Translations under genes and position numbers: made by a program
The notes under the pieces: generated by a model
The model's database searches: none
The model's input: the letters and a program-made list of their open reading frames with translations, nothing else
Told to the model about the DNA's origin: nothing
From: Podospora anserina
Lineage: Eukaryota
Direction: 5' to 3'
Assembly (NCBI GenBank): GCA_017654855.1
Contig: JAFMPO010000001.1
Location: 186,001 to 250,000, forward strand
Length of the DNA stretch: 64,000 bases
Part shown: positions 1 to 64,000 of the stretch, one piece after another
Numbering within the stretch: position 1 is the first letter of the stretch
Layout of the letters: each line of letters starts with the position of its first letter

Positions 1-3000
1 TCTTAATAGCATTATACCTCTATTTAGCCGGGCTCTAAATACTACTCTTAAACTAATAAAGGTACCGTTTTTTATTAAGTTCTACTTATTTAATTACCGT
101 TCCTTACCCCGTTAAACTTATATTAAAAATAATAAAAATTTTACCGAAATAATTATTATTAAACGTTAAAAAAACTAAATATAATATTTTTATAATTAAA
201 AAAGTAAGTTACGTTATTATACCCTATTAAACTTTTATTTATTTTTATTTCGTATCCTTCCTTATTAAGAAATATAGCGGAACTATAATTAAATTAAAGA
301 GAGGTACCTATAGTTAATAATAGCCGGTAATCCTTAAGAAAGCACGAATATCTTTTAAATTATAGTAAATTCGTTATTCCCTTATCTTTATTATTTTTAT
401 TTAATTAGGGAAGTATCCGTCCGGTATATAAAAATAGTTAAGGATAATAATTTTTTATTTATATTAAAGGGATTTTATAATTATAATTATAGTTTTTATA
501 AACTTATAATTAAATAAAACTATATTAATATTCTTTAAATACTCTAAAACCTACTTCTTAATTCCTAACCTCTCTTCTTTACTATTATAGTCCCACTTTA
601 GCCTTTTTACTATAATATTATTTAAATATAACCGACATACCTATAGAATAAAATCTTAAAAAACTTTAATTACAGTTCTTTAAAACTAAATTATTAAGTT
701 AGTAGCTCCTTAAAGTAAAGTATATATCCTAAATAGGCCGATAGGTATCGCGAAAGTAATAAGGTCTCGGCTCGTTAAAACTAATTTAACTTAATTATAT
801 TTAGAAAAGAAGTCGAGTAAGGAAGTAATAAAATACCCCCTAAAATCTTCGCTAAACTCCTTAATACTTAAAGGAATAAAGGTATTTTATTATATAACTT
901 TATTATATTTCTAAGCATCGTTAATTAAACGGAAACCACTATCCTTTTTTTTTACTAAAAACTAATTATTATAGTAAGGACTATACACTTCCTTAATAAT
1001 ACCTCTCTTAACCCGTTCCCTAAAAAGTTTAATAACTTTCCCTATAAATAATTTTAAAATTAAAATAAATTTACTTTACTACGTATTATAAAGAATAATT
1101 TTAATATATTAAGTAGGAAAAACCTTTTTAAAGATCCGTCTACACTCGGTAAAATCCTAAGCTAAGGCAGCCTCTTTTATAAATAAGATTATTATAAATA
1201 TTTTAATTTTTTAGTTTATTAAAATATTAATAGTTTATTTAATTAAATCGATTAACCGTTCCGAAATAAAGTATAACCCTCTAATTACTTTAAAAAACTT
1301 AAGTACTATAATATTATTAAATTTTAAACTGTATTATAAGGATTCCTTAATTACCGCCCATCTCCTTACTTTCTAATTCGGATCTCCCTCAAAAGTACTA
1401 TTATCTAACCTAATATTATTAACTAACTTTACCTTCTTATTTACCCTCTTATATATTATTATAGTAGTAATAGTCTCCGCAAGTGTTAACTAAGCTTACT
1501 TAAAAGTAGTAATTAGGCTAGTCTTAATATTATTTTTCTTTTTAAAAAGGGGCGGGGGTAGAGGCGGGCGACGTTTATATAACTATATAGCGAAGAGGCT
1601 ACATTAACTTAGTTAAGTAAGGGACTAATTAAATATCCCTAAATATATAGATGCAATATCGGGCTTAAATAGGGCTGTTATAGTAGTCGTCTGATTAGAC
1701 GGCGACGATGTTTTTAGTAGCGGTAGCGACGGTAATATTAATGGTACTAAATATAGACCTATTATAAAAGTCGGCGGTGGTGGTCGTTCTTTCCTAGAGA
1801 TTTTATCTAGGGTTAGAGTTCTTATCGTAATTTCCACTCTTCTAAGTTAAAACAAATATTTTTCCTTTTAACGTCCTTTCTCTCCCTCCCTCTAATTACT
1901 AACATTTTTTCCTCCTTTACTCTTTATATTCCCCTTTTCTTTATTTTTATAAAAAATAATATTAAACGCTAAATAATAATTTAATAATAATAAACTTAAT
2001 TCCCCTAAAATAAAATTAAATAAAAAATACCTAACTCCTTTATTTAGTCCCCTAATTACTTTATCCCCTTCCTCTAACTCCTCCGTTATTTACTTAAGGA
2101 TAAATATTCCTTTATTAACTAATCCTTTAAATACCTATAAGGATTAACTAATAAAAAAAATATTACCTCGATCCTTACCGTTATATTCCGCCTTTATCTT
2201 ATTAATTACCTCCTTTTTTACTATATAGGCCTTAATTAATTTTCCTTTATATAATATATTTATATTAATTATATAACCTTTTATAAAATTAAAGGTAAAA
2301 CTTATATTTATAAAGAACGGGATATTTAATAATAGGTTATAAAAACCTAAAACTTTAATATTATTAATAATAAAAAAATAATATAAAATTAAAACCTTAA
2401 TTAATATTATTAAAGTTTAAGTTTTACTTATAAACGTAACCGGATTTCTATAAAGGCTTTTAAACTATAGGTTCGTCGATACTATTAATAAATAAAACTT
2501 TTTAACTATAGCCCTATTAATTAGGTTATACTCCGAATTTATATTTAATATTATTAATATTTTCTTTAAAATTAGTAAAACGAAATTATAATATAATAAT
2601 AAAACGTTATAGGTTCTAGTAACGGCTCCTAAAAAAGTTCGTTTACTATCGGAAAGCCGGTTAATAAGCGTAAATAGTAAAGTCTATAATCGTTTTTCTA
2701 AATTATTATTTAATTAAACCTTACCTTTAATAATCTTCTTCTAGATACCTCCCTCGACTATACTATACTTACTATCTACCGTAATCCTATATAAAGTAGG
2801 GATAGTCTTTCTTTAATTAAATAAAAGAATTTTATTATATTTAGCCGTCTAAAAATTCGTTCGAACCGTTAACGGTAAAGCCTCCCCCTTCTATAAAACT
2901 TCTCTCTTTCTATCCGGGATACTTTTAAAAGATCTACGCTACTCGATTATCTTAATATCTTCGGTTATACTTTTTACGTAATTTATTAACCGGTAAATAA

Positions 3001-5754
3001 ATATAAATAAAACCCTATAATATTTTTTTAATATAAATTTAATTTAATTATAAATATATTTTTTAACTTTTTTAATAATATAATCCCTAAAGTTTTTTAC
3101 CTTACTATTAAATAACTTTAAACTACTCCGGACTTTATCCCTTTAATCGAACGAGACTCCCTTTTTAATTACCTTTAGTTTCTTTTACGCGGGGGTAAAT
3201 ATTATTTTCGGATTTTCGACTAAGGCTAAATTATTTATATTTTTTTTTAATAAATCTTCGATTTTTATTCTCTTCGCTCTTTATATATTTACCCTCACTT
3301 CTATTTCTTAATTATAAACGACTATTAAAGTATTATTAAAGTACTTTAGAATATTTTTAAATAATTATTTTTTTATTAAATAGTATTATAAAGTATTTTT
3401 AATAATATAATTATTAATTAAATTTTTATTAAACGGTATATAGAGTTTAAAGTATTTATAAAGTTTATTTAATTTAATATTTATAGCCCTAATTATTTAA
3501 ATAACTATTTACTTCCTTCCTTTAATTAAAGAAACCTCGGGTTTATATCCCTTACCTTTATAAGCTTTTTAGTACTTAACTTATTTCGTATAAGCTTTAT
3601 AAGCTTTATTTAATTTTAATTTTAACGAAATTATAGTACGAACTAAATTACTAACCTTCCCTTTACATTACGCTTTCCTTATATCCTTTTAATTAAACTA
3701 TATTTTTTTATTTTCCGGCCACTTTTTCTTACCGATATATACTTTACTTCCTTTAATATAGTATAGTCCCTACGCTTTATTATACTCTTTTTTTAAATAT
3801 TCTATTAATTTAACGTAATAATTAATTTTACCGTACTAAAAATACTTTTTTAATAAGGGAAGGCTATCGCGGTACTACCCCCCTAATTTTCCGAATTAAA
3901 TTTTAATATTAATAATAAGGAAAGTATTAAAAAATAAATCTATTTCTCTATTAAAGCTAATACTAAAATCTAGGAAGTAAAATATTTAGTTTTTTAAATA
4001 TTAAACGCGGGTCTTTATTATTTTAGATTTACCGTTTCCCGGTATAGAAAAACTATTATAGATATTTACCTTTAAATACTATAGTACTATTTCTTTATTT
4101 ATTATAGCGTTAATTATTATATATTAATTAAATACCTCGGCCGCTTAATTAAAAATAATAGGGGAGGGTATAATAATTAATTTATTTTTTTTATAGATTT
4201 TTCTTCCTATATTATATTTATTTTTAATTATATTATTAATTTAATTGCTTTAAATAATAAAATTTATAGATTTTAAATAACGTTTGGATCCTTTTTGGTT
4301 AATAAAAATTATTTTTATTAATTCGGAGAATTTTATTTAAAAGTAATTAATAACCTTAGCTTTTACTATTTCTTTTTCCCCGGTCGGTACTCGAAAGAAT
4401 AGTTTAAAATAATTAAAAATAACTTTCTTTAACTCGCTTATACCTTTAGGAATAACTTTAATATAAAAATTATTTAATTTTTTATAAATATTTTTATTTT
4501 ATTAGAGGTTATAGATTTTAAAAAAGCGTTTAAAGTAAATAATTAAAATAAATTAAATATCGGTAAGTATAGGTAGGTCTATATATTTATTAATTTATTT
4601 TTTTATATCGAAGTTATATTAAAATTTAAATTTACGAATGTAAAAAGTAAATTCTATAATATAATATTCTTTATAAGTATTTTTGAAATACTTTAGATAT
4701 TCCGTAAAGTATTTTCCTTTAAAATTATTTTTAAAATTAATTTTTTTCGGATTAAGGAATTTACGTTAAGGAAAATATATAAATATTATAGGATAGGGAA
4801 TTAAATAATTAAACGTAAGGGACCTTTAAAAGTAGTAATAATCGGGGTAAGCTTTTATAGGATATAGGTATCCGGGTTATTAGAATTAATATACGAATTT
4901 AAAAAGAGGAGCGGGATATCCGGTATACCGAATAAAAAGCGTAATATAATTTTAAATAATAAAATTTAGGTAAATACGAGGTCTATTTAATACGTTAAAA
5001 ACGTTAAGCTTTATAATCGGGCTACTTTAATTAAAAAGGGGGCGAGGGGTCTTAATATCTTTAAGGTAAACGCGGTTCGTAGCCGGGAAAAAAACGAATA
5101 GTAATAATTCCGGGGACCTAGCTGCCGGAATAACTATTTTTATTACGGAACGAGCCGTAGGAGCTTAATACCCCTAATTATCGCTAGGAAGGTTAACCAA
5201 AATAATAAGTAGGATATTATTAAATATATCGATACTCGATAATTACTATTATATTTATATTAATAGTATAGTTTTTTCTTTATATATATTATTAAAAATA
5301 TAAAAATAGTTATCCCTTATAACTTTAATATATAAGTATAAATTATATTTATTTAGATTAAAGGGAAAGTATCCTCGTCTCTTTATTTTTAAGTTCCTAA
5401 TATTTTAAATTAAACTAACCCGGAAATCCCTACGATTATCTATTATTATTAAATAATATACTAAGAAGATTCCTTTTAATTAAAAATAAAAAAGGACTTT
5501 AATAATTAATACGGAAATAAAATTTATTAACGAACTAATCTTAATTAATATTCTTAATTTACTTCCCGGTCCTATCCGGACTATATATTTAACTCTTTAC
5601 TCGCGGGTAAAAAGTTTAAAGTTTAATCGATAATAAAAGAGTTTTATTTGATTAAACGGAGAAAAATCGTTTCCGTTAAACCTCGCGGGGTTTAATAAAG
5701 TTATCGGTACTTATTATCGTTCGTAGCTTCGTACTTCCTCCAGTACCTAGGGCT
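1..5754 (-). mobile_element. RIP-degraded Ty3/Gypsy LTR retrotransposon, internal gag-pol region (continues left of the window)
   Basis: Very AT-rich and TpA-rich. The minus strand at about 545-640 reads VCRLYLNNIIVKRLKWDYNSKEERLGIKK, a RIP-mutated RT motif (YLDD..VKGPK..Y..EE..PGIR). A GATN-like motif lies near 700 and a protease-like LxxxSExNL near 2530-2560. Confidence 0.85.
1531..1854. mobile_element. Solo LTR (324 bp) inserted in the first Gypsy element
   Basis: GC-richer island. Termini are TATTTT (RIP form of TGTTTT) and AAAACA. Flanked by 5-bp direct repeat AATAT at 1526-1530 and 1855-1859. AGGTCTATAT motif on the minus strand near 1752-1761. Confidence 0.7.
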
Positions 5755-6163
5755 TGTGAGTCTAGTTTGGACCCTGAGCTTTGCTTAACCCGGGCACGAC
5801 CTCCATTTAAAATAGTAAGAAAACACACAAACCAACCACAACACCACAAATATAACCTCAATAGGTTTTTCTGAATGAATCTACCTGCGTGACAGTGACT
5901 CGCTCGCAGGCCGCACTTCACGTAGGACAAAGAAAAGACACTATGGGCTCGCAGGCCACATAATAAATACCGGATTGGCCTGATCAGAGGGCCAGAATTG
6001 CCTGCACGCGTGCAAGGCACAAAATACGAAGAAATAAAAGTCGATGTCCTGTCTAAAATAGAATGCCCGAAGCAGACCGCTTATATACATGACCCCTGAA
6101 CCCCCGAATCCTCCGAGAGCCCCACCTCCTTACTCAAACCCTCAGGCCTGTGACCGCACCCTA
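5755..6163 (-). mobile_element. 5' LTR of the minus-strand Gypsy element, U3 end truncated
   Basis: GC-rich island starting TGTGAG (CTCACA end on the minus strand), with a minus-strand TATA near 6080-6088. It abuts the remnant LTR end of the next element. Confidence 0.65.
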
Positions 6164-8479
6164 AACCAGTATCCCTTTTAAAGGTTCTATATAGAGATTC
6201 GTTATACGTTATATACTTACTTTAACTTTATTACGGATAAATTAAAGGTATTAAAATAACGCTATAACCGGAAATATTAGTATTTAGGGGGGCTCGACCT
6301 AGTTTATTATCGACTAGCTACTCGCTCGTATTTAAAAGCTTAAGAATAAATTACGCCTTTCCCACAATATATTTATATAAAAGAACGCTATACTCTATTA
6401 GGAGATTAGTACCTTACGTAGGGAGGGAGAGCGTACTAAGCTCGAGGTACTTAATCGCTATAGAGGTATAAAGGGAGAGCTAGGAGGGTTTTTAATTTAA
6501 TTTAAAGTTTATTTTCGGTATTACTTTTTTTATTTCCTAAACGAAGAATCTAAAGTAATATACACTACGTTTAGGCTTAAGGATAAAGTATTTATTTAAT
6601 TCGAACCGATTTTAAAAAATTATTTTAATAATAAATATAATAAAAGGAAGGATATTATAAAAAATATTTTAAATCGTATAAAAATTTTAAAAAGAAAATT
6701 AAAGAGGTATTTAAAAAGTATAACGAGGATAAATATATTTAAAAGTAATTAATTAATTTTAAATAAACTCGATTTATTACCGATTACGTTATAGTATTTA
6801 AAATAAATATATTTTATAATATAATTAATAATAAAAGATTAATATAATTATTTTATAACGGGCTTAAAGAAAAATTTAAAAATAAATTATATTAAATAAA
6901 GCGACCGGAGACTATCGACAAATATATTATAATAATAATTTATATTAATAATTAATAATATTAATACCGTAAAAAGTATAAGGATATACGCGTATAAAAA
7001 CCTTATTACTTTAATAATAAAAAAAAAAGATAGTTATATAGGACTTACGTTTCGGGAACTATATACGTAAAGCCTATAGAAATTAATATTATTTAATAAT
7101 AAAAACCGTAAAATTAAAATACTTTAAAAAAGATTATAAGGTATTTAAGTAATTCGGATAAAAAAAAGAGATTACCGTAATTATTATATTGAAAAAATTA
7201 AAAATTATAAAGGTTATAATTATTAAATATTAATAAAGTAAAGTAAAAAATTATTATTAAATATATATATAAAAGAATATTAAATACGTAAAAAACGGAA
7301 AATAGAAGGAAATTAAGCGGGTATAATTAAAAAAACTTTATATTACTAAATAACCTAAAGTAAAAAAATACTTTTAAATAATATAATTATTTAAAAAATA
7401 ATTTACGGCCCTTCGCGAAGGCTAGTAACCTTTAACGGACTACGAATAGTATTTTTAAAAATATTAATATAAAACGAAAGTATAAAATAATAATTCGGTA
7501 TTTATTAATAAGGTCGTTACTATATAGGACGGAGGTAAGAAAGATAAATATTTTTAAGTTATAATATATTAAAAAAATATTTAAATAGTAATATTAATAA
7601 ATAATAATATAAAAATAAATTTAATTTTATTATAATTTGTATATTAAATTAAGATATTATAGAAAAAAAAAAGGAATAAATTATTATATAAAAATTATTT
7701 CCGATATAAAAAGTTTATAGAAAAATATTATTTTTAAATATTATAGTCGAAAGAAATATAATTTTAATTATATTTAATATTATAAATATAGAACCTTCGA
7801 AAAATATAATTCTAAAATAATTATAATATAAAAATTATAATTTAAATATCGATTAAAAAGATAGTAATTACCTATAATTAAAAAAACCTTAAAAGTATTT
7901 AATTAACGATAAAAGATTAAGCGTATATATAAAGTAAAATATAGGATAAGTACCCTTTACGGTATTAATATAAGGAATTTAAAAAGTAATAATATATTTT
8001 ATTAATATAAATAATAAGATTAAAAAAGTAAAGTTAACGATATTAATAAAAATATTAGAGGTTAATAAATATATTTATTATAATAATATAGAGAAAGGCG
8101 AAAAAAAAATAATATTAATAGAATATTAAGGATATTTAACTTTTACGGTTAAATATTTAAAGGGATTTTTAAAGCGAGGCCCGTAAAATTATAAAACTAA
8201 ATTAAAAAAAAAAATTAAATTATAATTATTTAAAGTTTATTATACTAATAATAAATAAAGTAAAGAGTTACGGAAATATTCAAACGAAAATTTAAAAAAG
8301 AATATATTAAAGAGTTTATATCGTTAATAAAATACCTTATATTTTTCGTACTAAAGAAAAATAATAATTTACGATTATATATAAACTACTATTAATTAAA
8401 TAACGAAACGGTAAAAAATAATTATTTATTATTATTAATATTTAAATTATAAAGTTAATTAATAAAGGTATAATACTTT

Positions 8480-9102
8480 TGTTAGCTGGTAAGCCCTGAT
8501 AAGCCTATAATATAGAACCTATACAGGGTTGCTGTAAAAATACAGCAGTGCGCAAGCGGAAGCGGGAGGATACGACGGCAGTGCCGAAGGAAGGTAAAGC
8601 ACTGTAATACAGTGAGGTATAAAGAATAAGAATTGCTTTTATTACCTTTGGCCTTAGCCTTAAGCTTTTTGCCCTTAAGGAAAGAAAGAAAGGAACTATT
8701 CTACAGGAAAGAGGAGAGGTCTATATATAGGCCTTCGTAGGCCTACTGTGGGTCCTGTAGGCCCTGGAAGCCCCTATACCACTTTAGGTATTTAGTGGGC
8801 TTAAGTGGGTCTAGTATAGACTTATAGAAATCTATAGAACCTTCAGTAGCAAAGGTGCCCTGTAAATCACACCATTGTGGCAACTTACTACGTAAGCCTA
8901 TAGCCACTTTGGAAGGTTCTAGTATCCATTGACTAAGCCTCAGGCCACAGTAGCCCTGTAAGCCTTCAAGGGTCCCTTGTAAAGAATATTCTAAAGGGAT
9001 CCAAGCCGGGAAGTTCCATTACTGCTTATAGCAGTACTGCCCACTGTAATATCAATCTATAGGGCAGTAAGTAGGGCACTTAGTAGTACCCACACATTAA
9101 TA
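8480..9102. mobile_element. Solo LTR (623 bp) of a different family, inserted in the RT of the chromoviral element
   Basis: GC-richer island with termini TGTTAG and TTAATA (RIPed CA end). TSD ACTTT at 8475-8479 and 9103-9107. The RT motif order resumes after the insertion. Confidence 0.85.
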
Positions 9103-12100
9103 ACTTTATATATTTAAATATGCTTATTAGATATGTTTATATATAGATTAAAGAAAAAAATAAATAAAAAATAATATTTTATATACCTTATAATTATTTT
9201 AAATATTTCGTAATATTATTTAAACTAATTAATATACCCGTAACGTTTTAATCTTTTATTAATTATACGATCCGGAAATACTTTAATAAAGTAATAATAT
9301 ACTATTTTAATTATATTTTTATTTATTTATATACTTTAGAAAAGTATAAGCGATACGTATAAGAGATATTTAACGCGCTATACGGAGCCGGACTTTTAAT
9401 TAATAAAGAGAAAAGTAAGTTCTATATATAAAAAATAATATATTTAGGATATTTAATATCGTTAAATAAAGTTTATATAAAACTTAAAAAAATTATAGTA
9501 ATTAAAGATTAATTTATATTATAATTATAAATATATATTAAGGAATTTTTAAAGTTTACAAATTTTTATTAAATATTTATTTAAAGGTATATAAATATTA
9601 TATAGCTATTTAATTATTTAATTAAAAAGGATATAAAATTCCAATAAAAGTAAAAAGAAAAGTAAACTTTTTAAAAATTAAAGGAAATTATTTTAAAGGA
9701 TGTAATATTTAAATTATTAAACCCTAATCGATTATTTAAAATCGAAATAAATATATTAAACTATACAATCGGTAAATAATTAGGGTAGCGAAACGATAAT
9801 AGTAAATTATATTTAATAATTTCTTTTTCGAAAAAGCTCGAAGGGTTATATTAAAATTATTTAATTTACGATAAAAAGTTATTTACTATTATCGAAACGT
9901 TTAAAGAATAAAAGTTATATTTTAATAGTACTAAATATAAAATATAAATTTATACGAATTATAAAAATCTATAATACTTTATTATTATAAAAGTTTTTAA
10001 CGTACGGTAAATATAATAATTAAAAAATTTTTCGGAATTTAATTTTTAAATAAATTATAAGAAAGGTTTGAAAAATATTAAAATAAATATATTTAACCGG
10101 TAAATAAACTACTATAAGAATATATTTAAGGAGTTACTATTATTATTTAAAGAAACGTTAAACGGTACTTTTAAGTATTTACTATAATTATAAATAAAGT
10201 ATTATATAGTATATCGTAAAAAAATTATTTTTAATAAATATTAAAGAAAGTTAAATAATAATATTATAGAATAATATTAATAGGAAAAACTAAAACTATA
10301 AAGTATTTAAAAGGATAGTTAAAGAAAATTATAGTATAAAAATCGAGTATATATAATACTAAGTAATAAAATAATATTAGTAATAAAGATTTATAAATCG
10401 AAGTTCGAAAAATATATAAATATTATAAAAACTATAGAAAAAATTAAGTAATATTTTATTTAATTAAAGATTAAAAACAACGTTAAAAGAATTATTTAAT
10501 TATATTATATATATAAAGAAATAAGGGTTACGAAATATAAACTTTATAGATCTCTAAAACTATTATTAATAGTAAACGATTATAAAGTTTAATTATAATA
10601 AATTTTATTATTAAATTATTAAAATTTAAAAATATAATAATCGGTATTAAATATAATAATATATTAATAATAATCGATAGGTTTATTAAATAAATATATT
10701 TTTTATTTTATAAAGAAATTTAATTAATAAAGTAATTAACGAATATAATATTATAGTATATTATATTAATATATATATAATTAAAAAAGTTTATTACGGA
10801 TTATAATATTAAATTTATATTAAAGTTTTAAAGAACGTTAATAACGAAACTAAGGGTAATAAATAAAATATTTTCGGCCTACTACTCTTAAATAAACGGT
10901 TAAATAAAATAATTTAATTAAATTATAAAATAATATTTATAGAATTATATTAATTTTAAGTAAAACGATTAAATTAAAATTATAATTTATAATATAATTA
11001 ATATATAATATATTATTAATTAAAACGATTAAAACTATATTATTTTTCGTAAATTTTAAATATAAAGCAGACCTACGGTAAAAATTAAATATAAAAGTAT
11101 TTAGGGCTAAAGTTAAAGTAAATAAATTATATATATTTTATAATAAATTTAAATAAAAGTTAAAGTTTATAAGGGAAAGAATATAAAAATACTATAATAT
11201 TAAAAAACTCGAAGGACTTTACTTTAAAGGGAGGAATATAGTATTTCTTTCTATATATAATTTATATATTAAAAAACTTAATAAAAAGCTAGACTATAGG
11301 AAAGTAAGCCCGTTTAAGGTTAAAAGAAAGATTTTAAAAACGGTATTTAAATTAAAATTATTTAATATAATATATTTATAATTATATACCTTTTATATTT
11401 TACTTTTAAAACCCGTATTACACGTAAGTAAAATTAATATATAGGCCGTAACGGAAGATAAAAAAAAGTATAATATAAAGGAAATATTAAATTTATAATT
11501 TAATAAAAGTTAATTAAAGTATTTAATTAATTAATTAAAATATTTAATTATAAATAATTTATTGGAATTAAAAATAAATTTTAATTACCTAAATAAATAA
11601 AAGGAATTTCATTAACGATATTTAAACCGACCAAAATCTAAATAAAAAAGACGAGTCTTTAAATTACTACTAAATAGTAATAATATAGAGATTAGAGAAT
11701 TTTAATAAAAGTCGAACTTACGCTTTCAATATAATAATCGACGTACTATATATTATACTATAAAGTTAAAAAGGGTAAAGGGGATTAAATATAAATAATA
11801 TTATATACTTTAATTACTTTAAAAAATAAAAAGTATATTAGCGGCGGTATTTTAGGAGGTTAAAAAGGAAGGACTAACTATACTAGGGTCTAGGGAAAGG
11901 TTAGGTAACTAATTAAAGCTTAAAAAAGGATTTAGAAAAGAAAAGTTAGTACTAAAAATAGTAATAGTAGGAGGGTCGAACGTAAATATTACTTCGTTAA
12001 TAATAATAATACCCCGCTTTAATAAATATTATTTTTATTAATAAAGATAAAATAAATATATAACGGTTTCTTACGCTTTACGCGTAATCTCTTCGGCTTT

Positions 12101-12571
12101 ACGGTAAACGTTTAAGAATCGTTTTTCGGCGGTTAGCTTTTTTAAAAATAAATGGCGATATTCGGTAATTAAGTATTTAATTAAATAAAGTTAAATAAAG
12201 TATTAAGAAAGGAACGGATTAATCGATTTATAATAATAAAAATACTTAACGCGTCGTATAAACGGCTTTAACGTATATATTTACTATAACGGAAAAAATA
12301 TTTATAAAAATAATAAATTAAATTATAAGTAATATAAAAAAAATAAAGTATAACAATAAAACTTTTAAGGTTAATAAAGACGGCTAAAATTAAATAATAA
12401 TAATATTACGGATTAACGTTTAGAGTAAAGGATTACGAGGATTTAAAAACTCTATAAAGGTTAGATATTATAGTAATAAGGAGAAGAGAAGGATTTATAA
12501 ATAAAGAAAAGTAAGTAATAAACGATTATTTTAAACTTTAAATCAACGGAATTTCGATTTAAGAGGAGGGG

Positions 12572-12996
12572 TATTATATTATAATTAAATTAAATAGGTA
12601 GGACGGACCGTATATAGGGTATAAAACGTATAGCTAATCGCTAATAGGATTAATTAGGATAAAGATACGCGATTATAAATAATAAATTAGGAAAATATAG
12701 TGATTGCGGTAATATAATTAATAAGGAGCTACGGAGGATTATAGTAATTATTATAATTATTAAGAACGAGCGGAATAATTATTATAATCAGGGCTTAGCA
12801 CGAGGTCTATATATACGGAAGAACTAGCTAGTGTAGATAGATAGTTTTATAGTATATAATTTAAACTTATATTTACGGTATTTAGTATTTATATTAAAAT
12901 ATCTTATCGTGCACTATTTAGCTGCACCGAACTAATTGTCAGAAGTTACTTTTAACTAGTATCCCTTTCAGAGGTTCTATATAGGGGTTCGTCACA
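12572..12996 (+). mobile_element. 3' LTR of the chromoviral element (partly RIPed)
   Basis: Follows the PPT. It contains the AGGTCTATATATACGG...GGTTCGTCACA block shared with the solo LTRs at 13.5-15.2 kb. The start is uncertain by about 5 bp. Confidence 0.8.
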
Positions 12997-13310
12997 GAGA
13001 GGTAGATAGTTAAGGCAAGCTACGATAAGCCTAACCAATTTGATTAAATAGTAAGCTAAAGAGGGAATAAAGGAAAGCAAATAAAGTCTGGCTATAAGTA
13101 GGGCTCTAAATATAGCTAAACTTAAACCTATAAAAGCACCCACGTGACTTTCACGTGGCTTGCACTGCAAACCTATATGTTATAAGCTAGGGCCGCAATA
13201 GGTATATAAATATTAAATGGAACTATAATAAAGATAAATAGTACGTTAGTTTATATAACGATTTAACTAGGTCTTTCCGTTAATTTATAATTTAGTTTTT
13301 AAATTTACTT

Positions 13311-13460
13311 TAGTTAATTTAAACCTTTTAAAATTAAATATATATTTTCTAAATTAAAATTAATGGGGGGGTAGGGAGTAGAAAGTAATACTGCTTTTAA
13401 CTAAATATCCCACCCAAATCCAAAAGCGGCAATATATTTCCCTTAACCGGGAAGAATAAC
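13311..13460 (+). repeat. Unclassified 150-bp dispersed repeat, RIPed copy
   Basis: Colinear with 31241-31390; the differences are mostly C>T and G>A. Confidence 0.85.
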
Positions 13461-13499
13461 GAGTAAAACGAAGTATAATAGGAAAATATAGCTATTAAT

Positions 13500-14269
13500 T
13501 GTCACGGACCTGACATAAGTGGGGAGCGCGGGGCGCGACCGTCCAACCACTGGAACGGAAAAGTGGGGAAGTCGGATTATCACTAGTGCCAAGGGTGATA
13601 ATCACGATTATCACCAGCCTTCGATGAACGACGAGTGATAATCGACATGTTACGGTTCTGGAAGACAGTGGGGCCACGACGGACCAATCAGGACTGGACC
13701 GCGCAATCGAGCGGGGCTCACGGTCCAGGTGGGCAAACGGACCAATCAGATGGGGACCGGGGACCGCGGCGGAGCTCACGGTCCACGGTCCAGTATCGGC
13801 CAATCAGGAGAGGACCGAGGACCGTCTGTAAGTCAACGGTCCACGGTCCCAAGGTCTATATATACGGAGGAACTGGCCGGTGTAGATAGACAGTTCCGCA
13901 GTATGCAATTCAGCTTGTATTCACGGTATCTAGTGTTTACATTGAGACATCTTGTTGTGCACTGTTTAGCTGCACCGAACCAATTGTCAGAAGTTACCTT
14001 CCACCAGTATCCCTTTCAGAGGTTCTGTACAGGGGTTCGTCACACGACATTATCACTGGTGATAATGGTGATAAACCGGTCTATATATACGGAGGAACTG
14101 GCTGGTGTAGATAGACAGTTCCGCAGTATGCAATTCAGCTTGTATTCACGGTATCTAGTGTTTACATTGAGACATCTTGTTGTGCACTGTTTAGCTGCAC
14201 CGAACCAATTGTCAGAAGTTACCTTTAACCAGTATCCCTTTCAGAGGTTCTGTACAGGGGTTCGTCACA
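13500..14269 (+). mobile_element. Intact solo LTR (outer), split by a nested LTR
   Basis: TGTCAC...GTCACA termini. TSD TTAAT at 13495-13499 and 14270-14274. Not RIPed. Confidence 0.92.
13648..14044 (+). mobile_element. Intact solo LTR (inner, 397 bp) nested in the outer LTR
   Basis: TGTTAC...GTCACA termini. TSD CGACA at 13643-13647 and 14045-14049. Its 3' 192 bp is nearly identical to 14078-14269. Confidence 0.92.
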
Positions 14270-14584
14270 TTAATAGTTAGTTATTTAGCTTTAAAAAATA
14301 CTATATATTATTTTCCCTATAATAGCCTATCGATATAACTTTCTTTATACTACCTTACGGCTTAATCTCCCGTAAAGATTAGTAATATTAAGGTCCGACC
14401 CCTAAAGTAACCCGTTAAAAGCTTAATATATTTATTTAGACCCGACTAATATATTTCTAGAATTACTATGCCGCATTATTACTTTTAATAGTATAACGAT
14501 AGTTAAACCCCTTTATATTATTACTTTAAATTTAGTTTTAAATTATACTTTTATAAATCTTTTTAATCCCTTTAATATTATACT

Positions 14585-14760
14585 TATAACAAACTCATAT
14601 CCAGAACCTCTAAAAAAAATACCGGTTAAAGGCACTTCTAAACAATCCTAGTTTAGTACAGCTAAATAGTATATAATAATAGCTTATCTTAATTACAATA
14701 GCTAGATACTAACGATTGTAACTTGTAATTACATACTGCGGAACTATCTATCTATATTAG
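14585..14760 (-). mobile_element. RIPed LTR remnant (conserved 3' half, inverted)
   Basis: The reverse complement matches the TAGATAG.TTCCGCAGTATG...AGAGGTTCTG...GTCACA block with RIP changes. Confidence 0.75.
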
Positions 14761-15158
14761 TGTCACGAATATGATGTGGACACCCGCAAAGAACAACCAA
14801 TAGGGAAGAGGAGGCACGGCAGCCAATCAAGAGAAAGGAGGATGGACCAGTAAGAGGTGGATCATCCGGGATATGAAGAAATCATGAGCGATTCCCAGGA
14901 ATCACTCATGATCCTTAAGAGTCGGTCATGATCCGAGGAGAGACAGAATGATCCAGGCTTGGCATTAGGTCTATATATACGGAGGAACTAGATAGCTTGC
15001 AGATAGTTCCGCAGTATGCAATTCACAGTTGTATTCACGGCATCTTGTGTTTACATCGAGACATCTTGTTGTGCACTATTTAGCTGCACCGAACCAATTG
15101 TCAGAAGTAGCCTTCAACCAGTATCCCTTTCAGAGGTTCTGTACAGGGGTTCGTCACA
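14761..15158 (+). mobile_element. Intact solo LTR (398 bp), another 5'-half variant
   Basis: TGTCAC...GTCACA termini. TSD ATTAG at 14756-14760 and 15159-15163. Confidence 0.92.
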
Positions 15159-15164
15159 ATTAGG

Positions 15165-15267
15165 TGGTTAATTTGGATATTTCCGAAATTAAGGTGATAA
15201 GGGGGGGGGATGATCAGTATATACCCCACCCCAATCGGTAATACATTTCCCTCGCTCAGGAAGAACA
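15165..15267 (+). repeat. Shorter, diverged copy of the unclassified dispersed repeat
   Basis: Shares TGGTTAATTTGGA..TTT, ACCCCACCCAA and AATACATTTCCCT...GGAAGAAC with 31241-31390. Confidence 0.7.
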
Positions 15268-15375
15268 TGTAGAGTTAGAGGGGTCAGATGTACACGATAG
15301 ATATAACGCCCAAGTCGTAATTCAGCTTTGCGCAAGTGGGTGTTGCGTCTATCCAATCTTGTCCTCGCACTCTTC

Positions 15376-16977
15376 TTACACTCCGGTAAATGCTTGCCTC
15401 AACCCCCCGATCGCATTTGCGACAGTTCCGTTGGTTAGTTTTAGTTGTTGTAGACTGTTGGATGATGCTACGTCGGGATTGGGATAGTACCAGCAGGCAA
15501 TTGCTGTGATGGCATAGACGATCTGATATGCATGTTAGACTCGCTGAAATTCATGCTAGCAACAGCCACTCACCACAAGAAGAGCACCCTCGAGCCAGTT
15601 GGACTCCCCATCTCGCAGGAAGTTGCTTATTACTAGGATCGACAAGACAAGCAACCCGATCATGAATATCTCAAAGTTGAGATCCATGGGCTTGCCCAAA
15701 GTCCAGCCAACGATGACCACTAGTGGGCCATTGAAGAGCGCTGTCTGGATGGAGGGTCCCAGGCAGTGATACAGCGCAACATTGATCACACCATCTGTCA
15801 TTATTATCAGCACCGAACACCACGGACGCATGTCACTACACTTACCCCAAGCCTCGTCGATTGCAGTCAAATGCTCCGCTGCTTTTTCAACCAACGGCAA
15901 CAAGATCAAACCCAAGAACTGATCCGGCACTCCGCTATGCACCACATGTTCAATCTCATCGACCAGGAATATCAGCAAAGCCGTGACACACGCCAACGAC
16001 AGAAGCAACGCTATCACCGCCTCGGTAGCAGTAAACTTTGGCTTCTCCATATCTGCCTCCCGATCGGCATCCCTGTGCTCATCCGCCTCGATCACCTCGT
16101 CAAAGATGCTGTGCTGACTGCTTGCGCAGTACCAGATGTACATGAAAAAGCTCAGAATCAACGCAACAGACGTCGCCCTGCTGATTTGAAGGACATCATC
16201 TTCCAACTTCCCCAATGTGAAATCATCACTATGCTCCAAAGGCACAACAACTTTCACCCCCTCCCCAATTACCACCTCCACCGTCTTCGCCTCCGACTTG
16301 AGCGCAGAGTAAAACGCGCTGGGGATCAAAAGCCCAAACGCGGCCACAAGCAACAACCCGCTTCCAACCTCTGACACAATCGCGTGGAACCTCTGGCTGA
16401 CATGCCTTATCCCGCCGACGAAAAAGCAGACTCCCAAGCACAAGAGCAGGTTGGTGAGGATACTCCCCAAGATCGCCGCCTGGATGATAGGTACCATGTT
16501 CCCCCCTTCCTCTTTCTCGTCATGGTTGATGATCAAGACCACAAATAGGATAATCTCCACGATCGAGCCGAATGTTGTCTCGATTAGAATCCCGGCAACC
16601 TTGGGCATCTTTCTCGCGAGCTCTTGTCCGGCAAAACCGAGGAGATTGGCAGAGGGGATCATGCCTATGTAGCTTAGGGCGAAGGTCCATAGTGGGTGGG
16701 AGTGGGAGAAGAAGATGCGGGAGATGAAGGCGGCGATGACGAAGGGGAAGAGGAGGTTGACGAAGCTGGAGATGGGGGACGAGCTGCGCCAGAGGACGAG
16801 GAAGAAGTGGGAAGGGTGGAAGCCTGTGCGGCCGGATTCACCTTCATGAGGGATGGGGAAGAGAGTTGGGGTGCTGTGTTGGTGGTTGTGATCGTGGCTG
16901 TGGTGGGGGATGAGGGGGGCGGTTTCATTGTTGGTGGCTTCGGCTGGGTTGATGCCGTTTGTTCGGGGAGCTTCCAT
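15376..16977 (-). CDS. Vacuolar Ca2+/H+ exchanger (CAX/VCX1 family), two introns
   Basis: Multi-TM protein with alpha-repeat motifs GSILTNLLL and EKAAEH..GPSIQTALF. The last exon IVYAITAIACWYYPNP... ends at TAA, 15376. Confidence 0.9.
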
Positions 16978-17918
16978 GATGAGGACGTCAATTGGGTATG
17001 GCCGATGATCATCAGGCCGTTTTCATCGAGATATTTGGTGAGGTTGGGGATTCAGCTCGTCGCGCGGTGGTGTTGATGTTTAGGGAGGGGTCTTGGCGCT
17101 GATTGGTTGTTGGTTTTAGGTTCCGGCAGGCAAGGTCACGAGACAGCTGATGACCACACTATCTTATTTTGAGTACGTCAAATTGATGGTGGTGGACATT
17201 CCCGTCCGAAACATGGCCCGTACGCAATGTTGCTCCGAAGATTCGATCCATCAGCCGACCCTCGGAGGATACTGTCGCGGCCCAGTTCCGATCCCTCCGG
17301 GAGGGTCCCCGTGGCCGTTTGTGGACCGTGACACCGTTGCTAGGTACCTTGCCTTACTGATACAACTCCGAGCAAGCAGTTACGCGTTGCTCAGATTTAC
17401 CGCGACGATTTGAAATCTTAGGTTCGACAGCTTCCAGTTCTTGTGCTTTCGAGGTCTACTGGTCTGGAGGGCCTTTGAGCAGCCTGATTTTAGCCTACCT
17501 AGCCTTACATGGGTTACCAATCACCTTGCTCGCAGAATCTCCAGATCGACTGGACAGTCCCGCCGATACTCGGGCCTATCTTGGTTGCCATGGCCGACCC
17601 GTCTTTCGAGGTTGTCTGGGTCTATCCGGATGCCCTCAAAAGCTGTTTAGACTAATGTCGAAGTTTCATGGCTATGGTTCGGGTGAGAGTGCATAGTCCA
17701 GTCGATTTAAAGGACATGTGCCCTCGTCCCTTGATGCTCCTTTCTTTCTTCAGCATCCGCTCATCCATCTTACGAACATCCGCTTTTTACTAACAGGCTT
17801 GCAGGCAAGTCTTTTGCTCTTCTGTTCTCTCTTTCGGGCTTCTGGAAAGCTCATTCTCAAACGACACTCTTTCACATTTGACTTCTGGCAAGTCGACACA
17901 CAACTGAATATAATCAAA

Positions 17919-19343
17919 ATGAAGCACACAACCGCTCTCGTCGCTGCCCTGGGCCTCGCCGCCACGGTTTCTGCTGCTAACCCCGCGACTGATAACCGCC
18001 GTCATGCAGTCAACAGGAGGTCTGTTCCTGTTTCAACACCGGAAAATACGAAGCGTGACACCGCCCACCAACAGGGCAACAAGCGTGTCGAACCTCGCTC
18101 GCCAACCCGGTTCGCCAGCCCTTTTACGGGTGATGAAGAGCCAGGCGTCGAAGTCGAACCCAGCGTCGAAGACAAAGAAAGCCTTGAGGACGAATCGAGC
18201 AGCTATGGCCTTAAAGACCAGGCTACCGACGCCGCGTGGGACGTTGGCTCAAGCTATCTCGAGGGCAAAACTGGTATCAAGCTACCTGATAGGCCACGAT
18301 CCGGTTCTGGCATCAACTTTGCGAGGAGGAATAAAAAGCGGAGCGTGATCGAAGCACGGGCAAAGTCGAGGAGTGGTGGAGGGAAGAGCAACGGTGGTGG
18401 CTTTGGCGGTCAGCTTGTGGATGCTGGCAAAGACTTTGCCGTTGAAGAGGGAACGGCATTCGTCGAGGATCAGACGGGCATTGACCTGCCGGACAGGAAT
18501 GGGCAGTCTAGCTCTGGAAGCTCAGGCGGCAGTTGGACAAGCTGGCGTCCCTGGAAGCTCAGCAAGCGGGAGATCACCGTTGACGAGGTTGTCGAGGAGG
18601 TGTTGGATCAGATGAAAGAGGGAGAGTCTAAGTCTGATGCTGAGACTGCCGACGCCCTGAAGGAGATTGTCGAGCAGGCTGCCAAAGATGACGAAGATAA
18701 GTCCATTAGCGACGTGGTGGAGGCCCTGGCGGAGGCCAGTGACGATAACAACTCCGAACCCAAGGAAGAATCAACTGATACTATCGAGGAGATCCTCGGT
18801 GACTCTTCTGACAAAGAGGACGAAGATGAAGACATCCTCGCAGAAACCATCGAGGACATTGTTGACGGGGACTCCTCCGATAGCAAGTCATCCCACGGCG
18901 ACACCCTCGAGGAGAAGCTGGAAGAGCTCGAGAAGGAGACCTCTGCCCTCGACAAGGACGACCCCAAGGCCGAGATGATTGACGAGCTGATCGATGAACT
19001 TATCGACGAAGCTGCCACCTTGGACGAGATCCCGGTGGAGTATTTCCAGTACTGGATGGCGGTTCAGAGCTGCCTTGATCCTGTCCACTTGCTGACCACG
19101 AAGGGCCTGATGGCTAGTCATCTTTCACGTCGCGGCACTACCCCGATTATTGTGACGCCGACCAAGACCGTCAAGAGAGAAGAGGCGAAGGCTGCGGAGG
19201 TGAACCTGGGATTGGCCCAACCTTTTGGGGCAGAGATGGCGCAGACTTCGGGGGCGGGTGATGGGTTGTTGGGTAGGGGAACGGTGGGGTACCTTGTGTT
19301 TGGCGTGGCGGCCGCGTTTTTGGTCCGCGGGGTGGCGTTCTAG
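17919..19343 (+). CDS. Secreted, probably GPI-anchored acidic protein with many Kex2-type dibasic sites
   Basis: Signal peptide MKHTTALVAALGLAATVSA from ATG 17919. Numerous KR/RR sites, a D/E-rich middle, and C-terminal SG plus hydrophobic tail. Confidence 0.8.
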   Translation: MKHTTALVAALGLAATVSAANPATDNRRHAVNRRSVPVSTPENTKRDTAHQQGNKRVEPRSPTRFASPFTGDEEPGVEVEPSVEDKESLEDESSSYGLKDQATDAAWDVGSSYLEGKTGIKLPDRPRSGSGINFARRNKKRSVIEARAKSRSGGGKSNGGGFGGQLVDAGKDFAVEEGTAFVEDQTGIDLPDRNGQSSSGSSGGSWTSWRPWKLSKREITVDEVVEEVLDQMKEGESKSDAETADALKEIVEQAAKDDEDKSISDVVEALAEASDDNNSEPKEESTDTIEEILGDSSDKEDEDEDILAETIEDIVDGDSSDSKSSHGDTLEEKLEELEKETSALDKDDPKAEMIDELIDELIDEAATLDEIPVEYFQYWMAVQSCLDPVHLLTTKGLMASHLSRRGTTPIIVTPTKTVKREEAKAAEVNLGLAQPFGAEMAQTSGAGDGLLGRGTVGYLVFGVAAAFLVRGVAF

Positions 19344-19500
19344 ACGGTGTAAGCTTTTCCCCTCGCCTGTGGTTAAAGTGGGAAGTGTTATATGATAGTG
19401 AGAGTCTCATCAAGCTTAGAGTATTTGTTCTGTTTTACTAGAGTGTGTGTGGGAGGTTTCTGGGCCTACTCTCTGATTTTCATTGGAGTTATCATAGAGA

Positions 19501-20700
19501 ATGTATGCTGCCATTCCTTGTCCAAAGAATCCTCGCCAACAGCACATTGTCGCCACAAGAGATTTTCACATGAAATTCCAAGACTTTGTGTCCTATCTCA
19601 ATCTAGGTATGTTCACCTTTCACCAAGTTGACCCTTCCTTTCTCGCTTTTGTCTACAATTTCTATTGCGGATATGGCTGTCAACGTACAGATTTATCTCT
19701 ATCCCAATTCGCACCTACACTCGGCATTTCTCCTCAGCCAAACTCCTTTTTGAATTGGTCTGGCAACGTCATATGCCACTCTTTCATCCTTAGGGGTATT
19801 GGGCAAGACATAGACCGTTTACAGGTCGGTCGGACCGATAGTTGGGCCAGACGACAAGTGGTCACCTATCACTCCTTCGACATCAAACCTGGGACTGCGA
19901 CGTGGATAACCCTGAAAAGCAACAAAATCTTCCGAGAGTGTATCTGCCAAGCTGATTCAGAGCCTTTCGCCAAGCTCGCTAGTACTGAGAATGTTGAAGG
20001 GTGCTTTGAGGGCACGTTGGGCACGCATCTCATATATTTAATTGGTCCGCCTGGAACTGGAGAGGCTTGGCTCATGAGATCGAGAGACGTCTCCACGGCA
20101 CGCTTCAGGTCCTTGATGTCATCACTTCCCAGCCTTACGATCCGGGCATGCCGAAGAGCTCTGGGTGCCAGGGTAGCAGGGCTCTCGCCAGACTCAGCGG
20201 CCGCCCGAGTCCATATTCCCTTGTGATTGACCGAATAGATCTCAATGGCCAAGAATATGAAGATCGGGCTGCCAGATACTTTTTTGGAAGCTTCAACCAG
20301 GACGTGCTTGGTGTTATCGACCATGGATTAACTCCACTTCTCCAACGACTTCAAAGGCTCGATCAGGATTTGGAGCTCAACGTTGACACTTTGAACAGCG
20401 TGCGCCAGAGATATGAGGGTCTAGAGACAGGTCAGGACCTCGATGAGGAGCTCAAGATAACGGCCAAGCCAGCCATCGACGGGTTCTTGTCGCGAGTGCG
20501 GCTCATCATCGCCAGCTTTGAGAATCGAAGAAAGCATCTCCTTTCGCTATGCAGGCAAGGATCAAGGAAACGAGGGCTCTTGTACGCAATCCTGGTATAT
20601 CTGTTGTGTGTCTGTTTTCTTAATGCTGACATCATGCTTGTACACAGTACGAGAGCATTGCGCGGATTCAAACTGCCGAATCCAACATAAACCACCACCT
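19501..20700 (+). pseudogene. Fragmented CorA-like domain gene relic
   Basis: The W.RRQ...YHSFD...G.ATWI.LK.N motif is typical of fungal CorA-like soluble domains. It is split over shifted frames near 20040-20070, and no C-terminal TM pair follows. Confidence 0.55.
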
Positions 20701-21839
20701 TTCCACCATATTCTGGACCTGTGGTAGTGGATGAAGGGCAAATGTCAACCATACAAAACAACAATAATGATGCTTGGGTGCTTATACATAAATAAGCTTT
20801 GGTGTCAGGACAACAGAGGCTGGGCAGCGGCGGCGGGCAGCCAGTGGTGATTGGCGAAGACCAGTAGGATTTTGGAACTAGAATAATCCAGAGATTGAGA
20901 TTTTGGTAGAACAGAGCGCTGAGCGTCACAATAAGTTTCATAATCCACGATCATAGTAACGAAGAAAGCGGAAGCGCTTTCCTACCAACCCCTGGATGAC
21001 TAAACCACCTACCTTAGTCCCAGGATAAACACAAGGCGGTTCCGTCAACCAGCCCCATCTGCACGGGCGTTGGGGTTTTCATAGGATCTTCCCTCACCGT
21101 GTACTGTTTTTCACAGCTATATATGCCTGTTATCCCAGTAATTTACATCGCTTATCCCAGATACATCTGTTTTTTGTCCCAGTTGCCACAAAGTAGGCAC
21201 ATCGGGGTAGTGGTTAGCACCGATGTCCGTCGACCTAACCGAGATAGGGTAATGCTCAAAACTCTTCTGTTGGAAACTTGCATGGAAGGCTAGTAGGGGT
21301 GTCAGAGCCCACATAAATCCCGACCCCTGTAGTCTCTCTCACAATCCCGCACCCGAGACATCACACTCCACCACACTCCCATGCATCTTTGGATGGGTAT
21401 CTGAGGAACGCTGCAGTAGCGAGCTGTTCGCTTGCCAAAACGACTATCTGCAGCCGTTAGTGTAGGCTGCCGTATTCTCACCAAAAAAACTCGAAACAGC
21501 TCTGGGCTGTCCAATCAACTGGCAGTTTTACGTCTGGTACTGCATCGGTGGCGTGTATCATTGGGCAAACCGAGCCAATGCTGTGGGTTGCTTGTACCGC
21601 AGCGTAAGGCGTTGACAGAAATATTGAGAAGAACATTACATAAATGGGTGACATTGAAGTGGCGGCAGGATCAATAAGCCTGTCAGGCAGGGTCTTGGGA
21701 CGGGAGAACTCTTCAGGGATATCCGGAGGTGATAGGAGATATCAAGAGATAAATAGGTTCACAAGCGTCAACTTTCGAGGCTTTCTCTCCCATCATTCTT
21801 CGTCTTCATCAGCATCTTCTGCTCTGATACTCATCCAAG

Positions 21840-23007
21840 ATGGTTGGCGGCATCAAGAGCCTCATCATTTGTGCCTCTGCTGCTTTGGCCGCATGCACAC
21901 CCACTCCTCCCACGCCCATCGTCCGCAAGGAATGGTAACTCTCACCCAAAATGTTTCTCTTTTCTTTTTGTTCTCACTAACATTCCCAAAGGCGTACTCT
22001 CACCACTTCCGAGAAGGCAGAGTACATCAATGCCGTCAAATGCATACTCGCCAAACCAGCCCTCACCCCAGAAGGTTCACCCCCAACCGGTCACGGTGTC
22101 ATCAGCCGCTACGATAACCTAGTCTACACCCACATCCAGCAAACCCTGGAGGTCCACTACGTCGGCCACTTCCTCGCCTGGCACAGACTCTTCACAGCCA
22201 CATACGAGAAGATGCTCCGCAACGAGTGCGGCTACACCGGCGCCCAACCATACTGGGACTGGACCCTCGACGCAGCCGACATCACCGACTCGCCCGTCTT
22301 CGACCCCATGACAGGGTTCGGGGGCAACGGCCCATGGGTTCCTAGTGACCCCACCTCATGGATGCCACCTGTCCCAGGGCGCACCGGAGGAGGCTGTGTG
22401 GTGGATGGTCCCTTTGCGGGGATCAACGACCTGGTCCACTTGGGCCCTGGGAGCTCTCTAGTGTATAACCCGCAGTGCTTGAAGAGAGATCTTGCTCCTT
22501 CGTTTGCGTCGATGTACCTGGGGATGAACCAGACACAGCTCACACTGAGCCAGCCCGACTTTGGGTGGTTCAACGCCGTTGTTGAAGGGTCCCCCAGCTT
22601 TGATGCTTCAGGTGTGCACGGTGGTGGGCATTTCGGCGTTGGTGGAACGTTTGGTTAGTACTCTCTCTTACATGGTGCACTTGTCGTTCATTGTCCTAAC
22701 AAAACCTCCAGGTCAAATGGGTGACTTGAACACCTCGCCAGCTGATCCACTTTTCCACCTGCATCACGCAAATCTGGACAGACTGTGGTGGTCGTGGCAG
22801 AGCTTGAACCTGCCGGCAAGACTGAGTGATATCTCGGGGCCGTCTATCATGATGAACCCCGCCTCCCCCAACGTTACCTTGGCTCATCCGTTGTCAGTGG
22901 GTGTCAGCGGAGTTGATACCACCGTTGGGGACGTCATGAAGATCGATGCTTGTGGCACGGGCGGCAGCATGTGCTACACATACGACTCTCTTTACACCCT
23001 GCTATGA
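21840..23007 (+). CDS. Secreted tyrosinase / type-3 copper oxidase, two introns
   Basis: Signal peptide, then VRKEW, CuA H...HFLAWHR, PYWDW and CuB GVHGGGH...SPADPLFHLHHANLDRLW. Confidence 0.92.
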
Positions 23008-23499
23008 GAAAGGTCGCCAGTAGGAGACGTTGCTAGAACTGTACATCCAGACTGTCATTTCCAGGGAAATCCAATGCTGATTTCGGAAGACATACTGCCA
23101 AAAACTGAGGAATATTTCTTTTCCAATCTTCTACATTCACACCCCTCAGTCTTCCAATAAACCTGAAGCATATAAGCGCCGACATAAAAAAATAGAAATC
23201 GAAAATAAAACGGGCTGTAGAATATAGAGGTACTTCGGTGCATCGAGCTTGCATTTTTAGGCTCTCAGGCGGAATGATAATGAAGTATATGTAATGGTCT
23301 CAAGGTAGTGTTTTGCAACTAGCTATGCCACTCTACGAGTACACTGAACTTGAAGAAGAAAAGGAAAAGAGAAAGAGAAGGTTTGACAACATGAGCCTCT
23401 GATGTGGCTGAGCGTGTTGGCTAGTGCGCGGTGATAAAAGGTTCTGGAGTAGTGGTTTATGCGTCCTGGGAGTAGCTTCATCAGGGCCGAGGGTCCATG

Positions 23500-23738
23500 T
23501 GTCACAGACCAACCATATAGCAAGGCAAAGTGGAGACTGCAGCAAGCCGTGGTAGCTAATCAAGTAAAATAAAACGGCGGGGCTGCAGGACGGTAGGGCG
23601 CTCACCACTTGGCAGAGGTGAGCCAGGTACGGAGGTACCTGGAGGATTAAGGTCTATATATACCGAGGAACTGGCTGGTGTAGATAGACAGTTCCGCAGT
23701 ATGCAATACAAGTCACAATCGTTGGTATCTAGACTATT
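23500..23738 (+). mobile_element. 3'-truncated solo LTR of the same family
   Basis: Starts TGTCACA and contains AGGTCTATATATACCGAGGAACTGGCTGGTGTAGATAGACAGTTCCGCAGTATGCAAT. Homology stops early and no TSD was found. Confidence 0.75.
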
Positions 23739-24044
23739 TGTGCGACTCGTGATCCACCGGACTTACAGAAACATTCATTCATCAAAACAGCTGTTGCTAG
23801 TCTTCATTCACTCTATTACACAACGTTAGGACCTGACTACTTCGCTCGCGCGATGTAAAGTTCCAATGAATTCGTCTTTTTAGTTGGCTAGAGCTAAGAT
23901 AAAAATCTAGAGACTATTAACTAAGGTATCTGTAAAGACTGTTAGTATCATGATCTGTCCGTTGTCTATCACTATTCTTCCCTCCCTAAGTATCCACGCA
24001 CACCAAGCCTGCTTGATACGGTATACCGGAATACTGAAGAACTA

Positions 24045-25195
24045 TTACTTCCCACGAGCCTTTATCTCACGAATCCTGGTCTTTGGCTTAAGAGCGAAAT
24101 CATGAATGTCCTGGCCAGACAAAGTGTAGCTCGGGAACCTGCCCGCCGCCGTCTCAGAATTCCGACGTGTGAGCCAAACCACCTGGGTCGCCATCAACTC
24201 TCGCGGCTGCTTCGGGTCATCTGCTTTGGCATCTGCCCCTGCAGCGAACTGATTCCGGTAGTTCTGCTGCCACTTCCACTCCTCAAGTCCAGGCTCGACC
24301 GCCGGAACGATGTGGTCGAGATCGGTGAGTCCTGTCATGCCCCTCTTGAACCAGCGGCCAAAGTCCCGGTCCAAAAGACTGTCTCAAGTTCCAGACTTGA
24401 TCCTCCACCGCTTGGAGTTTTCATCTGAACGCAGCGCAATAGTTTCCTGCCCTTCCCGATCAAGCCTCATATCGACCCACCCGCCGAGAAAGTGTCCTTC
24501 CCAGAAGCGTCCCGCCTCGCCGGTCTCCTTATCCCCCTTGCCTGCGTAGGTGGTGCGTGGAGGGGTGTGCTCGTCTTCTGCGCGCTTGAGGAAGAGGGTG
24601 AAGACGTGGACCAACTCGTGAGCCATGGTGATGCTGAGTCGGAGATGGAGCGTGCGGAAGTGGGCTGTGTGCTTTTCAACATCGCGGTCTGCAACAATGT
24701 ATTTGTATGCGTTGCCCATCCTGGTCATCAGGGTCTCATTGATCTCGATGATGCACGCCCGTTTGGGGTCAAAGGCACTCGCGCAGTTCTGCTTGGTGGT
24801 CCGGCCGTTCTTGTTGGCCATGCCACAGTCGTCCGAGATGACGAGGTTAGGGAAGCTCCGACGGATGGTTTGCAGATATTTCATGACCGTGGCCTCGACA
24901 TCGGCCTCCTTCATGTTGCGTAACTCGAGAATGCGTGGGCTAACGCTGATGACGTGGTTGGCGATTGTTTTGAGCACGCGGATGCTCTGGGATGCTCAAG
25001 CATATCAAGGGCCAGGCCGGCAACAGAGGCTGCACAGCGGAACAGGGAGTTTTCCGGTCCGAGAGCGCGGAATTTCGTGAGACTCTTCTCCTTCAGGGCC
25101 TCAGGTGTTGGCATCAAAAAGACTTGGAAGTTTTCAAGGTCCCGGACTTGTCCCCACGAGGACGCACGGGGAGCAGCGCCGACAGGTTGAGACAT
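24045..25195 (-). pseudogene. Intracellular zincin-like (HExxH) protein, disrupted
   Basis: MAHELVH and GEAGRFWE..FLGG motifs. A 1-bp frameshift lies in a short C-run near 24990 and an in-frame TGA at 24384-24386. Confidence 0.65.
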
Positions 25196-26152
25196 TTTTG
25201 TCTTTTAGTCTGTGGTGCTGGGTGTGGAAGCGTCGTTGTTTCAAGGTGGGAACGCTCGTCTGTTGATGGTAATCAGGTCGTTTGCTTGCGATGTTGACGA
25301 AAGTCTCAGCCTGAAGGATGCCGTTGCTCTGTGAAAAATATCCAGGGCTTGATTTGAATGAGGGTTTGTGGGCGGAGGGGTATTTTCGTTACCAGTAACG
25401 GAGATATGCTTGAGTGATGCGTATAGCTAGGTATTTGTCTAGCTGGTTGAAGGTGAGTCTCACCTTCTTATAGATGTCCAATTCACGTTGAAGATATACG
25501 ATATGCCCTACCCGCAACATCCAATGCCTCGCCGTTGACATGGCAAACTATGACAAGAAGAGTCGGCTCTCACAAGGCCGGCCGGTCGAAGCGCCTGTTC
25601 AAGTTTGAAGTCATCGACGGAGGACGACGCGGCCAGAAGGCGCTAGAAGAACCAGCAACCCGGCATGTTCAGCATTAATCACCTCTATCTGAGGAAAGCA
25701 GACCGGGAACTCTCGATACACCAGTCGTTACAATTGGAGGATATCAATATCTCACCGCAGCTTTCACCGTGTGATCCCAACGCATACTGTCAATGACGCA
25801 CGAAGCGGCTGTCATGCTGGTGTTACTCGAAACAACACTGGTTTCAATCTGCGTCTTGCCGCGCGCCCGGCAGTTGTCATGCCAATGAAGCGATGTCTCG
25901 ATATTTCAAAGTTGAGGCACAGCTTGGTCAGCCGCTGGCTTGTGGTTAGGGTTGCATGGGGATCAATCATGAACAATGTCTTGGGGCTATGCCTGCCCTG
26001 CACTTCACTTTTTGTTCTTTTTGACTTCTTTGCTTTTACCTCCTGTTTGGAAGGATTCCATACACACATGAAAAATTTCCCACCTTCATCAATTATCGAA
26101 CAACAATATCAGGTCAAAACCATAACCACTACCGCGCCGGTCATCGTTAGTA

Positions 26153-27587
26153 ATGGATGAAAAAACGTTGTTGAGGAAGAGGCCTTCCGAGGTCTCCATC
26201 GAAGTCCTTGATCCTGAACACTACCACGCACTCGTCAAAGCGATTCGAAACATCCTTTCAACAGAGCTGGCAGAGCTGAGCATAGCACAGCTTATTGATG
26301 GCCTTCCATTGATGATCTCGGTTTTCGAGAGCCGCGGGTGTCTTGTCGGGAAAGGCCATCCATTACTGGAGCACGAGACCCTTTGCGATGGCGCTCTGCA
26401 GCAGGCAAAGCAATTGCGCGACGGATTCGACCCGGCTGTTCTTTCCTTTTCTTCCAAGGTATGTACTTTGTCACGATTGAGATTTGAGACTTGTATGGTG
26501 ATTGAGACCAACATCCCGGACAGATCATGCAAGCATATCAAAGCTCAGAAATCGGGTCTCGAGAATTCAAGATGCGACTGGTGGAACTGACTGCCGTTTC
26601 TATCCACAATATAGCGGTGGCTCTATTTACACATCATCCCAAGCTGCACAGTCAGGAGGACATCGACGCCACTGTGTCCTGGGTCCTTCCGCCTCGGTGG
26701 ATAGAGCACGATGGCCTCAAACCGCGCTGGGAAAAAGACATTGAACCCCACCCGACGCTCTTTTACCATGTAAATTATCTTGATTACGACCGATACACCC
26801 ACGGCCTTGCCGATGTAGCTGGATACTGGGCAGAGGATCGCATATTTGGTGGTGTCGTTCTGTTTGACAGAGGCGAATCCGCATACGAGGTAGGCCCAGC
26901 TTGAGGTGACAGTTCCTAACTATGCCTCAGAACTAACCATCTTTCTAGTGCAACGATATCTACCTTCATTCCGGAAGAGTCAAAGCACCTTCTCGTATTT
27001 GGAAGCTCCTTGACTCTCAGTTCGAGGGCTTAGTTGACTTCCTCATGTCCGCTGATATTAGCACACAAGAACCACCCAAATCTTTTCCCATTCTCGCCAC
27101 CAGAGAGAATCTCCATCGCCACGACGTCTGGGATGCGATTGCTCTGCACAACATTTACAGAGACCCCTGGGAACGCAAGTTCCCTCAAACAAAACCCGAA
27201 GAGTGGAGGGACGTACGGTCAATAGGAGATCACCCAGAGCTGCAGGACGCTTTCGATGCAATCACCAGTTACAAGCCGGAGAAACCGGTGAAAGTCAAAC
27301 TGACATATGACGAGAGGGGATTGCCGGTTGTAACGAAGCGTTCTAGGGACTCGGAGGCCTCAGAAGACGAGCTGTCGCAGGCATCATCCAGCGGCAAGCG
27401 CAGGAGGATTGGAGCGGACAACTCGGGAGAAACACCACCGCAGCAGCTCTCCCCCCCACGCCTGGGCTCTCCACCTCCGTTGGACTCCCCGCCACCTCTC
27501 AGTTCGCCTCCTCGACTCGATTCACCAGAGGCCGTAGAGTTGCCGTCTTCGCCTGGTCGGAGTGGTGCAAGCAAACCGGAGCAGTAG
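26153..27587 (+). CDS. Conserved fungal hypothetical protein (YxHGxADxAGYWAExxIFGGVVLFDRG family), two introns
   Basis: Three exons join in frame through GT-AG introns at about 26459-26524 and 26890-26948. The C-terminus has LxSPP repeats. Confidence 0.75.
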
Positions 27588-28077
27588 ATACGACAAGCAG
27601 GTACAAACATGCATATATTCTTTTCGCTGGATCTAACATAAATACCCTATCCACTGTAATAGTTCAGACTTCATGACTCAAAGTTTCACCGAATGGTTGA
27701 AGTCGCCCAACGCTTGGGAAAGGGGGCTGACGCCATGTGGAGATCTGAAGTTGTGGCTATTACCCTTCAAGCCACCCATCAAGACTGTATCACGGTTAAC
27801 GGTAAATTCGTCTTCTGAATAGGTAGCTTTACCGAGTGAATATTTCTTACAAATCTTACTGGTTACCTAAGGTAGTGAGAAAAAAAGCTTGGACTTTTGT
27901 TCAGAAATATATTTCAGCTTAAATTAAACTGATAACTTGGGCATTTTCTTGGTCAAAAGATCAAAACGCATTCGTATTCTACATGAAGCAATTCAGAAGT
28001 CTCACAGTAGTGCACTATGATTTATCGCTTGAAAGCTTCCAGGGGTAGGTAGGTAGGTACCCGACTTGAGTGGGCAA

Positions 28078-29056
28078 TCAAGTCTCGCAGGCTTGGTCAC
28101 CGCAATCAGGATCGGCATCATCAACACCCTCACGCGGGGCCTGGAACTCCTTCTGGCAGATCAAAGACCAGTACACCTCCTATCAACAATGTCAGTACCG
28201 ATTCTGTTCACAATTCCTCTTTGTATGACCTACCGCTGCGTAATAAGCATAGCTATCAGCATTCACCCTCGCCAACTCCTTAGGCAACCGATCATAAACA
28301 GCAACAAGCCCATAACCTGGCTGTCCATCAGGGTCGTCAACAATAGACCCAAAGGTAGCCCCGATGATCAGGTCATAGTGCAGGTACTCATGCAAGAGCG
28401 TCATGCCAAGGGTGTTGAAGTGCTTTCACCATCCACACATGTTAGCAACAGTCATTACCATCAAAGGCAGGCTCTTCAGCTTCACTCACAAAGCTGACAT
28501 GATCCCCAATATCCCCCCCATCCTCCGCACAACCTGCATAAAAGTCCCTCGCGTCCTCATCTCCACGGTCTTTCCCTTCCAAGTCATTAATCGCCTTCTT
28601 GTTAAACGCCCGAGGACAGATCACGATGAAAGGGCGATCAGTATTATAGTCACCCGAGTATGCCAGTCCACGGTCGCCACAAGCATTGTCAAGATCAGTA
28701 GTCTGCACGAGGTAATTCCCTAGCATTTCATGGCCCTCGCCGTTGTTGTTCAAGTCGCGGAAGATGCGGGTGATTTCTTAGCGATCATCTGGGGAGAAGT
28801 AGTGCTGATAGATGGTCTTGTCGGTTTCAATGACGGAGAGGACGACGGAGGTGAGCTCGATGGCGTCGCGGAAGGCGGTTTCGACTTTGTTGAGACGGTT
28901 GGGGAGGGGGGTTTCGTCTTCGGGGAAGTCCTCGCCGGCGTCGGGTTCTGCTCGTTTGGAGATGACTTTGAGGCCTTGTTTTGGGGTGGTTGGTAGGACG
29001 CTGGCGTGGGCGAGAACCAGACTCGAGGTGAGCAGGAGGGCTTGGAGGGGATGCAT
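28078..29056 (-). pseudogene. Secreted M35/deuterolysin-like metalloprotease with one premature stop
   Basis: Signal peptide plus KR, then LLHEYLH, GYG and NADSY motifs, with two introns. In-frame TAA at 28778-28780 (DDR*EITRIF). Confidence 0.75.
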
Positions 29057-29782
29057 TTCTTTCGTTTAATGCTGAAGAGAGATGTGAGAAGAAAGGAGTG
29101 AGGTGTTTGTGTCTATTCATTGTGCTCTGTTGAAGTAATCGGACAATGGTTTATATACATTGATCTCATTACTGCAAGCATCAACAAAGTGCAGTTATGT
29201 TGGACCTCTACAAGGCTGTTGATCATACACAAAGTCATCTTGCATGGTTCTGTATGACAGGCTGAAACAGGCTTCGGCCCTGGCGGATGTCAGCTTGTGG
29301 TTGAAGACCATAGTCCTCTCTAACTGCGCCGCGTCTCAAGACAGGATGTTCATTGCTTTTCTACCCCGTATTGAAAGAATGGATCCAGGAGGAAGCTGGG
29401 ACGACGTCATGGAAGAGGCTTCCTGAAGCTTTGGGATTTGGCTCGGTGAGATTGCTGGGATGAAAGCCGGTATTCGATCACACAAAATGCGGGGTCTGCT
29501 TGGCTGGTGTATAAAACTGTGCCACGCAAACCGTTCTTCTTTTTTTTGCCTTCCTTTACGCTCTGCCGATGACCCTATTATTTGATTCTCGCCGTCGGCC
29601 TTTTCTTCTGAAGCCAACGGAGACTTTATGAGAACCTATTTCATTGCCGATTTCGCAATATCCTTCCTTTCCAACTCACCGCAGACATCTCAAAGGAATT
29701 GACCGAACGAACTTTAGCTCACCAACCTTTCAACCAACAAATGTCCATCTTCCAGTCCATCAACAACAAAGCATCACCAACC

Positions 29783-30491
29783 ATGTCTTCCCCAACCACC
29801 ACTCCCCCCTCCCCTCCCCCCAAAGTCCACATTAAAATCACCCACACGCCCCCAACCCACTCCTTCACCACCTACTCCCTACCCCCCCCTCCTAACCCTC
29901 ACCATTACCTCCACCGCCCCTCACCCCATCACCCTCTTCACCTGCAACCACCCCTTATCCCTCCCCTCCGCCCTTACCAACCGCACAATCACAATCCACG
30001 CCCTCCCCTCCCGCCAAAAAGTCGAAACCTGCTCCCTCCGCGTAAACCGCCCCGCGATCACGCGCATCAGGGGCGATGCAGACGAGGCATTCTACCTGAC
30101 CCTGTACCCCGACACACCGGTTGAGTTGTCAACCCCGTTTGGGAGAGGTGGTGGTGTGAATAAGGTGCGGCCTGTGCCCAAGGCTGTGGCGGAGAAAGGG
30201 TGGGAGGTGGATGATGAGGGGAGGGAGAGGAAGGTGAGGAGGTCGGTGCAGCCTACGGGGGTGGATGGGTTGGAGCCGGGGGTAGAGTATGAGGTTGGGT
30301 TAGATAGGGAGAGTTTGGAGGGGATGTGGTGGGCTGGCGTGGAAAAGGGGGAGGTTTTGGTTGAGGAGAGGACGGGGAAGCGGAGGTATATGCAGGATTA
30401 TGGTGGGTGGGTTAGGGGGGGTGGGGTTGAGTGGGTTGTTGAGGAGGGGGAGGTCAAGGTTGAGGAGGGGGAGGTCAAGGTTGAGGAGTAG
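29783..30491 (+). CDS. Hypothetical protein with one frameshift in a poly-C run
   Basis: The MSSPTTTPP.. frame switches near 29882-29890 to an open frame LTLTITST...LYPDTPVELSTPFGRGGG that runs to 30491. Confidence 0.55.
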
Positions 30492-31240
30492 AGCGATTTG
30501 TGGACAGGGCGGTTATGGTAGGGTACCTGGTAGCTATCTAGTATTTACCTACTTAACGAATTGTTCTGCCACAAGAACCCCGTAACATGCTCCTTGGTAG
30601 GAGATGCCTTCATGGCCTAATGCTGCGAGGATCAATATACCTACCTACCTATGATACTGTGTTGATAGATTCCTGGCCCTAATTGAATTAAAATTGGATG
30701 GCATGAACACCCGGTACCGTCTATACCTACTCGTTACGAAGTAGGTGGCACATTTTCGACAAAATTTCGTGCCAATAGATTGGGCTCAGCACCTACCTTA
30801 AGGCAGCAACGAGTTTCGGGTGCTCCCTTCCGGCCACACAGCCGCACTGAAGCATTGATTTTACGCTGGCAACTTTCCCAATTCTCTCGTAATTAGGTCT
30901 ACAATCCCTCATTTACGAACAGCTTTGCACCATACAACAAATATTTGAGCCTCTCACAATGTCGGATAGCCCGCAGTGCGAGGTTTGTAGTAAGACTTTA
31001 CAAGTTAGTGTTGTTTTTCTTGGAGACCCAATGGGGGTGGGGACAGTTATATCATGTAAGATCACGCCCATAAGCATACTGGAACCAGAATGTTGAACTT
31101 CGATGCTTTTCTAGTAACAGTTGTTGAAAGAAGCCAGATAGTTGCAAAATAGGGAAAGGCCCCAACAACGCCTTGAGGACTAGTTGTCCTCGCCTTCCGC
31201 TCCGGCCGCCTCTTCCACTTCTAGGTATTCGAACTTAAGC

Positions 31241-31390
31241 TGGTTAATTTGGACATTTCGAAATCAAACACATTTTTTCCAAGCTGAAATTGACAGGGAG
31301 GTAGGGTGGAAGAGGCAGTGCTGCTCCTAACTACACACCCCACCCAAGTCCAAAAGTAGCAATACATTTCCCTTGACCGGGAAGAACAGC
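31241..31390 (+). repeat. Unclassified 150-bp dispersed repeat, unRIPed copy
   Basis: Aligns without gaps to 13311-13460 and partly to 15165-15267. Confidence 0.85.
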
Positions 31391-32328
31391 AATTTGGCCA
31401 TCTTGAACGAGCAGTTCAAAGGGACGAGTGAGTTCCGAGTAGCGATGAAGATATGGCGACATCGGGGATCGGGTCTGAGCTGGTACAGATGCTCCGATAA
31501 GTCTGTCAAGCTCCCCACCTAGGTTTTGGTCCGTTGAAGGTCAGGGGAGGCTGAAAGCGAGAATTAGTACGACTTTTTTCCAACATGACGTTCATGAAAG
31601 CGACCTACCAGAAGTCGTGGAAGCGAGCTCCTAACAAACAATGCAAACTGGGTCCAAGATTCTGAATAGGTTTGACGATGTCGTGAGAGATGTGCGGAGA
31701 AAGAGTCTCGGTGAGCTCAAGCAGGCTGTTTATATGTCCCCGTCAACCTACCAGATTCTCAGACATGTGGCCATCAAATGTCGGAGTGACAATTCTACAA
31801 TCGAAACTGCGGTGACCTGCAGTCCCCATTGCACATGACAAACAAAGGTTCCGACGTGGTCGAACGGCGATGTAGCTAAAGAACATGAAAAAGGCGGTAA
31901 CCCACGTGAGCAACACTGTGGCCGGCTTTCAAGCTTGGTAACAATGGACTCATGGGGTTTGTTGGATTGGTCAAGTTTGGTAAAATATCGGACGGTGTAG
32001 AAGGGAAGAAAAGAGAAAAATTCAATGTTGAACAGTCTCTCGAACATGATGATATCCAGTATGGATCCCTGTCGGGCATGCCCAGAAGTTTCGCGTGAAC
32101 TGACCAAGAATTGACGGGATGCCTTCATGTTGGCACCGGGCAATTGATTTGACCCAAGCTTCGACTGACAGCAATGAAACACTGAAGTATATTCAAATGT
32201 GAAATACAAATGACTTCCCAAAATCAACGGGAGTTTTGTCTTCTCCAAGACCCTTGCCATCCCATCGACATCCAAGCACATGTACCGTATATTTGCAGAC
32301 TTCACATCATGCCGTCATCCACGCACAA

Positions 32329-32790
32329 TCAGCCTTCACAAAACCCTCTTCTGCACCCTTCACATAGGTCTTTCTTGTGAGGCGGCGTTGCTTTTCCGTC
32401 CCTTGAGCTTCGCATTTCCAAGCTGATCCCGGCCCATTTTTTGAGTCGATAACAGACTCGGTCAATGTAGGCAGACTCATCCAACTCCAAACTACCAAAT
32501 TTCTTGCATCGTTCACATCGCTGGTTGAAAATAGTGGCATGATATCCGTTGTTTTCGTAGCCCCGGATCAGAATGGTGACCTTTCCGCTCCTCCAGCCAG
32601 CCTTGGAACATTGAGAATTTTCGCAGGTGAAGTTGGCCATCACAAAGGTGGAGTATTTTTTGGTAAAATTGCTGAGGATTTCACGGCTCCCTCGTTTGAA
32701 GTAAGGTCTTGGCACGAGAATGTTGTTTAAGTTGCCAATGACAGCATTGTGAAGGTGGGGGAATGTCTGCTCGGGGTGGTTGGAGCTCAT
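32329..32790 (-). CDS. zf-3CxxC (RTP-like) zinc-binding domain protein
   Basis: FTCxxxxC..W.S....I, QRCxxC and PPHxxxLCEGCxxGFC patterns. Likely ATG is 32790 (MSSNHP). Confidence 0.88.
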   Translation of the reverse strand: MSSNHPEQTFPHLHNAVIGNLNNILVPRPYFKRGSREILSNFTKKYSTFVMANFTCENSQCSKAGWRSGKVTILIRGYENNGYHATIFNQRCERCKKFGSLELDESAYIDRVCYRLKKWAGISLEMRSSRDGKATPPHKKDLCEGCRRGFCEG

Positions 32791-33438
32791 GGTCGAGTCG
32801 GAACGGGAGGTGTATGGACCGGTAGAGACGTTGCATCCAGTGATCAGTGGAGATGAAAGCAGAAGAAAGAAATCTGATGGCGTCTCCTCCATTTCTGTTA
32901 GACTTAATATATGAACAATATGGATGACGTCGAGTCTTTCAGAAGCACCTCGATAGGTACCTAGGTAGATGCTGCCATCAATGAGCAAACGGCTGGTGGC
33001 AGAGCACACCTCGATTTCACCCAATGAGATGAGATAACAAATTTCACTGTAGGCCTCGATGCATTTCTCCACTGCACTTACCCATAGCTATTGCTCGACC
33101 TCTGTTTGTTGCCAACCTGCTTAGCGCACCATCATTGGTGAAGCAGCTTGCTCTGTGGTTTCTGGCCAGCCAAGAAGTTTGATTTGCCGAACCCAGGTGC
33201 TTGGAATGTGACGCAACGAAGGACATCAGCCAGTCAATCTTGTCACACAAGTCCGCCTCACGGTAGGCCTCAGCAAACACTATGCCTCAATTGCATCCAT
33301 GATTTCGGGTCACGTCTGGCCATGGCCATGATTGTTAAAGGCGCTGGGGGGTTGTTTTTACCAAGGAAGGCCGCCAACTTCTTTGTTTGAACAACAACCC
33401 AACTCTTCACACCGCCTTTTGTTGTAACTTCAGACGAA

Positions 33439-34648
33439 ATGGACAGAGCTGCAAACTGGGAACATGGCGCCTTGACCACAGCTAATCCTGGAGAAACACA
33501 CGTCGTTTCAACCACCATAGAGGACACTGCGCCGGACAACAAGGGCGTCATTATCCCGTACCTACGAGAGAGAGTCCCAGAGTTCCGAAGGCTTGATCGT
33601 CTTCGCCAGCAGGCATGTCATTTTTCTATATTTCTCTTTATCTATATATACAACTCTATCTACCTCAAGACATGATTGACTTACACTGTTCATAAAGGGT
33701 TGGAAGAACCCAGCCGGGGACAGATTCTTCCAGGCCCAACGCTCCAATGCCGACAACATCGGCGACCAACAGTCCTCTCAGTTTCACTTTGGCCTCATGC
33801 AGAGGATTGCCGCCGAGCTTCACAATGCCGCAGATGGTTGCTTCACTACAGTTACCAAGCCTGGCGCGATTCTGGATGTCTGTGCTGCACCAGGTGGCTT
33901 TCTTGCCGCTGCCATGGCCCTAAACGACCCCGACCTTCGAGTACGAGCTTGTACCCTTCCCTTCTCGCAGGGCGGTTACAAGGTTTTGTTGCCTCACGAG
34001 AATAACGATGCCATCGACATCAACTACTGCGACGTCACAATGCTAGCAGAAGATTTCGGCGTGAAGATTGAAGAGATTCCCGCTTCGCACCCCGATCACA
34101 ACAAGTTCATGCCTCGCCAGTTCACGATCGACGAGCAATACGATATCGCAATCTGTGACGGGCACGTCCTCCGCACCCAAGAGAGAGCAAGCTACCGAGA
34201 GAAGCGGGAGTCAATCAGGCTGCAAAACAGTTCTTTTGTGTTGGCCTTGGAGCATTTGCGTCCAGGAGGAACATTCATCGCATTGTTACACAAGATCGAG
34301 ATGTGGAGGATCGCCTGCTTGTTGCAAACAATGTCCAGGTTCTCTGACGTTCGTGTGTACAAGCCAAAGTGTGGCCACGCGAAAAGGTCTTCGTTTTATA
34401 TGATTGCAAAAGATGTTCAAAGTCACTCGAGCGAAGCCAAGGAGGCAATCAAGACGTGGAAGAATATCTGGTATGTGGCTACTTTTGGAACCGATCAAGA
34501 GGTGTATCAGGCTATCAGGGACAGTGGTCCATCTGCTGAAGAACTGCTGGCCGACTTTGGTCCTCAACTCATCACACTGGGGCGTCCGGTTTGGTTGACT
34601 CAAGCCAACGCTCTGGCAAAGGCACCATTCATCAAGAAGCAGAAATAA
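33439..34648 (+). CDS. FtsJ/RrmJ-like SAM-dependent methyltransferase
   Basis: LDVCAAPGGF SAM motif, DIAICDG, LRPGGTF...LHK and RSSFY. A GC-AG intron at 33613-33697 joins the exons in frame. Confidence 0.85.
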
Positions 34649-34715
34649 GGGGGCTTTGTATGCGGTTGGATATTAAAGTACGTACATGATTGCTATGTTT
34701 GGCTAAGATATGACA

Positions 34716-35735
34716 CTACTTCAGCTCTTGTCTCTTGTACAATCCCAAAGACTCAACCATCGGTCTGTCATTAACAGCAAAGAGATACGCACTCCCGCAC
34801 TCTTGCGTGCAAGTATGAGAGATTGTGCTCCACGCCGGAACAGCAAAAGTGTCCTTGCCCTTCCACTGAACCTTCTCCTCCTTTCCCTCCGGCGAGACAA
34901 TAGTCGAGTACCCCTCTCCTTCATACACATGATACACAAATGACACCGTCTCCCTCACCTTCTTGGTGGTGGCCCCGGCGTTGATTCTCTCCGCCTGGCC
35001 AGAAATAGTCTTGGACAGGTGCTTCCCATGCTCCCCGGACTTGTAGTCATACCGCGCATAAGTTTCAGTCTCCTTATTCTCATCCAACACAGCTTGTACC
35101 GGAGCCCAGGGGAGCTTCCAGTTGCTGTTGTCGGACAGCTCACTGGGATATCTAGCCTCCTCGTAGTTCTCGGCAAAGTTCACAGGGAGGAAGCGGTACA
35201 CGGGCAAGTCCAGCCCGTCCAACCACACCATCGGCCCATCACCTTCACTGCCGTGGTCATGCCAGTGCCAAGACGGGGTGAGAATGACATCTCCACGCTC
35301 CATCATCAGCTTCTGCCCCTCCACCGCGGTAAAACCGCGAGATCCCTCGACGATGAACCTCAGGGCAAAGGCCACGTGCCTGTGAGCAGGGGCGGTTTCT
35401 CCTGGCAGGATGAGCTGAAGACCGGCGTAGATGGTGTCGGTGGTGTAGGGTGCCTGCATGGCAGGGTTTACCAGCATGAGCACACGACGCTCTGCCTCCT
35501 CTGCTGAAACGACAATCCCGCTTTGCATGAGCACGGGTCGGAGGTCTTCGTAGGGCCAGGCGGTGACCACCGAGCTGGGGTTTGGCTTCGGTGGAACCAT
35601 CTTGTTGAGGACGGTCCAGAGGGGCTCGACATTCTTGGAGGCGATGTCGGTGTAGAACTGGGCTTCTGTTGAGAGTGTTGAGGGGGTTGAGAGGGTTGAG
35701 CTCTTGGCTCCGGAAACATTGGCGCGGTTTGCCAT
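34716..35735 (-). CDS. Gentisate 1,2-dioxygenase-type bicupin ring-cleavage dioxygenase
   Basis: AERRVL.L.NP, TIYAGLQLILPGETAPAHRH, GDVILTPSWHWHDH and WLDGLD motifs. Confidence 0.92.
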   Translation of the reverse strand: MANRANVSGAKSSTLSTPSTLSTEAQFYTDIASKNVEPLWTVLNKMVPPKPNPSSVVTAWPYEDLRPVLMQSGIVVSAEEAERRVLMLVNPAMQAPYTTDTIYAGLQLILPGETAPAHRHVAFALRFIVEGSRGFTAVEGQKLMMERGDVILTPSWHWHDHGSEGDGPMVWLDGLDLPVYRFLPVNFAENYEEARYPSELSDNSNWKLPWAPVQAVLDENKETETYARYDYKSGEHGKHLSKTISGQAERINAGATTKKVRETVSFVYHVYEGEGYSTIVSPEGKEEKVQWKGKDTFAVPAWSTISHTCTQECGSAYLFAVNDRPMVESLGLYKRQELK

Positions 35736-36078
35736 TGTAAATTGGGTCTTGTTTGGTTGTGTCTCGAGTTGGTGATGATGGTGGGTTGTCGTCGTGAATG
35801 GATATCGCTTCAACATATATTGATCATGGCCTCGCACTATTCTCCTCATATGATCGGCTCCGCTATTGGTCCCATGACCGGAAGTTGTTTGCCGTGTGTA
35901 GATGGGAGATGGGGTTGGAAGCCGCCCAAAATCCGCACACTGTTAACCCGAACCTGGAATGAGGGTCATGTCCACCAAGACACAGAAGAGAAGTAAAGTT
36001 CGTTTTGTTTCTCGAATTCGACGCCGTTTTATTGTTGATGCCATTCATCATTTTGAGTTGCCACTGTTGTTGGTAACA

Positions 36079-36618
36079 ATGGCTGAAGTTGTGAAAGGAT
36101 CTTGCCTCTGTGAAGGCGTCAAATTCACCGTCCAGGGAACCCCTGACGCCATCTTTATCTGCTACTGCTCACACTGCAAGAAGAATGCCGGTGCTCCAGG
36201 TCAAATCGCAAGTTTGAAACCCCCCAGTGACTTCCAAGATCTCATACTAACGATCTCTCAGTCAGCCAAGTTCAAGTGCGAAAATGTGCACGTCTTGGAA
36301 GGAAGCGAGCATATCAATACATGGATTCTGAAAGACAACCTCAGTGGCTGTGAGAAACACAAGAAGTTCTGTTCTCGGTGCGGTTGCACATTGTGGACAA
36401 TTCCTATGAAGCATTCCGGTAGCCATTGGATCGTTCGGACAGCTCTGCTGGAGAATGGGTAAGTAATATCCCGCTGCTATGGCAAGAAGGGTTCAGCTGA
36501 CAGTACTGCTCTCTCCAGGTTCGACAAGTTCCCGTACAAGGCCGAGTTCTTCGCCTCCAGAAAGATGCCAGTTGCGGCAGCTGTGGTCAAGTCGTTCGAC
36601 ACAATGCCAGGTGCTTAA
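36079..36618 (+). CDS. GFA/Mss4-like (CENP-V) zinc protein
   Basis: GSCLC..V, CYCSHCKK and FCSRCG motifs. Introns at 36208-36261 (GC-AG) and about 36459-36518. Confidence 0.88.
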
Positions 36619-36959
36619 TTGGTTTTCAATATATCTTTGTCATCATGTCCGCTTTACGCTACGCTGTGATGTGGTGGTATGTGTTTGGTTCTATCTTCGT
36701 ATCCAGCTTGCCCAACTGTGCACTCATACTTGTCTTTAAAAGTGAAGTTGAAACAACAAAGTAAAAGCATACCACGATCGGTAGGAACCTTGTGTATCTG
36801 ATGCCTGGCACCTTGCAAATGCTATCAGAACGTCGGTATGGCATTTTAAAAACAAGTAGATTTGTGGTGACCACACGGAACGCAGTTCTGTCAGAGAAAC
36901 AATAAAGGCCAAGTTGGTTCCACGGATTTTTACTCAGTCATATTGAACATATGCTACTC

Positions 36960-37969
36960 CTACTCAAAGACCATCTTGTTTTTGACACTGCCCAACTCCT
37001 CAATCTTGACCTCAATAACATCGCCATTCTTGAGCCACTTTGGCTCCTTCATACCCATGGCAACACCCGCAGGTGTGCCCGTCATGATGATGGTGCCAGC
37101 CTCGAGAGTGGTACCCTGGCTGATGAAAGCAACAATCTCCTCAGTGCTGAAAAGGAGATCGTTGGTGTTGGTGTCTTGTCGTACCTCGCCGTTGACAATG
37201 GTCTGAAGCTGGAGGTTGCCGGCGTTGCCAACAATCTTGGGGGAGACAAGCAGAGGGCCGACGGGGGCGAACTTGTCGAAGCCCTTGCTGAAGCACCACT
37301 GTGGGACACCGCCGGCGAAGGCGGGGTCACGCTGCCATTTTCTAGCAGAAACATCGTTGGCAACGACGAAACCAGCAATGTGCTCAAGAGCCTTCTCCTT
37401 GGGGATGTTCTTGCCAGTCTTGCCGATGACGATGGTCAGCTCACCCTCGTAGTCGAGCTGGTCATCTTGGGCAAGTTTTGGGATGGGGATATCCTCCTTG
37501 TAGCCTGCGATGGAAGCGCGTGGCTTGATGAAAATGGAAGGGTATGGAGGAGGCTTGCGGCCACCTTCCTGAACTGTTGAAAATTTCCTGTTAGCAGCAT
37601 AATCTCTGAAATATCCCGTGCGACCTTACTGTGCTTGATGTAGTTGAGTCCGACGCACTTCACAATTGGCACATCCTCAACAGTCAACAGGGGAAGAACT
37701 TCCTGCACCTTGACCACCTCAGATGTTGGTGTGACGTTGAAGGGGCTGCTGCCCTCGAAAACGGTGGCCTCCAGAGTGCCCTTTGCTACAGCCTCATCGA
37801 ACTCGGACACTGATGAGATCTTGGGCTCGCCAAAGCGAGAGTTGCCTGCAGCATCGCGGAAGCGAATGAGACGGCCAAACGACGACATGGTACGTGTGGA
37901 GAATGATGACGAAAACTGTCTGGACAACGATGAGATGGCAATGAATGAGCGACGCAATATTGATGACAT
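36960..37969 (-). CDS. Fumarylacetoacetate-hydrolase family protein (fumarylpyruvate hydrolase-like) with possible mitochondrial presequence
   Basis: CVGLNY..H, FIKP, DYEGEL, GNDVS.R.WQ, KGFD...P.GP and GTPAGV motifs, with one intron. In-frame ATGs at 37969 and 37888. Confidence 0.9.
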
Positions 37970-38762
37970 GTCTTGGATGATGACTTTTGTTGTCATTGTT
38001 TGTTGATTTGAGTTGCCCCTTTTCCGATAACACATCCCCCTCCCGCCTTAATTCCGCCCGCTGCCGCAAATCCACTTTCTCCCCCCGCTTGGAGGATCGG
38101 AGATCGAACACTCGGAGCTCGCACGCCATCACGGAGATTATGTTGCCCCGAAGAGGCGATACTGACGGAGCTGAGGCATGCAATGTTGGGCTGGTGACCT
38201 AGGAAAGTCACTGGCTGCGAAAATGAGGCCAAAATTGGCCAGAAAAAAAATAGTAAACAAATTGGTATTACAGTAGTTGGTTGTTGGTTAAAAAGTAAAC
38301 AGTAAGAAAATCCAGCCCCAAGAGCAAACCGGTGTGGGTCTGGGAAAACCTGGGCCCTTTGGTGCCCCACATGCAATGATGCCATTCCGGATGCGCCGGT
38401 TGTTCCATCAATAGTTGATGTGATGGTACAAAAAGGGATGTTGAGAGGGTTCGGGTTGACCCCTTTTTCACCCCTTCCCAAAGTAAACAAACATGCCGGA
38501 CAACGTACCAGCACTTTCGCAAATCGGTTGTTGCGCCTGAGAAAATATGTGTAGTCTCCGGATGGTAAATTGAGACGGATCTCGAATCAGTCCAGGTTTT
38601 TTCCAGGTTAAACGGATGTCAAGAAAGTCCAATCACTGCAGGAACTACATGTGTGGCAGCCCACAATCCAATAACGATAAAGTCGGGTATGTTGGAGCAG
38701 AATCACGTTTAACCTTGACGTCGCTACCGATTTTCTCATTTCTTATAAAAATATGAACTGCC

Positions 38763-39881
38763 TCATTCAGAAACCTTGATCAAAATCTTGCCAGTCGTCT
38801 TCCTTCCTTCCAAGTCCTGTTCATCAGGTCAAGTCAGTTTCCAACTCATTTTGTCACCTGTGAAAGAATGAACTTACAATGTGTGCCTGCTTGACATTAG
38901 AGAGGGAATACAGGCCATGAATCTTGACCTTGAGTGCGCCGGATGTGAGAAGGCTGAAGAGCTCGTTGGCATAGCCCTCGAACTCTTCACGGGTGGCAAT
39001 GTAGCCAAAAAGAGTTGGTCTGGCAATCCTGATACACTTTGGTGCAAGGCGGCTGCAACCTGATTAGTCACTGAGATCATTTTGCAGACAGGCATCAAAA
39101 CTCACTTCAAAGGCAATGGTGGGATGGGACCACTAGAGTTGCCGAACCAAACTATGGTCCCTTTCCTCTTGACAACGGCCAAACTGCCCTCCCATGTGTC
39201 CTTGCCAACAGAGTCATAGACCACATCGACGCCTCTCCCACCAGTAATGTCCATCACTGTCTTGACCCAGTCCTTGCCCTCCTCGCTCCTGTAGTCAATG
39301 ACATGGTCCGCACCGAGGCTCTTGACCAATTCAACCTTCTCTGGGCCACCAGCTGTACCAATGACCTTGGCACCGACGTGCTTGAGCAGTTGCGTCATCA
39401 AAAACCCAGCACCGCCTGCCGCCGCATGAAGCAAAACCCAGTCACCAGGCTGGACTGTGTAGGTCTCCCTGGCGAGAGCCAGCACTGTCAGACCACTCAT
39501 GAAGCTGGCAGTGGCATCTTCGTAAGACACGGTATCTGGCAGCTTGAGGGTCTTGGCTGCTGGGACCGCAGAGTACTCAGCATAACCAGCATTGGCGAGC
39601 CAAATGACTCTGTCGCCGACCTTGAGGTTGAACTCCTCCGTCTTCGGCCCGAGTGCCACAACTGTGCCGGCTGCTTCTCTGCCCAGGACCTCAGGCTTTG
39701 GTGATGGGTAGAGTCCGGTGCGGAAGTATGTGTCGATATAGTTGATGCCGGAAATCTCGTTCTTCACGAGGACCTGGCCTTCGGTTGGCTGTGGGACAGC
39801 CCAGTCGGACTTGAACTGGAGAACCTCGGGGCCACCAATCTCCTCAACCACCACGGCTCTCTGAGATGCTGGGATAGACAT
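38763..39881 (-). CDS. NADPH:quinone oxidoreductase (zeta-crystallin/Qor, zinc-independent MDR)
   Basis: GINYIDTYFRTGLY, AAAGGAG, YDSVG and FGNSSG motifs. Two 3' introns; the protein ends KTTGKILIKVSE. Confidence 0.92.
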
Positions 39882-40327
39882 TTTGTTGGTTTGTGATGTC
39901 GCTAAACAAGTGGAGCGAGATGGAAAATTTCAAGTGAGATTCGGTTGAAGATCTGAAGTGAAGACACAAAATCCAGTCAGAGTATTCGAAAGGAGCATGA
40001 CCACAGCGAGCACGTCGAATTGTTTCCACCAGATTTCATCCCTCCCCGGACAGATAGCCGCATGCAGCGTCCACTTTCCCGAGTGGAGTTGCACGGATCT
40101 GGGGCGGAGGTAGAGCGGAAGCGGTCCATTTGCGGGTCCGCACATGTCCGACTTCGCCGGGACTTTGCGATAACATGATGCCGTCTTCCACTGTGGAAAC
40201 ACGATAAGGTAAACAGCACATGTGTAACTTTGTGCATCCACCCTTTTGCTCGACGTACGACTGCCAGTTTTGCAAACACCATCAAAAAATCATCCTACCT
40301 AGCAAATATTCTTTCCCAACCGTCACG

Positions 40328-41115
40328 ATGAGCGAATGCTGTTTGAGGGGCTTTAAGTGGGACGGCGAGCCGCAGGGCAAGGAGGTTGAGGTGAGCGGCC
40401 AGACATGCTATGTCACTGGTTCCAACCCGGATGTAGGCATCATCGTGATTCACGATCTGTATGGCTGGACCTTTGACAACACAAGGTTGCTCGCCGACAG
40501 CTATGCCGCAGAGGTTGGGGCGACCGTCTATGTCCCCGACTTGTGAGTCTACTCTCCGCAGCATCTTTGAGCTCCTGTCGCTGACAATCTCGCAGCTTTG
40601 GTGGTGTTGTTCTGTCCGCAGATCTGATCAACAACCCGGCAGAGTGGGGCAAACTTGATCTCCCAAACTTCATGGAGAGGAACAACAAGGCCGTCCGCGG
40701 ACCAGAGATGGTTTCTTTGGCAAAGCACCTCCGCACTCAGCACGGCAAGCTTGGTGCCATTGGCTATTGCTATGGCGGCTGGGCTGCTTTCCAGCTTGGT
40801 GTCAAGTCGGATGCTCCGCTCGTCGACTGCATCGCTGCGGCTCACCCAACTTTCCTGACGAAGGAGGAGATTTCCAATGTTGGCGTACCAGTGCAGATCA
40901 TCGCCCCCGAAATTGATCCTCAGTTCACCGAAGAGCTCAAGACTTACGCTGTGACTGAGATCCCCAAGTTGGGTGTGCCTTTTGACTATCAGTATTTCCC
41001 TGGCCTGAGCCACGGTTTCTCCATCAGGGGTAACCGAGAGAACCCTGCTGAGGTGAAGGGTCTCGAGAGAGCGCGGAGAGCGGCGGTGACGTGGTTCAAG
41101 GAGTGGCTCGTGTAG
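40328..41115 (+). CDS. Dienelactone hydrolase family protein
   Basis: N-terminal ECC..G, GYCYGG nucleophile elbow, EID and HGF triad residues, one intron. Confidence 0.9.
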
Positions 41116-42028
41116 GCATGAAGCAAACAGTCTTGATAGCAACAATACACCTACCCAACCATCCTTCCAACACAAGTTATCATGTCTGATACTTGAAGTA
41201 TTATGATGGAAATCCCGTTTTACCTGGTTGCCCTGAGCTTGAAAGCCGGTCTCTACGATAGAAAGTGGAATATTGCCTCAGCCCCCAGACACGGAGGTAA
41301 CATCTGTGAGAGCATTGGCAACGTCGTCAATTTGCAGCTGCTCAGCATTGATGGCTCGTGTAATGAGGCAACAAGAGCTGCTGGCCTATAAGTTACAAAT
41401 AGTTCACTGTGAGATGATTTGAACATTGTGAAGAAGAAGGTTTCTCTCTTGACGTGCTTAAAGCCCGCTCTAGAGTCTCTGAGTGATGCTGTTGACCATG
41501 CTTGAACGTTACCATGCAAAGCAACACAGCATCAGGACAATCAAGGTGTCACATAGCACCATGGACCTTGCTAACATGTCACATGGCCGTAAGCAACAAC
41601 AAGCAACAGTCCGGTGGTCTCACTCCAAGGCGGCATACCTGGTTCCGCACCATCACCGCCTGCTTTGAGCCGTGGCAAACCGTGCGGAGATAGCATACAG
41701 GGCAGATTAGAAGCTTGGCATGCATTAGCATGCGTGGTACGTACCTTATCATGACCTTCTAGAACAAGCACGATGTGGTCACTCAACTCACCGCAACAAC
41801 CCTTCCGGGAAAGGCCGGCTCCTTGTTATTCAAGGTTTCATCATGTATTCGTAGCCGATATCTTGATAGCAGAGTGCAGATCTCCCTTATCTACTGCTCA
41901 GTCCAGCGATTGCTTGCTGTTGTCTAGCCTGTGTGTTTCATGTTGATACCTACCTATCCAATCCACAGAATATCCCACAGAACATCTTACAGAATATTTG
42001 ACAAAAGTAACCACATACCACATCCACA

Positions 42029-43544
42029 ATGCCTTCAGCTATCCCACAGAACGGATCTGCCCTCCACGAGGAGCCAAAGCCGTACGCCATCTTTATGTTC
42101 CTCTCAAGTTTTTGGCCTCCAAACTCACACACCACACAGATGGGATCCAGATCACCTCCGGACTCGCTTCGTGCAGGCCCTCTCAGAGATGTACAGAACC
42201 GAAGTACCCCTCTACGGCAAGCTCGTAGATGTCGTCAACCAAGTCGATACCACCACCCTCCAGTCCCGCGGCCAAAGCCTCAACGACCTCCCCTCCCGCT
42301 TCCAGCTTGAGCGCCATGGCGCCATCAGACTGGGCACCCAGCAAGAAATGCGCATGATCAGCCGCCTCTTCGCCGTCATGGGAATGTTCCCCGTCGGCTA
42401 CTACGACCTCAAAATGGTCGGTTTTCCCCTCCACGGCACGGCTTTCCGGCCCCAGACCGAAGAATCCCTCCGAAAGAACCCCTTCCGAGTCTTCACCACC
42501 GTCCTCCGACCAGACCTCATCTCCTCCCCGGAAGTCCGGGAGATGGCCACCTCCATCCTCTCCACCAGACAGCTCTTCTCCTCCAGGCTTATCGAGCTGA
42601 TCGACCAAGCGGAGACCTCTGCTCTAGCCAACCTCACGGCCGAAGACGCCAACAACCTGATTACCGAATCTCTCAAGATCTTCAAATGGCACTCCCGATC
42701 CTCTGTTCCCCTGGAGACGTACCTCACCCTGAAAAAGGAGCACCCAATGGTGGCCGACATTGTCTGCTTTCCCTCAGCACACATCAACCACCTCACCCCG
42801 CGCACCCTGGACATCGATGCCGTCCAAGCAGGGATGATTTCCCAGGGCCTCCCAGCAAAAGACCGCATCGAGGGACCTCCCAAGAGGAAGTGCGAGATCC
42901 TCCTTCGACAAACCAGCTTCAAGGCTTTGGAAGAAAGAGTCACTTTTGCTGGTGACGCCGACCACGCCGTTGACGGGACGCACACCGCCCGGTTTGGAGA
43001 GGTGGAACAGCGCGGTGCTGCTGTGACCAGAAAAGGCAGGGAGCTCTACGATGCTTTGCTCGCCAAGGCTGTTGGTCGGAGTGAAAAGGAAGACAAGGAC
43101 TCTGACAAGGTGCTGAAGGAGGTGTTTGCCGAGTACCCTGATGACTGGGAGGTTCTTAGGAAGGAAGGGTTGGTGTATTTCCGCTATCGGGTTGCTGAGG
43201 ACAAGGCACCCGTTGCTGGCGCTCGTAAGCTGGAGGGGTCAGTGCACATGGATAGACTTCTAAAAGAGGGGGTTGTGACCTGCGAGCCGATCACATATGA
43301 GGATTTCCTGCCATTCTCGGCGGCGGGTATTTTCACTTCCAACCTTGGCGGGGAGAAGGACGGTGGCACTGAGAGGAAGCTCCAAAAGACAGAAGAGGAG
43401 AGCAAGAGGAGCCGTGTGCAGCTTGAGGGGTTGCTGGGGCGCAAGATTCCAAGTGAGATTGACCTGTATGATGAGCTGCAAACTGACAGTGTGAAGGAGT
43501 GTCAGGCTCTTCTTGGGTTGAGCGAGATCGTGCTTGGGGCTTGA
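42029..43544 (+). CDS. hglS: DUF1338 / YdcJ-HglS type 2-oxoadipate dioxygenase-decarboxylase
   Basis: ERHGAIR, HINHLTPR.LDID, LLRQTSF, HTARFGEVEQRG and YEDFLP.SAAGIF.SNL motifs. A short first exon (42029-42081) splices to WDPDHLR. Confidence 0.88.
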
Positions 43545-43649
43545 AGTATCTCGAGGGACTGTTTCGTAGGTAGTTTATTATGGTTATTACTTGTGCTGAT
43601 GTTACATTGATTGTCGTGGCATCGTTCAGAAGCCTGTCCGTGAATCGGA

Positions 43650-46187
43650 TTACTCAAGCTGCGAGAGGGTGAAATCATGAGGTTGGTAAAACTCCAACTG
43701 AGAAAGAAAAGGTGTCTCCCAGAACTCCGGCACATTCTCAAAGCCACCACCACCATCATTCATCATGTCTGCAGAACCTGCAAGCAGAGGGTCAAGTGCC
43801 GATGGCAACAGGTTGCTGCTGGACGTCGTTTGTTGTGGACAGGCGTATATCCTGTGAGGCGCGAGGAGAAGACTTGAATACTGCATATACGTCCCAGCCT
43901 CAACCGAGGTTGGAGGCGCCATGCCAGCAGGTGTCATCGGCTGACCAAGGTGGGTGGCTGGGTCTGGGTCGGGTGCTCGTGCCATGTTGCCTACCGCGGA
44001 GCAAGAAGGTGTCTGTATATTGGAGGCACCCCTCTCCGGGAGAAGGCGCTTCGAACTTTCTTGCAAGAGGTGGTAGGATTTGGTTGCGATGCTGCTCAGC
44101 ACCGTATACTGTGAGAGGCGACGAAGGCAGAGCTCGAGTGAGTCACGCCTGACGACAGATTCGTTGAAAGAGCATAGCAGGCCCATCAAGAGGGTGCTGC
44201 CACACGTATGGAGGTCTATATGTTCGTTAGCAAGTTGTCTCCTTGTGACGTGCGTTTGGGATGATTGGACCCACAGCTTATGTTGTACCACCAAGCCGCA
44301 AGACTTTGGCTGCGAATGTGAATGTCCAGACACTTGACAAGAGAATCTGCTGAGAGCACACATTGTGCCGCAATGTCCGACAGCATGAGGTCTTGTACCC
44401 GCGCAACCCTCGGATTGCCCCTTGCTTGCGGAATGGCTGGTGTATGTCGTTGCTTTTGGAAGAATTGTTCGAGTGCCGGTCTCAGTATGAGAACTCTGAC
44501 GTGTAGAAATCGTGTGTAGAGCCGCCTTGCTTGCCCTGAAAAGTCCGGCGAAGAGAGGCTCCCTGGGGTCGAAGCGAGGTCCTGCTGTCCATTCTCTGCA
44601 ATGTTATCATACTGAAGGTGTCCAGGCAGTGCATCTCGCCATTCCATGATCCTGGTGTCCAGATCAAGCAAGGCCTGCATGTCGGAGCAGGTGTTTGTTG
44701 GGGTTTCCGCCCCATCCTCCTCTCTGTCCAACACTTGACCAAGAAACTTGTAGAGCTTGATGGTCTCGATGTAGGAAGAGATTTGACTGGGACAGTTGCT
44801 TGGCTGAGTATTTCGTTTGCCCCCAACCTCAGATAGGTACTCGTCATCAATGGCCTCCGGAAGCCTCAGCTGGTCACCTCCAGATATCATGAGTGGCCTG
44901 CCAAACGACATGGAGATTTCTCGATCCAAAAGCACACAACCATACCAGACTCTTACACGCATTTCTTCCTCCAACTGACTGGGGCAACACAGCAATAGCC
45001 CCTTCTTCCGAGCATCGTGTGCACTCATATGCAAGCTCATGTTCTGTGCCATCCTGATAGCCAGACCAGTGATGTTCCAACATTTTGAGAACCGCTCTGT
45101 GCTCTGGAGATAGAAGCCCATAAGCAGAAGCAGCTGGACTGACTCGATACCAACCTCTTCGTCGATGATCTCGAGCAGATCAAACTTTTGAGTCATGTTG
45201 AAGAAACCACTGGCCCTGACTTTGTTTTCTTCCGTGCTGGGCCCAGGGGCAAACCAGGAAGCCAGTGCAAAGACAGCATTGACGGTAGCCGGGAAGGTCT
45301 TGACCAGGCTCTTTTGTCTACACAGGCCAGAGCAGGTTCCTGTGTTTGTTTGCGATGGCTCCCATAGTTGTCGATATTGCCCCATAAACGTAGGCTGATG
45401 AAGAATGGGATATGCACGATGAACGCGGTGAAAGTACAGGTCCACGAGCTCATCAGCATGTCGACGCAATGGCAAGGACCATGCAGCAGCGCCGACTCCG
45501 AGCAGACGGTCACAGGAACATGCCTGAGGAGTGGGAGGCGCCGCCATCCCATTTGATGGACTGGCCGTGATCCTGGGAAGAGGTCCGATCCAGGACGGGG
45601 GCTTGTCTGCGGCAAGAGTTGGCTCCAGTGACTGCCGGTCAGGTGCGGACGAAGTATTTGCGTTAACAGCAGTTGGAATGGACGTCATCGGCGGTGCTGG
45701 TGGTGTAGTATTGCTGACGCTGTGATGCAAAGTACTGCCGGCTTCGGCGGTTACTTCTGGGTTGGGAGGCACCTGATTCTCTCGACACTGGTCTGGAACG
45801 ATGATCACATCTTCCACCGTCATACTGGACTCGGCTTCACTCCTCTGATCGGCTGGCTGGGTCTGTTCTTCAAGCTCTTTCAATCTGGACCTTAACGAGC
45901 GAATCATACTGGATAGATAGTCAACTATGTAATCAAGAAGGGTGTCGGCTGGGCACTCACTCATGTTGCCAAGCCTTTTCCTGGATGTCCGCAAGGTACA
46001 CACAGTTGGAAAGCCTCTTTTTGCAGCCAGAGCAGTAGGGAATTGCTCCATCGCACCGGCGTTTTCTTACCCTACACTCCTCGCATGCTAAGGGGGCCCG
46101 TTTGCGCACAGTAGGTCTCTTGGGCGCCGGACCTGAACTGTCAGCGCCTGAAGCGTTGGATCGCGATCGTTTCGTTGCGGTGGACAT
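43650..46187 (-). CDS. Zn(II)2Cys6 transcription factor with fungal TF middle-homology region
   Basis: ACEECRVRKRRCDG..P.CSGC.....CVY zinc cluster and R.R.WYGC..LDR..S...GRP. The 3' exon structure is approximate. Confidence 0.9.
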
Positions 46188-46295
46188 GGATTGTATTTCC
46201 CGGCCTTAAGGTGGGTGGATGGAATGCTGTCAAAACTTGAAACTCAGCAGCTCGGGGCTTGCAAACATAGCCATAGCAGTACCTGTGAGCCCCAG

Positions 46296-46490
46296 AATTG
46301 CGGGGTAAAGAAGCACACAGCTGGGTATTGTGGAGGTTATGTGGAGAACAGGTTTGGCGTCGGCGCCGGTATGCTCGGGTCAAGCGGACTTTGGCTCGCC
46401 GAGCACTGTGCTAGGAAGCGATGGCCAGTTCAGGCCTGCAAGGATAATTCTCCGACAAATGCGGGGAACACCATGGGGAACTGTGCGGGG
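46296..46490. promoter_or_regulatory. Three GCGGGG (SYGGRG, CreA/CRE-1-type) sites upstream of the TF gene
   Basis: GCGGGG at about 46300, 46461 and 46485. Confidence 0.45.
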
Positions 46491-46603
46491 ATGATTTCTC
46501 AAACTGATCACTGTGACGGTGTGTGATGAACAAGTCCAAGGCAAGGCGATGACATTCATTGAGAAACTATCGAAGAAAATCTAGACTACTCCTTTTTTTC
46601 CCC

Positions 46604-48317
46604 CTATTTCGGGCCCTTCATGAAGAGGTCCCAAGCGTCCATGACCTTGTCCAGCACCTCTTGCTTCATGAGCTTCTGCAAAATGTCTCTTCGCCCAGTC
46701 TCTCCAGGGATCTCGCCAGAGACAAACCGAGACTGGTCCTCTTCACCCTGCTCAGGAGCGTAATACACCATAGCGCCCTCTTGTGCCCCTATCTTGTACG
46801 CTGGCCAAGGAGCCTCGCCATGGATGAAAGCAATGGCGTCCTCGGTCTGCTTGTCGCCTGCCTTTTGCTGGCCAACAGGAAGAAGCTCACGGTAGTTCTG
46901 CAGGACAAACACGATGTCGAGGATGTGCGTCGCATGGCCCCTCCACGGCCCATCCCAAGGGTTCGGAACGTTGAAGTGGCAGAGGAATGCCTCGAGCCCG
47001 GCCTGCGACCAAGACCTGACGAAAGTTCTCGCTCCAAGCCCAAAGCAAATGTCGGTTGCGAGGTCGAGAACAGCCTTGAGAGACTCTTGCGAGTTGGCGG
47101 TGGCGGAGGCGTTGAGGCCGTACCCAGAGACGATTTTGGGCGCCAGCTCTCGGTCGATGGGATCCAGAGTGGCAGCCAGGAAAGTCGCCATAGTCTTTGG
47201 CATTATGTCTACTCTAGCAGCCAATCTTGGGCCGTAGGCGTTGCCATCCATCTTACAATCGCCAAACATGATTCGCTTGCACCATTGCATTCCTGGGAAC
47301 AACTCTGCTGTCCGAGCTGGGTCGGCCATCTGAGCATAGGATGTGGTTCTTGGAATCAAGTCGCCATCGACAATGGGTGCCATTGGCACTTTGCGTGCAA
47401 TCTTATCCCTGATATCCTCCATCGGGACCGTCAACAGTCGCTGAACTTGGGCCGTCTCGTCAGTTTCTGAGATGTCAAGAAGCTGCAACGCCCTCTTAAA
47501 CGACCCCTCGGCAAGTTCTGGCTGCTTGGCTTTGACCAGAGAGGAACCGCTCATCGAAATCAGCTGGTCGAACAACGGCTCCTTGGAGTGGAGATGGAAA
47601 GTGCCCGATGCCGCCCCCGAACTCTCGCCAATATAGGTTACGCGGTGCTCATCACCACCGAACCCTGCAATGTGGTGTTTGATCCAGAGCAAGCCCTGTC
47701 TCTGGTCATCGAGGCCGTTGTTTGGCTTGTAGCCTGCAGCCTTCATGGCAGAAGAGTAGAGGAAGCCAGGGACACCCAACCGGTAACTGGGGCAACGTCA
47801 ATAACCTGGGGTTTTTGATTTTGGTGGATGAATCTTACTTGACACCCACAGCAATGATTGGCTTCCCAATCTTGACACTTCTCTGGACGATACGAGCGAG
47901 ATCATACTGCGGGTAAGAACTGCTCCCCGTCGCAAAGGCACCGCCATGGACAAGGGCCAAAACTGGCCATTCAGGACCGTCTGCCTGGAGATCAGGTACA
48001 GCGATGTTGAGTGTCAGACATTCCGTGTCTGACTGCCCAAACTCTGGAGACTCCAGAGACTGCTGAATCAGTGCGTGCTCCCATTGGCAGCCGTTCGCTG
48101 GGCTCAATGGAATGGGCGCGAGGGTTGTTGCGTCAAAGATGCCGTATTGGACACGGGGGTGGTCTGATGGGTACGACTTCAAGAGCTCAGCACGTGAGAA
48201 GCGATCTTTCAAGGTCGCATACTGAACACCAAGAAACTGTGTAACACCGACTGTCTTCACCACCCCACGAATTGGCCCAATGGTTGGGTGTTGGAGAATA
48301 GGGGTCTGTTCGGACAT
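46604..48317 (-). CDS. Type-B carboxylesterase (no signal peptide)
   Basis: ECLTLNI, HGGAF, YRLGVPGF, GL.DQ..GL.W and catalytic GESSG motifs, one intron near 47790-47835. Confidence 0.9.
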
Positions 48318-48714
48318 GACGACAACTTTTGGTACAAGAAAACTGATGATGGAGGTGTGGGCCGGGAATAGCTCCAAACTCAGAGTTCGAGCAAGATCTG
48401 TCTCAATATCATCGTCGTCCTCCCCTGCCCTCAGGCGATGGATCGGATCCGCCTGACAGTTTGTGGCGGGTGTTTGCGGGCCTCAAAGCACCAGATCAAA
48501 ACACCCGCCTTATCGCCGCACCCCACAAGACTCTAGGTAGTGACGACCAAATCCGCCTTGGCACACCACGGTCAACTATTGATCTGATAAGACGAGGTGT
48601 CTCCATGTTAGCATGTTTTGAAGAACATCACATTGAGATTGCACGATTGCCATTGCCAATCACACAACCGTCACATCTCGCAACTCATTCGGCCCAGTCA
48701 CGCAACACTTCGAC

Positions 48715-49329
48715 ATGGCAACCACGGAGAAACTCGTCAGTCCCTCCTCCATCGGCCACTTCGGCATTAGAACAACCCCTGAAAAGTTCGAGGCCATGGT
48801 CAAGTGGCACCTCGACTTCTTCGGTGGACGCGAGGTACTTCGAAACGCCAAGGCCAGCTTCATCCAGTGGGACGAAGAGCACCACAGAATGGTCATCGTG
48901 CAAGACGACAGCCACGAGCAGATCCCAGCCGACAAGCGCCCTACAGCAGCAACAGTCTACCACATCGCTTTCACACTCAACTCTCTCGAGGATCTTGCCA
49001 CCAGCTACGAGCAGAAGAAGGCCCGCGGCATCCTGCCCCACTGGCCTGTCAACCACGGCATGAGCACCTCGATGTACTACTTTGATCCGGATGGAAATGA
49101 GTTTGAGATGCAGGTCAACAACTTCGACACAGCGGATGAAGCTCTGGAGTTCATGAAGACGCCAGAATATGCGACGAACCCGATTGGCGTGGATATTGAT
49201 ATTGAAGAGTGGCTGGCACGGGTCAAGAGCGGGGAGGATGAGAAGACCCTCAAAAAGCGTCCGGTTATTGGGCAGAGGCTTAGCCGGTATGAGAACTCGA
49301 TTTACTGGAAGAAGCCAGAAGAAGCGTGA
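48715..49329 (+). CDS. VOC/glyoxalase-fold protein resembling small single-domain extradiol (biphenyl-2,3-diol type) dioxygenases
   Basis: GHFGI, DEEHHR, YHIAF and NHG.STSMYYFDPDGNEFE motifs. Confidence 0.8.
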   Translation: MATTEKLVSPSSIGHFGIRTTPEKFEAMVKWHLDFFGGREVLRNAKASFIQWDEEHHRMVIVQDDSHEQIPADKRPTAATVYHIAFTLNSLEDLATSYEQKKARGILPHWPVNHGMSTSMYYFDPDGNEFEMQVNNFDTADEALEFMKTPEYATNPIGVDIDIEEWLARVKSGEDEKTLKKRPVIGQRLSRYENSIYWKKPEEA

Positions 49330-49802
49330 GGATGGAACATGGGCGGTATATCGTAGCGAAGAATTGAATAAAGAATCTTTTGTGACCGACAATAAAGTCT
49401 ATGTATGCTTCGCGAAGTTTCAACCGTGGACTAGTGACCCCTTGTGATGAGGGCACTGTAAATGGCACCAGCACCAAGTGCCGTGATGTTTCATGCACAT
49501 TCCCATTCCCCTGGATAAGCTTGGGTAGGTTCTCTTGGGCCCTGAACGTTGGAAAACCTGCCTTAACGGTGTTGGTCTCAATCATGGTGGTCTGGTTGGC
49601 CTGTCAAGCAGAGTGGTGAATCCGCCATCGGTCCGGGATTGTATCGCGAGGAAGCTGAATCCATCCGGGATCAAAATCCCCGACACCCTCAACCCATGTC
49701 AATACCAAGCTGGAACAAGGGTATCGCCATCAAAATCACGACATCACAAAGACAAAGAGACATGGAAAGAGTAGCAAAGATATTGTAAGACAGAAATTGT
49801 AT

Positions 49803-51085
49803 TCAGATATGGTCAGTCGTGCCAATCAAGGGCTTCCCAGAGCTCATGACCTCAATGAAGGTCTTGGGAGCCTCCTTCTCAAAGAACATCTTCTGGCTCT
49901 GAAGACTTCTCGTGATAACATTAATAGCGAAGGGGAACATCTCCCTCTCATAGGCAGCAACAGCCTCCTCGTTGACGCCCAGTTCCTTCAACTTTCCAGC
50001 AAGGATGATCGCATCTCTCATGGCGCAGTTGACACCATCACCAACGAATGGTGTCGTGACATGAGCAGCATCGCTAATCAACGTCACACCCGGGACAGTC
50101 TTCCAGTTGAGACTGTCTGTGGGGAAGTAGTATATGATCCAAGGTCTGAAGGGACCCTGACTTTGATTGATGATCTCCTTCATCTCATCCGAGTAAGGAC
50201 CAAAGAGGTTATCTCCCAAAAGGTACTTCTTGAACGCGTCCCAATCCTTGATGTCGACGAGACCGGCGTCGGTAAAGTTCTCGGGGCCGGGAATGCCGAC
50301 GTCGATACGGTAGTGCCCGTCGCCTTGTCTGCTGTTGAACATGTGGATACCCTTGCCCATGACGATTATGGACCCTATGCGGCAGAGCTCCTTCATCTTT
50401 TCGTAGTATGGACCGCCAGGGAGGATCTTGGTGGTGACGAACAGATTGCCGCTGTATTGTGGCTTTGCGTCGGTTACCTGTCGAGCGCTGTTAATACCCA
50501 GGTAGCTGAAACTCTCTAGAGCGGAAGGGAAATGGTCGACGAGGGATTTCTTACCAAATGCCGCACCTTGGACCAGGTACCATCGGCGCCGACTACAAGC
50601 CCGAACCCCGAAGTAGTGGTTCCATTAGCGAAATTGAGAACGATCTGCCCGTTCTCGTCACGGGTGGTGCTGGTAACTGGCTTCTTCCAGTGAACCTTCC
50701 CCTTGGGGATGCCACTGAGGAGGACCTTTCTGAGAGCCCAGCGGTCGATCTTAGGGGCATCACGGCCCTCACCAAAGTCGAAGAAATTCTCGCCCTTGTG
50801 ACTGAAGAGGCGATGGATGGTGGCGTCGCCGTATCGGGTATACTTCTTGAACTCTTCAAAGACACCAGCGTCCTTCAACGCTCTTTGACCGCTGCCAGGG
50901 TGTAGATCGAGGCAGCCACCACGAGGTGGGACATCCTCAGCACTGCTTTCATAGATGACGTAGTCGCAACCGCCCTGCTTCTCGAGGAGAGCACCAAGAG
51001 CCAGGCCAGACGGGCCGGCACCAACAATGCAGATCTTGTTGTTGTTTTTGTTGTTGTTGTTGTTGTTGCTGTTGCAAGAAGACAT
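49803..51085 (-). CDS. FAD-dependent monooxygenase (TetX/aromatic hydroxylase-like), possibly RIP-damaged
   Basis: IVGAGPSGL, GGCLDL, VGADG.WSKVR and xDAAH...PF.GDG.N.AM.DA motifs, one intron. N-terminal poly-Asn comes from an AAC repeat. Confidence 0.85.
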
Positions 51086-51342
51086 GGTGGATGTGGTGGT
51101 CTTGGTGGAACGGAAAAGGTTGAGGATGGGTTCAAAGATGCAAGACAGAGGAGGGATTGGCATAAAAATATGAGCCGAAGGGAAATAGGGTATCAAATGA
51201 GCGAGGGTGTGATGTGGACTTGAGCCCACTCTGATATCGTGAGTTTCCTGTATTAATAGAACGCTGGTGTTCACGTCCGCACAACAGGCATCCCATCCCC
51301 ATGATTCTCTGACCCAGCTCGCGACTCAGCACGGTGGATCAA

Positions 51343-51574
51343 TTGCGGGGTCCCCGCAAACATGAAGCTTCCCGTCATCCGTCTGCCGTCATCGCGAGAT
51401 TCAGCGTGCAGCCTGATCTCGGGTTTAAAGCGGAATGCCTCATATCTAGCGGTCTTTGGTGGTTTGGGCCGTTGCGGACGCCTTGCGGGAGGTCTAACGT
51501 TGATCATTTGATCTATTTGGACCCTTGAACGCGGCACTTGGCATCTGGGGAAGTGCGGGGTGTGTTTTGCGGGG
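51343..51574. promoter_or_regulatory. Inverted pair and cluster of SYGGRG sites upstream of the monooxygenase
   Basis: TTGCGGGG-T-CCCCGCAA at 51343-51359, CTGGGG at 51545, and GCGGGG at 51555 and 51569. Confidence 0.5.
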
Positions 51575-52810
51575 TTCCAATGCTACTGAGCTTGGCCTCA
51601 TGGTGGATGCCCGGGCTTGGGGATGGGGATGGTTGGTGCCATGCTATGCCCTGGTCGTTGGATCCAAGACGTTGGGACAGTTTTTCTGGAATGGAATGTG
51701 ATTGAAGGGGTTCAAGATTTGAGTAGCTTGGGTATGTCAACAAACGACGTTCAGGGGCTCAGGGGCAGTAAAGTGGGTCCCGCCTGACCTCTGTCAAAAG
51801 TCAGAAACTTGAAGGACGGGAGATGCTAGTCTGTGTCAAACTTCACAGTGAAATTACTATCTTGAAGTTCTTATAATTGTGCTAGGTTATTGACGAGCCC
51901 AGGATTCTGTCCTAACATCATTGATCCTTTGTTTGAGCTTGGTTACTAACATGATAATAAGGTAGAGGTAGTTAGCTTACCTAGTATGCAGTACCAATAT
52001 CCGAGCTTCATTTTACTGCTATAGATTCATGGTTCATGATCCTGACTGCGTATCACACACTGCAAAGCCGGAGGAACTTGCAGTCCCCTCGCTGACCAGG
52101 TTCTTTATATCACGGCTTTTACACTTAGGTTCTTCATTTTGCACGGTGCAAGATTACTCAAGCAGGTAGGCATGCAAGTTATCTGAAAGCAAAACCTTCT
52201 CCGAAAACACTTGATGCTGTCAACACCTGCGAAGCTAGAAAGCGGAAACTCCTCAGAACGAGCACAACGCTCTAGTAGTCTGTGGTGCGAGTCTTCTGTA
52301 GAGCCGGTCATCATTCGTCAACGCCCATAAAGTTCCTAAACGAAAAAGAAAGTTACGAACCACCAGAGGACCCGATGCAAGGCATAATTCGGCAGCTACC
52401 CAAGAGTGGTAATGGGTATACCGAAAGATATTGATACACAGCTACGCGCTGGACATGTTACATGAGAACTTCAGGTTCTAGGGTGCGTACCTATTTATCT
52501 AGTCTTGCCGGTTCACATTCAGGTAAGGTAGGCTTGCACTGTCCCGTGTCCTGTTCTGTATCTACAAGAGCTTCAGAATAGATCGAGATCTCACTGGTGC
52601 CTTACTATATCTTCCCAAGCTATTATTGTGGTAGATTTTAGTCTGTCAAGAGTCTGGTTAGTTGGCGACACATATCATCAGCTCTCATGATAGCATAGCC
52701 GTAAATACATGTTGAATGGCGATAAGACGTGGTATAATTTGAGTGAATATTCAACACATGTGTACGTATTTAATACCGACTAAGGTACATAGCAAGAAGA
52801 AAAGACATCA

Positions 52811-55567
52811 TTACTCCGGAACCTCAACAATATGGTCTGCTTCCACTCTCCTACGTTCACGTCTTAGTGCTCTCCTCTCCGCTAAGCTCACTGAGCTGCC
52901 TTCGTTGGAAGTGTTCCTTCTATCTCCTTCCTCCGTACCTCTGAGAGAATCGTGTTCCAAGAGACTTATCGTGCTCGCGCTCTTTGGTAACGACCACCTT
53001 GACGAGGAAGGTCTTAGGGTCCTGTGCGGAAGAGATATGCTCGGTGTTCTAAGAAGAACGGTAGTGTTCGGCGATAAGACAGTTAAAGCTTCATCCTCGT
53101 CAACATGCTTTGCCTTTTGCTTCCTCTCGTTGTCACTTTTACTCGCACCGGCAAGCTTTGATCGGTCGTCTTGTTCGGATTCTCGATTTGGCTTATTGCT
53201 CAAGTCATCCCCAACAGATAACTTCTGCTGCAATGGCAAGGTGGTAGGGGCTGATACGTTTCTGATTGAGGTTCCGGCAAGGTCCCGAGGTCGGGGACGG
53301 CTTTCAAAATTGAGTGAAAGATTTTTGGATGTTATTGTCTCGCCGTTGACTTCCACAACGACCTTTAATGATGCCCCGTCAACGCTGGTGAGGCATGAGT
53401 AGCAAAAGTAGCGATACCTCTGGCCATGAGAATTTGTGCTGAAGGGAAGATCGTCAAATGGAATTGGAGAGCAGAAGTCAATCGTGCACAGATTCTTGAC
53501 CTCTGGTTCGATTCTAGTAGGGGGTTTGACTGTGTCGCAGCTGACCAGGTGTTCTGAAATGCGTGGGTACTCGTGCGGATCATGAATTGCGTAGTATCGA
53601 TAGTAAAGTTGCTTGCGAGGGGACGTCTCTGTTGTATTTTCACCCTGTATAGTCGTTAGACACATGAAGACATCGGCATGGGTGATGTGATTTGGATTGA
53701 CCTTTGTAACAAACCATCTGATTTGAGCATAAGCAATTGTTTCGAGAGTGATGGGGTCCACCATTTGGTCTCTCTCATCATGTACACCTTGCTGAAAGCG
53801 GGTATCGTATATGTGGCCATAGTTGCTACGTGATATTCGGGACGTAATTTTGATTTCAGCATCTTGGGTGCCCCGTATGACTGCGCCTCGGCATATAGCG
53901 GTCCATCTGTGAATATGAATTAATTAGCTTCCGCTCAATGAGGCTCACGTTCGGGACTCTCACGGTCCTGGCTCAGATGGCTGCATCACTGGGCAGTCAT
54001 CACCTAACCAACTACTCAGCCTTTCCCAGAGGTATCTAGATTTCCCAAACCCTCCGACCAAGATGACAAACTATCAGATTGTCTGTTAGCCCTACATTTG
54101 GCAGCTCTGGGTTTCCATACATACATTCGGACCTGACCCTGTTTTCTTTTCAAGTGTCTCAATTTGTGAGTCAACAAGATCCAATATCTTGGAGACAACA
54201 TGATCAAATATTTCCGCGATAGTAGACCTAAAAGATTAGAAGATATCCCAAAATTCACATGCCTGAGGTACGGCAGGGGCACTTACGATGACAATGTGAT
54301 GTCTGCCTGTCCAGTTAGTTGAACCACTCGAGCAGGAAGGCGCACCTTCCAGAGCTTTTCAGGACCCTGCTTCAATGTAAATTGTTGCTTGATACCATGT
54401 TCCCATGACTGATTCATCATCTCTGCAATTTCTTGTGGAGGGACCTGACGCCAAACATCTGTAGCAACGTGATCTCGAACAAGTGTCTCGAACTCCTGGT
54501 CCAGAAAGATCGCTCCACAAAGGGCCCCAGTACCTTCCACGGCTTCCCTAGCAGCAAATCTGTTGGTATCCACAACCTGGTAACTGATCAAGTCCTAAGG
54601 TCATTCAGTTTACAGTCAGTTTCTAATGATCAGGCCTCCAGGCGTTTTCTTCTAAAAAGAAAAGAAAGAGGGAAACTTACGACCGTGCCTCCCCCAGCGT
54701 CGACAACAGTTATGGATGTCCCGACCTTGTAGCCCCAGTTGTCAGCTAATTATCGACCAGATAGTGGCGGTATTGCATCCTACTTTGATGTCTGGTCTGC
54801 CTTTCATGTTGGTGAAAGTGGCAATTGCTGCAGCTTCAGGCTCAGAAACGAAGTCCAGTTCGGTTTCGCCACATTCACGAGGATCAAGTAAGCCCGCCAT
54901 ATTCGCTGCTTCGCGCATTCTCTCTCTCATGTAGGACTTCCAAATCGCGGGGACAGTGATGATAATTCGGAATGGCGTAGACTTGACGAAGCTGGGTGTC
55001 ATCGCCTTTTCTACGTCGGCCATAACATGACTCCAGAGGTTTCGCAAGTAATCCGCAATGACATCGATTGGTTTCTTTCCCATCTCCAACAACCGCTGTC
55101 TGGCACTGATAAGCTGGGGGGCATCCTTGAGGTGCTCTTGAAGGTCCGCATCGTCGAGAAGCAATAGTTTGAACCACCGAACAGATTCATCGAAGGTGAG
55201 AATATTATATCCCCAAGATGTGACCTGTTTGGTGGAAGAGTATGATATCGCTGTTGGTGTCTTCTCCCGTTCCGTGTTCATATATTGGACGCTATCCCAA
55301 TTCTTGACGAGATGGATATCCTCTGGCCGAACCTTTCCCGGACGCGCTGACCATGCAACACCAGTGTAGCTAAGACGGCCAAGTTAGAATACTAGGCATA
55401 ACAGAAGGCAAACCCGCGATTTTGCACTGGATCTGGTTACATGATACATACGTGGTTCCGAAATCAATTCCAAACACGAACGGCGCCGCACGCATTCCGA
55501 CGCTGCTAGACTTCGAAAGTAATGATAGTTGGCTCCCCAGCTGCGAGCCTGTGAGAGATCCCTCCAT
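52811..55567 (-). CDS. Atypical Hsp70-family (HSPA12-like) actin-fold ATPase, six introns; start uncertain
   Basis: Spliced exons give GIDFGTTYTGVAW, WFKLLL, ITVPAIW, EPEAAA, DAGGGTVDLISY, LVGGFGKSRYL and AICRGA, followed by a low-complexity C-tail. Confidence 0.88.
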
Positions 55568-56296
55568 ATTCAAGCTACCAGTCGTCTGGGTACCTCCGTT
55601 GGCAAAGGAAGCAACAATTGTATGTGAAGTTGATTTGGGCTCCAAGGTGTGGGCAAGACGGAGGAGAGCAGCTACCTAGATGTTGAGACTGAGGGATGTC
55701 CTGGTCGTGCATGTGGTCAAGCACCAGGCTTCTGGGCGGGCGCGACAGACTCCTCTGGCCACAACCCACCTGCGCTATCATTGTAAGCACAGACTCCTCC
55801 TTCCAGTCAGTCATCTCACCGAACGCCGACTCTTGCAAATAGGGCTAACCATGTTATTTCCAGGCGCTGACGCAGTCCAATCGTTCAATGCACTGCCCGC
55901 AAACCAAAACAACATGGTCGCCTTCAGGGCCGACGCCACATGCAAGAATATGTGTTTTCTTTCCCAGTAATCACCCACAGACAGCAACTGGCGGCGCCAT
56001 CATTGTCAATAGCTCAAAATTAAGCCTGCCACCCACCCCTCATCATTGTACCGTTACTTCGATCTGGAGATGCCGTAATGACTGCACACCCTCACGCGAT
56101 GGAAAGTCCCCCGCATTGGGCGGACTGGCCCAGGCAGGCAGTCCACGAGGTTTATCATGAGGACTTCCACATTTCAGGACAAATTAAGGGACACCAGGCC
56201 CCGTCATCACGATATCCTTTTTGCTCTCGTTTTCTTCAAACCTCCGGCCACCTTAACCGACGACCTTTGTCACCGTGACATATCTAACCCAGAAAG

Positions 56297-57427
56297 ATGG
56301 GCGAACCTGAACAAAGCATGATTTTCATCATGGGCCTCTCGGGTTCCGGCAAGTCAAGATTTGTAAACCTCTTGCGACAGAATTCGGTGCGCGAGGGAGC
56401 AGGTCTGCAATCAGGTACAACACCATTTCCGAGACACTGTCACAGGAGCTTATAGTAACGTCTTCCAGAAACCCAGGAATGTCAAGTCGTGCAGCTGCGA
56501 CTGAAGGACAAGCTAGTATCGGTTGTCGACACTCCAGGATTTGGCGACTCCCGAAAGACCGACGCCGAAATACTGTCAACCATATCCGACTTTCTCATTC
56601 TTCAGCATGCAGCTGGTTTCCGACTGAACGGTATCATCTGGCTGCATCCAATTGAACAACAGAGAATGCGCAGACCAGACCTCCAGGCCCTTACCATGTT
56701 CCATGATCTCTGCGGCAAGGATGCTCTCTCAGCCGTTACTCTACTCACCACTAGATGGGATCATGTTAAAGATGAGAGGACTGGTGCCATGCGCGAGCGG
56801 GAGTTGCGGAGGAGTTTCTGGAAGGATATGATCGACCACGGTGCCAACGCGCAACGCTTCAATGGCTCCTCAGAGATGGCGAAGTCAATTGTGCGGCGCT
56901 TGCTACGCAATAAACCGGTGATATTGCAAATCCAAAAGGATAGCATGGAGTCAGGCAAGAGGCTACGTGATACCGCCGCAGGGGCTAGAATTATGGAAGA
57001 TCTTGAGGTTGATCTGAAGAGACAGGAGGAGAAGGTAAAGAAGGCCGAGCGGGAACTCAAAGCCGGGGCACAATCTGGTGATCAGGCGACCGAACAAGCC
57101 TTACGAACACGGTACGAAGCAGAAGCGAGGGAAAGGGAGCGGCTCATCTCGAGCTGTCAACGAATGAATGCAGATCTGGGCCAAGAGATAATGGAAAAGT
57201 GGGACAGGATTCAAAAAGATTTACCACAGGCCGGAGCCGGGTCTGACTCGGACTCGTGCCTCGAACATGAGAAGCAAGTACCTAACAAGGGCACAGCTCC
57301 GAAAATCGAAAACACTCGAAGGAACAGGTGGAAAGGGCGGGTTTCTGCCTTTGCGAATGTTCTTGGCTTGACCCTGGCTGCGGTGGTCCACATTGTTCTT
57401 CCATTGGCTGGTATTGCCGTCGGCTGA
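56297..57427 (+). CDS. AIG1/GIMAP-like TRAFAC GTPase with coiled coil and C-terminal membrane anchor
   Basis: G1 GLSGSGKS in exon 1, G2 S.T across the intron (about 56414-56468), G3 DTPGF and G4 TRWD. A coiled coil and a hydrophobic tail (VLGLTLAAVVHIVLPLAGIAVG) follow. Confidence 0.88.
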
Positions 57428-57694
57428 GAGAGCTTCGGAGGAAAGTACTGGTACAAACTAGATGTAGGGGTGTGGGCCTTTTTGGCGCCAGCACTAAAAA
57501 ACCTATGCACAGCTGAGGCAGTGTTAAAGCCAAGTCACACCACCGCTTGCAGTATGAATTCCTTGTCCACCTCATGTGAGACAACCCCGAGTCTGACAAG
57601 GCTCCAATGCGCAATATCAGCCATCTTCTCCTCCCATGATTGAGGGACAGGTTGCTCTGTATATTCTCTGTCCGTTTACACATAAGCGAGCACC

Positions 57695-59008
57695 ATGTTT
57701 GACAAGGTATTCCGACCGATAAATGACACAACGAATTCAAGCCGCAAAGGTCGTAGCAGGTTGCCAGAACCAGTTCGTTCGCCCACTCGTGGAGGGATAT
57801 TCCCAAAAGCAGGAACTCAAGCAAGGTACGTCGCCATTTGCCACAACAATCAAATGACCCCATGTGCAGGCACGAGCTTATCAATGTACAGAGCACCACA
57901 GATACCACAACGGCTATCAAGTGCCAGTCAGTCTCTAGCATGGCCAGCAAGTCCTTCAGCAAACTCTTTCCACCTGAGACAATTGAAGCAAGAGCTTGCT
58001 GAAAAAGACCGCAAGGTGAAGATTCTCTGCGAGGAGGTTGAGGAATTGAAGAAGGAGAAGGAAAGCCTGGAGAGGGAAATCGATCAGTACGACGACGAGT
58101 GCTTCAAGATGGAAGCAGAAAACAAGCAGCTTCGCGATGCCTTTGTTGCCCTCAAGGGTAACCCCAACCATCACATCGACGACGGTGTAGTCCAGTCGCG
58201 ATTCGGGGAAATCAAGTTCACCATCGAACAGATCGTTTCTATCCGTTATTCAAGCTCCACAACCATATCCAAAAGTATGCGATTAGACCATCCCTCGAAG
58301 CAGCTATTTTCGAATCTGGTGGAGGATGTGGATTGCTACCTAACACAACCAGTGGGAAAGGCCCTCTTGATAGAGGCATTTATCTGGAATTTCCTCATTT
58401 CGGAAGTTTTCAGCGGCAACGGGATGCTCTGGGCTGGCAAAGCATTTGAGCATGTCAAGTTTTTATCTCGTGAGCTTGAGAACGATACTGTTTCTCTGGC
58501 TGATCTTTACAGGTGGAACGCACACACAGCATCAATGTTGTTTTCCATGTATGATCTGGACAAAAGACGCATACAAAAAATTGCTTGGAATCTAAGGGCC
58601 AGCTTAGAACCTTGGCAGAATAAGTCTTTCAAGGAGGGACAATGCGACTCTCTAGACAAGCTTGTACTCTTGGCAGCAAAATTGGACGCCGATTTGGCCC
58701 GGAGCAAAGCTGAATATATGGTCTTCATGCTGGAGACCATCGAAGCGCTCAATGGGCTTGCGAAGAACAAATACGGGGTTCCTTTTGACCAGGACTACAT
58801 GGAGCTTGAGAGCGGAAACAATGACAGGTGCGGGGATGTGGAGCTTGTAGTATCCCCAACGGTGGCTAAGGTCGGGAACTCGGACGGGGAGAATTACGAT
58901 TGCTGTACTGTGCTGGTGCGAGCAAAGGTAATCTGTGGTGGCTCAAAAGCTGGTCGTCGCCAACAGTCTGCATCAACCCCCTCAAACTCTTTTCAGCCTC
59001 AAAGATAG
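57695..59008 (+). CDS. Coiled-coil protein with a GrpE-like C-terminal motif
   Basis: Long heptad region (LRQLKQEL...LRDAF). C-terminal GVPFDQDYME...GDVELVVSP...VLVRAKV. Confidence 0.75.
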   Translation: MFDKVFRPINDTTNSSRKGRSRLPEPVRSPTRGGIFPKAGTQARYVAICHNNQMTPCAGTSLSMYRAPQIPQRLSSASQSLAWPASPSANSFHLRQLKQELAEKDRKVKILCEEVEELKKEKESLEREIDQYDDECFKMEAENKQLRDAFVALKGNPNHHIDDGVVQSRFGEIKFTIEQIVSIRYSSSTTISKSMRLDHPSKQLFSNLVEDVDCYLTQPVGKALLIEAFIWNFLISEVFSGNGMLWAGKAFEHVKFLSRELENDTVSLADLYRWNAHTASMLFSMYDLDKRRIQKIAWNLRASLEPWQNKSFKEGQCDSLDKLVLLAAKLDADLARSKAEYMVFMLETIEALNGLAKNKYGVPFDQDYMELESGNNDRCGDVELVVSPTVAKVGNSDGENYDCCTVLVRAKVICGGSKAGRRQQSASTPSNSFQPQR

Positions 59009-60727
59009 AACAGACTTCATATAATTAATTGGAAGGCGTTCAGGCTCGGCCGTGAAGAAGCTTCGCAGAATTTAAGTCATGAGCTTGTATTCAAGAGTAC
59101 TTCCAACCCTTACCCATCTAATACTTGAAGCAATGAAAGTCTTCCTCTCACCCGAGCTCAATACTCTTGTCCTAGCTACCTACTTAGCGACACGATCGAA
59201 GTATTGAGCACATACACGCTGATAAACAACAAAGATAATCAGTCTGGACTCAAATTTATGCTACCGTATTTACGCATTTGAGGAAGGAGAGATTGCTTCA
59301 CGTCGGAGACTTATTGCACGTAGACTCTTTCTGGATGCTGCCATTTGCTTATATAACTGGTTGTCTGTAGTAATATCGGTAGGACCTGATTTATCTAGGA
59401 AAATTAGAACCCTTCTTTACACAATAGGAACATCAACTTAGGGGTAGCTGTTACTACGCCCTTTGGTCTTATGCTGAACAATCACCTATTGGTCGCTTCA
59501 ATCATTCCCACCTTGTCTACCTAGCGAAGTTATGACACTTGGACTTTTCCACGTCTTTTGTACTGAAGGGGTTCTTGTACAGGTGTTGGTGATGCGTACG
59601 ACCCGGCATAGCTGTTGCCGTCAATAGCCAACGCGCATCAGCAACAGGTAACTTTCTAAGTGTCAGGTGTTGAAGTCATTATTATGTCATCAACAAATCC
59701 CTGCCGAGCAGTTGGCAAGTCAATTGACAGAGCTCATTGGAGTGCTTGTCCTGAGAGGCTAGTCAGTATCTTGTGCAAATTCTTCCCCGAGTGCCGGCAA
59801 GATTTCACAGAACAGGTCCAGAATGCCTCTCAAGTACCTGTTCAGATGAAGACTGTCATCTGGCTTCCTAAAGAGCCGGCTCGAGTAAGATGGCATCTCC
59901 ATGCAGGGCAAATCTTACCATGGATTTGGATACTAATCTAGTTGGTGTTATGCAGGAACAAGAGCGAGAGCTAGGAGAGAGTCAAGAGGAAGAACAATCG
60001 CGATTCTCAGGAGGAGGTGGATCTCAGGCTACCTCTTAAAGTGTTGGGTCTTCACAAAAGAGCAATAATGTTCAGCAACAATGCTATTCAGTGTCTTGCA
60101 GATGTATAACACACGCCTTTCATATTGAGCTTGTACCTTCAGCTAGGGAATAGCCCTGTTAGCTACCCTTTAGGGCTTAACGCCTGTTGGGAACTCTTCC
60201 AGGCGTGGTTTAGGATATTATCCTGCATTGGTTTACTCTGTATTGCCTGCTTTTTCATCCATAATCAAACAAAACAAAAGGGGTTCAGGGGTTCGATGTC
60301 TGTGCGTATTTGGGGTCCACTCGGCCAAGGGTTAGGGGTGTGCTTTGGGAGTTCACAGAATACTTGCTGAGATGGTATTCAAAGCAATCATCCCAACACA
60401 TGGAGCTTTGAAGACAGGTTTTGAATTGCTGTTGTGGCACTACGGCATTCAAGGGTCTTTGGGTTATCTGTACCTATTCTCAGCCCCAGCCTCAATACGC
60501 GGGTACATCCGCCACATTGACTTGGCATCAGCACACAAGTTCGACGCGTCTTGCATCTATGTCAGCATTGGCATGGATGCTGTGCCGCAAATGCAACGCA
60601 CCGCCTTTAGGCTTCAGGGGTCGGCAGAAGGATGACCTCCGACAGGAGTTTTCAATCGACAACCGACAATTTTCTTTCACTTTGCAAAAGGTTAATTTTC
60701 ACGCGTTTCCCAGATCATCATGTGATC

Positions 60728-62230
60728 ATGTTCACCCTCACGCGATTCACGCGACACACAATCCTCATCCTTTTCTTCATCACACTCTCTGTTCTATTTT
60801 ATCACTCTTACAGAAATCCGCCAACGCAGAAAGGCTCCTCATTTCTTACATCAATCCCAGAAATTCTGAAGCCTCTCACTTCTGGGAAGCATCCCCCGCC
60901 GCGATACAAGCCAACACCATCATGGCTCCCTCCACCCGTTTTCGACCCATTCCCCTTGCTGGCGAATACCGCCGCCGATCCCCCACCAATACCCGAGTAC
61001 AATATTCCTCGTCCTGAAATGCACAAGGAATACGGCCTCGACCGCGCCCCCCCGCTCTTCATCGGCTTCACCCGACAGTGGCCCATGCTCCTCCAAGCAG
61101 TCGTCAGCTACATCACCGCGGGGTGGCCGCCAGAGAACATCTACGTGGTTGAAAACACCGGAGTGCACAACATGAACAAGCAAGGCAGACTCACCCTCCA
61201 GAACCCTTTCTACCTCAACCACACCACCCTCCACCGACTGGGCGTCACCGTAATCCAAACCCCCGTTCTGCTTACCTTTGCCCAAATGCAAAACTTCTTT
61301 CTGTCGATAGCCTACCAGGAAGACCACCCCTATTACTTCTACAGTCACCAAGATGTCCTCGTCTTCTCGTTTGAGGAAGGCCTCGACTTCATCAGCCGAC
61401 CGGCAGACGGCAACTGGGAATTCTACAGCGAGGCGGAGAAGAAGGAGATATTGTCTCCTGTCCAGGCCGGCAAAGAGGGCTACCGGACGATTTACGAGAA
61501 CTGCCTCCGCGACTTGCAAACAGTGATCAAAAGAAAGGAGCGCTGGGGTTTTAGATGGTATCAATACGACCACTTGACGCTTGTCAACAGGGAGGCAATG
61601 GAGGCTGTAGGCGGGTGGGACTCCCTGATTCCGTACTATGCAACGGACTGCGATATGAATGGCAAGATGGGGATGGACGGGTGGACCATGAAGCCGAGGA
61701 GGGTGGGGATTATCAATGATGTTTCCACCGTGCTGGAGGACTTGGAAGTACTCTATCGGAACAAGTACAAGATGCCAAAGTTTATCGATCCAGCGCCGTT
61801 GCCGCCGGAGAAGGAGGCAAAGATCGCAAAGGCCAAGGCGGAAAAGGAGGAGAAGGAGCGGAAGGAGAAGGAGGAAAAGGAGGGCAAGGCAAAGAGAGAG
61901 GAGCACGGATTGCCTGCTGATCAGCTGCAGTATTTCCGAGCTTTGAGGGCCGTGGGCGATGAGATGGGCAAGTACAAGTATCGGGATGGGGCTGAACAGC
62001 GGAACAACTGGCAACGGGCGCAACGAGGTGGTGAAGAAGAGCCGTTTTATTACAATGCGGATGGGTTTCATAGTGCCTTTTGGACGCTGACAGATGCCGG
62101 GAGACGCATCTACGAAGAGAAATGGGGTCATAGAGGTTGTGACTTGGCGTCTGGCACATCCCTGACGCTCAAGGACCAGTGGCGTGTGGAGAAGGACTGG
62201 GAAAAGAAGAAGGAGGACAAGAAAAATTAA
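60728..62230 (+). CDS. Type II membrane protein, putative GT-A fold glycosyltransferase
   Basis: N-terminal TM, Pro-rich stem, YVVENTG, HQDV and GGWD..IPYY.TDCD motifs. Confidence 0.6.
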   Translation: MFTLTRFTRHTILILFFITLSVLFYHSYRNPPTQKGSSFLTSIPEILKPLTSGKHPPPRYKPTPSWLPPPVFDPFPLLANTAADPPPIPEYNIPRPEMHKEYGLDRAPPLFIGFTRQWPMLLQAVVSYITAGWPPENIYVVENTGVHNMNKQGRLTLQNPFYLNHTTLHRLGVTVIQTPVLLTFAQMQNFFLSIAYQEDHPYYFYSHQDVLVFSFEEGLDFISRPADGNWEFYSEAEKKEILSPVQAGKEGYRTIYENCLRDLQTVIKRKERWGFRWYQYDHLTLVNREAMEAVGGWDSLIPYYATDCDMNGKMGMDGWTMKPRRVGIINDVSTVLEDLEVLYRNKYKMPKFIDPAPLPPEKEAKIAKAKAEKEEKERKEKEEKEGKAKREEHGLPADQLQYFRALRAVGDEMGKYKYRDGAEQRNNWQRAQRGGEEEPFYYNADGFHSAFWTLTDAGRRIYEEKWGHRGCDLASGTSLTLKDQWRVEKDWEKKKEDKKN

Positions 62231-62440
62231 TACCTTGGCTGATACAAAGGCCCTTAATGTTGGCGCATGATGGGAGTTCTTGCATTTGAAATGGAAAGTA
62301 TCACAATGAAAATTGTTGCTTATTCCACATTGAAGTTAACTCAAGCGTAAAGGTCGAACAAACACGCCTCGAACGCCAGAACCATTATCAATGACCGATC
62401 GCTCCCTTGCTTGACCCGCCGCCTTGCTTGACCCGCCGCT

Positions 62441-62713
62441 CTATTTAGAATCCTTGCTGAAGAATGCACCCTCGCCACCAAGCTCCTCGAGCTTCTGCTT
62501 GGAGTTTTCCTTGGACTGCTCGCTTGTGTCTTGGACTTTTGTTAGTACGAGGGTCTTGACGTGGACAGCTAACTTTGACTTACTTGGGTTGCTCAAATTG
62601 GCCTTGTGGCCGCGGGCCTGGTTGCTAATCTCCTCGGGAGCCTGAAGGGCATTTTCCTGAGCCGCATCGCCGACGATGTCACGCTGCTTGGGGTTCTTGC
62701 GGAGTTCAGGCAT
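62441..62713 (-). CDS. Small Con-6 (conidiation protein 6) family protein, one intron
   Basis: After removing the GTAAGT...CTAAC..AG intron it reads ARGHKANLSNP.TSEQSKENSKQKL. Confidence 0.7.
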   Translation of the reverse strand: MPELRKNPKQRDIVGDAAQENALQAPEEISNQARGHKANLSNPSKSKLAVHVKTLVLTKVQDTSEQSKENSKQKLEELGGEGAFFSKDSK

Positions 62714-63147
62714 GGTGATTGGTTTGACGAAGACTTGTCAAATGTCCTTGTGTGTTGATTGATGTGCTAATGGGCTGTTCAATTGCTGAGTGGATTGGGT
62801 TTCAACTCGTGTCAATGCGAAGGTGAAATTAAAAGACTCTGCGACTCGCGGCCTGGTCCGCTCTAAATAAGTAGGTAGGCACCTTGATATGAAGCATTGC
62901 TTTATTTATGACTCGTGACGCCATCAGTACATCATGACCATTGCTGTGCACCTGGCATGACATCACCACTCCGTATCAAACGGTGAAAGCTCGGAACACA
63001 TCATTTGGCAGACAATGACAAACTCTTTGATGATTGGATGAATTTTTGACAATGAAACGCACAACAAACAAACAAACAAACACCAAAGTTCGTCATGACC
63101 ATCTGCGCCCAGAAGCCCATCCCTGCTTGCAGCTGTCTTCACCACTT

Positions 63148-64000
63148 CTAGGTACCCTGAACAACGCTTGCGGCTTCCTCATCATTGCCAGGGGAAGTCA
63201 GTTTGATGACCAGCTCGGGATCCCGCGAATAGACACGGAGTCCAACAACAGCAACAGCGTTCCAGAGCGAAGGTTGATCCTCATCATCCTCCTCTTCGTC
63301 CTCGTCATTGTCATTTTCTTGCCTTCCCTGCCCACCTTGTTGGATTTCTTCACGACCGGCCGCAGCAGCTTGTGCCTCATCAGACCCTCCAGGTGTCTCC
63401 TCGCCAGTCTCAGTAACACTCGCCTTTTCTGCCTCTTCGTCCTCCTGTTCGGTTTCCCACCCATCACTAGAATCACCCTTCTTCTCCTCCTCCTTCTTGA
63501 AGGCCTTGGCATGGGCGAGATCAAAGCTTAAACCGACCTGCCTCAGCTTTTCTGGGCGGCGCCGAGCTGAGGCCTTGACAATCGCCTCGACAGGAGGCTT
63601 GCTTGTGTCGCGCTCGGCAGTGATCTTGGGCAGGACCTCGTAGATGCCTGGCTCAAGATCAATCTCGCAGTTGATGGACCGATTGGCGCGAAAGAAGTTC
63701 TCAGCCTGCGGACGGACGCGGCAGAGGTAGTCCCCTGGCTCGGCACCTTGCTTCTGGAGGATGAAGTGCAGAAGAAACGAGTATTCTCCCTCAAGGCCGT
63801 TGAAGTAACGGGTATCCAGCTGTCAAATGTCAGTCGAAGGCACTGGAGAAAATGCGGAGGTCAAGTTACCTGTTGCAGAACAAAGACAGCAGTGGTGGCT
63901 GTTTTGACCTCGATAACGAACTTGCGTTGCAAGTACCCAGAAACCCAGGCAACATTGACGTTTGTCCATTCTTGAGCCACGGCCCACTCGTCATCGAAGA
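63148..64000 (-). CDS. 3' part of a fungal calpain-like cysteine protease gene (partial)
   Basis: EW.V.QEWT.VNV.W, VFVLQQLDTRYF.GLEG.Y.F.LHF and terminal PWNAVAVVGLRVYS motifs. The catalytic domain lies outside the window. Confidence 0.7.

Follow-up and report, generated by a model that had tools for sequence, protein, structure and literature searches.

A candidate route from aromatic ring cleavage to D-2-hydroxyglutarate in a Podospora anserina gene cluster containing an HglS homologue

In Pseudomonas putida, HglS (PP_5260), a relative of YdcJ, converts 2-oxoadipate to D-2-hydroxyglutarate during D-lysine catabolism (PMC7286885; PDB 6W1G, 2RJB). A homologue in Podospora anserina (Sordariales) lies among genes for aromatic ring cleavage in the 64,000-nucleotide stretch of DNA that was analysed (the window), which raises the question of where its substrate would come from. 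The reading preferred here, with confidence a little short of even, is that the cluster is predicted to carry aromatic ring-cleavage products to 2-oxoadipate and on to D-2-hydroxyglutarate through a three-gene module of a reductase (QOR), a hydrolase (DLH) and HglS. The observations at its base are the families of the enzymes and the integrity of their catalytic residues, evidence of transcript splicing, the recurrence of the trio in other fungi and a promoter motif common to the cluster.

Genes of the locus

The interval 38763..43544 has as its two ends the stop codons of the QOR gene (38763) and the HglS gene (43544), and it belongs to an eleven-gene cluster at about 34.7-51.5 kb, read here as catabolic and probably controlled, through GCGG-N7-GCGG sites, by the Zn2Cys6 factor that it encodes. 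The features are as follows.

34716..35849, minus strand: gentisate-1,2-dioxygenase-like bicupin (GDO-like), 377 aa
35959..36462, plus strand: GFA/CENP-V domain protein, 167 aa (PF04828, E 2e-16)
36960..37888, minus strand: FAH-family hydrolase (FAH); exons 37888-37630, 37573-36960
38763..39881, minus strand: zeta-crystallin/Zta1-type NADPH quinone oxidoreductase (QOR), 334 aa, PODANS_1_21780; exons 39881-39106, 39052-38878, 38816-38763
40328..41115, plus strand: dienelactone-hydrolase-family protein (DLH), 244 aa, PODANS_1_21790; exons 40328-40542, 40596-41115
42029..43544, plus strand: HglS/DUF1338 2-oxoadipate dioxygenase/decarboxylase homologue, 485 aa, PODANS_1_21800; exons 42029-42081, 42140-43544
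43650..46187, minus strand: Zn2Cys6 transcription factor, 808 aa (Zn2Cys6 and Fungal_trans); exons 46187-45961, 45908-44275, 44215-43650
46604..48317, minus strand: carboxylesterase-family protein, start codon 48317
48715..49329, plus strand: VOC-fold (glyoxalase/extradiol-dioxygenase superfamily) protein, 204 aa
49803..51163, minus strand: class-A FAD monooxygenase, about 427 aa; exons 51163-50551, 50473-49803

The GDO-like and GFA genes are divergent, with start codons 109 bp apart, as are the carboxylesterase and VOC-fold genes. An earlier note on this DNA had described a YdcJ-type gene beside a transcription factor gene and near a zeta-crystallin-type reductase, within an aromatic cluster, and this description holds: the spliced HglS gene is convergent (tail to tail) with the Zn2Cys6 factor gene, 105 bp separating the stop codons; the 334-aa QOR, 2.1 kb from HglS, has yeast Zta1 as its best solved match (3QWA, E 9.3e-66); and the GDO-like bicupin, FAH, FAD monooxygenase, carboxylesterase and VOC-fold dioxygenase-like genes are all present. 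The DLH gene, which sits between QOR and HglS, was absent from that note. Splice joints were found in contigs from four runs for HglS (42081|42140, GT..AG, runs X1 and X9), DLH (40542|40596, GT..AG, runs X1 and X5), FAH (37573|37630, run X1), QOR (second intron, run X5), the transcription factor (both introns, four runs) and the FAD monooxygenase (50473|50551, three runs); the spliced HglS model is based on the 42081|42140 joint together with homologue alignment and the sequence itself. The literature search found no paper that mentions these cluster genes.

HglS, its conserved partners and a shared promoter motif

The HglS open reading frame (41928-43541) covers the entire PF07063 (HGLS) profile (1-386 of 386, E 6.3e-152), and its matches to P. 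putida HglS (6W1G, E 2.9e-119) and to Shigella YdcJ (2RJB, E 3.2e-116) run the full length of the proteins. It is identical to 6W1G at ERHGAIR (H70, R74), HINH (H226), FGE (E294) and S403, with V402 replaced by F (positions by our own count in this alignment), and its 558.7 bits pass the 550-bit cut-off of the NCBIfam HglS equivalog NF049974. Of the seven 2-oxoacids reported for HglS, 2-oxoadipate alone was accepted, and 2-oxopimelate gave no activity with the P. putida enzyme (PMC7286885, Fig. 1g). Because the specificity residues are retained here as well, the 2-oxopimelate branch that the earlier note had drawn from salicylate cleavage is disfavoured.

The three genes recur together across fungi, with consecutive gene identifiers for trio members in four genomes: Cercophora sp. 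LCS_1 (OQA88_1025, 1026 and 1027 for HglS, DLH and QOR), P. fimiseda (167487/167489, HglS/QOR), S. tortipilum (38690/38692, HglS/QOR) and the basidiomycete Cutaneotrichosporon cavernicola (0400130/0400140, DLH/HglS, with identifiers from strains HIS002 and HIS019). Among the matches listed, 31 of 120 HglS homologues share a contig with DLH (14), QOR (23) or both (6), a shared contig being inferred from an identical size of the longest contig, which above about 100 kb does not show adjacency; on contigs of 5-100 kb, 17 of the 58 listed HglS matches share theirs with DLH and/or QOR. DLH lies directly 5' of HglS in both fungal-like metagenome contigs (2/2), and at bacterial hglS loci DLH was beside hglS in 0/158 and QOR was present in 2/158. 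A functional tie between HglS and the reductase QOR is thus supported by the arrangement kept across fungi. The trio was seen linked to GDO, VOC and FAD-monooxygenase genes in relatives from Podospora, Triangularia and Cercophora only.

The earlier note had also suggested a possible bacterial origin of the gene, with a DUF1338 phylogeny as a check. In an unrooted HglS tree whose bacterial side comprises 26 correctly extracted rows, these are separated from all fungal rows by a branch with 100% support, and the best bacterial identity is 49-52%; both point to no recent bacterial donor lineage.

The dyad GCGG-N7-GCGG connects the trio to its surroundings. Nine matches occur in the window against 0.89 expected, a number reached by 0 of 100 shuffles (mean 1.3 and maximum 6 under a third-order Markov model), and the spacing of 7 stands out within spacings 4-11. 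It ranks first of all 4-N(0-12)-4 dyads, with hits in six of the seven promoter regions of the cluster, a count that includes the two promoters in which it was first noticed; in 200 shuffled promoter sets the best dyad reached three regions (129 sets), four (69) or five (2), and none reached six. Seven of the nine sites lie upstream of cluster genes, alongside a second element found at HglS only.

35922..35936, minus strand: GCGG-N7-GCGG, GDO-like/GFA divergent promoter
38043..38057, minus strand: GCGG-N7-GCGG, 155 bp 5' of the FAH start codon
40104-40118 and 40121-40135, plus strand: two adjacent GCGG-N7-GCGG, QOR/DLH divergent promoter
41645..41659, minus strand: GCGG-N7-GCGG, about 370 bp 5' of the HglS start codon
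41805..41818, plus strand: CCGG-N6-CCGG, about 210 bp 5' of HglS
48505..48519, minus strand: GCGG-N7-GCGG, carboxylesterase/VOC divergent promoter, with 188 bp to one start codon and 196 bp to the other
51474..51488, plus strand: GCGG-N7-GCGG, 311 bp 5' of the FAD monooxygenase start codon

Site 40104-40118 is conserved 5' of DLH in L001 (253-267) and L019 (78-92), and site 41645-41659 in the same two sequences (1551-1565 and 1382-1396). The CCGG-N6-CCGG element has no second copy in the gene-rich portion of the window; it is conserved in three aligned HglS promoters and is present once in L001 and once in L019. The rank of GCGG-N7-GCGG in the cluster promoters supports a tie between HglS and the surrounding ring-cleavage genes, and the in-cluster Zn2Cys6 factor may be the protein that binds it.

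Predicted route and its alternatives

In the route proposed here, the upper enzymes (carboxylesterase, FAD monooxygenase, and VOC-fold and/or GDO-like dioxygenase) would open the aromatic ring; DLH, a Cys-type enol-lactone hydrolase, would hydrolyse the lactonised product; and QOR, an NADPH ene/quinone reductase, would saturate the C=C bond in an unsaturated C6 2-oxo-diacid (2-hydroxymuconate or 2-oxohex-3-enedioate type) to give 2-oxoadipate. HglS, an Fe(II)/O2 enzyme, would then yield D-2-hydroxyglutarate and CO2, and a D-2-hydroxyglutarate dehydrogenase encoded elsewhere would form 2-oxoglutarate. All substrates, the order of DLH and QOR, and an aromatic inducer are inferred. Of the route in the earlier note, the sequence from an unsaturated 2-oxo-diacid through 2-oxoadipate to oxidative decarboxylation fits both the gene content and a gap in the literature; the 2-oxopimelate branch is weakened.

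QOR (ADH_N and ADH_zinc_N domains) also matches 2-haloacrylate reductase CAA43, which reduces C=C bonds (1WLY, E 2.7e-48), and E. coli QOR (1QOR, E 3e-59). Its strong conservation (72-91% among the 120 best matches) and its resemblance to housekeeping Zta1 count against the proposed route. DLH matches PF01738 (E 1.3e-16), and its C130 (in GYCYGG), D179 and H211 are invariant across 37 homologues. The GDO-like bicupin (Cupin_2, E 1.2e-14), annotated as gentisate 1,2-dioxygenase in sister species, matches solved gentisate dioxygenases (2D40, E 2.9e-71; 3BU7, E 4.9e-51), with 276 bits on TIGR02272, below the 442-bit equivalog cut-off. FAH (PF01557, E 2.5e-63) matches solved members of its family, among them HpcE (1GTT, E 3.7e-42). 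The carboxylesterase gives COesterase matches on two reading-frame pieces (E 1.8e-36 and 3.3e-12), with no obvious signal peptide at its N-terminus; the FAD monooxygenase has FAD_binding_3 on both pieces, its nearest solved proteins being the flavin monooxygenases 8AQ8, AbsH3 and TetX; and the transcription factor (Fungal_trans, E 3.6e-31) carries a CX2CX6C...C zinc-cluster motif in its spliced reading frame.

Against the proposed route, GDO-type cleavage gives C7 products (maleylpyruvate) that FAH could manage without HglS, so that the cupin offers no evident source of the C6 2-oxo-diacid. A second candidate ring-cleavage enzyme, absent from the earlier note, is the VOC-fold protein (48715-49329), whose plausibility as a source is at least equal. 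It matches PF00903 (E 4.2e-8) and an extradiol-dioxygenase signature, and it is annotated as biphenyl-2,3-diol 1,2-dioxygenase in sister species; a profile of 62 homologues finds catechol 2,3-dioxygenases at about 1e-11 and, at E 3.4e-19, 9U42, which is titled homogentisate 1,2-dioxygenase. Foldseek with its predicted model (pLDDT 89) returns VOC folds including 9U42, and the solved proteins nearest to it are 9U42 and members of the Fos/glyoxalase group rather than clear-cut catechol extradiol enzymes. The classical catechol meta-route needs an aldehyde dehydrogenase; the cluster has no gene for one.

Alternatively, HglS could act as in bacteria and plants and clear 2-oxoadipate left by the breakdown of lysine (or tryptophan/hydroxylysine) or by an overflowing fungal alpha-aminoadipate pathway, with QOR and DLH as general detoxification enzymes that are neighbours by chance and a context silent on carbon source. 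This is unlikely, though the likeliest of the alternatives, and several points speak for it: the specificity residues and equivalog score suit the lysine-pathway enzyme, QOR resembles Zta1, fungal homologues with the HHE triad and Arg were all predicted by Thompson et al. to use 2-oxoadipate (PMC7286885), and bacterial hglS neighbours are of the lysine-catabolism type (of 17 loci, with 67 open reading frames, LysR occurs in four, D-2-hydroxyglutarate-dehydrogenase-like FAD oxidases in three, aminotransferases in two, aldehyde dehydrogenases in two and saccharopine dehydrogenase in one). However, the 77 window open reading frames scanned include no aminotransferase, saccharopine or aminoadipate-semialdehyde dehydrogenase, or D-2-hydroxyglutarate dehydrogenase; the QOR-DLH-HglS adjacency recurs in fungi as distant as a basidiomycete; and a statistically exceptional dyad is common to HglS and the ring-cleavage genes.

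Rather improbable is a pathway that leads from phenol through quinone to hydroquinone, like the bacterial Pnp/Pcp ones, in which the FAD monooxygenase would form a (substituted) benzoquinone, QOR would reduce it to the hydroquinone, the VOC-fold or GDO-like protein would cleave the para-diol, DLH would open a dienelactone from a substituted cleavage product, FAH would split an acylpyruvate or acylacetoacetate, and HglS would be accessory, with a side product, or a 2-oxoacid different from 2-oxoadipate, as its substrate. The family name and best matches of QOR are quinone reductases, 9U42 is the closest solved relative of the VOC-fold protein by profile, the GDO-like protein and FAH suit para-diol cleavage, the Cys-His-Asp set of DLH is intact, and the 5-nitrosalicylate pathway places a lactone hydrolase after GDO-type cleavage. 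Such a pathway nevertheless leaves the most conserved link, that of HglS with QOR and DLH, unexplained; its products would be 3-oxoadipate-type compounds or acylpyruvates rather than 2-oxoadipate, and the substrate pocket residues of HglS are unchanged. Finally, fungal clusters with a Zn2Cys6 factor, FAD monooxygenase, esterase and reductase are often biosynthetic, and a tyrosinase gene lies 12 kb away, but secondary-metabolite tailoring or self-protection is very improbable for a cluster dominated by ring-cleavage and hydrolase families, and the 77 open reading frames scanned yielded no domain of the PKS, NRPS, terpene synthase or prenyltransferase kind.

Comparison with known systems

The predicted aromatic route to D-2-hydroxyglutarate can be set beside several described systems. 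HglS here has the family, fold, full length, metal triad, Arg74 and Ser403 of the P. putida enzyme, the first three also shared with E. coli/Shigella YdcJ, but with only about 47-50% identity, an intron, and QOR, DLH and ring-cleavage genes as neighbours instead of the LysR, aminotransferase, saccharopine dehydrogenase and D-2-hydroxyglutarate dehydrogenase genes of bacteria. QOR differs from Zta1, E. coli QOR and CAA43 in that its gene is fixed beside DLH and HglS in many fungi. DLH resembles ClcD-type (Cys-His-Asp) dienelactone hydrolases in its match to PF01738, in a nucleophile elbow of sequence GYCYGG, and in Cys, Asp and His residues that do not vary; unlike them, it has an invariant N-terminal Cys-Cys pair, only one weak match to solved structures (4ZV9, E 4e-4) and no chlorocatechol genes nearby.

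The cluster is similar to fungal gentisate and 'gentisate-like' clusters (Martins et al., PMC7842363; PMC8929692) in its GDO-like bicupin, FAH, FAD monooxygenase and in-cluster Zn2Cys6 factor, and a GST-type maleylpyruvate isomerase was not found in it, which corresponds to the 'gentisate-like' type (PMC7842363). As in the Gtf1 system of the C. parapsilosis GP cluster, a motif lies 5' of each cluster gene except the factor's own; the motif here is GCGG-N7-GCGG, whereas that of Gtf1 is GGA-N7-TCC (PMC8929692), with 14 matches in the window against 17 expected. QOR, DLH, HglS, the VOC dioxygenase-like gene, the carboxylesterase and the GFA protein are additional here, and no transporter gene was seen, in contrast to the gentisate clusters compared.

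Among described chemistries, conversion of ring-cleavage products to 2-oxoadipate is known only from the kynurenine/3-hydroxyanthranilate and pyrogallol lower routes, in which 2-aminomuconate or 2-hydroxymuconate proceeds through 2-oxo-3-hexenedioate to 2-oxoadipate. Unlike the kynurenine route, this cluster has no 3-HAO, ACMSD or AMSDH genes, and for pyrogallol in Blastobotrys a route via oxalocrotonate decarboxylase has been proposed instead (PMC5605622). For these lower routes in fungi, PMC7842363 leaves both the reducing step and what becomes of 2-oxoadipate unassigned; in A. terreus this holds for the fates of 2-oxo-3-hexenedioate and 2-oxoadipate. Reduction of the former to the latter is proposed there, with the onward route unverified (PMC7842363). 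The HglS trio points to a candidate aromatic route to 2-hydroxyglutarate that would fit this gap.

Gene order and gene models of the cluster

The interval 38763..43544, in which the earlier note placed a ring-cleavage route ending in HglS via 2-oxoadipate or 2-oxopimelate, is bounded by the stop codons of a reductase and of HglS. It holds three genes, namely QOR (a zeta-crystallin/Zta1-type NADPH quinone oxidoreductase), DLH (a dienelactone-hydrolase-family protein), and HglS (a PF07063/DUF1338 2-oxoadipate dioxygenase/decarboxylase homologue), together called the trio. The trio sits within a cluster of ten genes.

Genes of the cluster, in order along the window
34716-35849, minus: gentisate-1,2-dioxygenase-like (GDO-like) bicupin; Pfam, NCBIfam, and PDB searches
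35959-36462, plus: GFA/CENP-V-domain protein (GFA); Pfam
36960-37888, minus: FAH-family hydrolase (FAH); PF01557 E 2.5e-63
39881-38763, minus: QOR, 3 exons, 334 aa; Pfam ADH_N + ADH_zinc_N; best solved match yeast Zta1 3QWA, E 9e-66
40328-40542 + 40596-41115, plus: DLH, 244 aa; PF01738 E 1.3e-16
42029-42081 + 42140-43544, plus: HglS, 485 aa
43650-46187, minus: Zn2Cys6 transcription factor, next to HglS on its 3' side
46604-48317, minus: carboxylesterase
48715-49329, plus: VOC-fold (glyoxalase/extradiol-dioxygenase superfamily) protein; PF00903
49803-51163, minus: class-A FAD monooxygenase

Exact or near-exact copies of QOR, DLH, and HglS are PODANS_1_21780, 21790, and 21800, respectively, and the closest HglS homologue among the matches listed in the protein search is that of Podospora comata (98% identity). 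The transcripts are spliced, with the public runs taken as RNA, which is a guess at their nature: contigs from four of the runs X1-X14 carry GT..AG joints for the introns of HglS (58 nt) and DLH (53 nt), as well as intron joints for FAH, QOR, the Zn2Cys6 factor, and the FAD monooxygenase. GDO-like and GFA (~35.3-36.5 kb) have zero contig cover in the four runs, which says nothing on expression. Both the intron joint and the 485-aa models of P. comata, P. pseudoanserina, P. bellae-mahoneyi, P. pseudocomata, and a Logan record contradict the 534-aa unspliced HglS of the PODANS_1_21800 annotation (P. anserina S mat+), with its 49-residue N-terminal extension. For Podospora pseudopauciseta, the annotation splits HglS into two ORFs (P0361 and P0362; 200 and 265 aa) that leave out residues 201-220; either the gene is disrupted there or the annotation is at fault. 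Logan contigs, too, include forms of 265 aa, perhaps partial calls.

HglS and the factor are convergent, with ~105 bp (43545-43649) separating their stop codons; since single contigs cover both genes in three of the four runs (X1, X9, and X14), their 3' ends probably overlap. Within the gap between FAH and QOR, the ~190 bases at 38184-38371 show far higher contig depth (up to ~167) in all four runs, with loose contig ends on both sides running into differing sequences, and resemble either a repeat or an abundant short transcript; an Rfam scan of 37900-38800 returned no family at E up to 0.01. Farther away in this fungal window, an AT-rich block at 1-14 kb (GC 16-34%), which resembles the RIP-affected repeat regions of Sordariales, abuts the gene-rich remainder of ~50% GC with short introns.

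Enzyme families and the predicted substrate of HglS

The earlier note's call of a YdcJ/HglS-type gene is borne out by profile and structure searches alike. PF07063 covers the HglS ORF fully (profile 1-386 of 386, E 6.3e-152, 506.8 bits), end-to-end alignments are obtained with Pseudomonas putida HglS 6W1G (E 2.9e-119) and YdcJ 2RJB (E 3.2e-116), and exon 2 alone passes the NF049974 equivalog cut-off (558.7 versus 550 bits). In the alignment with 6W1G, with positions counted by hand, ERHGAIR, HINH, FGE, and Ser403 are identical and Val402 is replaced by Phe; Arg74 is likewise kept, and across 11 aligned homologues this residue (R130 in the numbering of the unspliced ORF) never varies. The same alignment indicates that the His-His-Glu Fe(II) triad is kept, its members being presumably H70/H226/E294 by our own count.

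In the available text of Thompson et al. (PMC7286885), the 'HHE' triad is named for HglS, Arg74 is described as binding the distal carboxylate and setting the specificity for 2-oxoadipate, and Val402 contacts the substrate via its backbone amide, because of which the Val402/Ser403 loop is counted here as kept despite the Phe. The same text gives 2-oxoadipate as the sole substrate of P. putida HglS among seven 2-oxoacids, 2-oxopimelate being inactive. Based on the profile, the 6W1G alignment, the conserved residues, the equivalog cut-off, and this specificity, the window HglS is predicted to convert 2-oxoadipate and O2 to D-2-hydroxyglutarate and CO2, about as strong a prediction as sequence data allow. 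The 2-oxopimelate variant of the proposed route is thereby disfavoured, given the inactivity of that compound with the P. putida enzyme (PMC7286885, available text) and the specificity residues kept here.

The domain scan took in 77 window ORFs, namely P0399 and 76 others of 110 aa or more read from stop to stop, a set that short exons could escape. The GDO-like bicupin gives strong matches to solved gentisate 1,2-dioxygenases, but reaches 276 bits against the 442-bit cut-off of TIGR02272, and the solved enzymes nearest to FAH are of HpcE type or other FAH members, none a proven fumarylpyruvate hydrolase. QOR, with its ADH_N and ADH_zinc_N domains, is closest to NADPH:quinone reductases and scores 244 bits against NF008024, under the 348-bit cut-off (the query being 258 of 334 residues), and its family matches include the C=C-reducing 2-haloacrylate reductase. 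In DLH, C130, D179, and H211 are invariant among 37 sequences and are taken, by analogy with ClcD, to be the catalytic triad; a single-sequence PDB search with DLH gave just one match, a weak one.

Neither a GST domain nor a GST-type maleylpyruvate isomerase was found in the 77 ORFs scanned. GFA (35959-36462), of a zinc- and thiol-binding family, is divergent to GDO-like, the two start codons standing 109 bp apart and enclosing the shared motif, and is a candidate thiol-dependent isomerase in a cluster without the GST-type enzyme; a GFA gene also neighbours hglS at one bacterial locus (L144). The VOC protein, which the earlier note did not list, was profiled with 62 homologues, 61 of them selected among 150 listed because they cover nearly its full length. 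H83 and H114 do not vary in this set, and H15, Y121/Y122, and E131 each reach 90% conservation or more. The best solved relatives of this profile are 9U42 (E 3.4e-19; titled homogentisate 1,2-dioxygenase in Foldseek) and catechol 2,3-dioxygenases (~1e-11), with Fos and glyoxalase proteins also matched, and the predicted model adopts a VOC fold (pLDDT 89). In a six-frame translation of the window the protein is the sole match to an extradiol-dioxygenase signature, and annotations in sister species name it biphenyl-2,3-diol 1,2-dioxygenase. The VOC protein is a candidate, not a proven, second ring-cleavage enzyme.

Conservation, origin, and a shared promoter element

The protein collection was searched with HglS, DLH exon 2, and QOR exon 1, and the best 120 rows of each search were compared. 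Within these rows, trio members carry consecutive gene identifiers in four genomes.

Genomes with consecutive identifiers for trio members
Cercophora sp. LCS_1: OQA88_1025 / 1026 / 1027, HglS / DLH / QOR
Podospora fimiseda: 167487 / 167489, HglS / QOR
Staphylotrichum tortipilum (12,097-bp contig): 38690 / 38692, HglS / QOR
Cutaneotrichosporon cavernicola (basidiomycete yeast): 0400130 / 0400140, DLH / HglS; identifiers from two strains, HIS002 and HIS019

Furthermore, at least 31 of the 120 HglS rows lie on a contig matching in size that of a listed DLH (14), QOR (23), or both (6), a lower bound because only the best 120 rows of each search were compared; matching by identical size is indirect, and large contigs show co-location only. 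For HglS rows on contigs of 5-100 kb, at least 17 of 58 were matched to a listed DLH or QOR contig. The proximity of HglS to a zeta-crystallin-type reductase, pointed out in the earlier note, recurs in other fungi. Two of 80 metagenome loci are fungal-like (L001 and L019; 74% and 72% identity), the other 78 being bacterial-type, and both fungal-like loci carry a DLH homologue (64-75% identity) immediately 5' of HglS on the same strand; the fragments upstream of DLH (456 and 288 bp) gave chance-level matches only to QOR, these contigs being too short for adjacency.

Across 158 bacterial loci (78 metagenomic and 80 from named genomes), DLH occurs in none and a QOR homologue in two. The bacterial hglS neighbours, sampled as 67 ORFs from the 17 of 27 genome loci with ORFs drawn, comprise LysR, D-2HG-dehydrogenase-like FAD oxidases, aminotransferases, aldehyde dehydrogenases, and saccharopine dehydrogenase. 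The fungal recurrence, together with the absence of DLH and rarity of QOR at bacterial loci, argues for the trio as a fungal arrangement rather than an inherited bacterial operon. In the Podospora/Triangularia/Cercophora group, the trio is linked to ring-cleavage genes. In Coniochaeta sp. 2T2.1, a second DLH and a second QOR (P0152 and P0266) lie on an 884,477-bp contig with no HglS among the matches listed, which hints that QOR and DLH may be a pair by themselves. In Aspergillus terreus, the QOR homologue ATEG_02127 is adjoined by ATEG_02126, a candidate HglS whose 1466 nt match the length of such a gene; this 'conserved hypothetical' gene is listed at low abundance with a log2FC of 1.68 (3.2-fold up) on salicylate in the supplement to PMC7842363.

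The bacterial origin raised in the earlier note was addressed with an unrooted HglS tree (quick IQ-TREE, SH-aLRT) of 67 rows, i.e., the window, 26 named fungal, 13 unnamed, and 27 bacterial rows, of which L117 was disregarded as a wrongly extracted ORF with a branch length of 10. The remaining 26 bacterial rows are split from all fungal and unnamed rows by a 100% supported branch of length 0.65, and among the matches listed the identity to the window HglS is 43-52% for bacterial and 51-98% for fungal proteins. The tree gives no sign of a recent bacterial donor and, being unrooted, does not reveal which way any ancient transfer went. Within fungi the tree departs from taxonomy, with Cutaneotrichosporon HglS nested in the Sordariales/Coniochaeta group (95% and 99% support); this placement, together with the 71% identity of its DLH, makes it likely that the DLH-HglS pair moved between fungal phyla. 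The C. cavernicola DLH and HglS (P0131 and P0019) are adjacent near a chromosome start and are 71% and 64% identical to the window proteins.

Alignment of the DLH-HglS and QOR-DLH intergenic regions with L001 and L019 revealed conserved GCGG-N7-GCGG blocks, the element lying upstream of DLH and HglS in both metagenome contigs as well; a second element, CCGG-N6-CCGG, is conserved in the HglS promoter only. GCGG-N7-GCGG occurs nine times in the 64-kb window versus 0.89 expected, a count reached by none of 100 dinucleotide shuffles. When the 50-kb GC-normal part was simulated 300 times with a third-order Markov model, the simulations averaged 1.3 matches and never exceeded 6. Eight of the nine sites fall within 35.3-51.5 kb, and seven lie up to ~400 bp upstream of start codons.

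Sites of GCGG-N7-GCGG
35922: GDO-like / GFA promoter
38043: FAH promoter
40104 and 40121: QOR / DLH promoter
41645: HglS promoter
48505: carboxylesterase / VOC promoter
51474: FAD monooxygenase promoter
35324 and 61116: the remaining two sites, the former in GDO-like coding sequence

With any other spacing from 4 to 11, the cluster holds 0-4 matches and the whole window 0-6. Because the motif was first spotted by eye in two of the counted promoters, an unbiased test of all 4-N(0-12)-4 dyads was run, in which GCGG-N7-GCGG was the single best, present in six of seven cluster promoter regions, the factor's own excepted. In 200 Markov-shuffled promoter sets the best dyad was present in three (129 sets), four (69), or five (2) regions, and never in six. 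We infer that the in-cluster Zn2Cys6 factor binds this element. At ~21640-23004, 12 kb away from the cluster, is a tyrosinase gene of two or more exons (PF00264 E 2e-34 and 1e-12); the window motif scan placed no GCGG-N7-GCGG site near it.

Pathway readings and comparison with known clusters

On the likeliest single reading, which still falls short of even odds, the trio would form a short lower pathway ending in HglS. DLH would hydrolyse an enol-lactone; QOR would then use NADPH to saturate an α,β-unsaturated C6 2-oxo-diacid to 2-oxoadipate, a role suggested by the 2-haloacrylate reductase in its family; and HglS would oxidatively decarboxylate 2-oxoadipate to D-2-hydroxyglutarate. Candidate substrates would be 2-hydroxymuconate / 2-oxohex-3-enedioate and its lactone 2-pyrone-6-carboxylate, which arise from pyrogallol-type cleavage. 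Against this lower pathway, GDO-type cleavage leads to the C7 compound maleylpyruvate, which FAH could split without HglS, and the cluster lacks an aldehyde dehydrogenase.

It is unlikely, yet the strongest of the alternatives, that HglS handles 2-oxoadipate from lysine or tryptophan and that its neighbours are incidental. Lysine catabolism is the only established role of HglS in the available text of PMC7286885, where a fungal role is stated as untested; no lysine or aminoadipate catabolic gene was found near HglS among the 77 window ORFs scanned, in contrast to the sampled bacterial loci, which have such neighbours. It is distinctly unlikely that the lower pathway extends to its broadest form, in which the trio would be the missing eukaryotic route from 2-hydroxymuconate- or 2-aminomuconate-derived 2-oxohex-3-enedioate (and its pyrone lactone) via 2-oxoadipate to D-2-hydroxyglutarate, with QOR acting as an oxalocrotonate/aminomuconate reductase, HglS serving aromatic and tryptophan carbon instead of lysine, and the module having moved between fungal phyla as a unit. 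The available text of a Blastobotrys gallate paper (PMC5605622) names oxalocrotonate decarboxylase, and not dienelactone, quinone, oxoadipate, or pyrone. Slightly less probable again is a quinone-hydroquinone pathway with HglS as an accessory, which would suit the nearest relatives of QOR and leave the recurrent pairing with HglS aside. A secondary-metabolite role of the cluster is very improbable, with no PKS or NRPS domains in the 77 window ORFs scanned.

The window HglS enzyme is a new member of a known family, while its fixed association with QOR and DLH and its putative wiring into a ring-cleavage regulon appear undescribed. Among the papers listed in main-text searches, fungal DUF1338/HglS was not tied to aromatics or to the trio (Podospora supplementary expression tables might hold data), and no paper was found naming Pa_1_21750/21780/21790/21800/21810, PODANS_1_21800, or ATEG_02126. 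If true, the lower pathway would carry aromatic carbon through D-2-hydroxyglutarate to 2-oxoglutarate without CoA, bear on lignin-monomer funnelling, and assign a physiological substrate to zeta-crystallin-type reductases.

Among known systems, the cluster corresponds to the 'gentisate-like' type of Martins et al., described with unknown role in the available text of PMC7842363, an assignment based on the absence of a GST-type maleylpyruvate isomerase from the 77 ORFs scanned. The same text poses as questions the role of such clusters and which genes handle 2-hydroxymuconate/2-oxoadipate. In Podospora, a tractable model, the trio shares a promoter element with ring-cleavage genes and offers a testable system for both the HglS and the gentisate-like questions, in which the genes are named and there are candidates for the regulator and its binding site. 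The Gtf1 motif, GGA-N7-TCC, is not enriched in the window (14 matches versus 17 expected). In the Candida parapsilosis gentisate cluster, according to the available text of PMC8929692, that site, with EMSA support, stands before every gene bar the regulator's own; the window thus shows the same distribution of sites with a different motif.

What the first reader, a model, noticed from the sequence alone, without database searches (positions are those of the whole stretch)
52811..59008. Three-gene module: atypical Hsp70 + tail-anchored GIMAP-like GTPase + GrpE-like coiled-coil protein
Seen: an intact HSPA12-like Hsp70 transcribed divergently (about 730 bp) from an AIG1/GIMAP-like GTPase with a coiled coil and C-terminal TM. 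A coiled-coil protein follows 270 bp later. The trio is isolated by gene-poor spacers of about 1.7 kb on each side. Known: GIMAP/AIG1 GTPases act in immunity, cell death and membrane remodelling in animals and plants, and HSPA12-type Hsp70s are not general foldases. Inference: this is a dedicated NTP-driven membrane system in which the Hsp70 and a private exchange factor assemble, hold or release the GTPase polymer, possibly for defence, allorecognition or membrane repair. I know of no description of such a fungal module.
Basis: partly seen in the sequence, partly recalled or inferred. Interest (0 to 1): 0.8.

Follow-up and report, generated by a model that had tools for sequence, protein, structure and literature searches.

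The report
Conserved fungal Hsp70–GTPase–partner gene module
Three neighbouring genes of the fungus Podospora, for an unusual Hsp70-type ATPase, a membrane-anchored immunity-type GTPase and a coiled-coil protein of an unnamed family, stay together in distantly related fungi, so they probably form one still unstudied cellular machine.

Summary
The stretch carries three intact genes, PODANS_1_21850/60/70 of Podospora anserina, and assembled contigs of four runs hold their spliced forms. The Hsp70-like protein (767 aa, 8 exons) has a complete ATPase domain and an SBD-beta-like domain but no lid. The GTPase (358 aa) is AIG1/GIMAP-type with a C-terminal membrane anchor. The third protein (415 aa) has a disordered head, a 64-residue helix, a helical domain and a small beta domain. 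It belongs to a large Ascomycota family without a Pfam model.

New here: the Hsp70 gene and the third gene are neighbours in all 16 distinct environmental fungal contig groups of this Hsp70 clade whose flanks were long enough to show a neighbour. They occur in two arrangements and in unrelated flanks. They are also linked in named genomes of three Sordariomycete subclasses, and their trees largely mirror each other. The GTPase lies between them in a subset.

So the "module" reading is supported: an Hsp70–partner core with an optional GTPase. "GrpE-like" is unproven. Every sequence test fails, yet GrpE is the only solved fold that aligns end to end with the model (Z 6.7, rmsd 14.7 Å, within noise). 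Binding, membrane target and role are untested. My searches found no description in print.

The parts
52811..55567 (-). Hsp70-like gene (PODANS_1_21850), 8 exons, 767 aa. ATPase domain residues 30-435 (55480-53867), SBD-beta-like domain 441-603 (53851-53306), disordered tail 607-738 (53296-52901), terminal basic helix 744-762 (52885-52829).
   Evidence: Gene model. All 7 introns are joined in assembled contigs. The product is identical to P0008. Pfam HSP70 scores 26.3 bits against a cut-off of 20.6. AlphaFold model has pLDDT 79.3. Foldseek best match is ATP-bound DnaK 4b9q_A, E 1.6e-24, over 624 columns. Coordinates.
55366..55471 (-). Phosphate-1 loop GIDFGTTY (residues 33-40), split by intron 1. 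The phosphate-2 loop DAGGGTVD (residues 243-250) lies at 54701-54592, split by intron 3.
   Evidence: Alignment to Hsc70 ATPase domains. These columns are invariant or nearly invariant in alignments of 12 and 70 relatives. Coordinates.
55568..56296 (.). 729-bp divergent intergenic region between the Hsp70 and GTPase start codons. Contigs of the two genes reach to 55698 and from 55903, leaving about 200 bp uncovered.
   Evidence: Sequence read. Contig pieces. Contigs cannot define RNA ends, so the idea of a shared promoter is an inference.
56297..57427 (+). AIG1/GIMAP-type GTPase gene (PODANS_1_21860), 2 exons, 358 aa. P-loop GLSGSGKS at 56333-56356. Helix-rich, coiled-coil-prone stretch at residues ~192-283.
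   Evidence: Pfam AIG1 39.2 bits (cut-off 27) and MMR_HSR1 30.2 (cut-off 21.9). Best solved relatives are GIMAP4, 5 and 7, E 1e-4 to 9e-4. Motifs. Intron joined in 4 of 4 runs.
57359..57424 (+). C-terminal tail anchor of the GTPase (residues 337-358, VLGLTLAAVVHIVLPLAGIAVG).
   Evidence: Kyte-Doolittle mean 2.31. The motif S.FA.VLGLTL..V.NIILPL.G is shared by the GTPases linked to the module in Triangularia and in contigs L003, L011 and L013.
57695..59008 (+). Partner gene (PODANS_1_21870), 2 exons, 415 aa. Disordered head 1-64, single long helix 68-131 (57962-58153), helical domain plus small beta domain 141-392 (58181-58936).
   Evidence: AlphaFold model from a 40-sequence alignment, pLDDT 80.1, pTM 0.69. 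The family has 229 hits at E<=1e-3 among 1.84 billion representatives. No Pfam family matches more than 1 of 40 members at E<=1e-3. Intron joined in 4 of 4 runs.

Best explanation
The three genes are a conserved, co-inherited module of Sordariomycete fungi.

Its core is a pair. One member is an HSPA12-like Hsp70 ATPase with an ATPase domain, an SBD-beta-like domain and no helical lid. The other is a dedicated partner protein with a disordered head, a long dimer-prone helix, a helical domain and a small conserved beta domain. A tail-anchored AIG1/GIMAP-type GTPase is a recurrent third member, placed between the two.

Most likely mechanism. The partner binds the Hsp70 directly, as cofactor, adaptor or obligate client. 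The Hsp70 uses ATP cycles to load, hold or release it. Where the GTPase is present, its C-terminal anchor places the assembly on an organelle or ER membrane and adds a GTP switch.

Shown:
- The genes are real and intact, and their spliced forms are present in assembled contigs.
- Nucleotide-binding motifs of both NTPases are intact.
- The Hsp70 and partner genes have stayed neighbours through deep divergence, two gene orders and changing flanks.
- The two have diversified together.
- The GTPase recurs at the same place.

Inferred:
- Direct binding (my odds about 0.55).
- Membrane location through the tail anchor (0.6).
- An exchange-factor-like action of the partner (0.15-0.25).
- A role in stress, organelle quality control or cell-autonomous defence (open).
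For: Genes and spliced forms.

Folds. The Hsp70 model matches full-length ATP-bound DnaK and BiP over about 620 columns (E 1.6e-24). Motifs GIDFGTTY, DAGGGTVD, EPEAAA and LVGGFG are kept. The GTPase has G1 GxxGxGKS, ET, DTPGF and TTxWD.

Linkage. 80 metagenome loci were found with an Hsp70 alignment and fall into 55 distinct groups. A partner-family gene lies within 0.8-2.8 kb of the Hsp70 match in 16 groups: 8 divergent and 8 tandem. All 16 lie in one 33-row Hsp70 clade (SH-aLRT 92). All 7 groups in the tree that have at least 2.5 kb on both sides but no partner lie outside that clade.

Control. None of 55 reading frames from the window's own flanks hits any of the 80 loci. No other flank gene is shared among the divergent-type loci.

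Named genomes:
- Triangularia verruculosa: KAK4198998, KAK4198999, KAK4199000 = Hsp70, GTPase, partner.
- Colletotrichum karsti: CkaCkLH20_08034 (GTPase and partner in one gene model) next to 08035 (Hsp70).
- Anthostomella pinea: CAJ2504004 and CAJ2504005 = Hsp70 and partner.
- Hypoxylon trugodes: KAI1386328 (Hsp70) and KAI1386330 (partner).

Co-diversification. The tandem clade has the same topology in both trees. ((L002,L008),(window,Triangularia)) is recovered in both, at 99 and 95. Mantel r is 0.915, 0 of 9999 permutations. On the partner alignment the Hsp70 topology is 36 lnL units worse than the best tree, against 1180-1354 units for five label-shuffled trees.

GTPase next to the Hsp70: L003 (same order as the window), L005, L011, L013/L014, L049.

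ESM Atlas lead: a Basidiomycota cluster of 100 members, 57% of which carry a GTPase domain, has a domain that superposes on partner residues 133-394 at TM 0.73.
Against: No binding test could be run.

For any two neighbouring orthologues one expects correlated distances, so the mirror trees show stable co-inheritance, not interaction.

The AU test rejects strict identity of the two topologies (p about 0.001, with 2000 replicates, fewer than the program advises). SH does not reject it (0.43).

At least four of the eight tandem groups (L019, L020, L023, L045) also share other flank genes. They may be one orthologous locus in related species, so they count for less than eight independent cases.

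Thirty of the 55 groups have flanks too short to tell, 13 of them inside the clade.

The metagenome loci come largely from a few sample series, and their organisms are unknown.

The GTPase is absent from the window's nearest environmental relatives L002 and L008. Its presence changes at least 5 times on the tree among 19 scored rows.

The two 'fused' GTPase-partner proteins look like merged gene models rather than true fusions.

Within the Podospora species complex the trio is conserved at 96-99% identity, with no sign of the presence/absence polymorphism typical of defence loci.
Confidence: 0.68

Rival explanations
1. The partner is a very diverged GrpE-type nucleotide-exchange factor, private to this Hsp70. 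A long-helix dimer would reach along the Hsp70, and the C-terminal beta domain would open the nucleotide cleft.
For: It is genomically paired with an Hsp70-type ATPase, as grpE is with dnaK in bacteria (textbook knowledge, recalled).

The order of parts is the same as in GrpE: disordered head, one long helix, helices, small C-terminal beta domain.

In the search of 48,161 solved chains that does not lean on Foldseek, human GrpEL1 ranks first (9bls_B, Z 6.7, rmsd 14.7 Å, 152 of 161 residues) and Geobacillus GrpE ranks 50th (Z 6.2). 47 of the other 48 listed rows cover only the long helix.

In the second look at Foldseek's best 987 chains, GrpE entries take ranks 1, 2, 3, 5, 7, 16 and 17 of the 50 rows shown. 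They come from human, E. coli, Geobacillus, Mycobacterium and Thermus, at Z 5.1-6.7.

The single segment that hhalign pairs is GVPFDQDYMELESGN with GrpE NVPLDPNVHQAIAMV.
Against: Z 5-6.7 is tied with plain coiled-coil matches and lies below the tool's own noise bar (Z 8, or 13 for helical models). An rmsd of 13-16 Å means there is no rigid superposition.

Foldseek finds no match at E<=1e-3. Its GrpE rows have E 0.25-0.5.

Pfam GrpE is not among the matches listed for the 40 members (list cut at 25 of 212 families), and it hits 0 of 13 C-terminal fragments even at E<=10.

NCBIfam gives no GrpE match. A PDB profile search gives only coiled-coil hits.

hhalign probability is 0.1% against E. coli GrpE and 0.18% against 70 distinct enterobacterial GrpE sequences. 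That set is of low diversity, so the test is weak.

The helical domain, about 170 residues in 8 helices, is far larger than GrpE's.
Confidence: 0.18
2. The module is a cell-autonomous defence or allorecognition system. It would be the fungal counterpart of the prokaryotic GTPase-centred conflict systems that include HSP70 and GrpE, with the partner as effector or sensor.
For: Kaur et al. 2020 (PMC7159879, passages read) describe bacterial GTPase systems linked to HSP70 and GrpE, and AIG-type GTPases as effector domains.

GIMAP/AIG1 proteins act in immunity in animals and plants (same paper, and recalled).

Both fungal families are large and multi-copy. One Atlas cluster of the partner family has 4377 members. 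Several Hsp70-like paralogues occur per Xylaria or Colletotrichum genome. Podospora fimiseda has two partner paralogues on one contig.

The partner evolves faster than the Hsp70: mean p-distance 0.74 against 0.58.

The module sits in changing genomic contexts.
Against: There is no NLR, HET, HeLo, TIR, nuclease, pore-forming or other known effector domain in any of the three proteins.

PADLOC gives only two weak coiled-coil hits.

The window's neighbours are ordinary metabolic genes.

The trio is present and 96-99% identical in the Podospora species seen.

The spliced forms stand in contigs of four unrelated studies, not only in challenged cultures.
Confidence: 0.2
3. The neighbourhood is neutral. 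The genes are adjacent only by descent, or because a shared bidirectional promoter is hard to break, and they have no joint function.
For: Within Podospora and Triangularia, synteny is expected by descent alone.

Divergent gene pairs are common in compact fungal genomes (general knowledge).

Four tandem loci share wider synteny.
Against: The pair persists at a mean Hsp70 p-distance of 0.58 and in both a divergent and a tandem order, so it does not depend on one promoter layout.

Flanks are unrelated among the divergent-type loci and to the window.

No locus of the clade with both flanks visible lacks the partner.

The GTPase recurs at the same spot in separate clades.
Confidence: 0.07
4. The two or three genes travel as cargo of a mobile element, and that alone keeps them together.
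For: Flanks differ between loci. The Hsp70 and partner trees mirror each other, as they would for a cassette.
Against: No direct repeat, and only one chance-like 18-nt inverted pair, was found in 51000-60700.

No transposase-like frame was seen among the neighbours scanned.

The locus is collinear in five Podospora species and in Triangularia.

Mobility would not explain why the pair is never split.
Confidence: 0.05

Closest known systems
Prokaryotic GTPase-centred conflict systems with HSP70 and GrpE (GAP1-N2 type) and DO-GTPase–tubulin–HSP70 systems (Kaur, Burroughs, Iyer, Aravind 2020, eLife, PMC7159879; passages read)
   Same: A TRAFAC-class GTPase is genomically linked to an Hsp70-family ATPase and to a further helical cofactor. 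Some of those systems have an HSP70 that lacks the peptide-binding domain. AIG-type GTPases occur in related systems.
   Different: Those systems are bacterial operons, predicted by comparative genomics only, and carry recognisable GrpE, DnaJ and effector domains. Here the genes are separate eukaryotic transcription units. The partner has no detectable GrpE sequence signature, the GTPase is tail-anchored, and no effector domain is present.
Convergent co-expansion of Hsp70 and AIG1 families in stress-adapted animals (Weinstein et al. 2019, Nat Commun, PMC6872716, passages read; Guerin et al. 2019, J Mol Evol, seen only as a reference there)
   Same: The same two protein families vary together.
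   Different: In nematodes and oysters the link is a correlation of copy numbers. Here it is physical adjacency and co-inheritance, with a third family between them.
Bacterial dnaK–grpE(–dnaJ) and hscB–hscA gene pairs (textbook knowledge, recalled; E. coli grpE fetched)
   Same: An Hsp70 ATPase is encoded beside its private cofactor. GrpE has a long helix followed by a small beta domain.
   Different: There is no sequence similarity to GrpE, J-domain or HscB. The partner is twice GrpE's size and has a large extra helical domain.
Tail-anchored vertebrate GIMAPs (GIMAP1, 2, 5)
   Same: An AIG1-type G domain is followed by helices and a C-terminal membrane anchor. The best solved relatives of the Podospora GTPase are GIMAP4, 5 and 7.
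   Different: Similarity is only weak (E about 1e-4, 24 bits). The G4 motif is TTxWD. A conserved, sequence-specific anchor motif is present. No link of GIMAPs to Hsp70 genes is known to me (recalled).
Mieap/SPATA18 (PF16026) and plant GIL1/IRKI C-terminal domain proteins (PF24994, DUF641)
   Same: All have a disordered and coiled-coil front half and a structured back half. The ESM Atlas model of partner residues 130-400 superposes on GIL1/IRKI clusters at TM 0.62-0.63 and on a MIEAP cluster at TM 0.56. One of 13 C-terminal fragments hits PF24994 at E 0.015.
   Different: All scores are below family thresholds, and both sides of the structural comparison are predicted models. Ikari et al. 2024 (PMC10845071, passage read) state that Mieap orthologues are absent from fungi.

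Membership tests
Hsp70 superfamily (ATPase domain) | Pfam PF00012 above the gathering score | tested here: met
   26.3 bits against a cut-off of 20.6, profile positions 125-351 of 599. Relatives score 27-49 bits.
Hsp70 superfamily (ATPase domain) | Phosphate-1, phosphate-2, connect and adenosine motifs | tested here: met
   GIDFGTTY, DAGGGTVD, EPEAAA and LVGGFG align to the Hsc70 motifs. They are invariant or nearly invariant in 12 and 70 relatives. The motif names are recalled.
Hsp70 superfamily (two-domain chaperone) | SBD-beta sandwich docked on the ATPase domain | tested here: met
   In the model, residues 441-603 are all-beta with pLDDT above 90 for most blocks. Foldseek aligns about 620 columns to ATP-bound DnaK 4b9q_A (E 1.6e-24, TM by target 0.57, rmsd 6.2) and to BiP-ATP. 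This rests on a predicted model.
Hsp70 superfamily (two-domain chaperone) | Alpha-helical lid (SBD-alpha) and C-terminal EEVD-type tail | tested here: not met
   After residue 603 the model is disordered up to one short helix at 744-762. The sequence ends ...HIVEVPE.
HSPA12 subfamily | Closer to HSPA12A/B than to canonical Hsp70s | not tested
   No HSPA12 sequence or model could be brought in. The only hint is that sources name several relatives 'heat shock 70 kDa protein 12A/12B'. So 'HSPA12-like' remains a label.
AIG1/GIMAP GTPases | Pfam PF04548 above the gathering score | tested here: met
   39.2 bits against 27, but only profile positions 3-133 of 212.
AIG1/GIMAP GTPases | G1-G4 nucleotide-binding motifs | tested here: met
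   GLSGSGKS, ET, DTPGF and TTRWD are conserved in 8 linked relatives.
AIG1/GIMAP GTPases | GIMAP 'conserved box' between G3 and G4, and the GIMAP-type dimer interface | not tested
   No GIMAP alignment was made. Solved GIMAP4, 5 and 7 are the best PDB sequence hits, but at E 1e-4 to 9e-4 only.
GrpE | Match to GrpE sequence models (Pfam PF01025, NCBIfam) | tested here: not met
   No GrpE match for P0144 or P0128 at E<=0.01-0.1. 0 of 13 C-terminal fragments match at E<=10. hhalign probability is 0.1% and 0.18%. The GrpE side of the hhalign test had little diversity.
GrpE | GrpE fold: long helix, helix bundle, C-terminal beta domain | tested here: inconclusive
   GrpE chains are the only family aligned end to end. 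Rank 1 of 48,161 chains, Z 6.7, rmsd 14.7 Å, 152 residues. Seven GrpE entries among the 50 rows of the second look, Z 5.1-6.7, rmsd 13-16 Å. These values are tied with coiled-coil matches and lie below the tool's noise bar.
Mieap (PF16026) and GIL1/IRKI_C (PF24994) | Match to the Pfam models | tested here: inconclusive
   Neither model is among the matches listed for the 40 members at E<=10 (list cut at 25 of 212 families). PF24994 hits 1 of 13 C-terminal fragments at E 0.015, 15.7 bits against 27. Atlas structure leads give TM 0.56-0.63.
bZIP transcription factors (UniRef name of P0128) | Pfam bZIP_1 above threshold, with a basic DNA-binding region | tested here: not met
   bZIP_1 scores 13.8-14 bits against 27.6, on the zipper part only. 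The residues before the helix are Ser/Pro-rich.

The most novel reading that the evidence does not exclude
The partner family is a highly diverged GrpE-type cofactor or adaptor that physically couples an HSPA12-type Hsp70 to a membrane-anchored AIG1/GIMAP GTPase. This would be an ancient eukaryotic ATPase–GTPase machine. It would be the fungal counterpart of the bacterial GTPase–HSP70–GrpE conflict systems, and the reason why Hsp70 and AIG1 families expand together in molluscs and nematodes. It would act on organelle membranes in stress survival or cell-autonomous immunity.
Probability: 0.15. Interest if true: 0.9.

Novelty: new variant of a known kind. Interest (0 to 1): 0.72.

Why it matters
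HSPA12-type Hsp70s and AIG1/GIMAP GTPases are both widespread and medically and ecologically relevant, and both are mechanistically obscure. Their copy numbers rise together in oysters and in a heat-adapted nematode, but no physical or genetic link between them has been reported in the papers I could search.

A conserved gene neighbourhood in fungi gives such a link. It also names a third family of thousands of Ascomycota proteins, so far unannotated, as the likely connector. And it places all three in Podospora anserina, a genetically tractable model in which deletion, tagging and co-purification are routine.

If the partner proves to be a cofactor of the Hsp70, it would be a new class of Hsp70 regulator in the eukaryotic cytosol.

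Tried and rejected
- Whole genome of the window: none is held.
- Sequencing runs: no RNA holder is listed. Word depths of contigs were not used to rank the genes.
- Complex prediction of Hsp70 residues 20-620 with partner residues 60-415: the job was not folded, so there is no verdict.
- Anchoring the metagenome scan on the partner family failed twice, because the alignments had no stretch conserved enough. I anchored on the Hsp70 instead.
- PADLOC: nothing for the Hsp70 or the GTPase, two weak coiled-coil hits for the partner.
- NCBIfam: only distant DnaK/HscA, generic GTPase and coiled-coil hits.
- PDB profile search with the partner family: coiled-coil noise only.
- Foldseek of the partner model against PDB: 0 matches at E<=1e-3.
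- hhalign against GrpE: probability 0.1-0.18%. A diverse GrpE alignment could not be obtained. One call returned only E. coli's own grpE. The genome scan returned only 86-99% identical enterobacterial genes.
- Terminal repeats around the module: none.
- A further conserved flank gene: none among the divergent-type loci.
- A fourth hint, true GTPase–partner fusions: P0173 and P0196 look like merged gene models. The Basidiomycota fusion cluster is known only from an Atlas summary line.
- First attempt at a bootstrap and AU run timed out. It was repeated in a lighter form.
- Gene identifiers Pa_1_21850, Pa_1_21860 and Pa_1_21870: 0 papers.
- Searches for HSPA12, GIMAP or AIG1 together with fungi, Podospora, conflict systems or Mieap found no description of this module. 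One search was too loosely framed to be informative.
- Supplementary tables of Podospora transcriptome papers could not be opened. They may hold expression data for these genes.

Full report
WHAT IS THERE

The window is Podospora anserina DNA. The spliced products of the three genes are identical to P0008 (a 767-aa protein known only from assembled public reads), to PODANS_1_21860 (P0137) and to PODANS_1_21870 (P0144).

The Hsp70-like gene lies on the minus strand from 55567 to 52811. It has eight exons and seven canonical introns. I built the model by hand and corrected it with P0008, which showed a seventh 57-nt intron.

The GTPase gene (56297-57427, one 54-nt intron) starts 729 bp away on the other strand. 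The third gene (57695-59008, one 66-nt intron) follows 267 bp after the GTPase stop.

Contigs of four public runs from four studies carry the intron-less forms. 8 of the 9 junctions are present in 4 of 4 runs, and one in 3 of 4. All have GT..AG borders, and each gene lies on its own contig. The runs' library type is only guessed to be RNA. Precise intron removal is what mRNA gives.

THE THREE PROTEINS

Hsp70-like protein:
- Pfam HSP70 is just above threshold (26.3 against 20.6 bits) and covers only the ATPase domain.
- The four nucleotide-binding motifs are intact and conserved in 70 relatives.
- An AlphaFold model (pLDDT 79.3) shows a confident ATPase domain (30-435), a confident all-beta domain (441-603), 130 disordered residues and a short basic helix.
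- Foldseek aligns about 620 columns to ATP-bound DnaK (4b9q_A, E 1.6e-24), BiP-ATP and Sse1. The beta domain therefore sits where SBD-beta docks. There is no helical lid.
- Whether it is specifically HSPA12-like was not tested. Only source names of relatives say so.

GTPase:
- Pfam AIG1 scores 39.2 against 27 bits.
- The best solved relatives are GIMAP4, 5 and 7, at E about 1e-4.
- G1-G4 are intact. A helix-rich middle part follows, then a tail anchor whose sequence is conserved in linked relatives.

Third protein:
- No Pfam, NCBIfam or PADLOC family beyond coiled-coil noise.
- It is not an orphan. A full HMMER search gave 229 hits at E<=1e-3 and 35 at E<=1e-10.
- The ESM Atlas holds clusters of 4377, 205, 90, 71 and 57 members, almost all Ascomycota, none with a Pfam family.
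- The model from 40 relatives (pLDDT 80.1) has a disordered head (1-64), one helix of 64 residues (68-131), a helical domain (141-314) and a six-stranded beta part (318-392) that carries the most conserved residues.

IS IT A MODULE?

Named genomes gave the first hint:
- In Triangularia verruculosa the three orthologues have consecutive accession numbers, in the same order as in the window.
- In Colletotrichum karsti (Glomerellales), gene 08035 (Hsp70) lies next to 08034, a model that joins a GTPase and a partner domain.
- In Anthostomella pinea (Xylariales) the Hsp70 and the partner have consecutive numbers.
- In Hypoxylon trugodes they are two numbers apart.
- In Truncatella angustata a GTPase and a partner domain are joined in one model, in two independent annotations.

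No fungal genome collection was on hand, so I scanned metagenome contigs with an Hsp70 alignment. The 80 loci fall into 55 distinct groups. tblastn and a family HMM find a partner-family gene beside the Hsp70 in 16 groups. The gap between the matched parts is 0.8-1.7 kb in 13 groups and 2.1-2.8 kb in three, two of which hold a GTPase in between.
- Eight groups are divergent (partner upstream on the other strand).
- Eight groups are tandem (partner downstream on the same strand).
- Nine groups with at least 2.5 kb on both sides have none.
- Thirty groups are too short to tell.

On an Hsp70 tree of 51 rows, all 16 partner-linked groups fall in one 33-row clade (SH-aLRT 92), together with the window, Triangularia, Hypoxylon and Anthostomella. 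The 7 no-partner groups present in the tree all fall outside it. The tandem groups form one clade (100).

As a control, none of 55 reading frames from the window's flanks hits any of the 80 loci. No other gene recurs in the flanks of the divergent-type loci. Four tandem loci share wider synteny and are therefore not independent of each other.

DO THE TWO FAMILIES DIVERSIFY TOGETHER?

The partner tree repeats the Hsp70 tree:
- The branching inside the tandem clade is the same.
- ((L002,L008),(window,Triangularia)) is recovered at 95, against 99 in the Hsp70 tree.

Pairwise distances correlate. Mantel r is 0.915 with 0 of 9999 permutations as high. For the 12 non-tandem pairs alone, r is 0.863 with 0 of 9999.

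On the partner alignment, the Hsp70 topology costs 36 log-likelihood units. Five label-shuffled trees cost 1180-1354 units. AU rejects strict identity (p about 0.001, with too few replicates by the program's own warning), while SH does not (0.43). The differences concern deep, long branches.

This shows that partners were not exchanged between lineages. It does not by itself show interaction, since linked orthologues are expected to correlate. The partner evolves faster, at a mean p-distance of 0.74 against 0.58.

THE GTPASE

A homologue lies directly upstream of the Hsp70 in five groups:
- L003, with partner, GTPase and Hsp70 in exactly the window's order and orientation.
- L005 and L011, where the contig ends inside or just beyond the GTPase.
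- L013/L014, where the GTPase is inverted.
- L049, a distant case without a partner and outside the clade.

With the window, Triangularia and Colletotrichum this makes eight rows with a GTPase. Eleven rows have room for one but lack it. The state changes at least five times on the tree.

The window's nearest environmental relatives, L002 and L008, lack it. Colletotrichum, the next branch out, has it. The Colletotrichum GTPase groups with the Podospora one (99). This fits loss in L002/L008.

All linked GTPases share an intron after the P-loop exon and the anchor motif.

The two 'fusion' proteins are probably merged models. The Colletotrichum model skips the anchor, and the Truncatella model reads through it. 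They still document the order GTPase-then-partner.

An Atlas line points to a Basidiomycota cluster in which 57% of 100 members carry a GTPase domain, with a domain that superposes on the partner's at TM 0.73. I could not inspect it.

GrpE OR NOT?

All sequence tests are negative.

Structure gives an echo:
- In the search of 48,161 representative chains, human GrpEL1 is first (Z 6.7, rmsd 14.7 Å, 152 of 161 residues, model range 98-398) and Geobacillus GrpE is 50th. Nearly all other rows match only the long helix.
- In the second look, seven GrpE entries from five organisms appear among the 50 rows.

But these Z values are tied with trivial coiled-coil matches. They lie below the tool's stated noise level for helical models, and they come with rmsd 13-16 Å. 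Foldseek gives E 0.25-0.5.

I read this as a shared order of parts, not as evidence of kinship. At the sequence and Atlas level the beta domain leans, weakly, towards the plant GIL1/IRKI C-terminal domain and Mieap. A pair prediction was not folded by the tool, so binding is untested.

COMPARISON WITH WHAT IS KNOWN

The nearest described systems are the bacterial GTPase-centred conflict systems with HSP70 and GrpE (PMC7159879, passages). McrB-GTPase systems with Hsp70-like domains also exist (PMC11090510, passages).

In animals, Hsp70 and AIG1 families expand together (PMC6872716, passages). In Glomeromycotina both are reported as expanded (PMC8778642, passages).

A Sordariales NLR survey set aside a large orthogroup of MMR_HSR1/AIG1-type proteins without further study (PMC12258605, one passage).

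None of my searches found this fungal gene neighbourhood or the partner family described. Subscription journals and supplementary tables were not searchable.

VERDICT

The module idea is supported for an Hsp70–partner core with an optional GTPase. The mechanism is inferred.

I rate it a new variant of a known kind: an Hsp70 with a dedicated, gene-linked partner, coupled to a GTPase. Interest 0.72.

Noticed in passing
window 1-13000: Extremely AT-rich block (GC 12-33% per kb) with no reading frame of 150 aa or more. It looks like a RIP-degraded repeat region bordering normal 50% GC gene space.
   Followed up: partly
window 52811-55567: The reference protein PODANS_1_21850 (P0132, 718 aa) is mis-modelled. 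It starts at Met69, so it lacks exon 1 and the phosphate-1 loop, and it keeps the 57-nt intron 7 as 19 extra residues. The spliced contigs support the 767-aa form.
   Followed up: yes
P0129 (Podospora pseudoanserina QC764_121850): It is annotated as only 236 aa, ending exactly at the end of exon 2. This could be an annotation artefact or a real truncation in that species.
   Followed up: partly
window 52829-53296 (Hsp70 tail, residues 607-762): The otherwise divergent disordered tail shares two short identical or near-identical stretches with Triangularia: LRPSSSRWSLPKS and ERR.LRRE.RRVE.D. The second forms the only confident helix of the tail. They may be docking motifs.
   Followed up: no
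loci L002, L007-L009, L013, L014, L016, L019-L021, L023, L027-L029, L032, L035, L038, L045: In 18 of the 21 loci with strong HMM hits the partner gene is split into two reading frames, mostly near HMM position 255-258, which suggests a conserved intron. In Podospora, L003 and L030 this region lies in one frame.
   Followed up: no
window 55951: Run X2 reads C where the window has T, in the GTPase leader region. It is the only difference seen in 6.6 kb over four runs.
   Followed up: no
P0159 and P0167 (Podospora fimiseda): Two paralogues of the partner family lie on one 228-kb contig, with protein numbers four apart. This suggests a local duplication.
   Followed up: no
window 38000-52700 and 59100-64000: The neighbours are ordinary: a split FAD-dependent monooxygenase (49803-51325), a carboxylesterase, a Zn2Cys6-type regulator, a 2-oxoadipate dioxygenase/decarboxylase and an alcohol dehydrogenase. 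The 539-aa frame at 60611-62230 has no Pfam match.
   Followed up: partly
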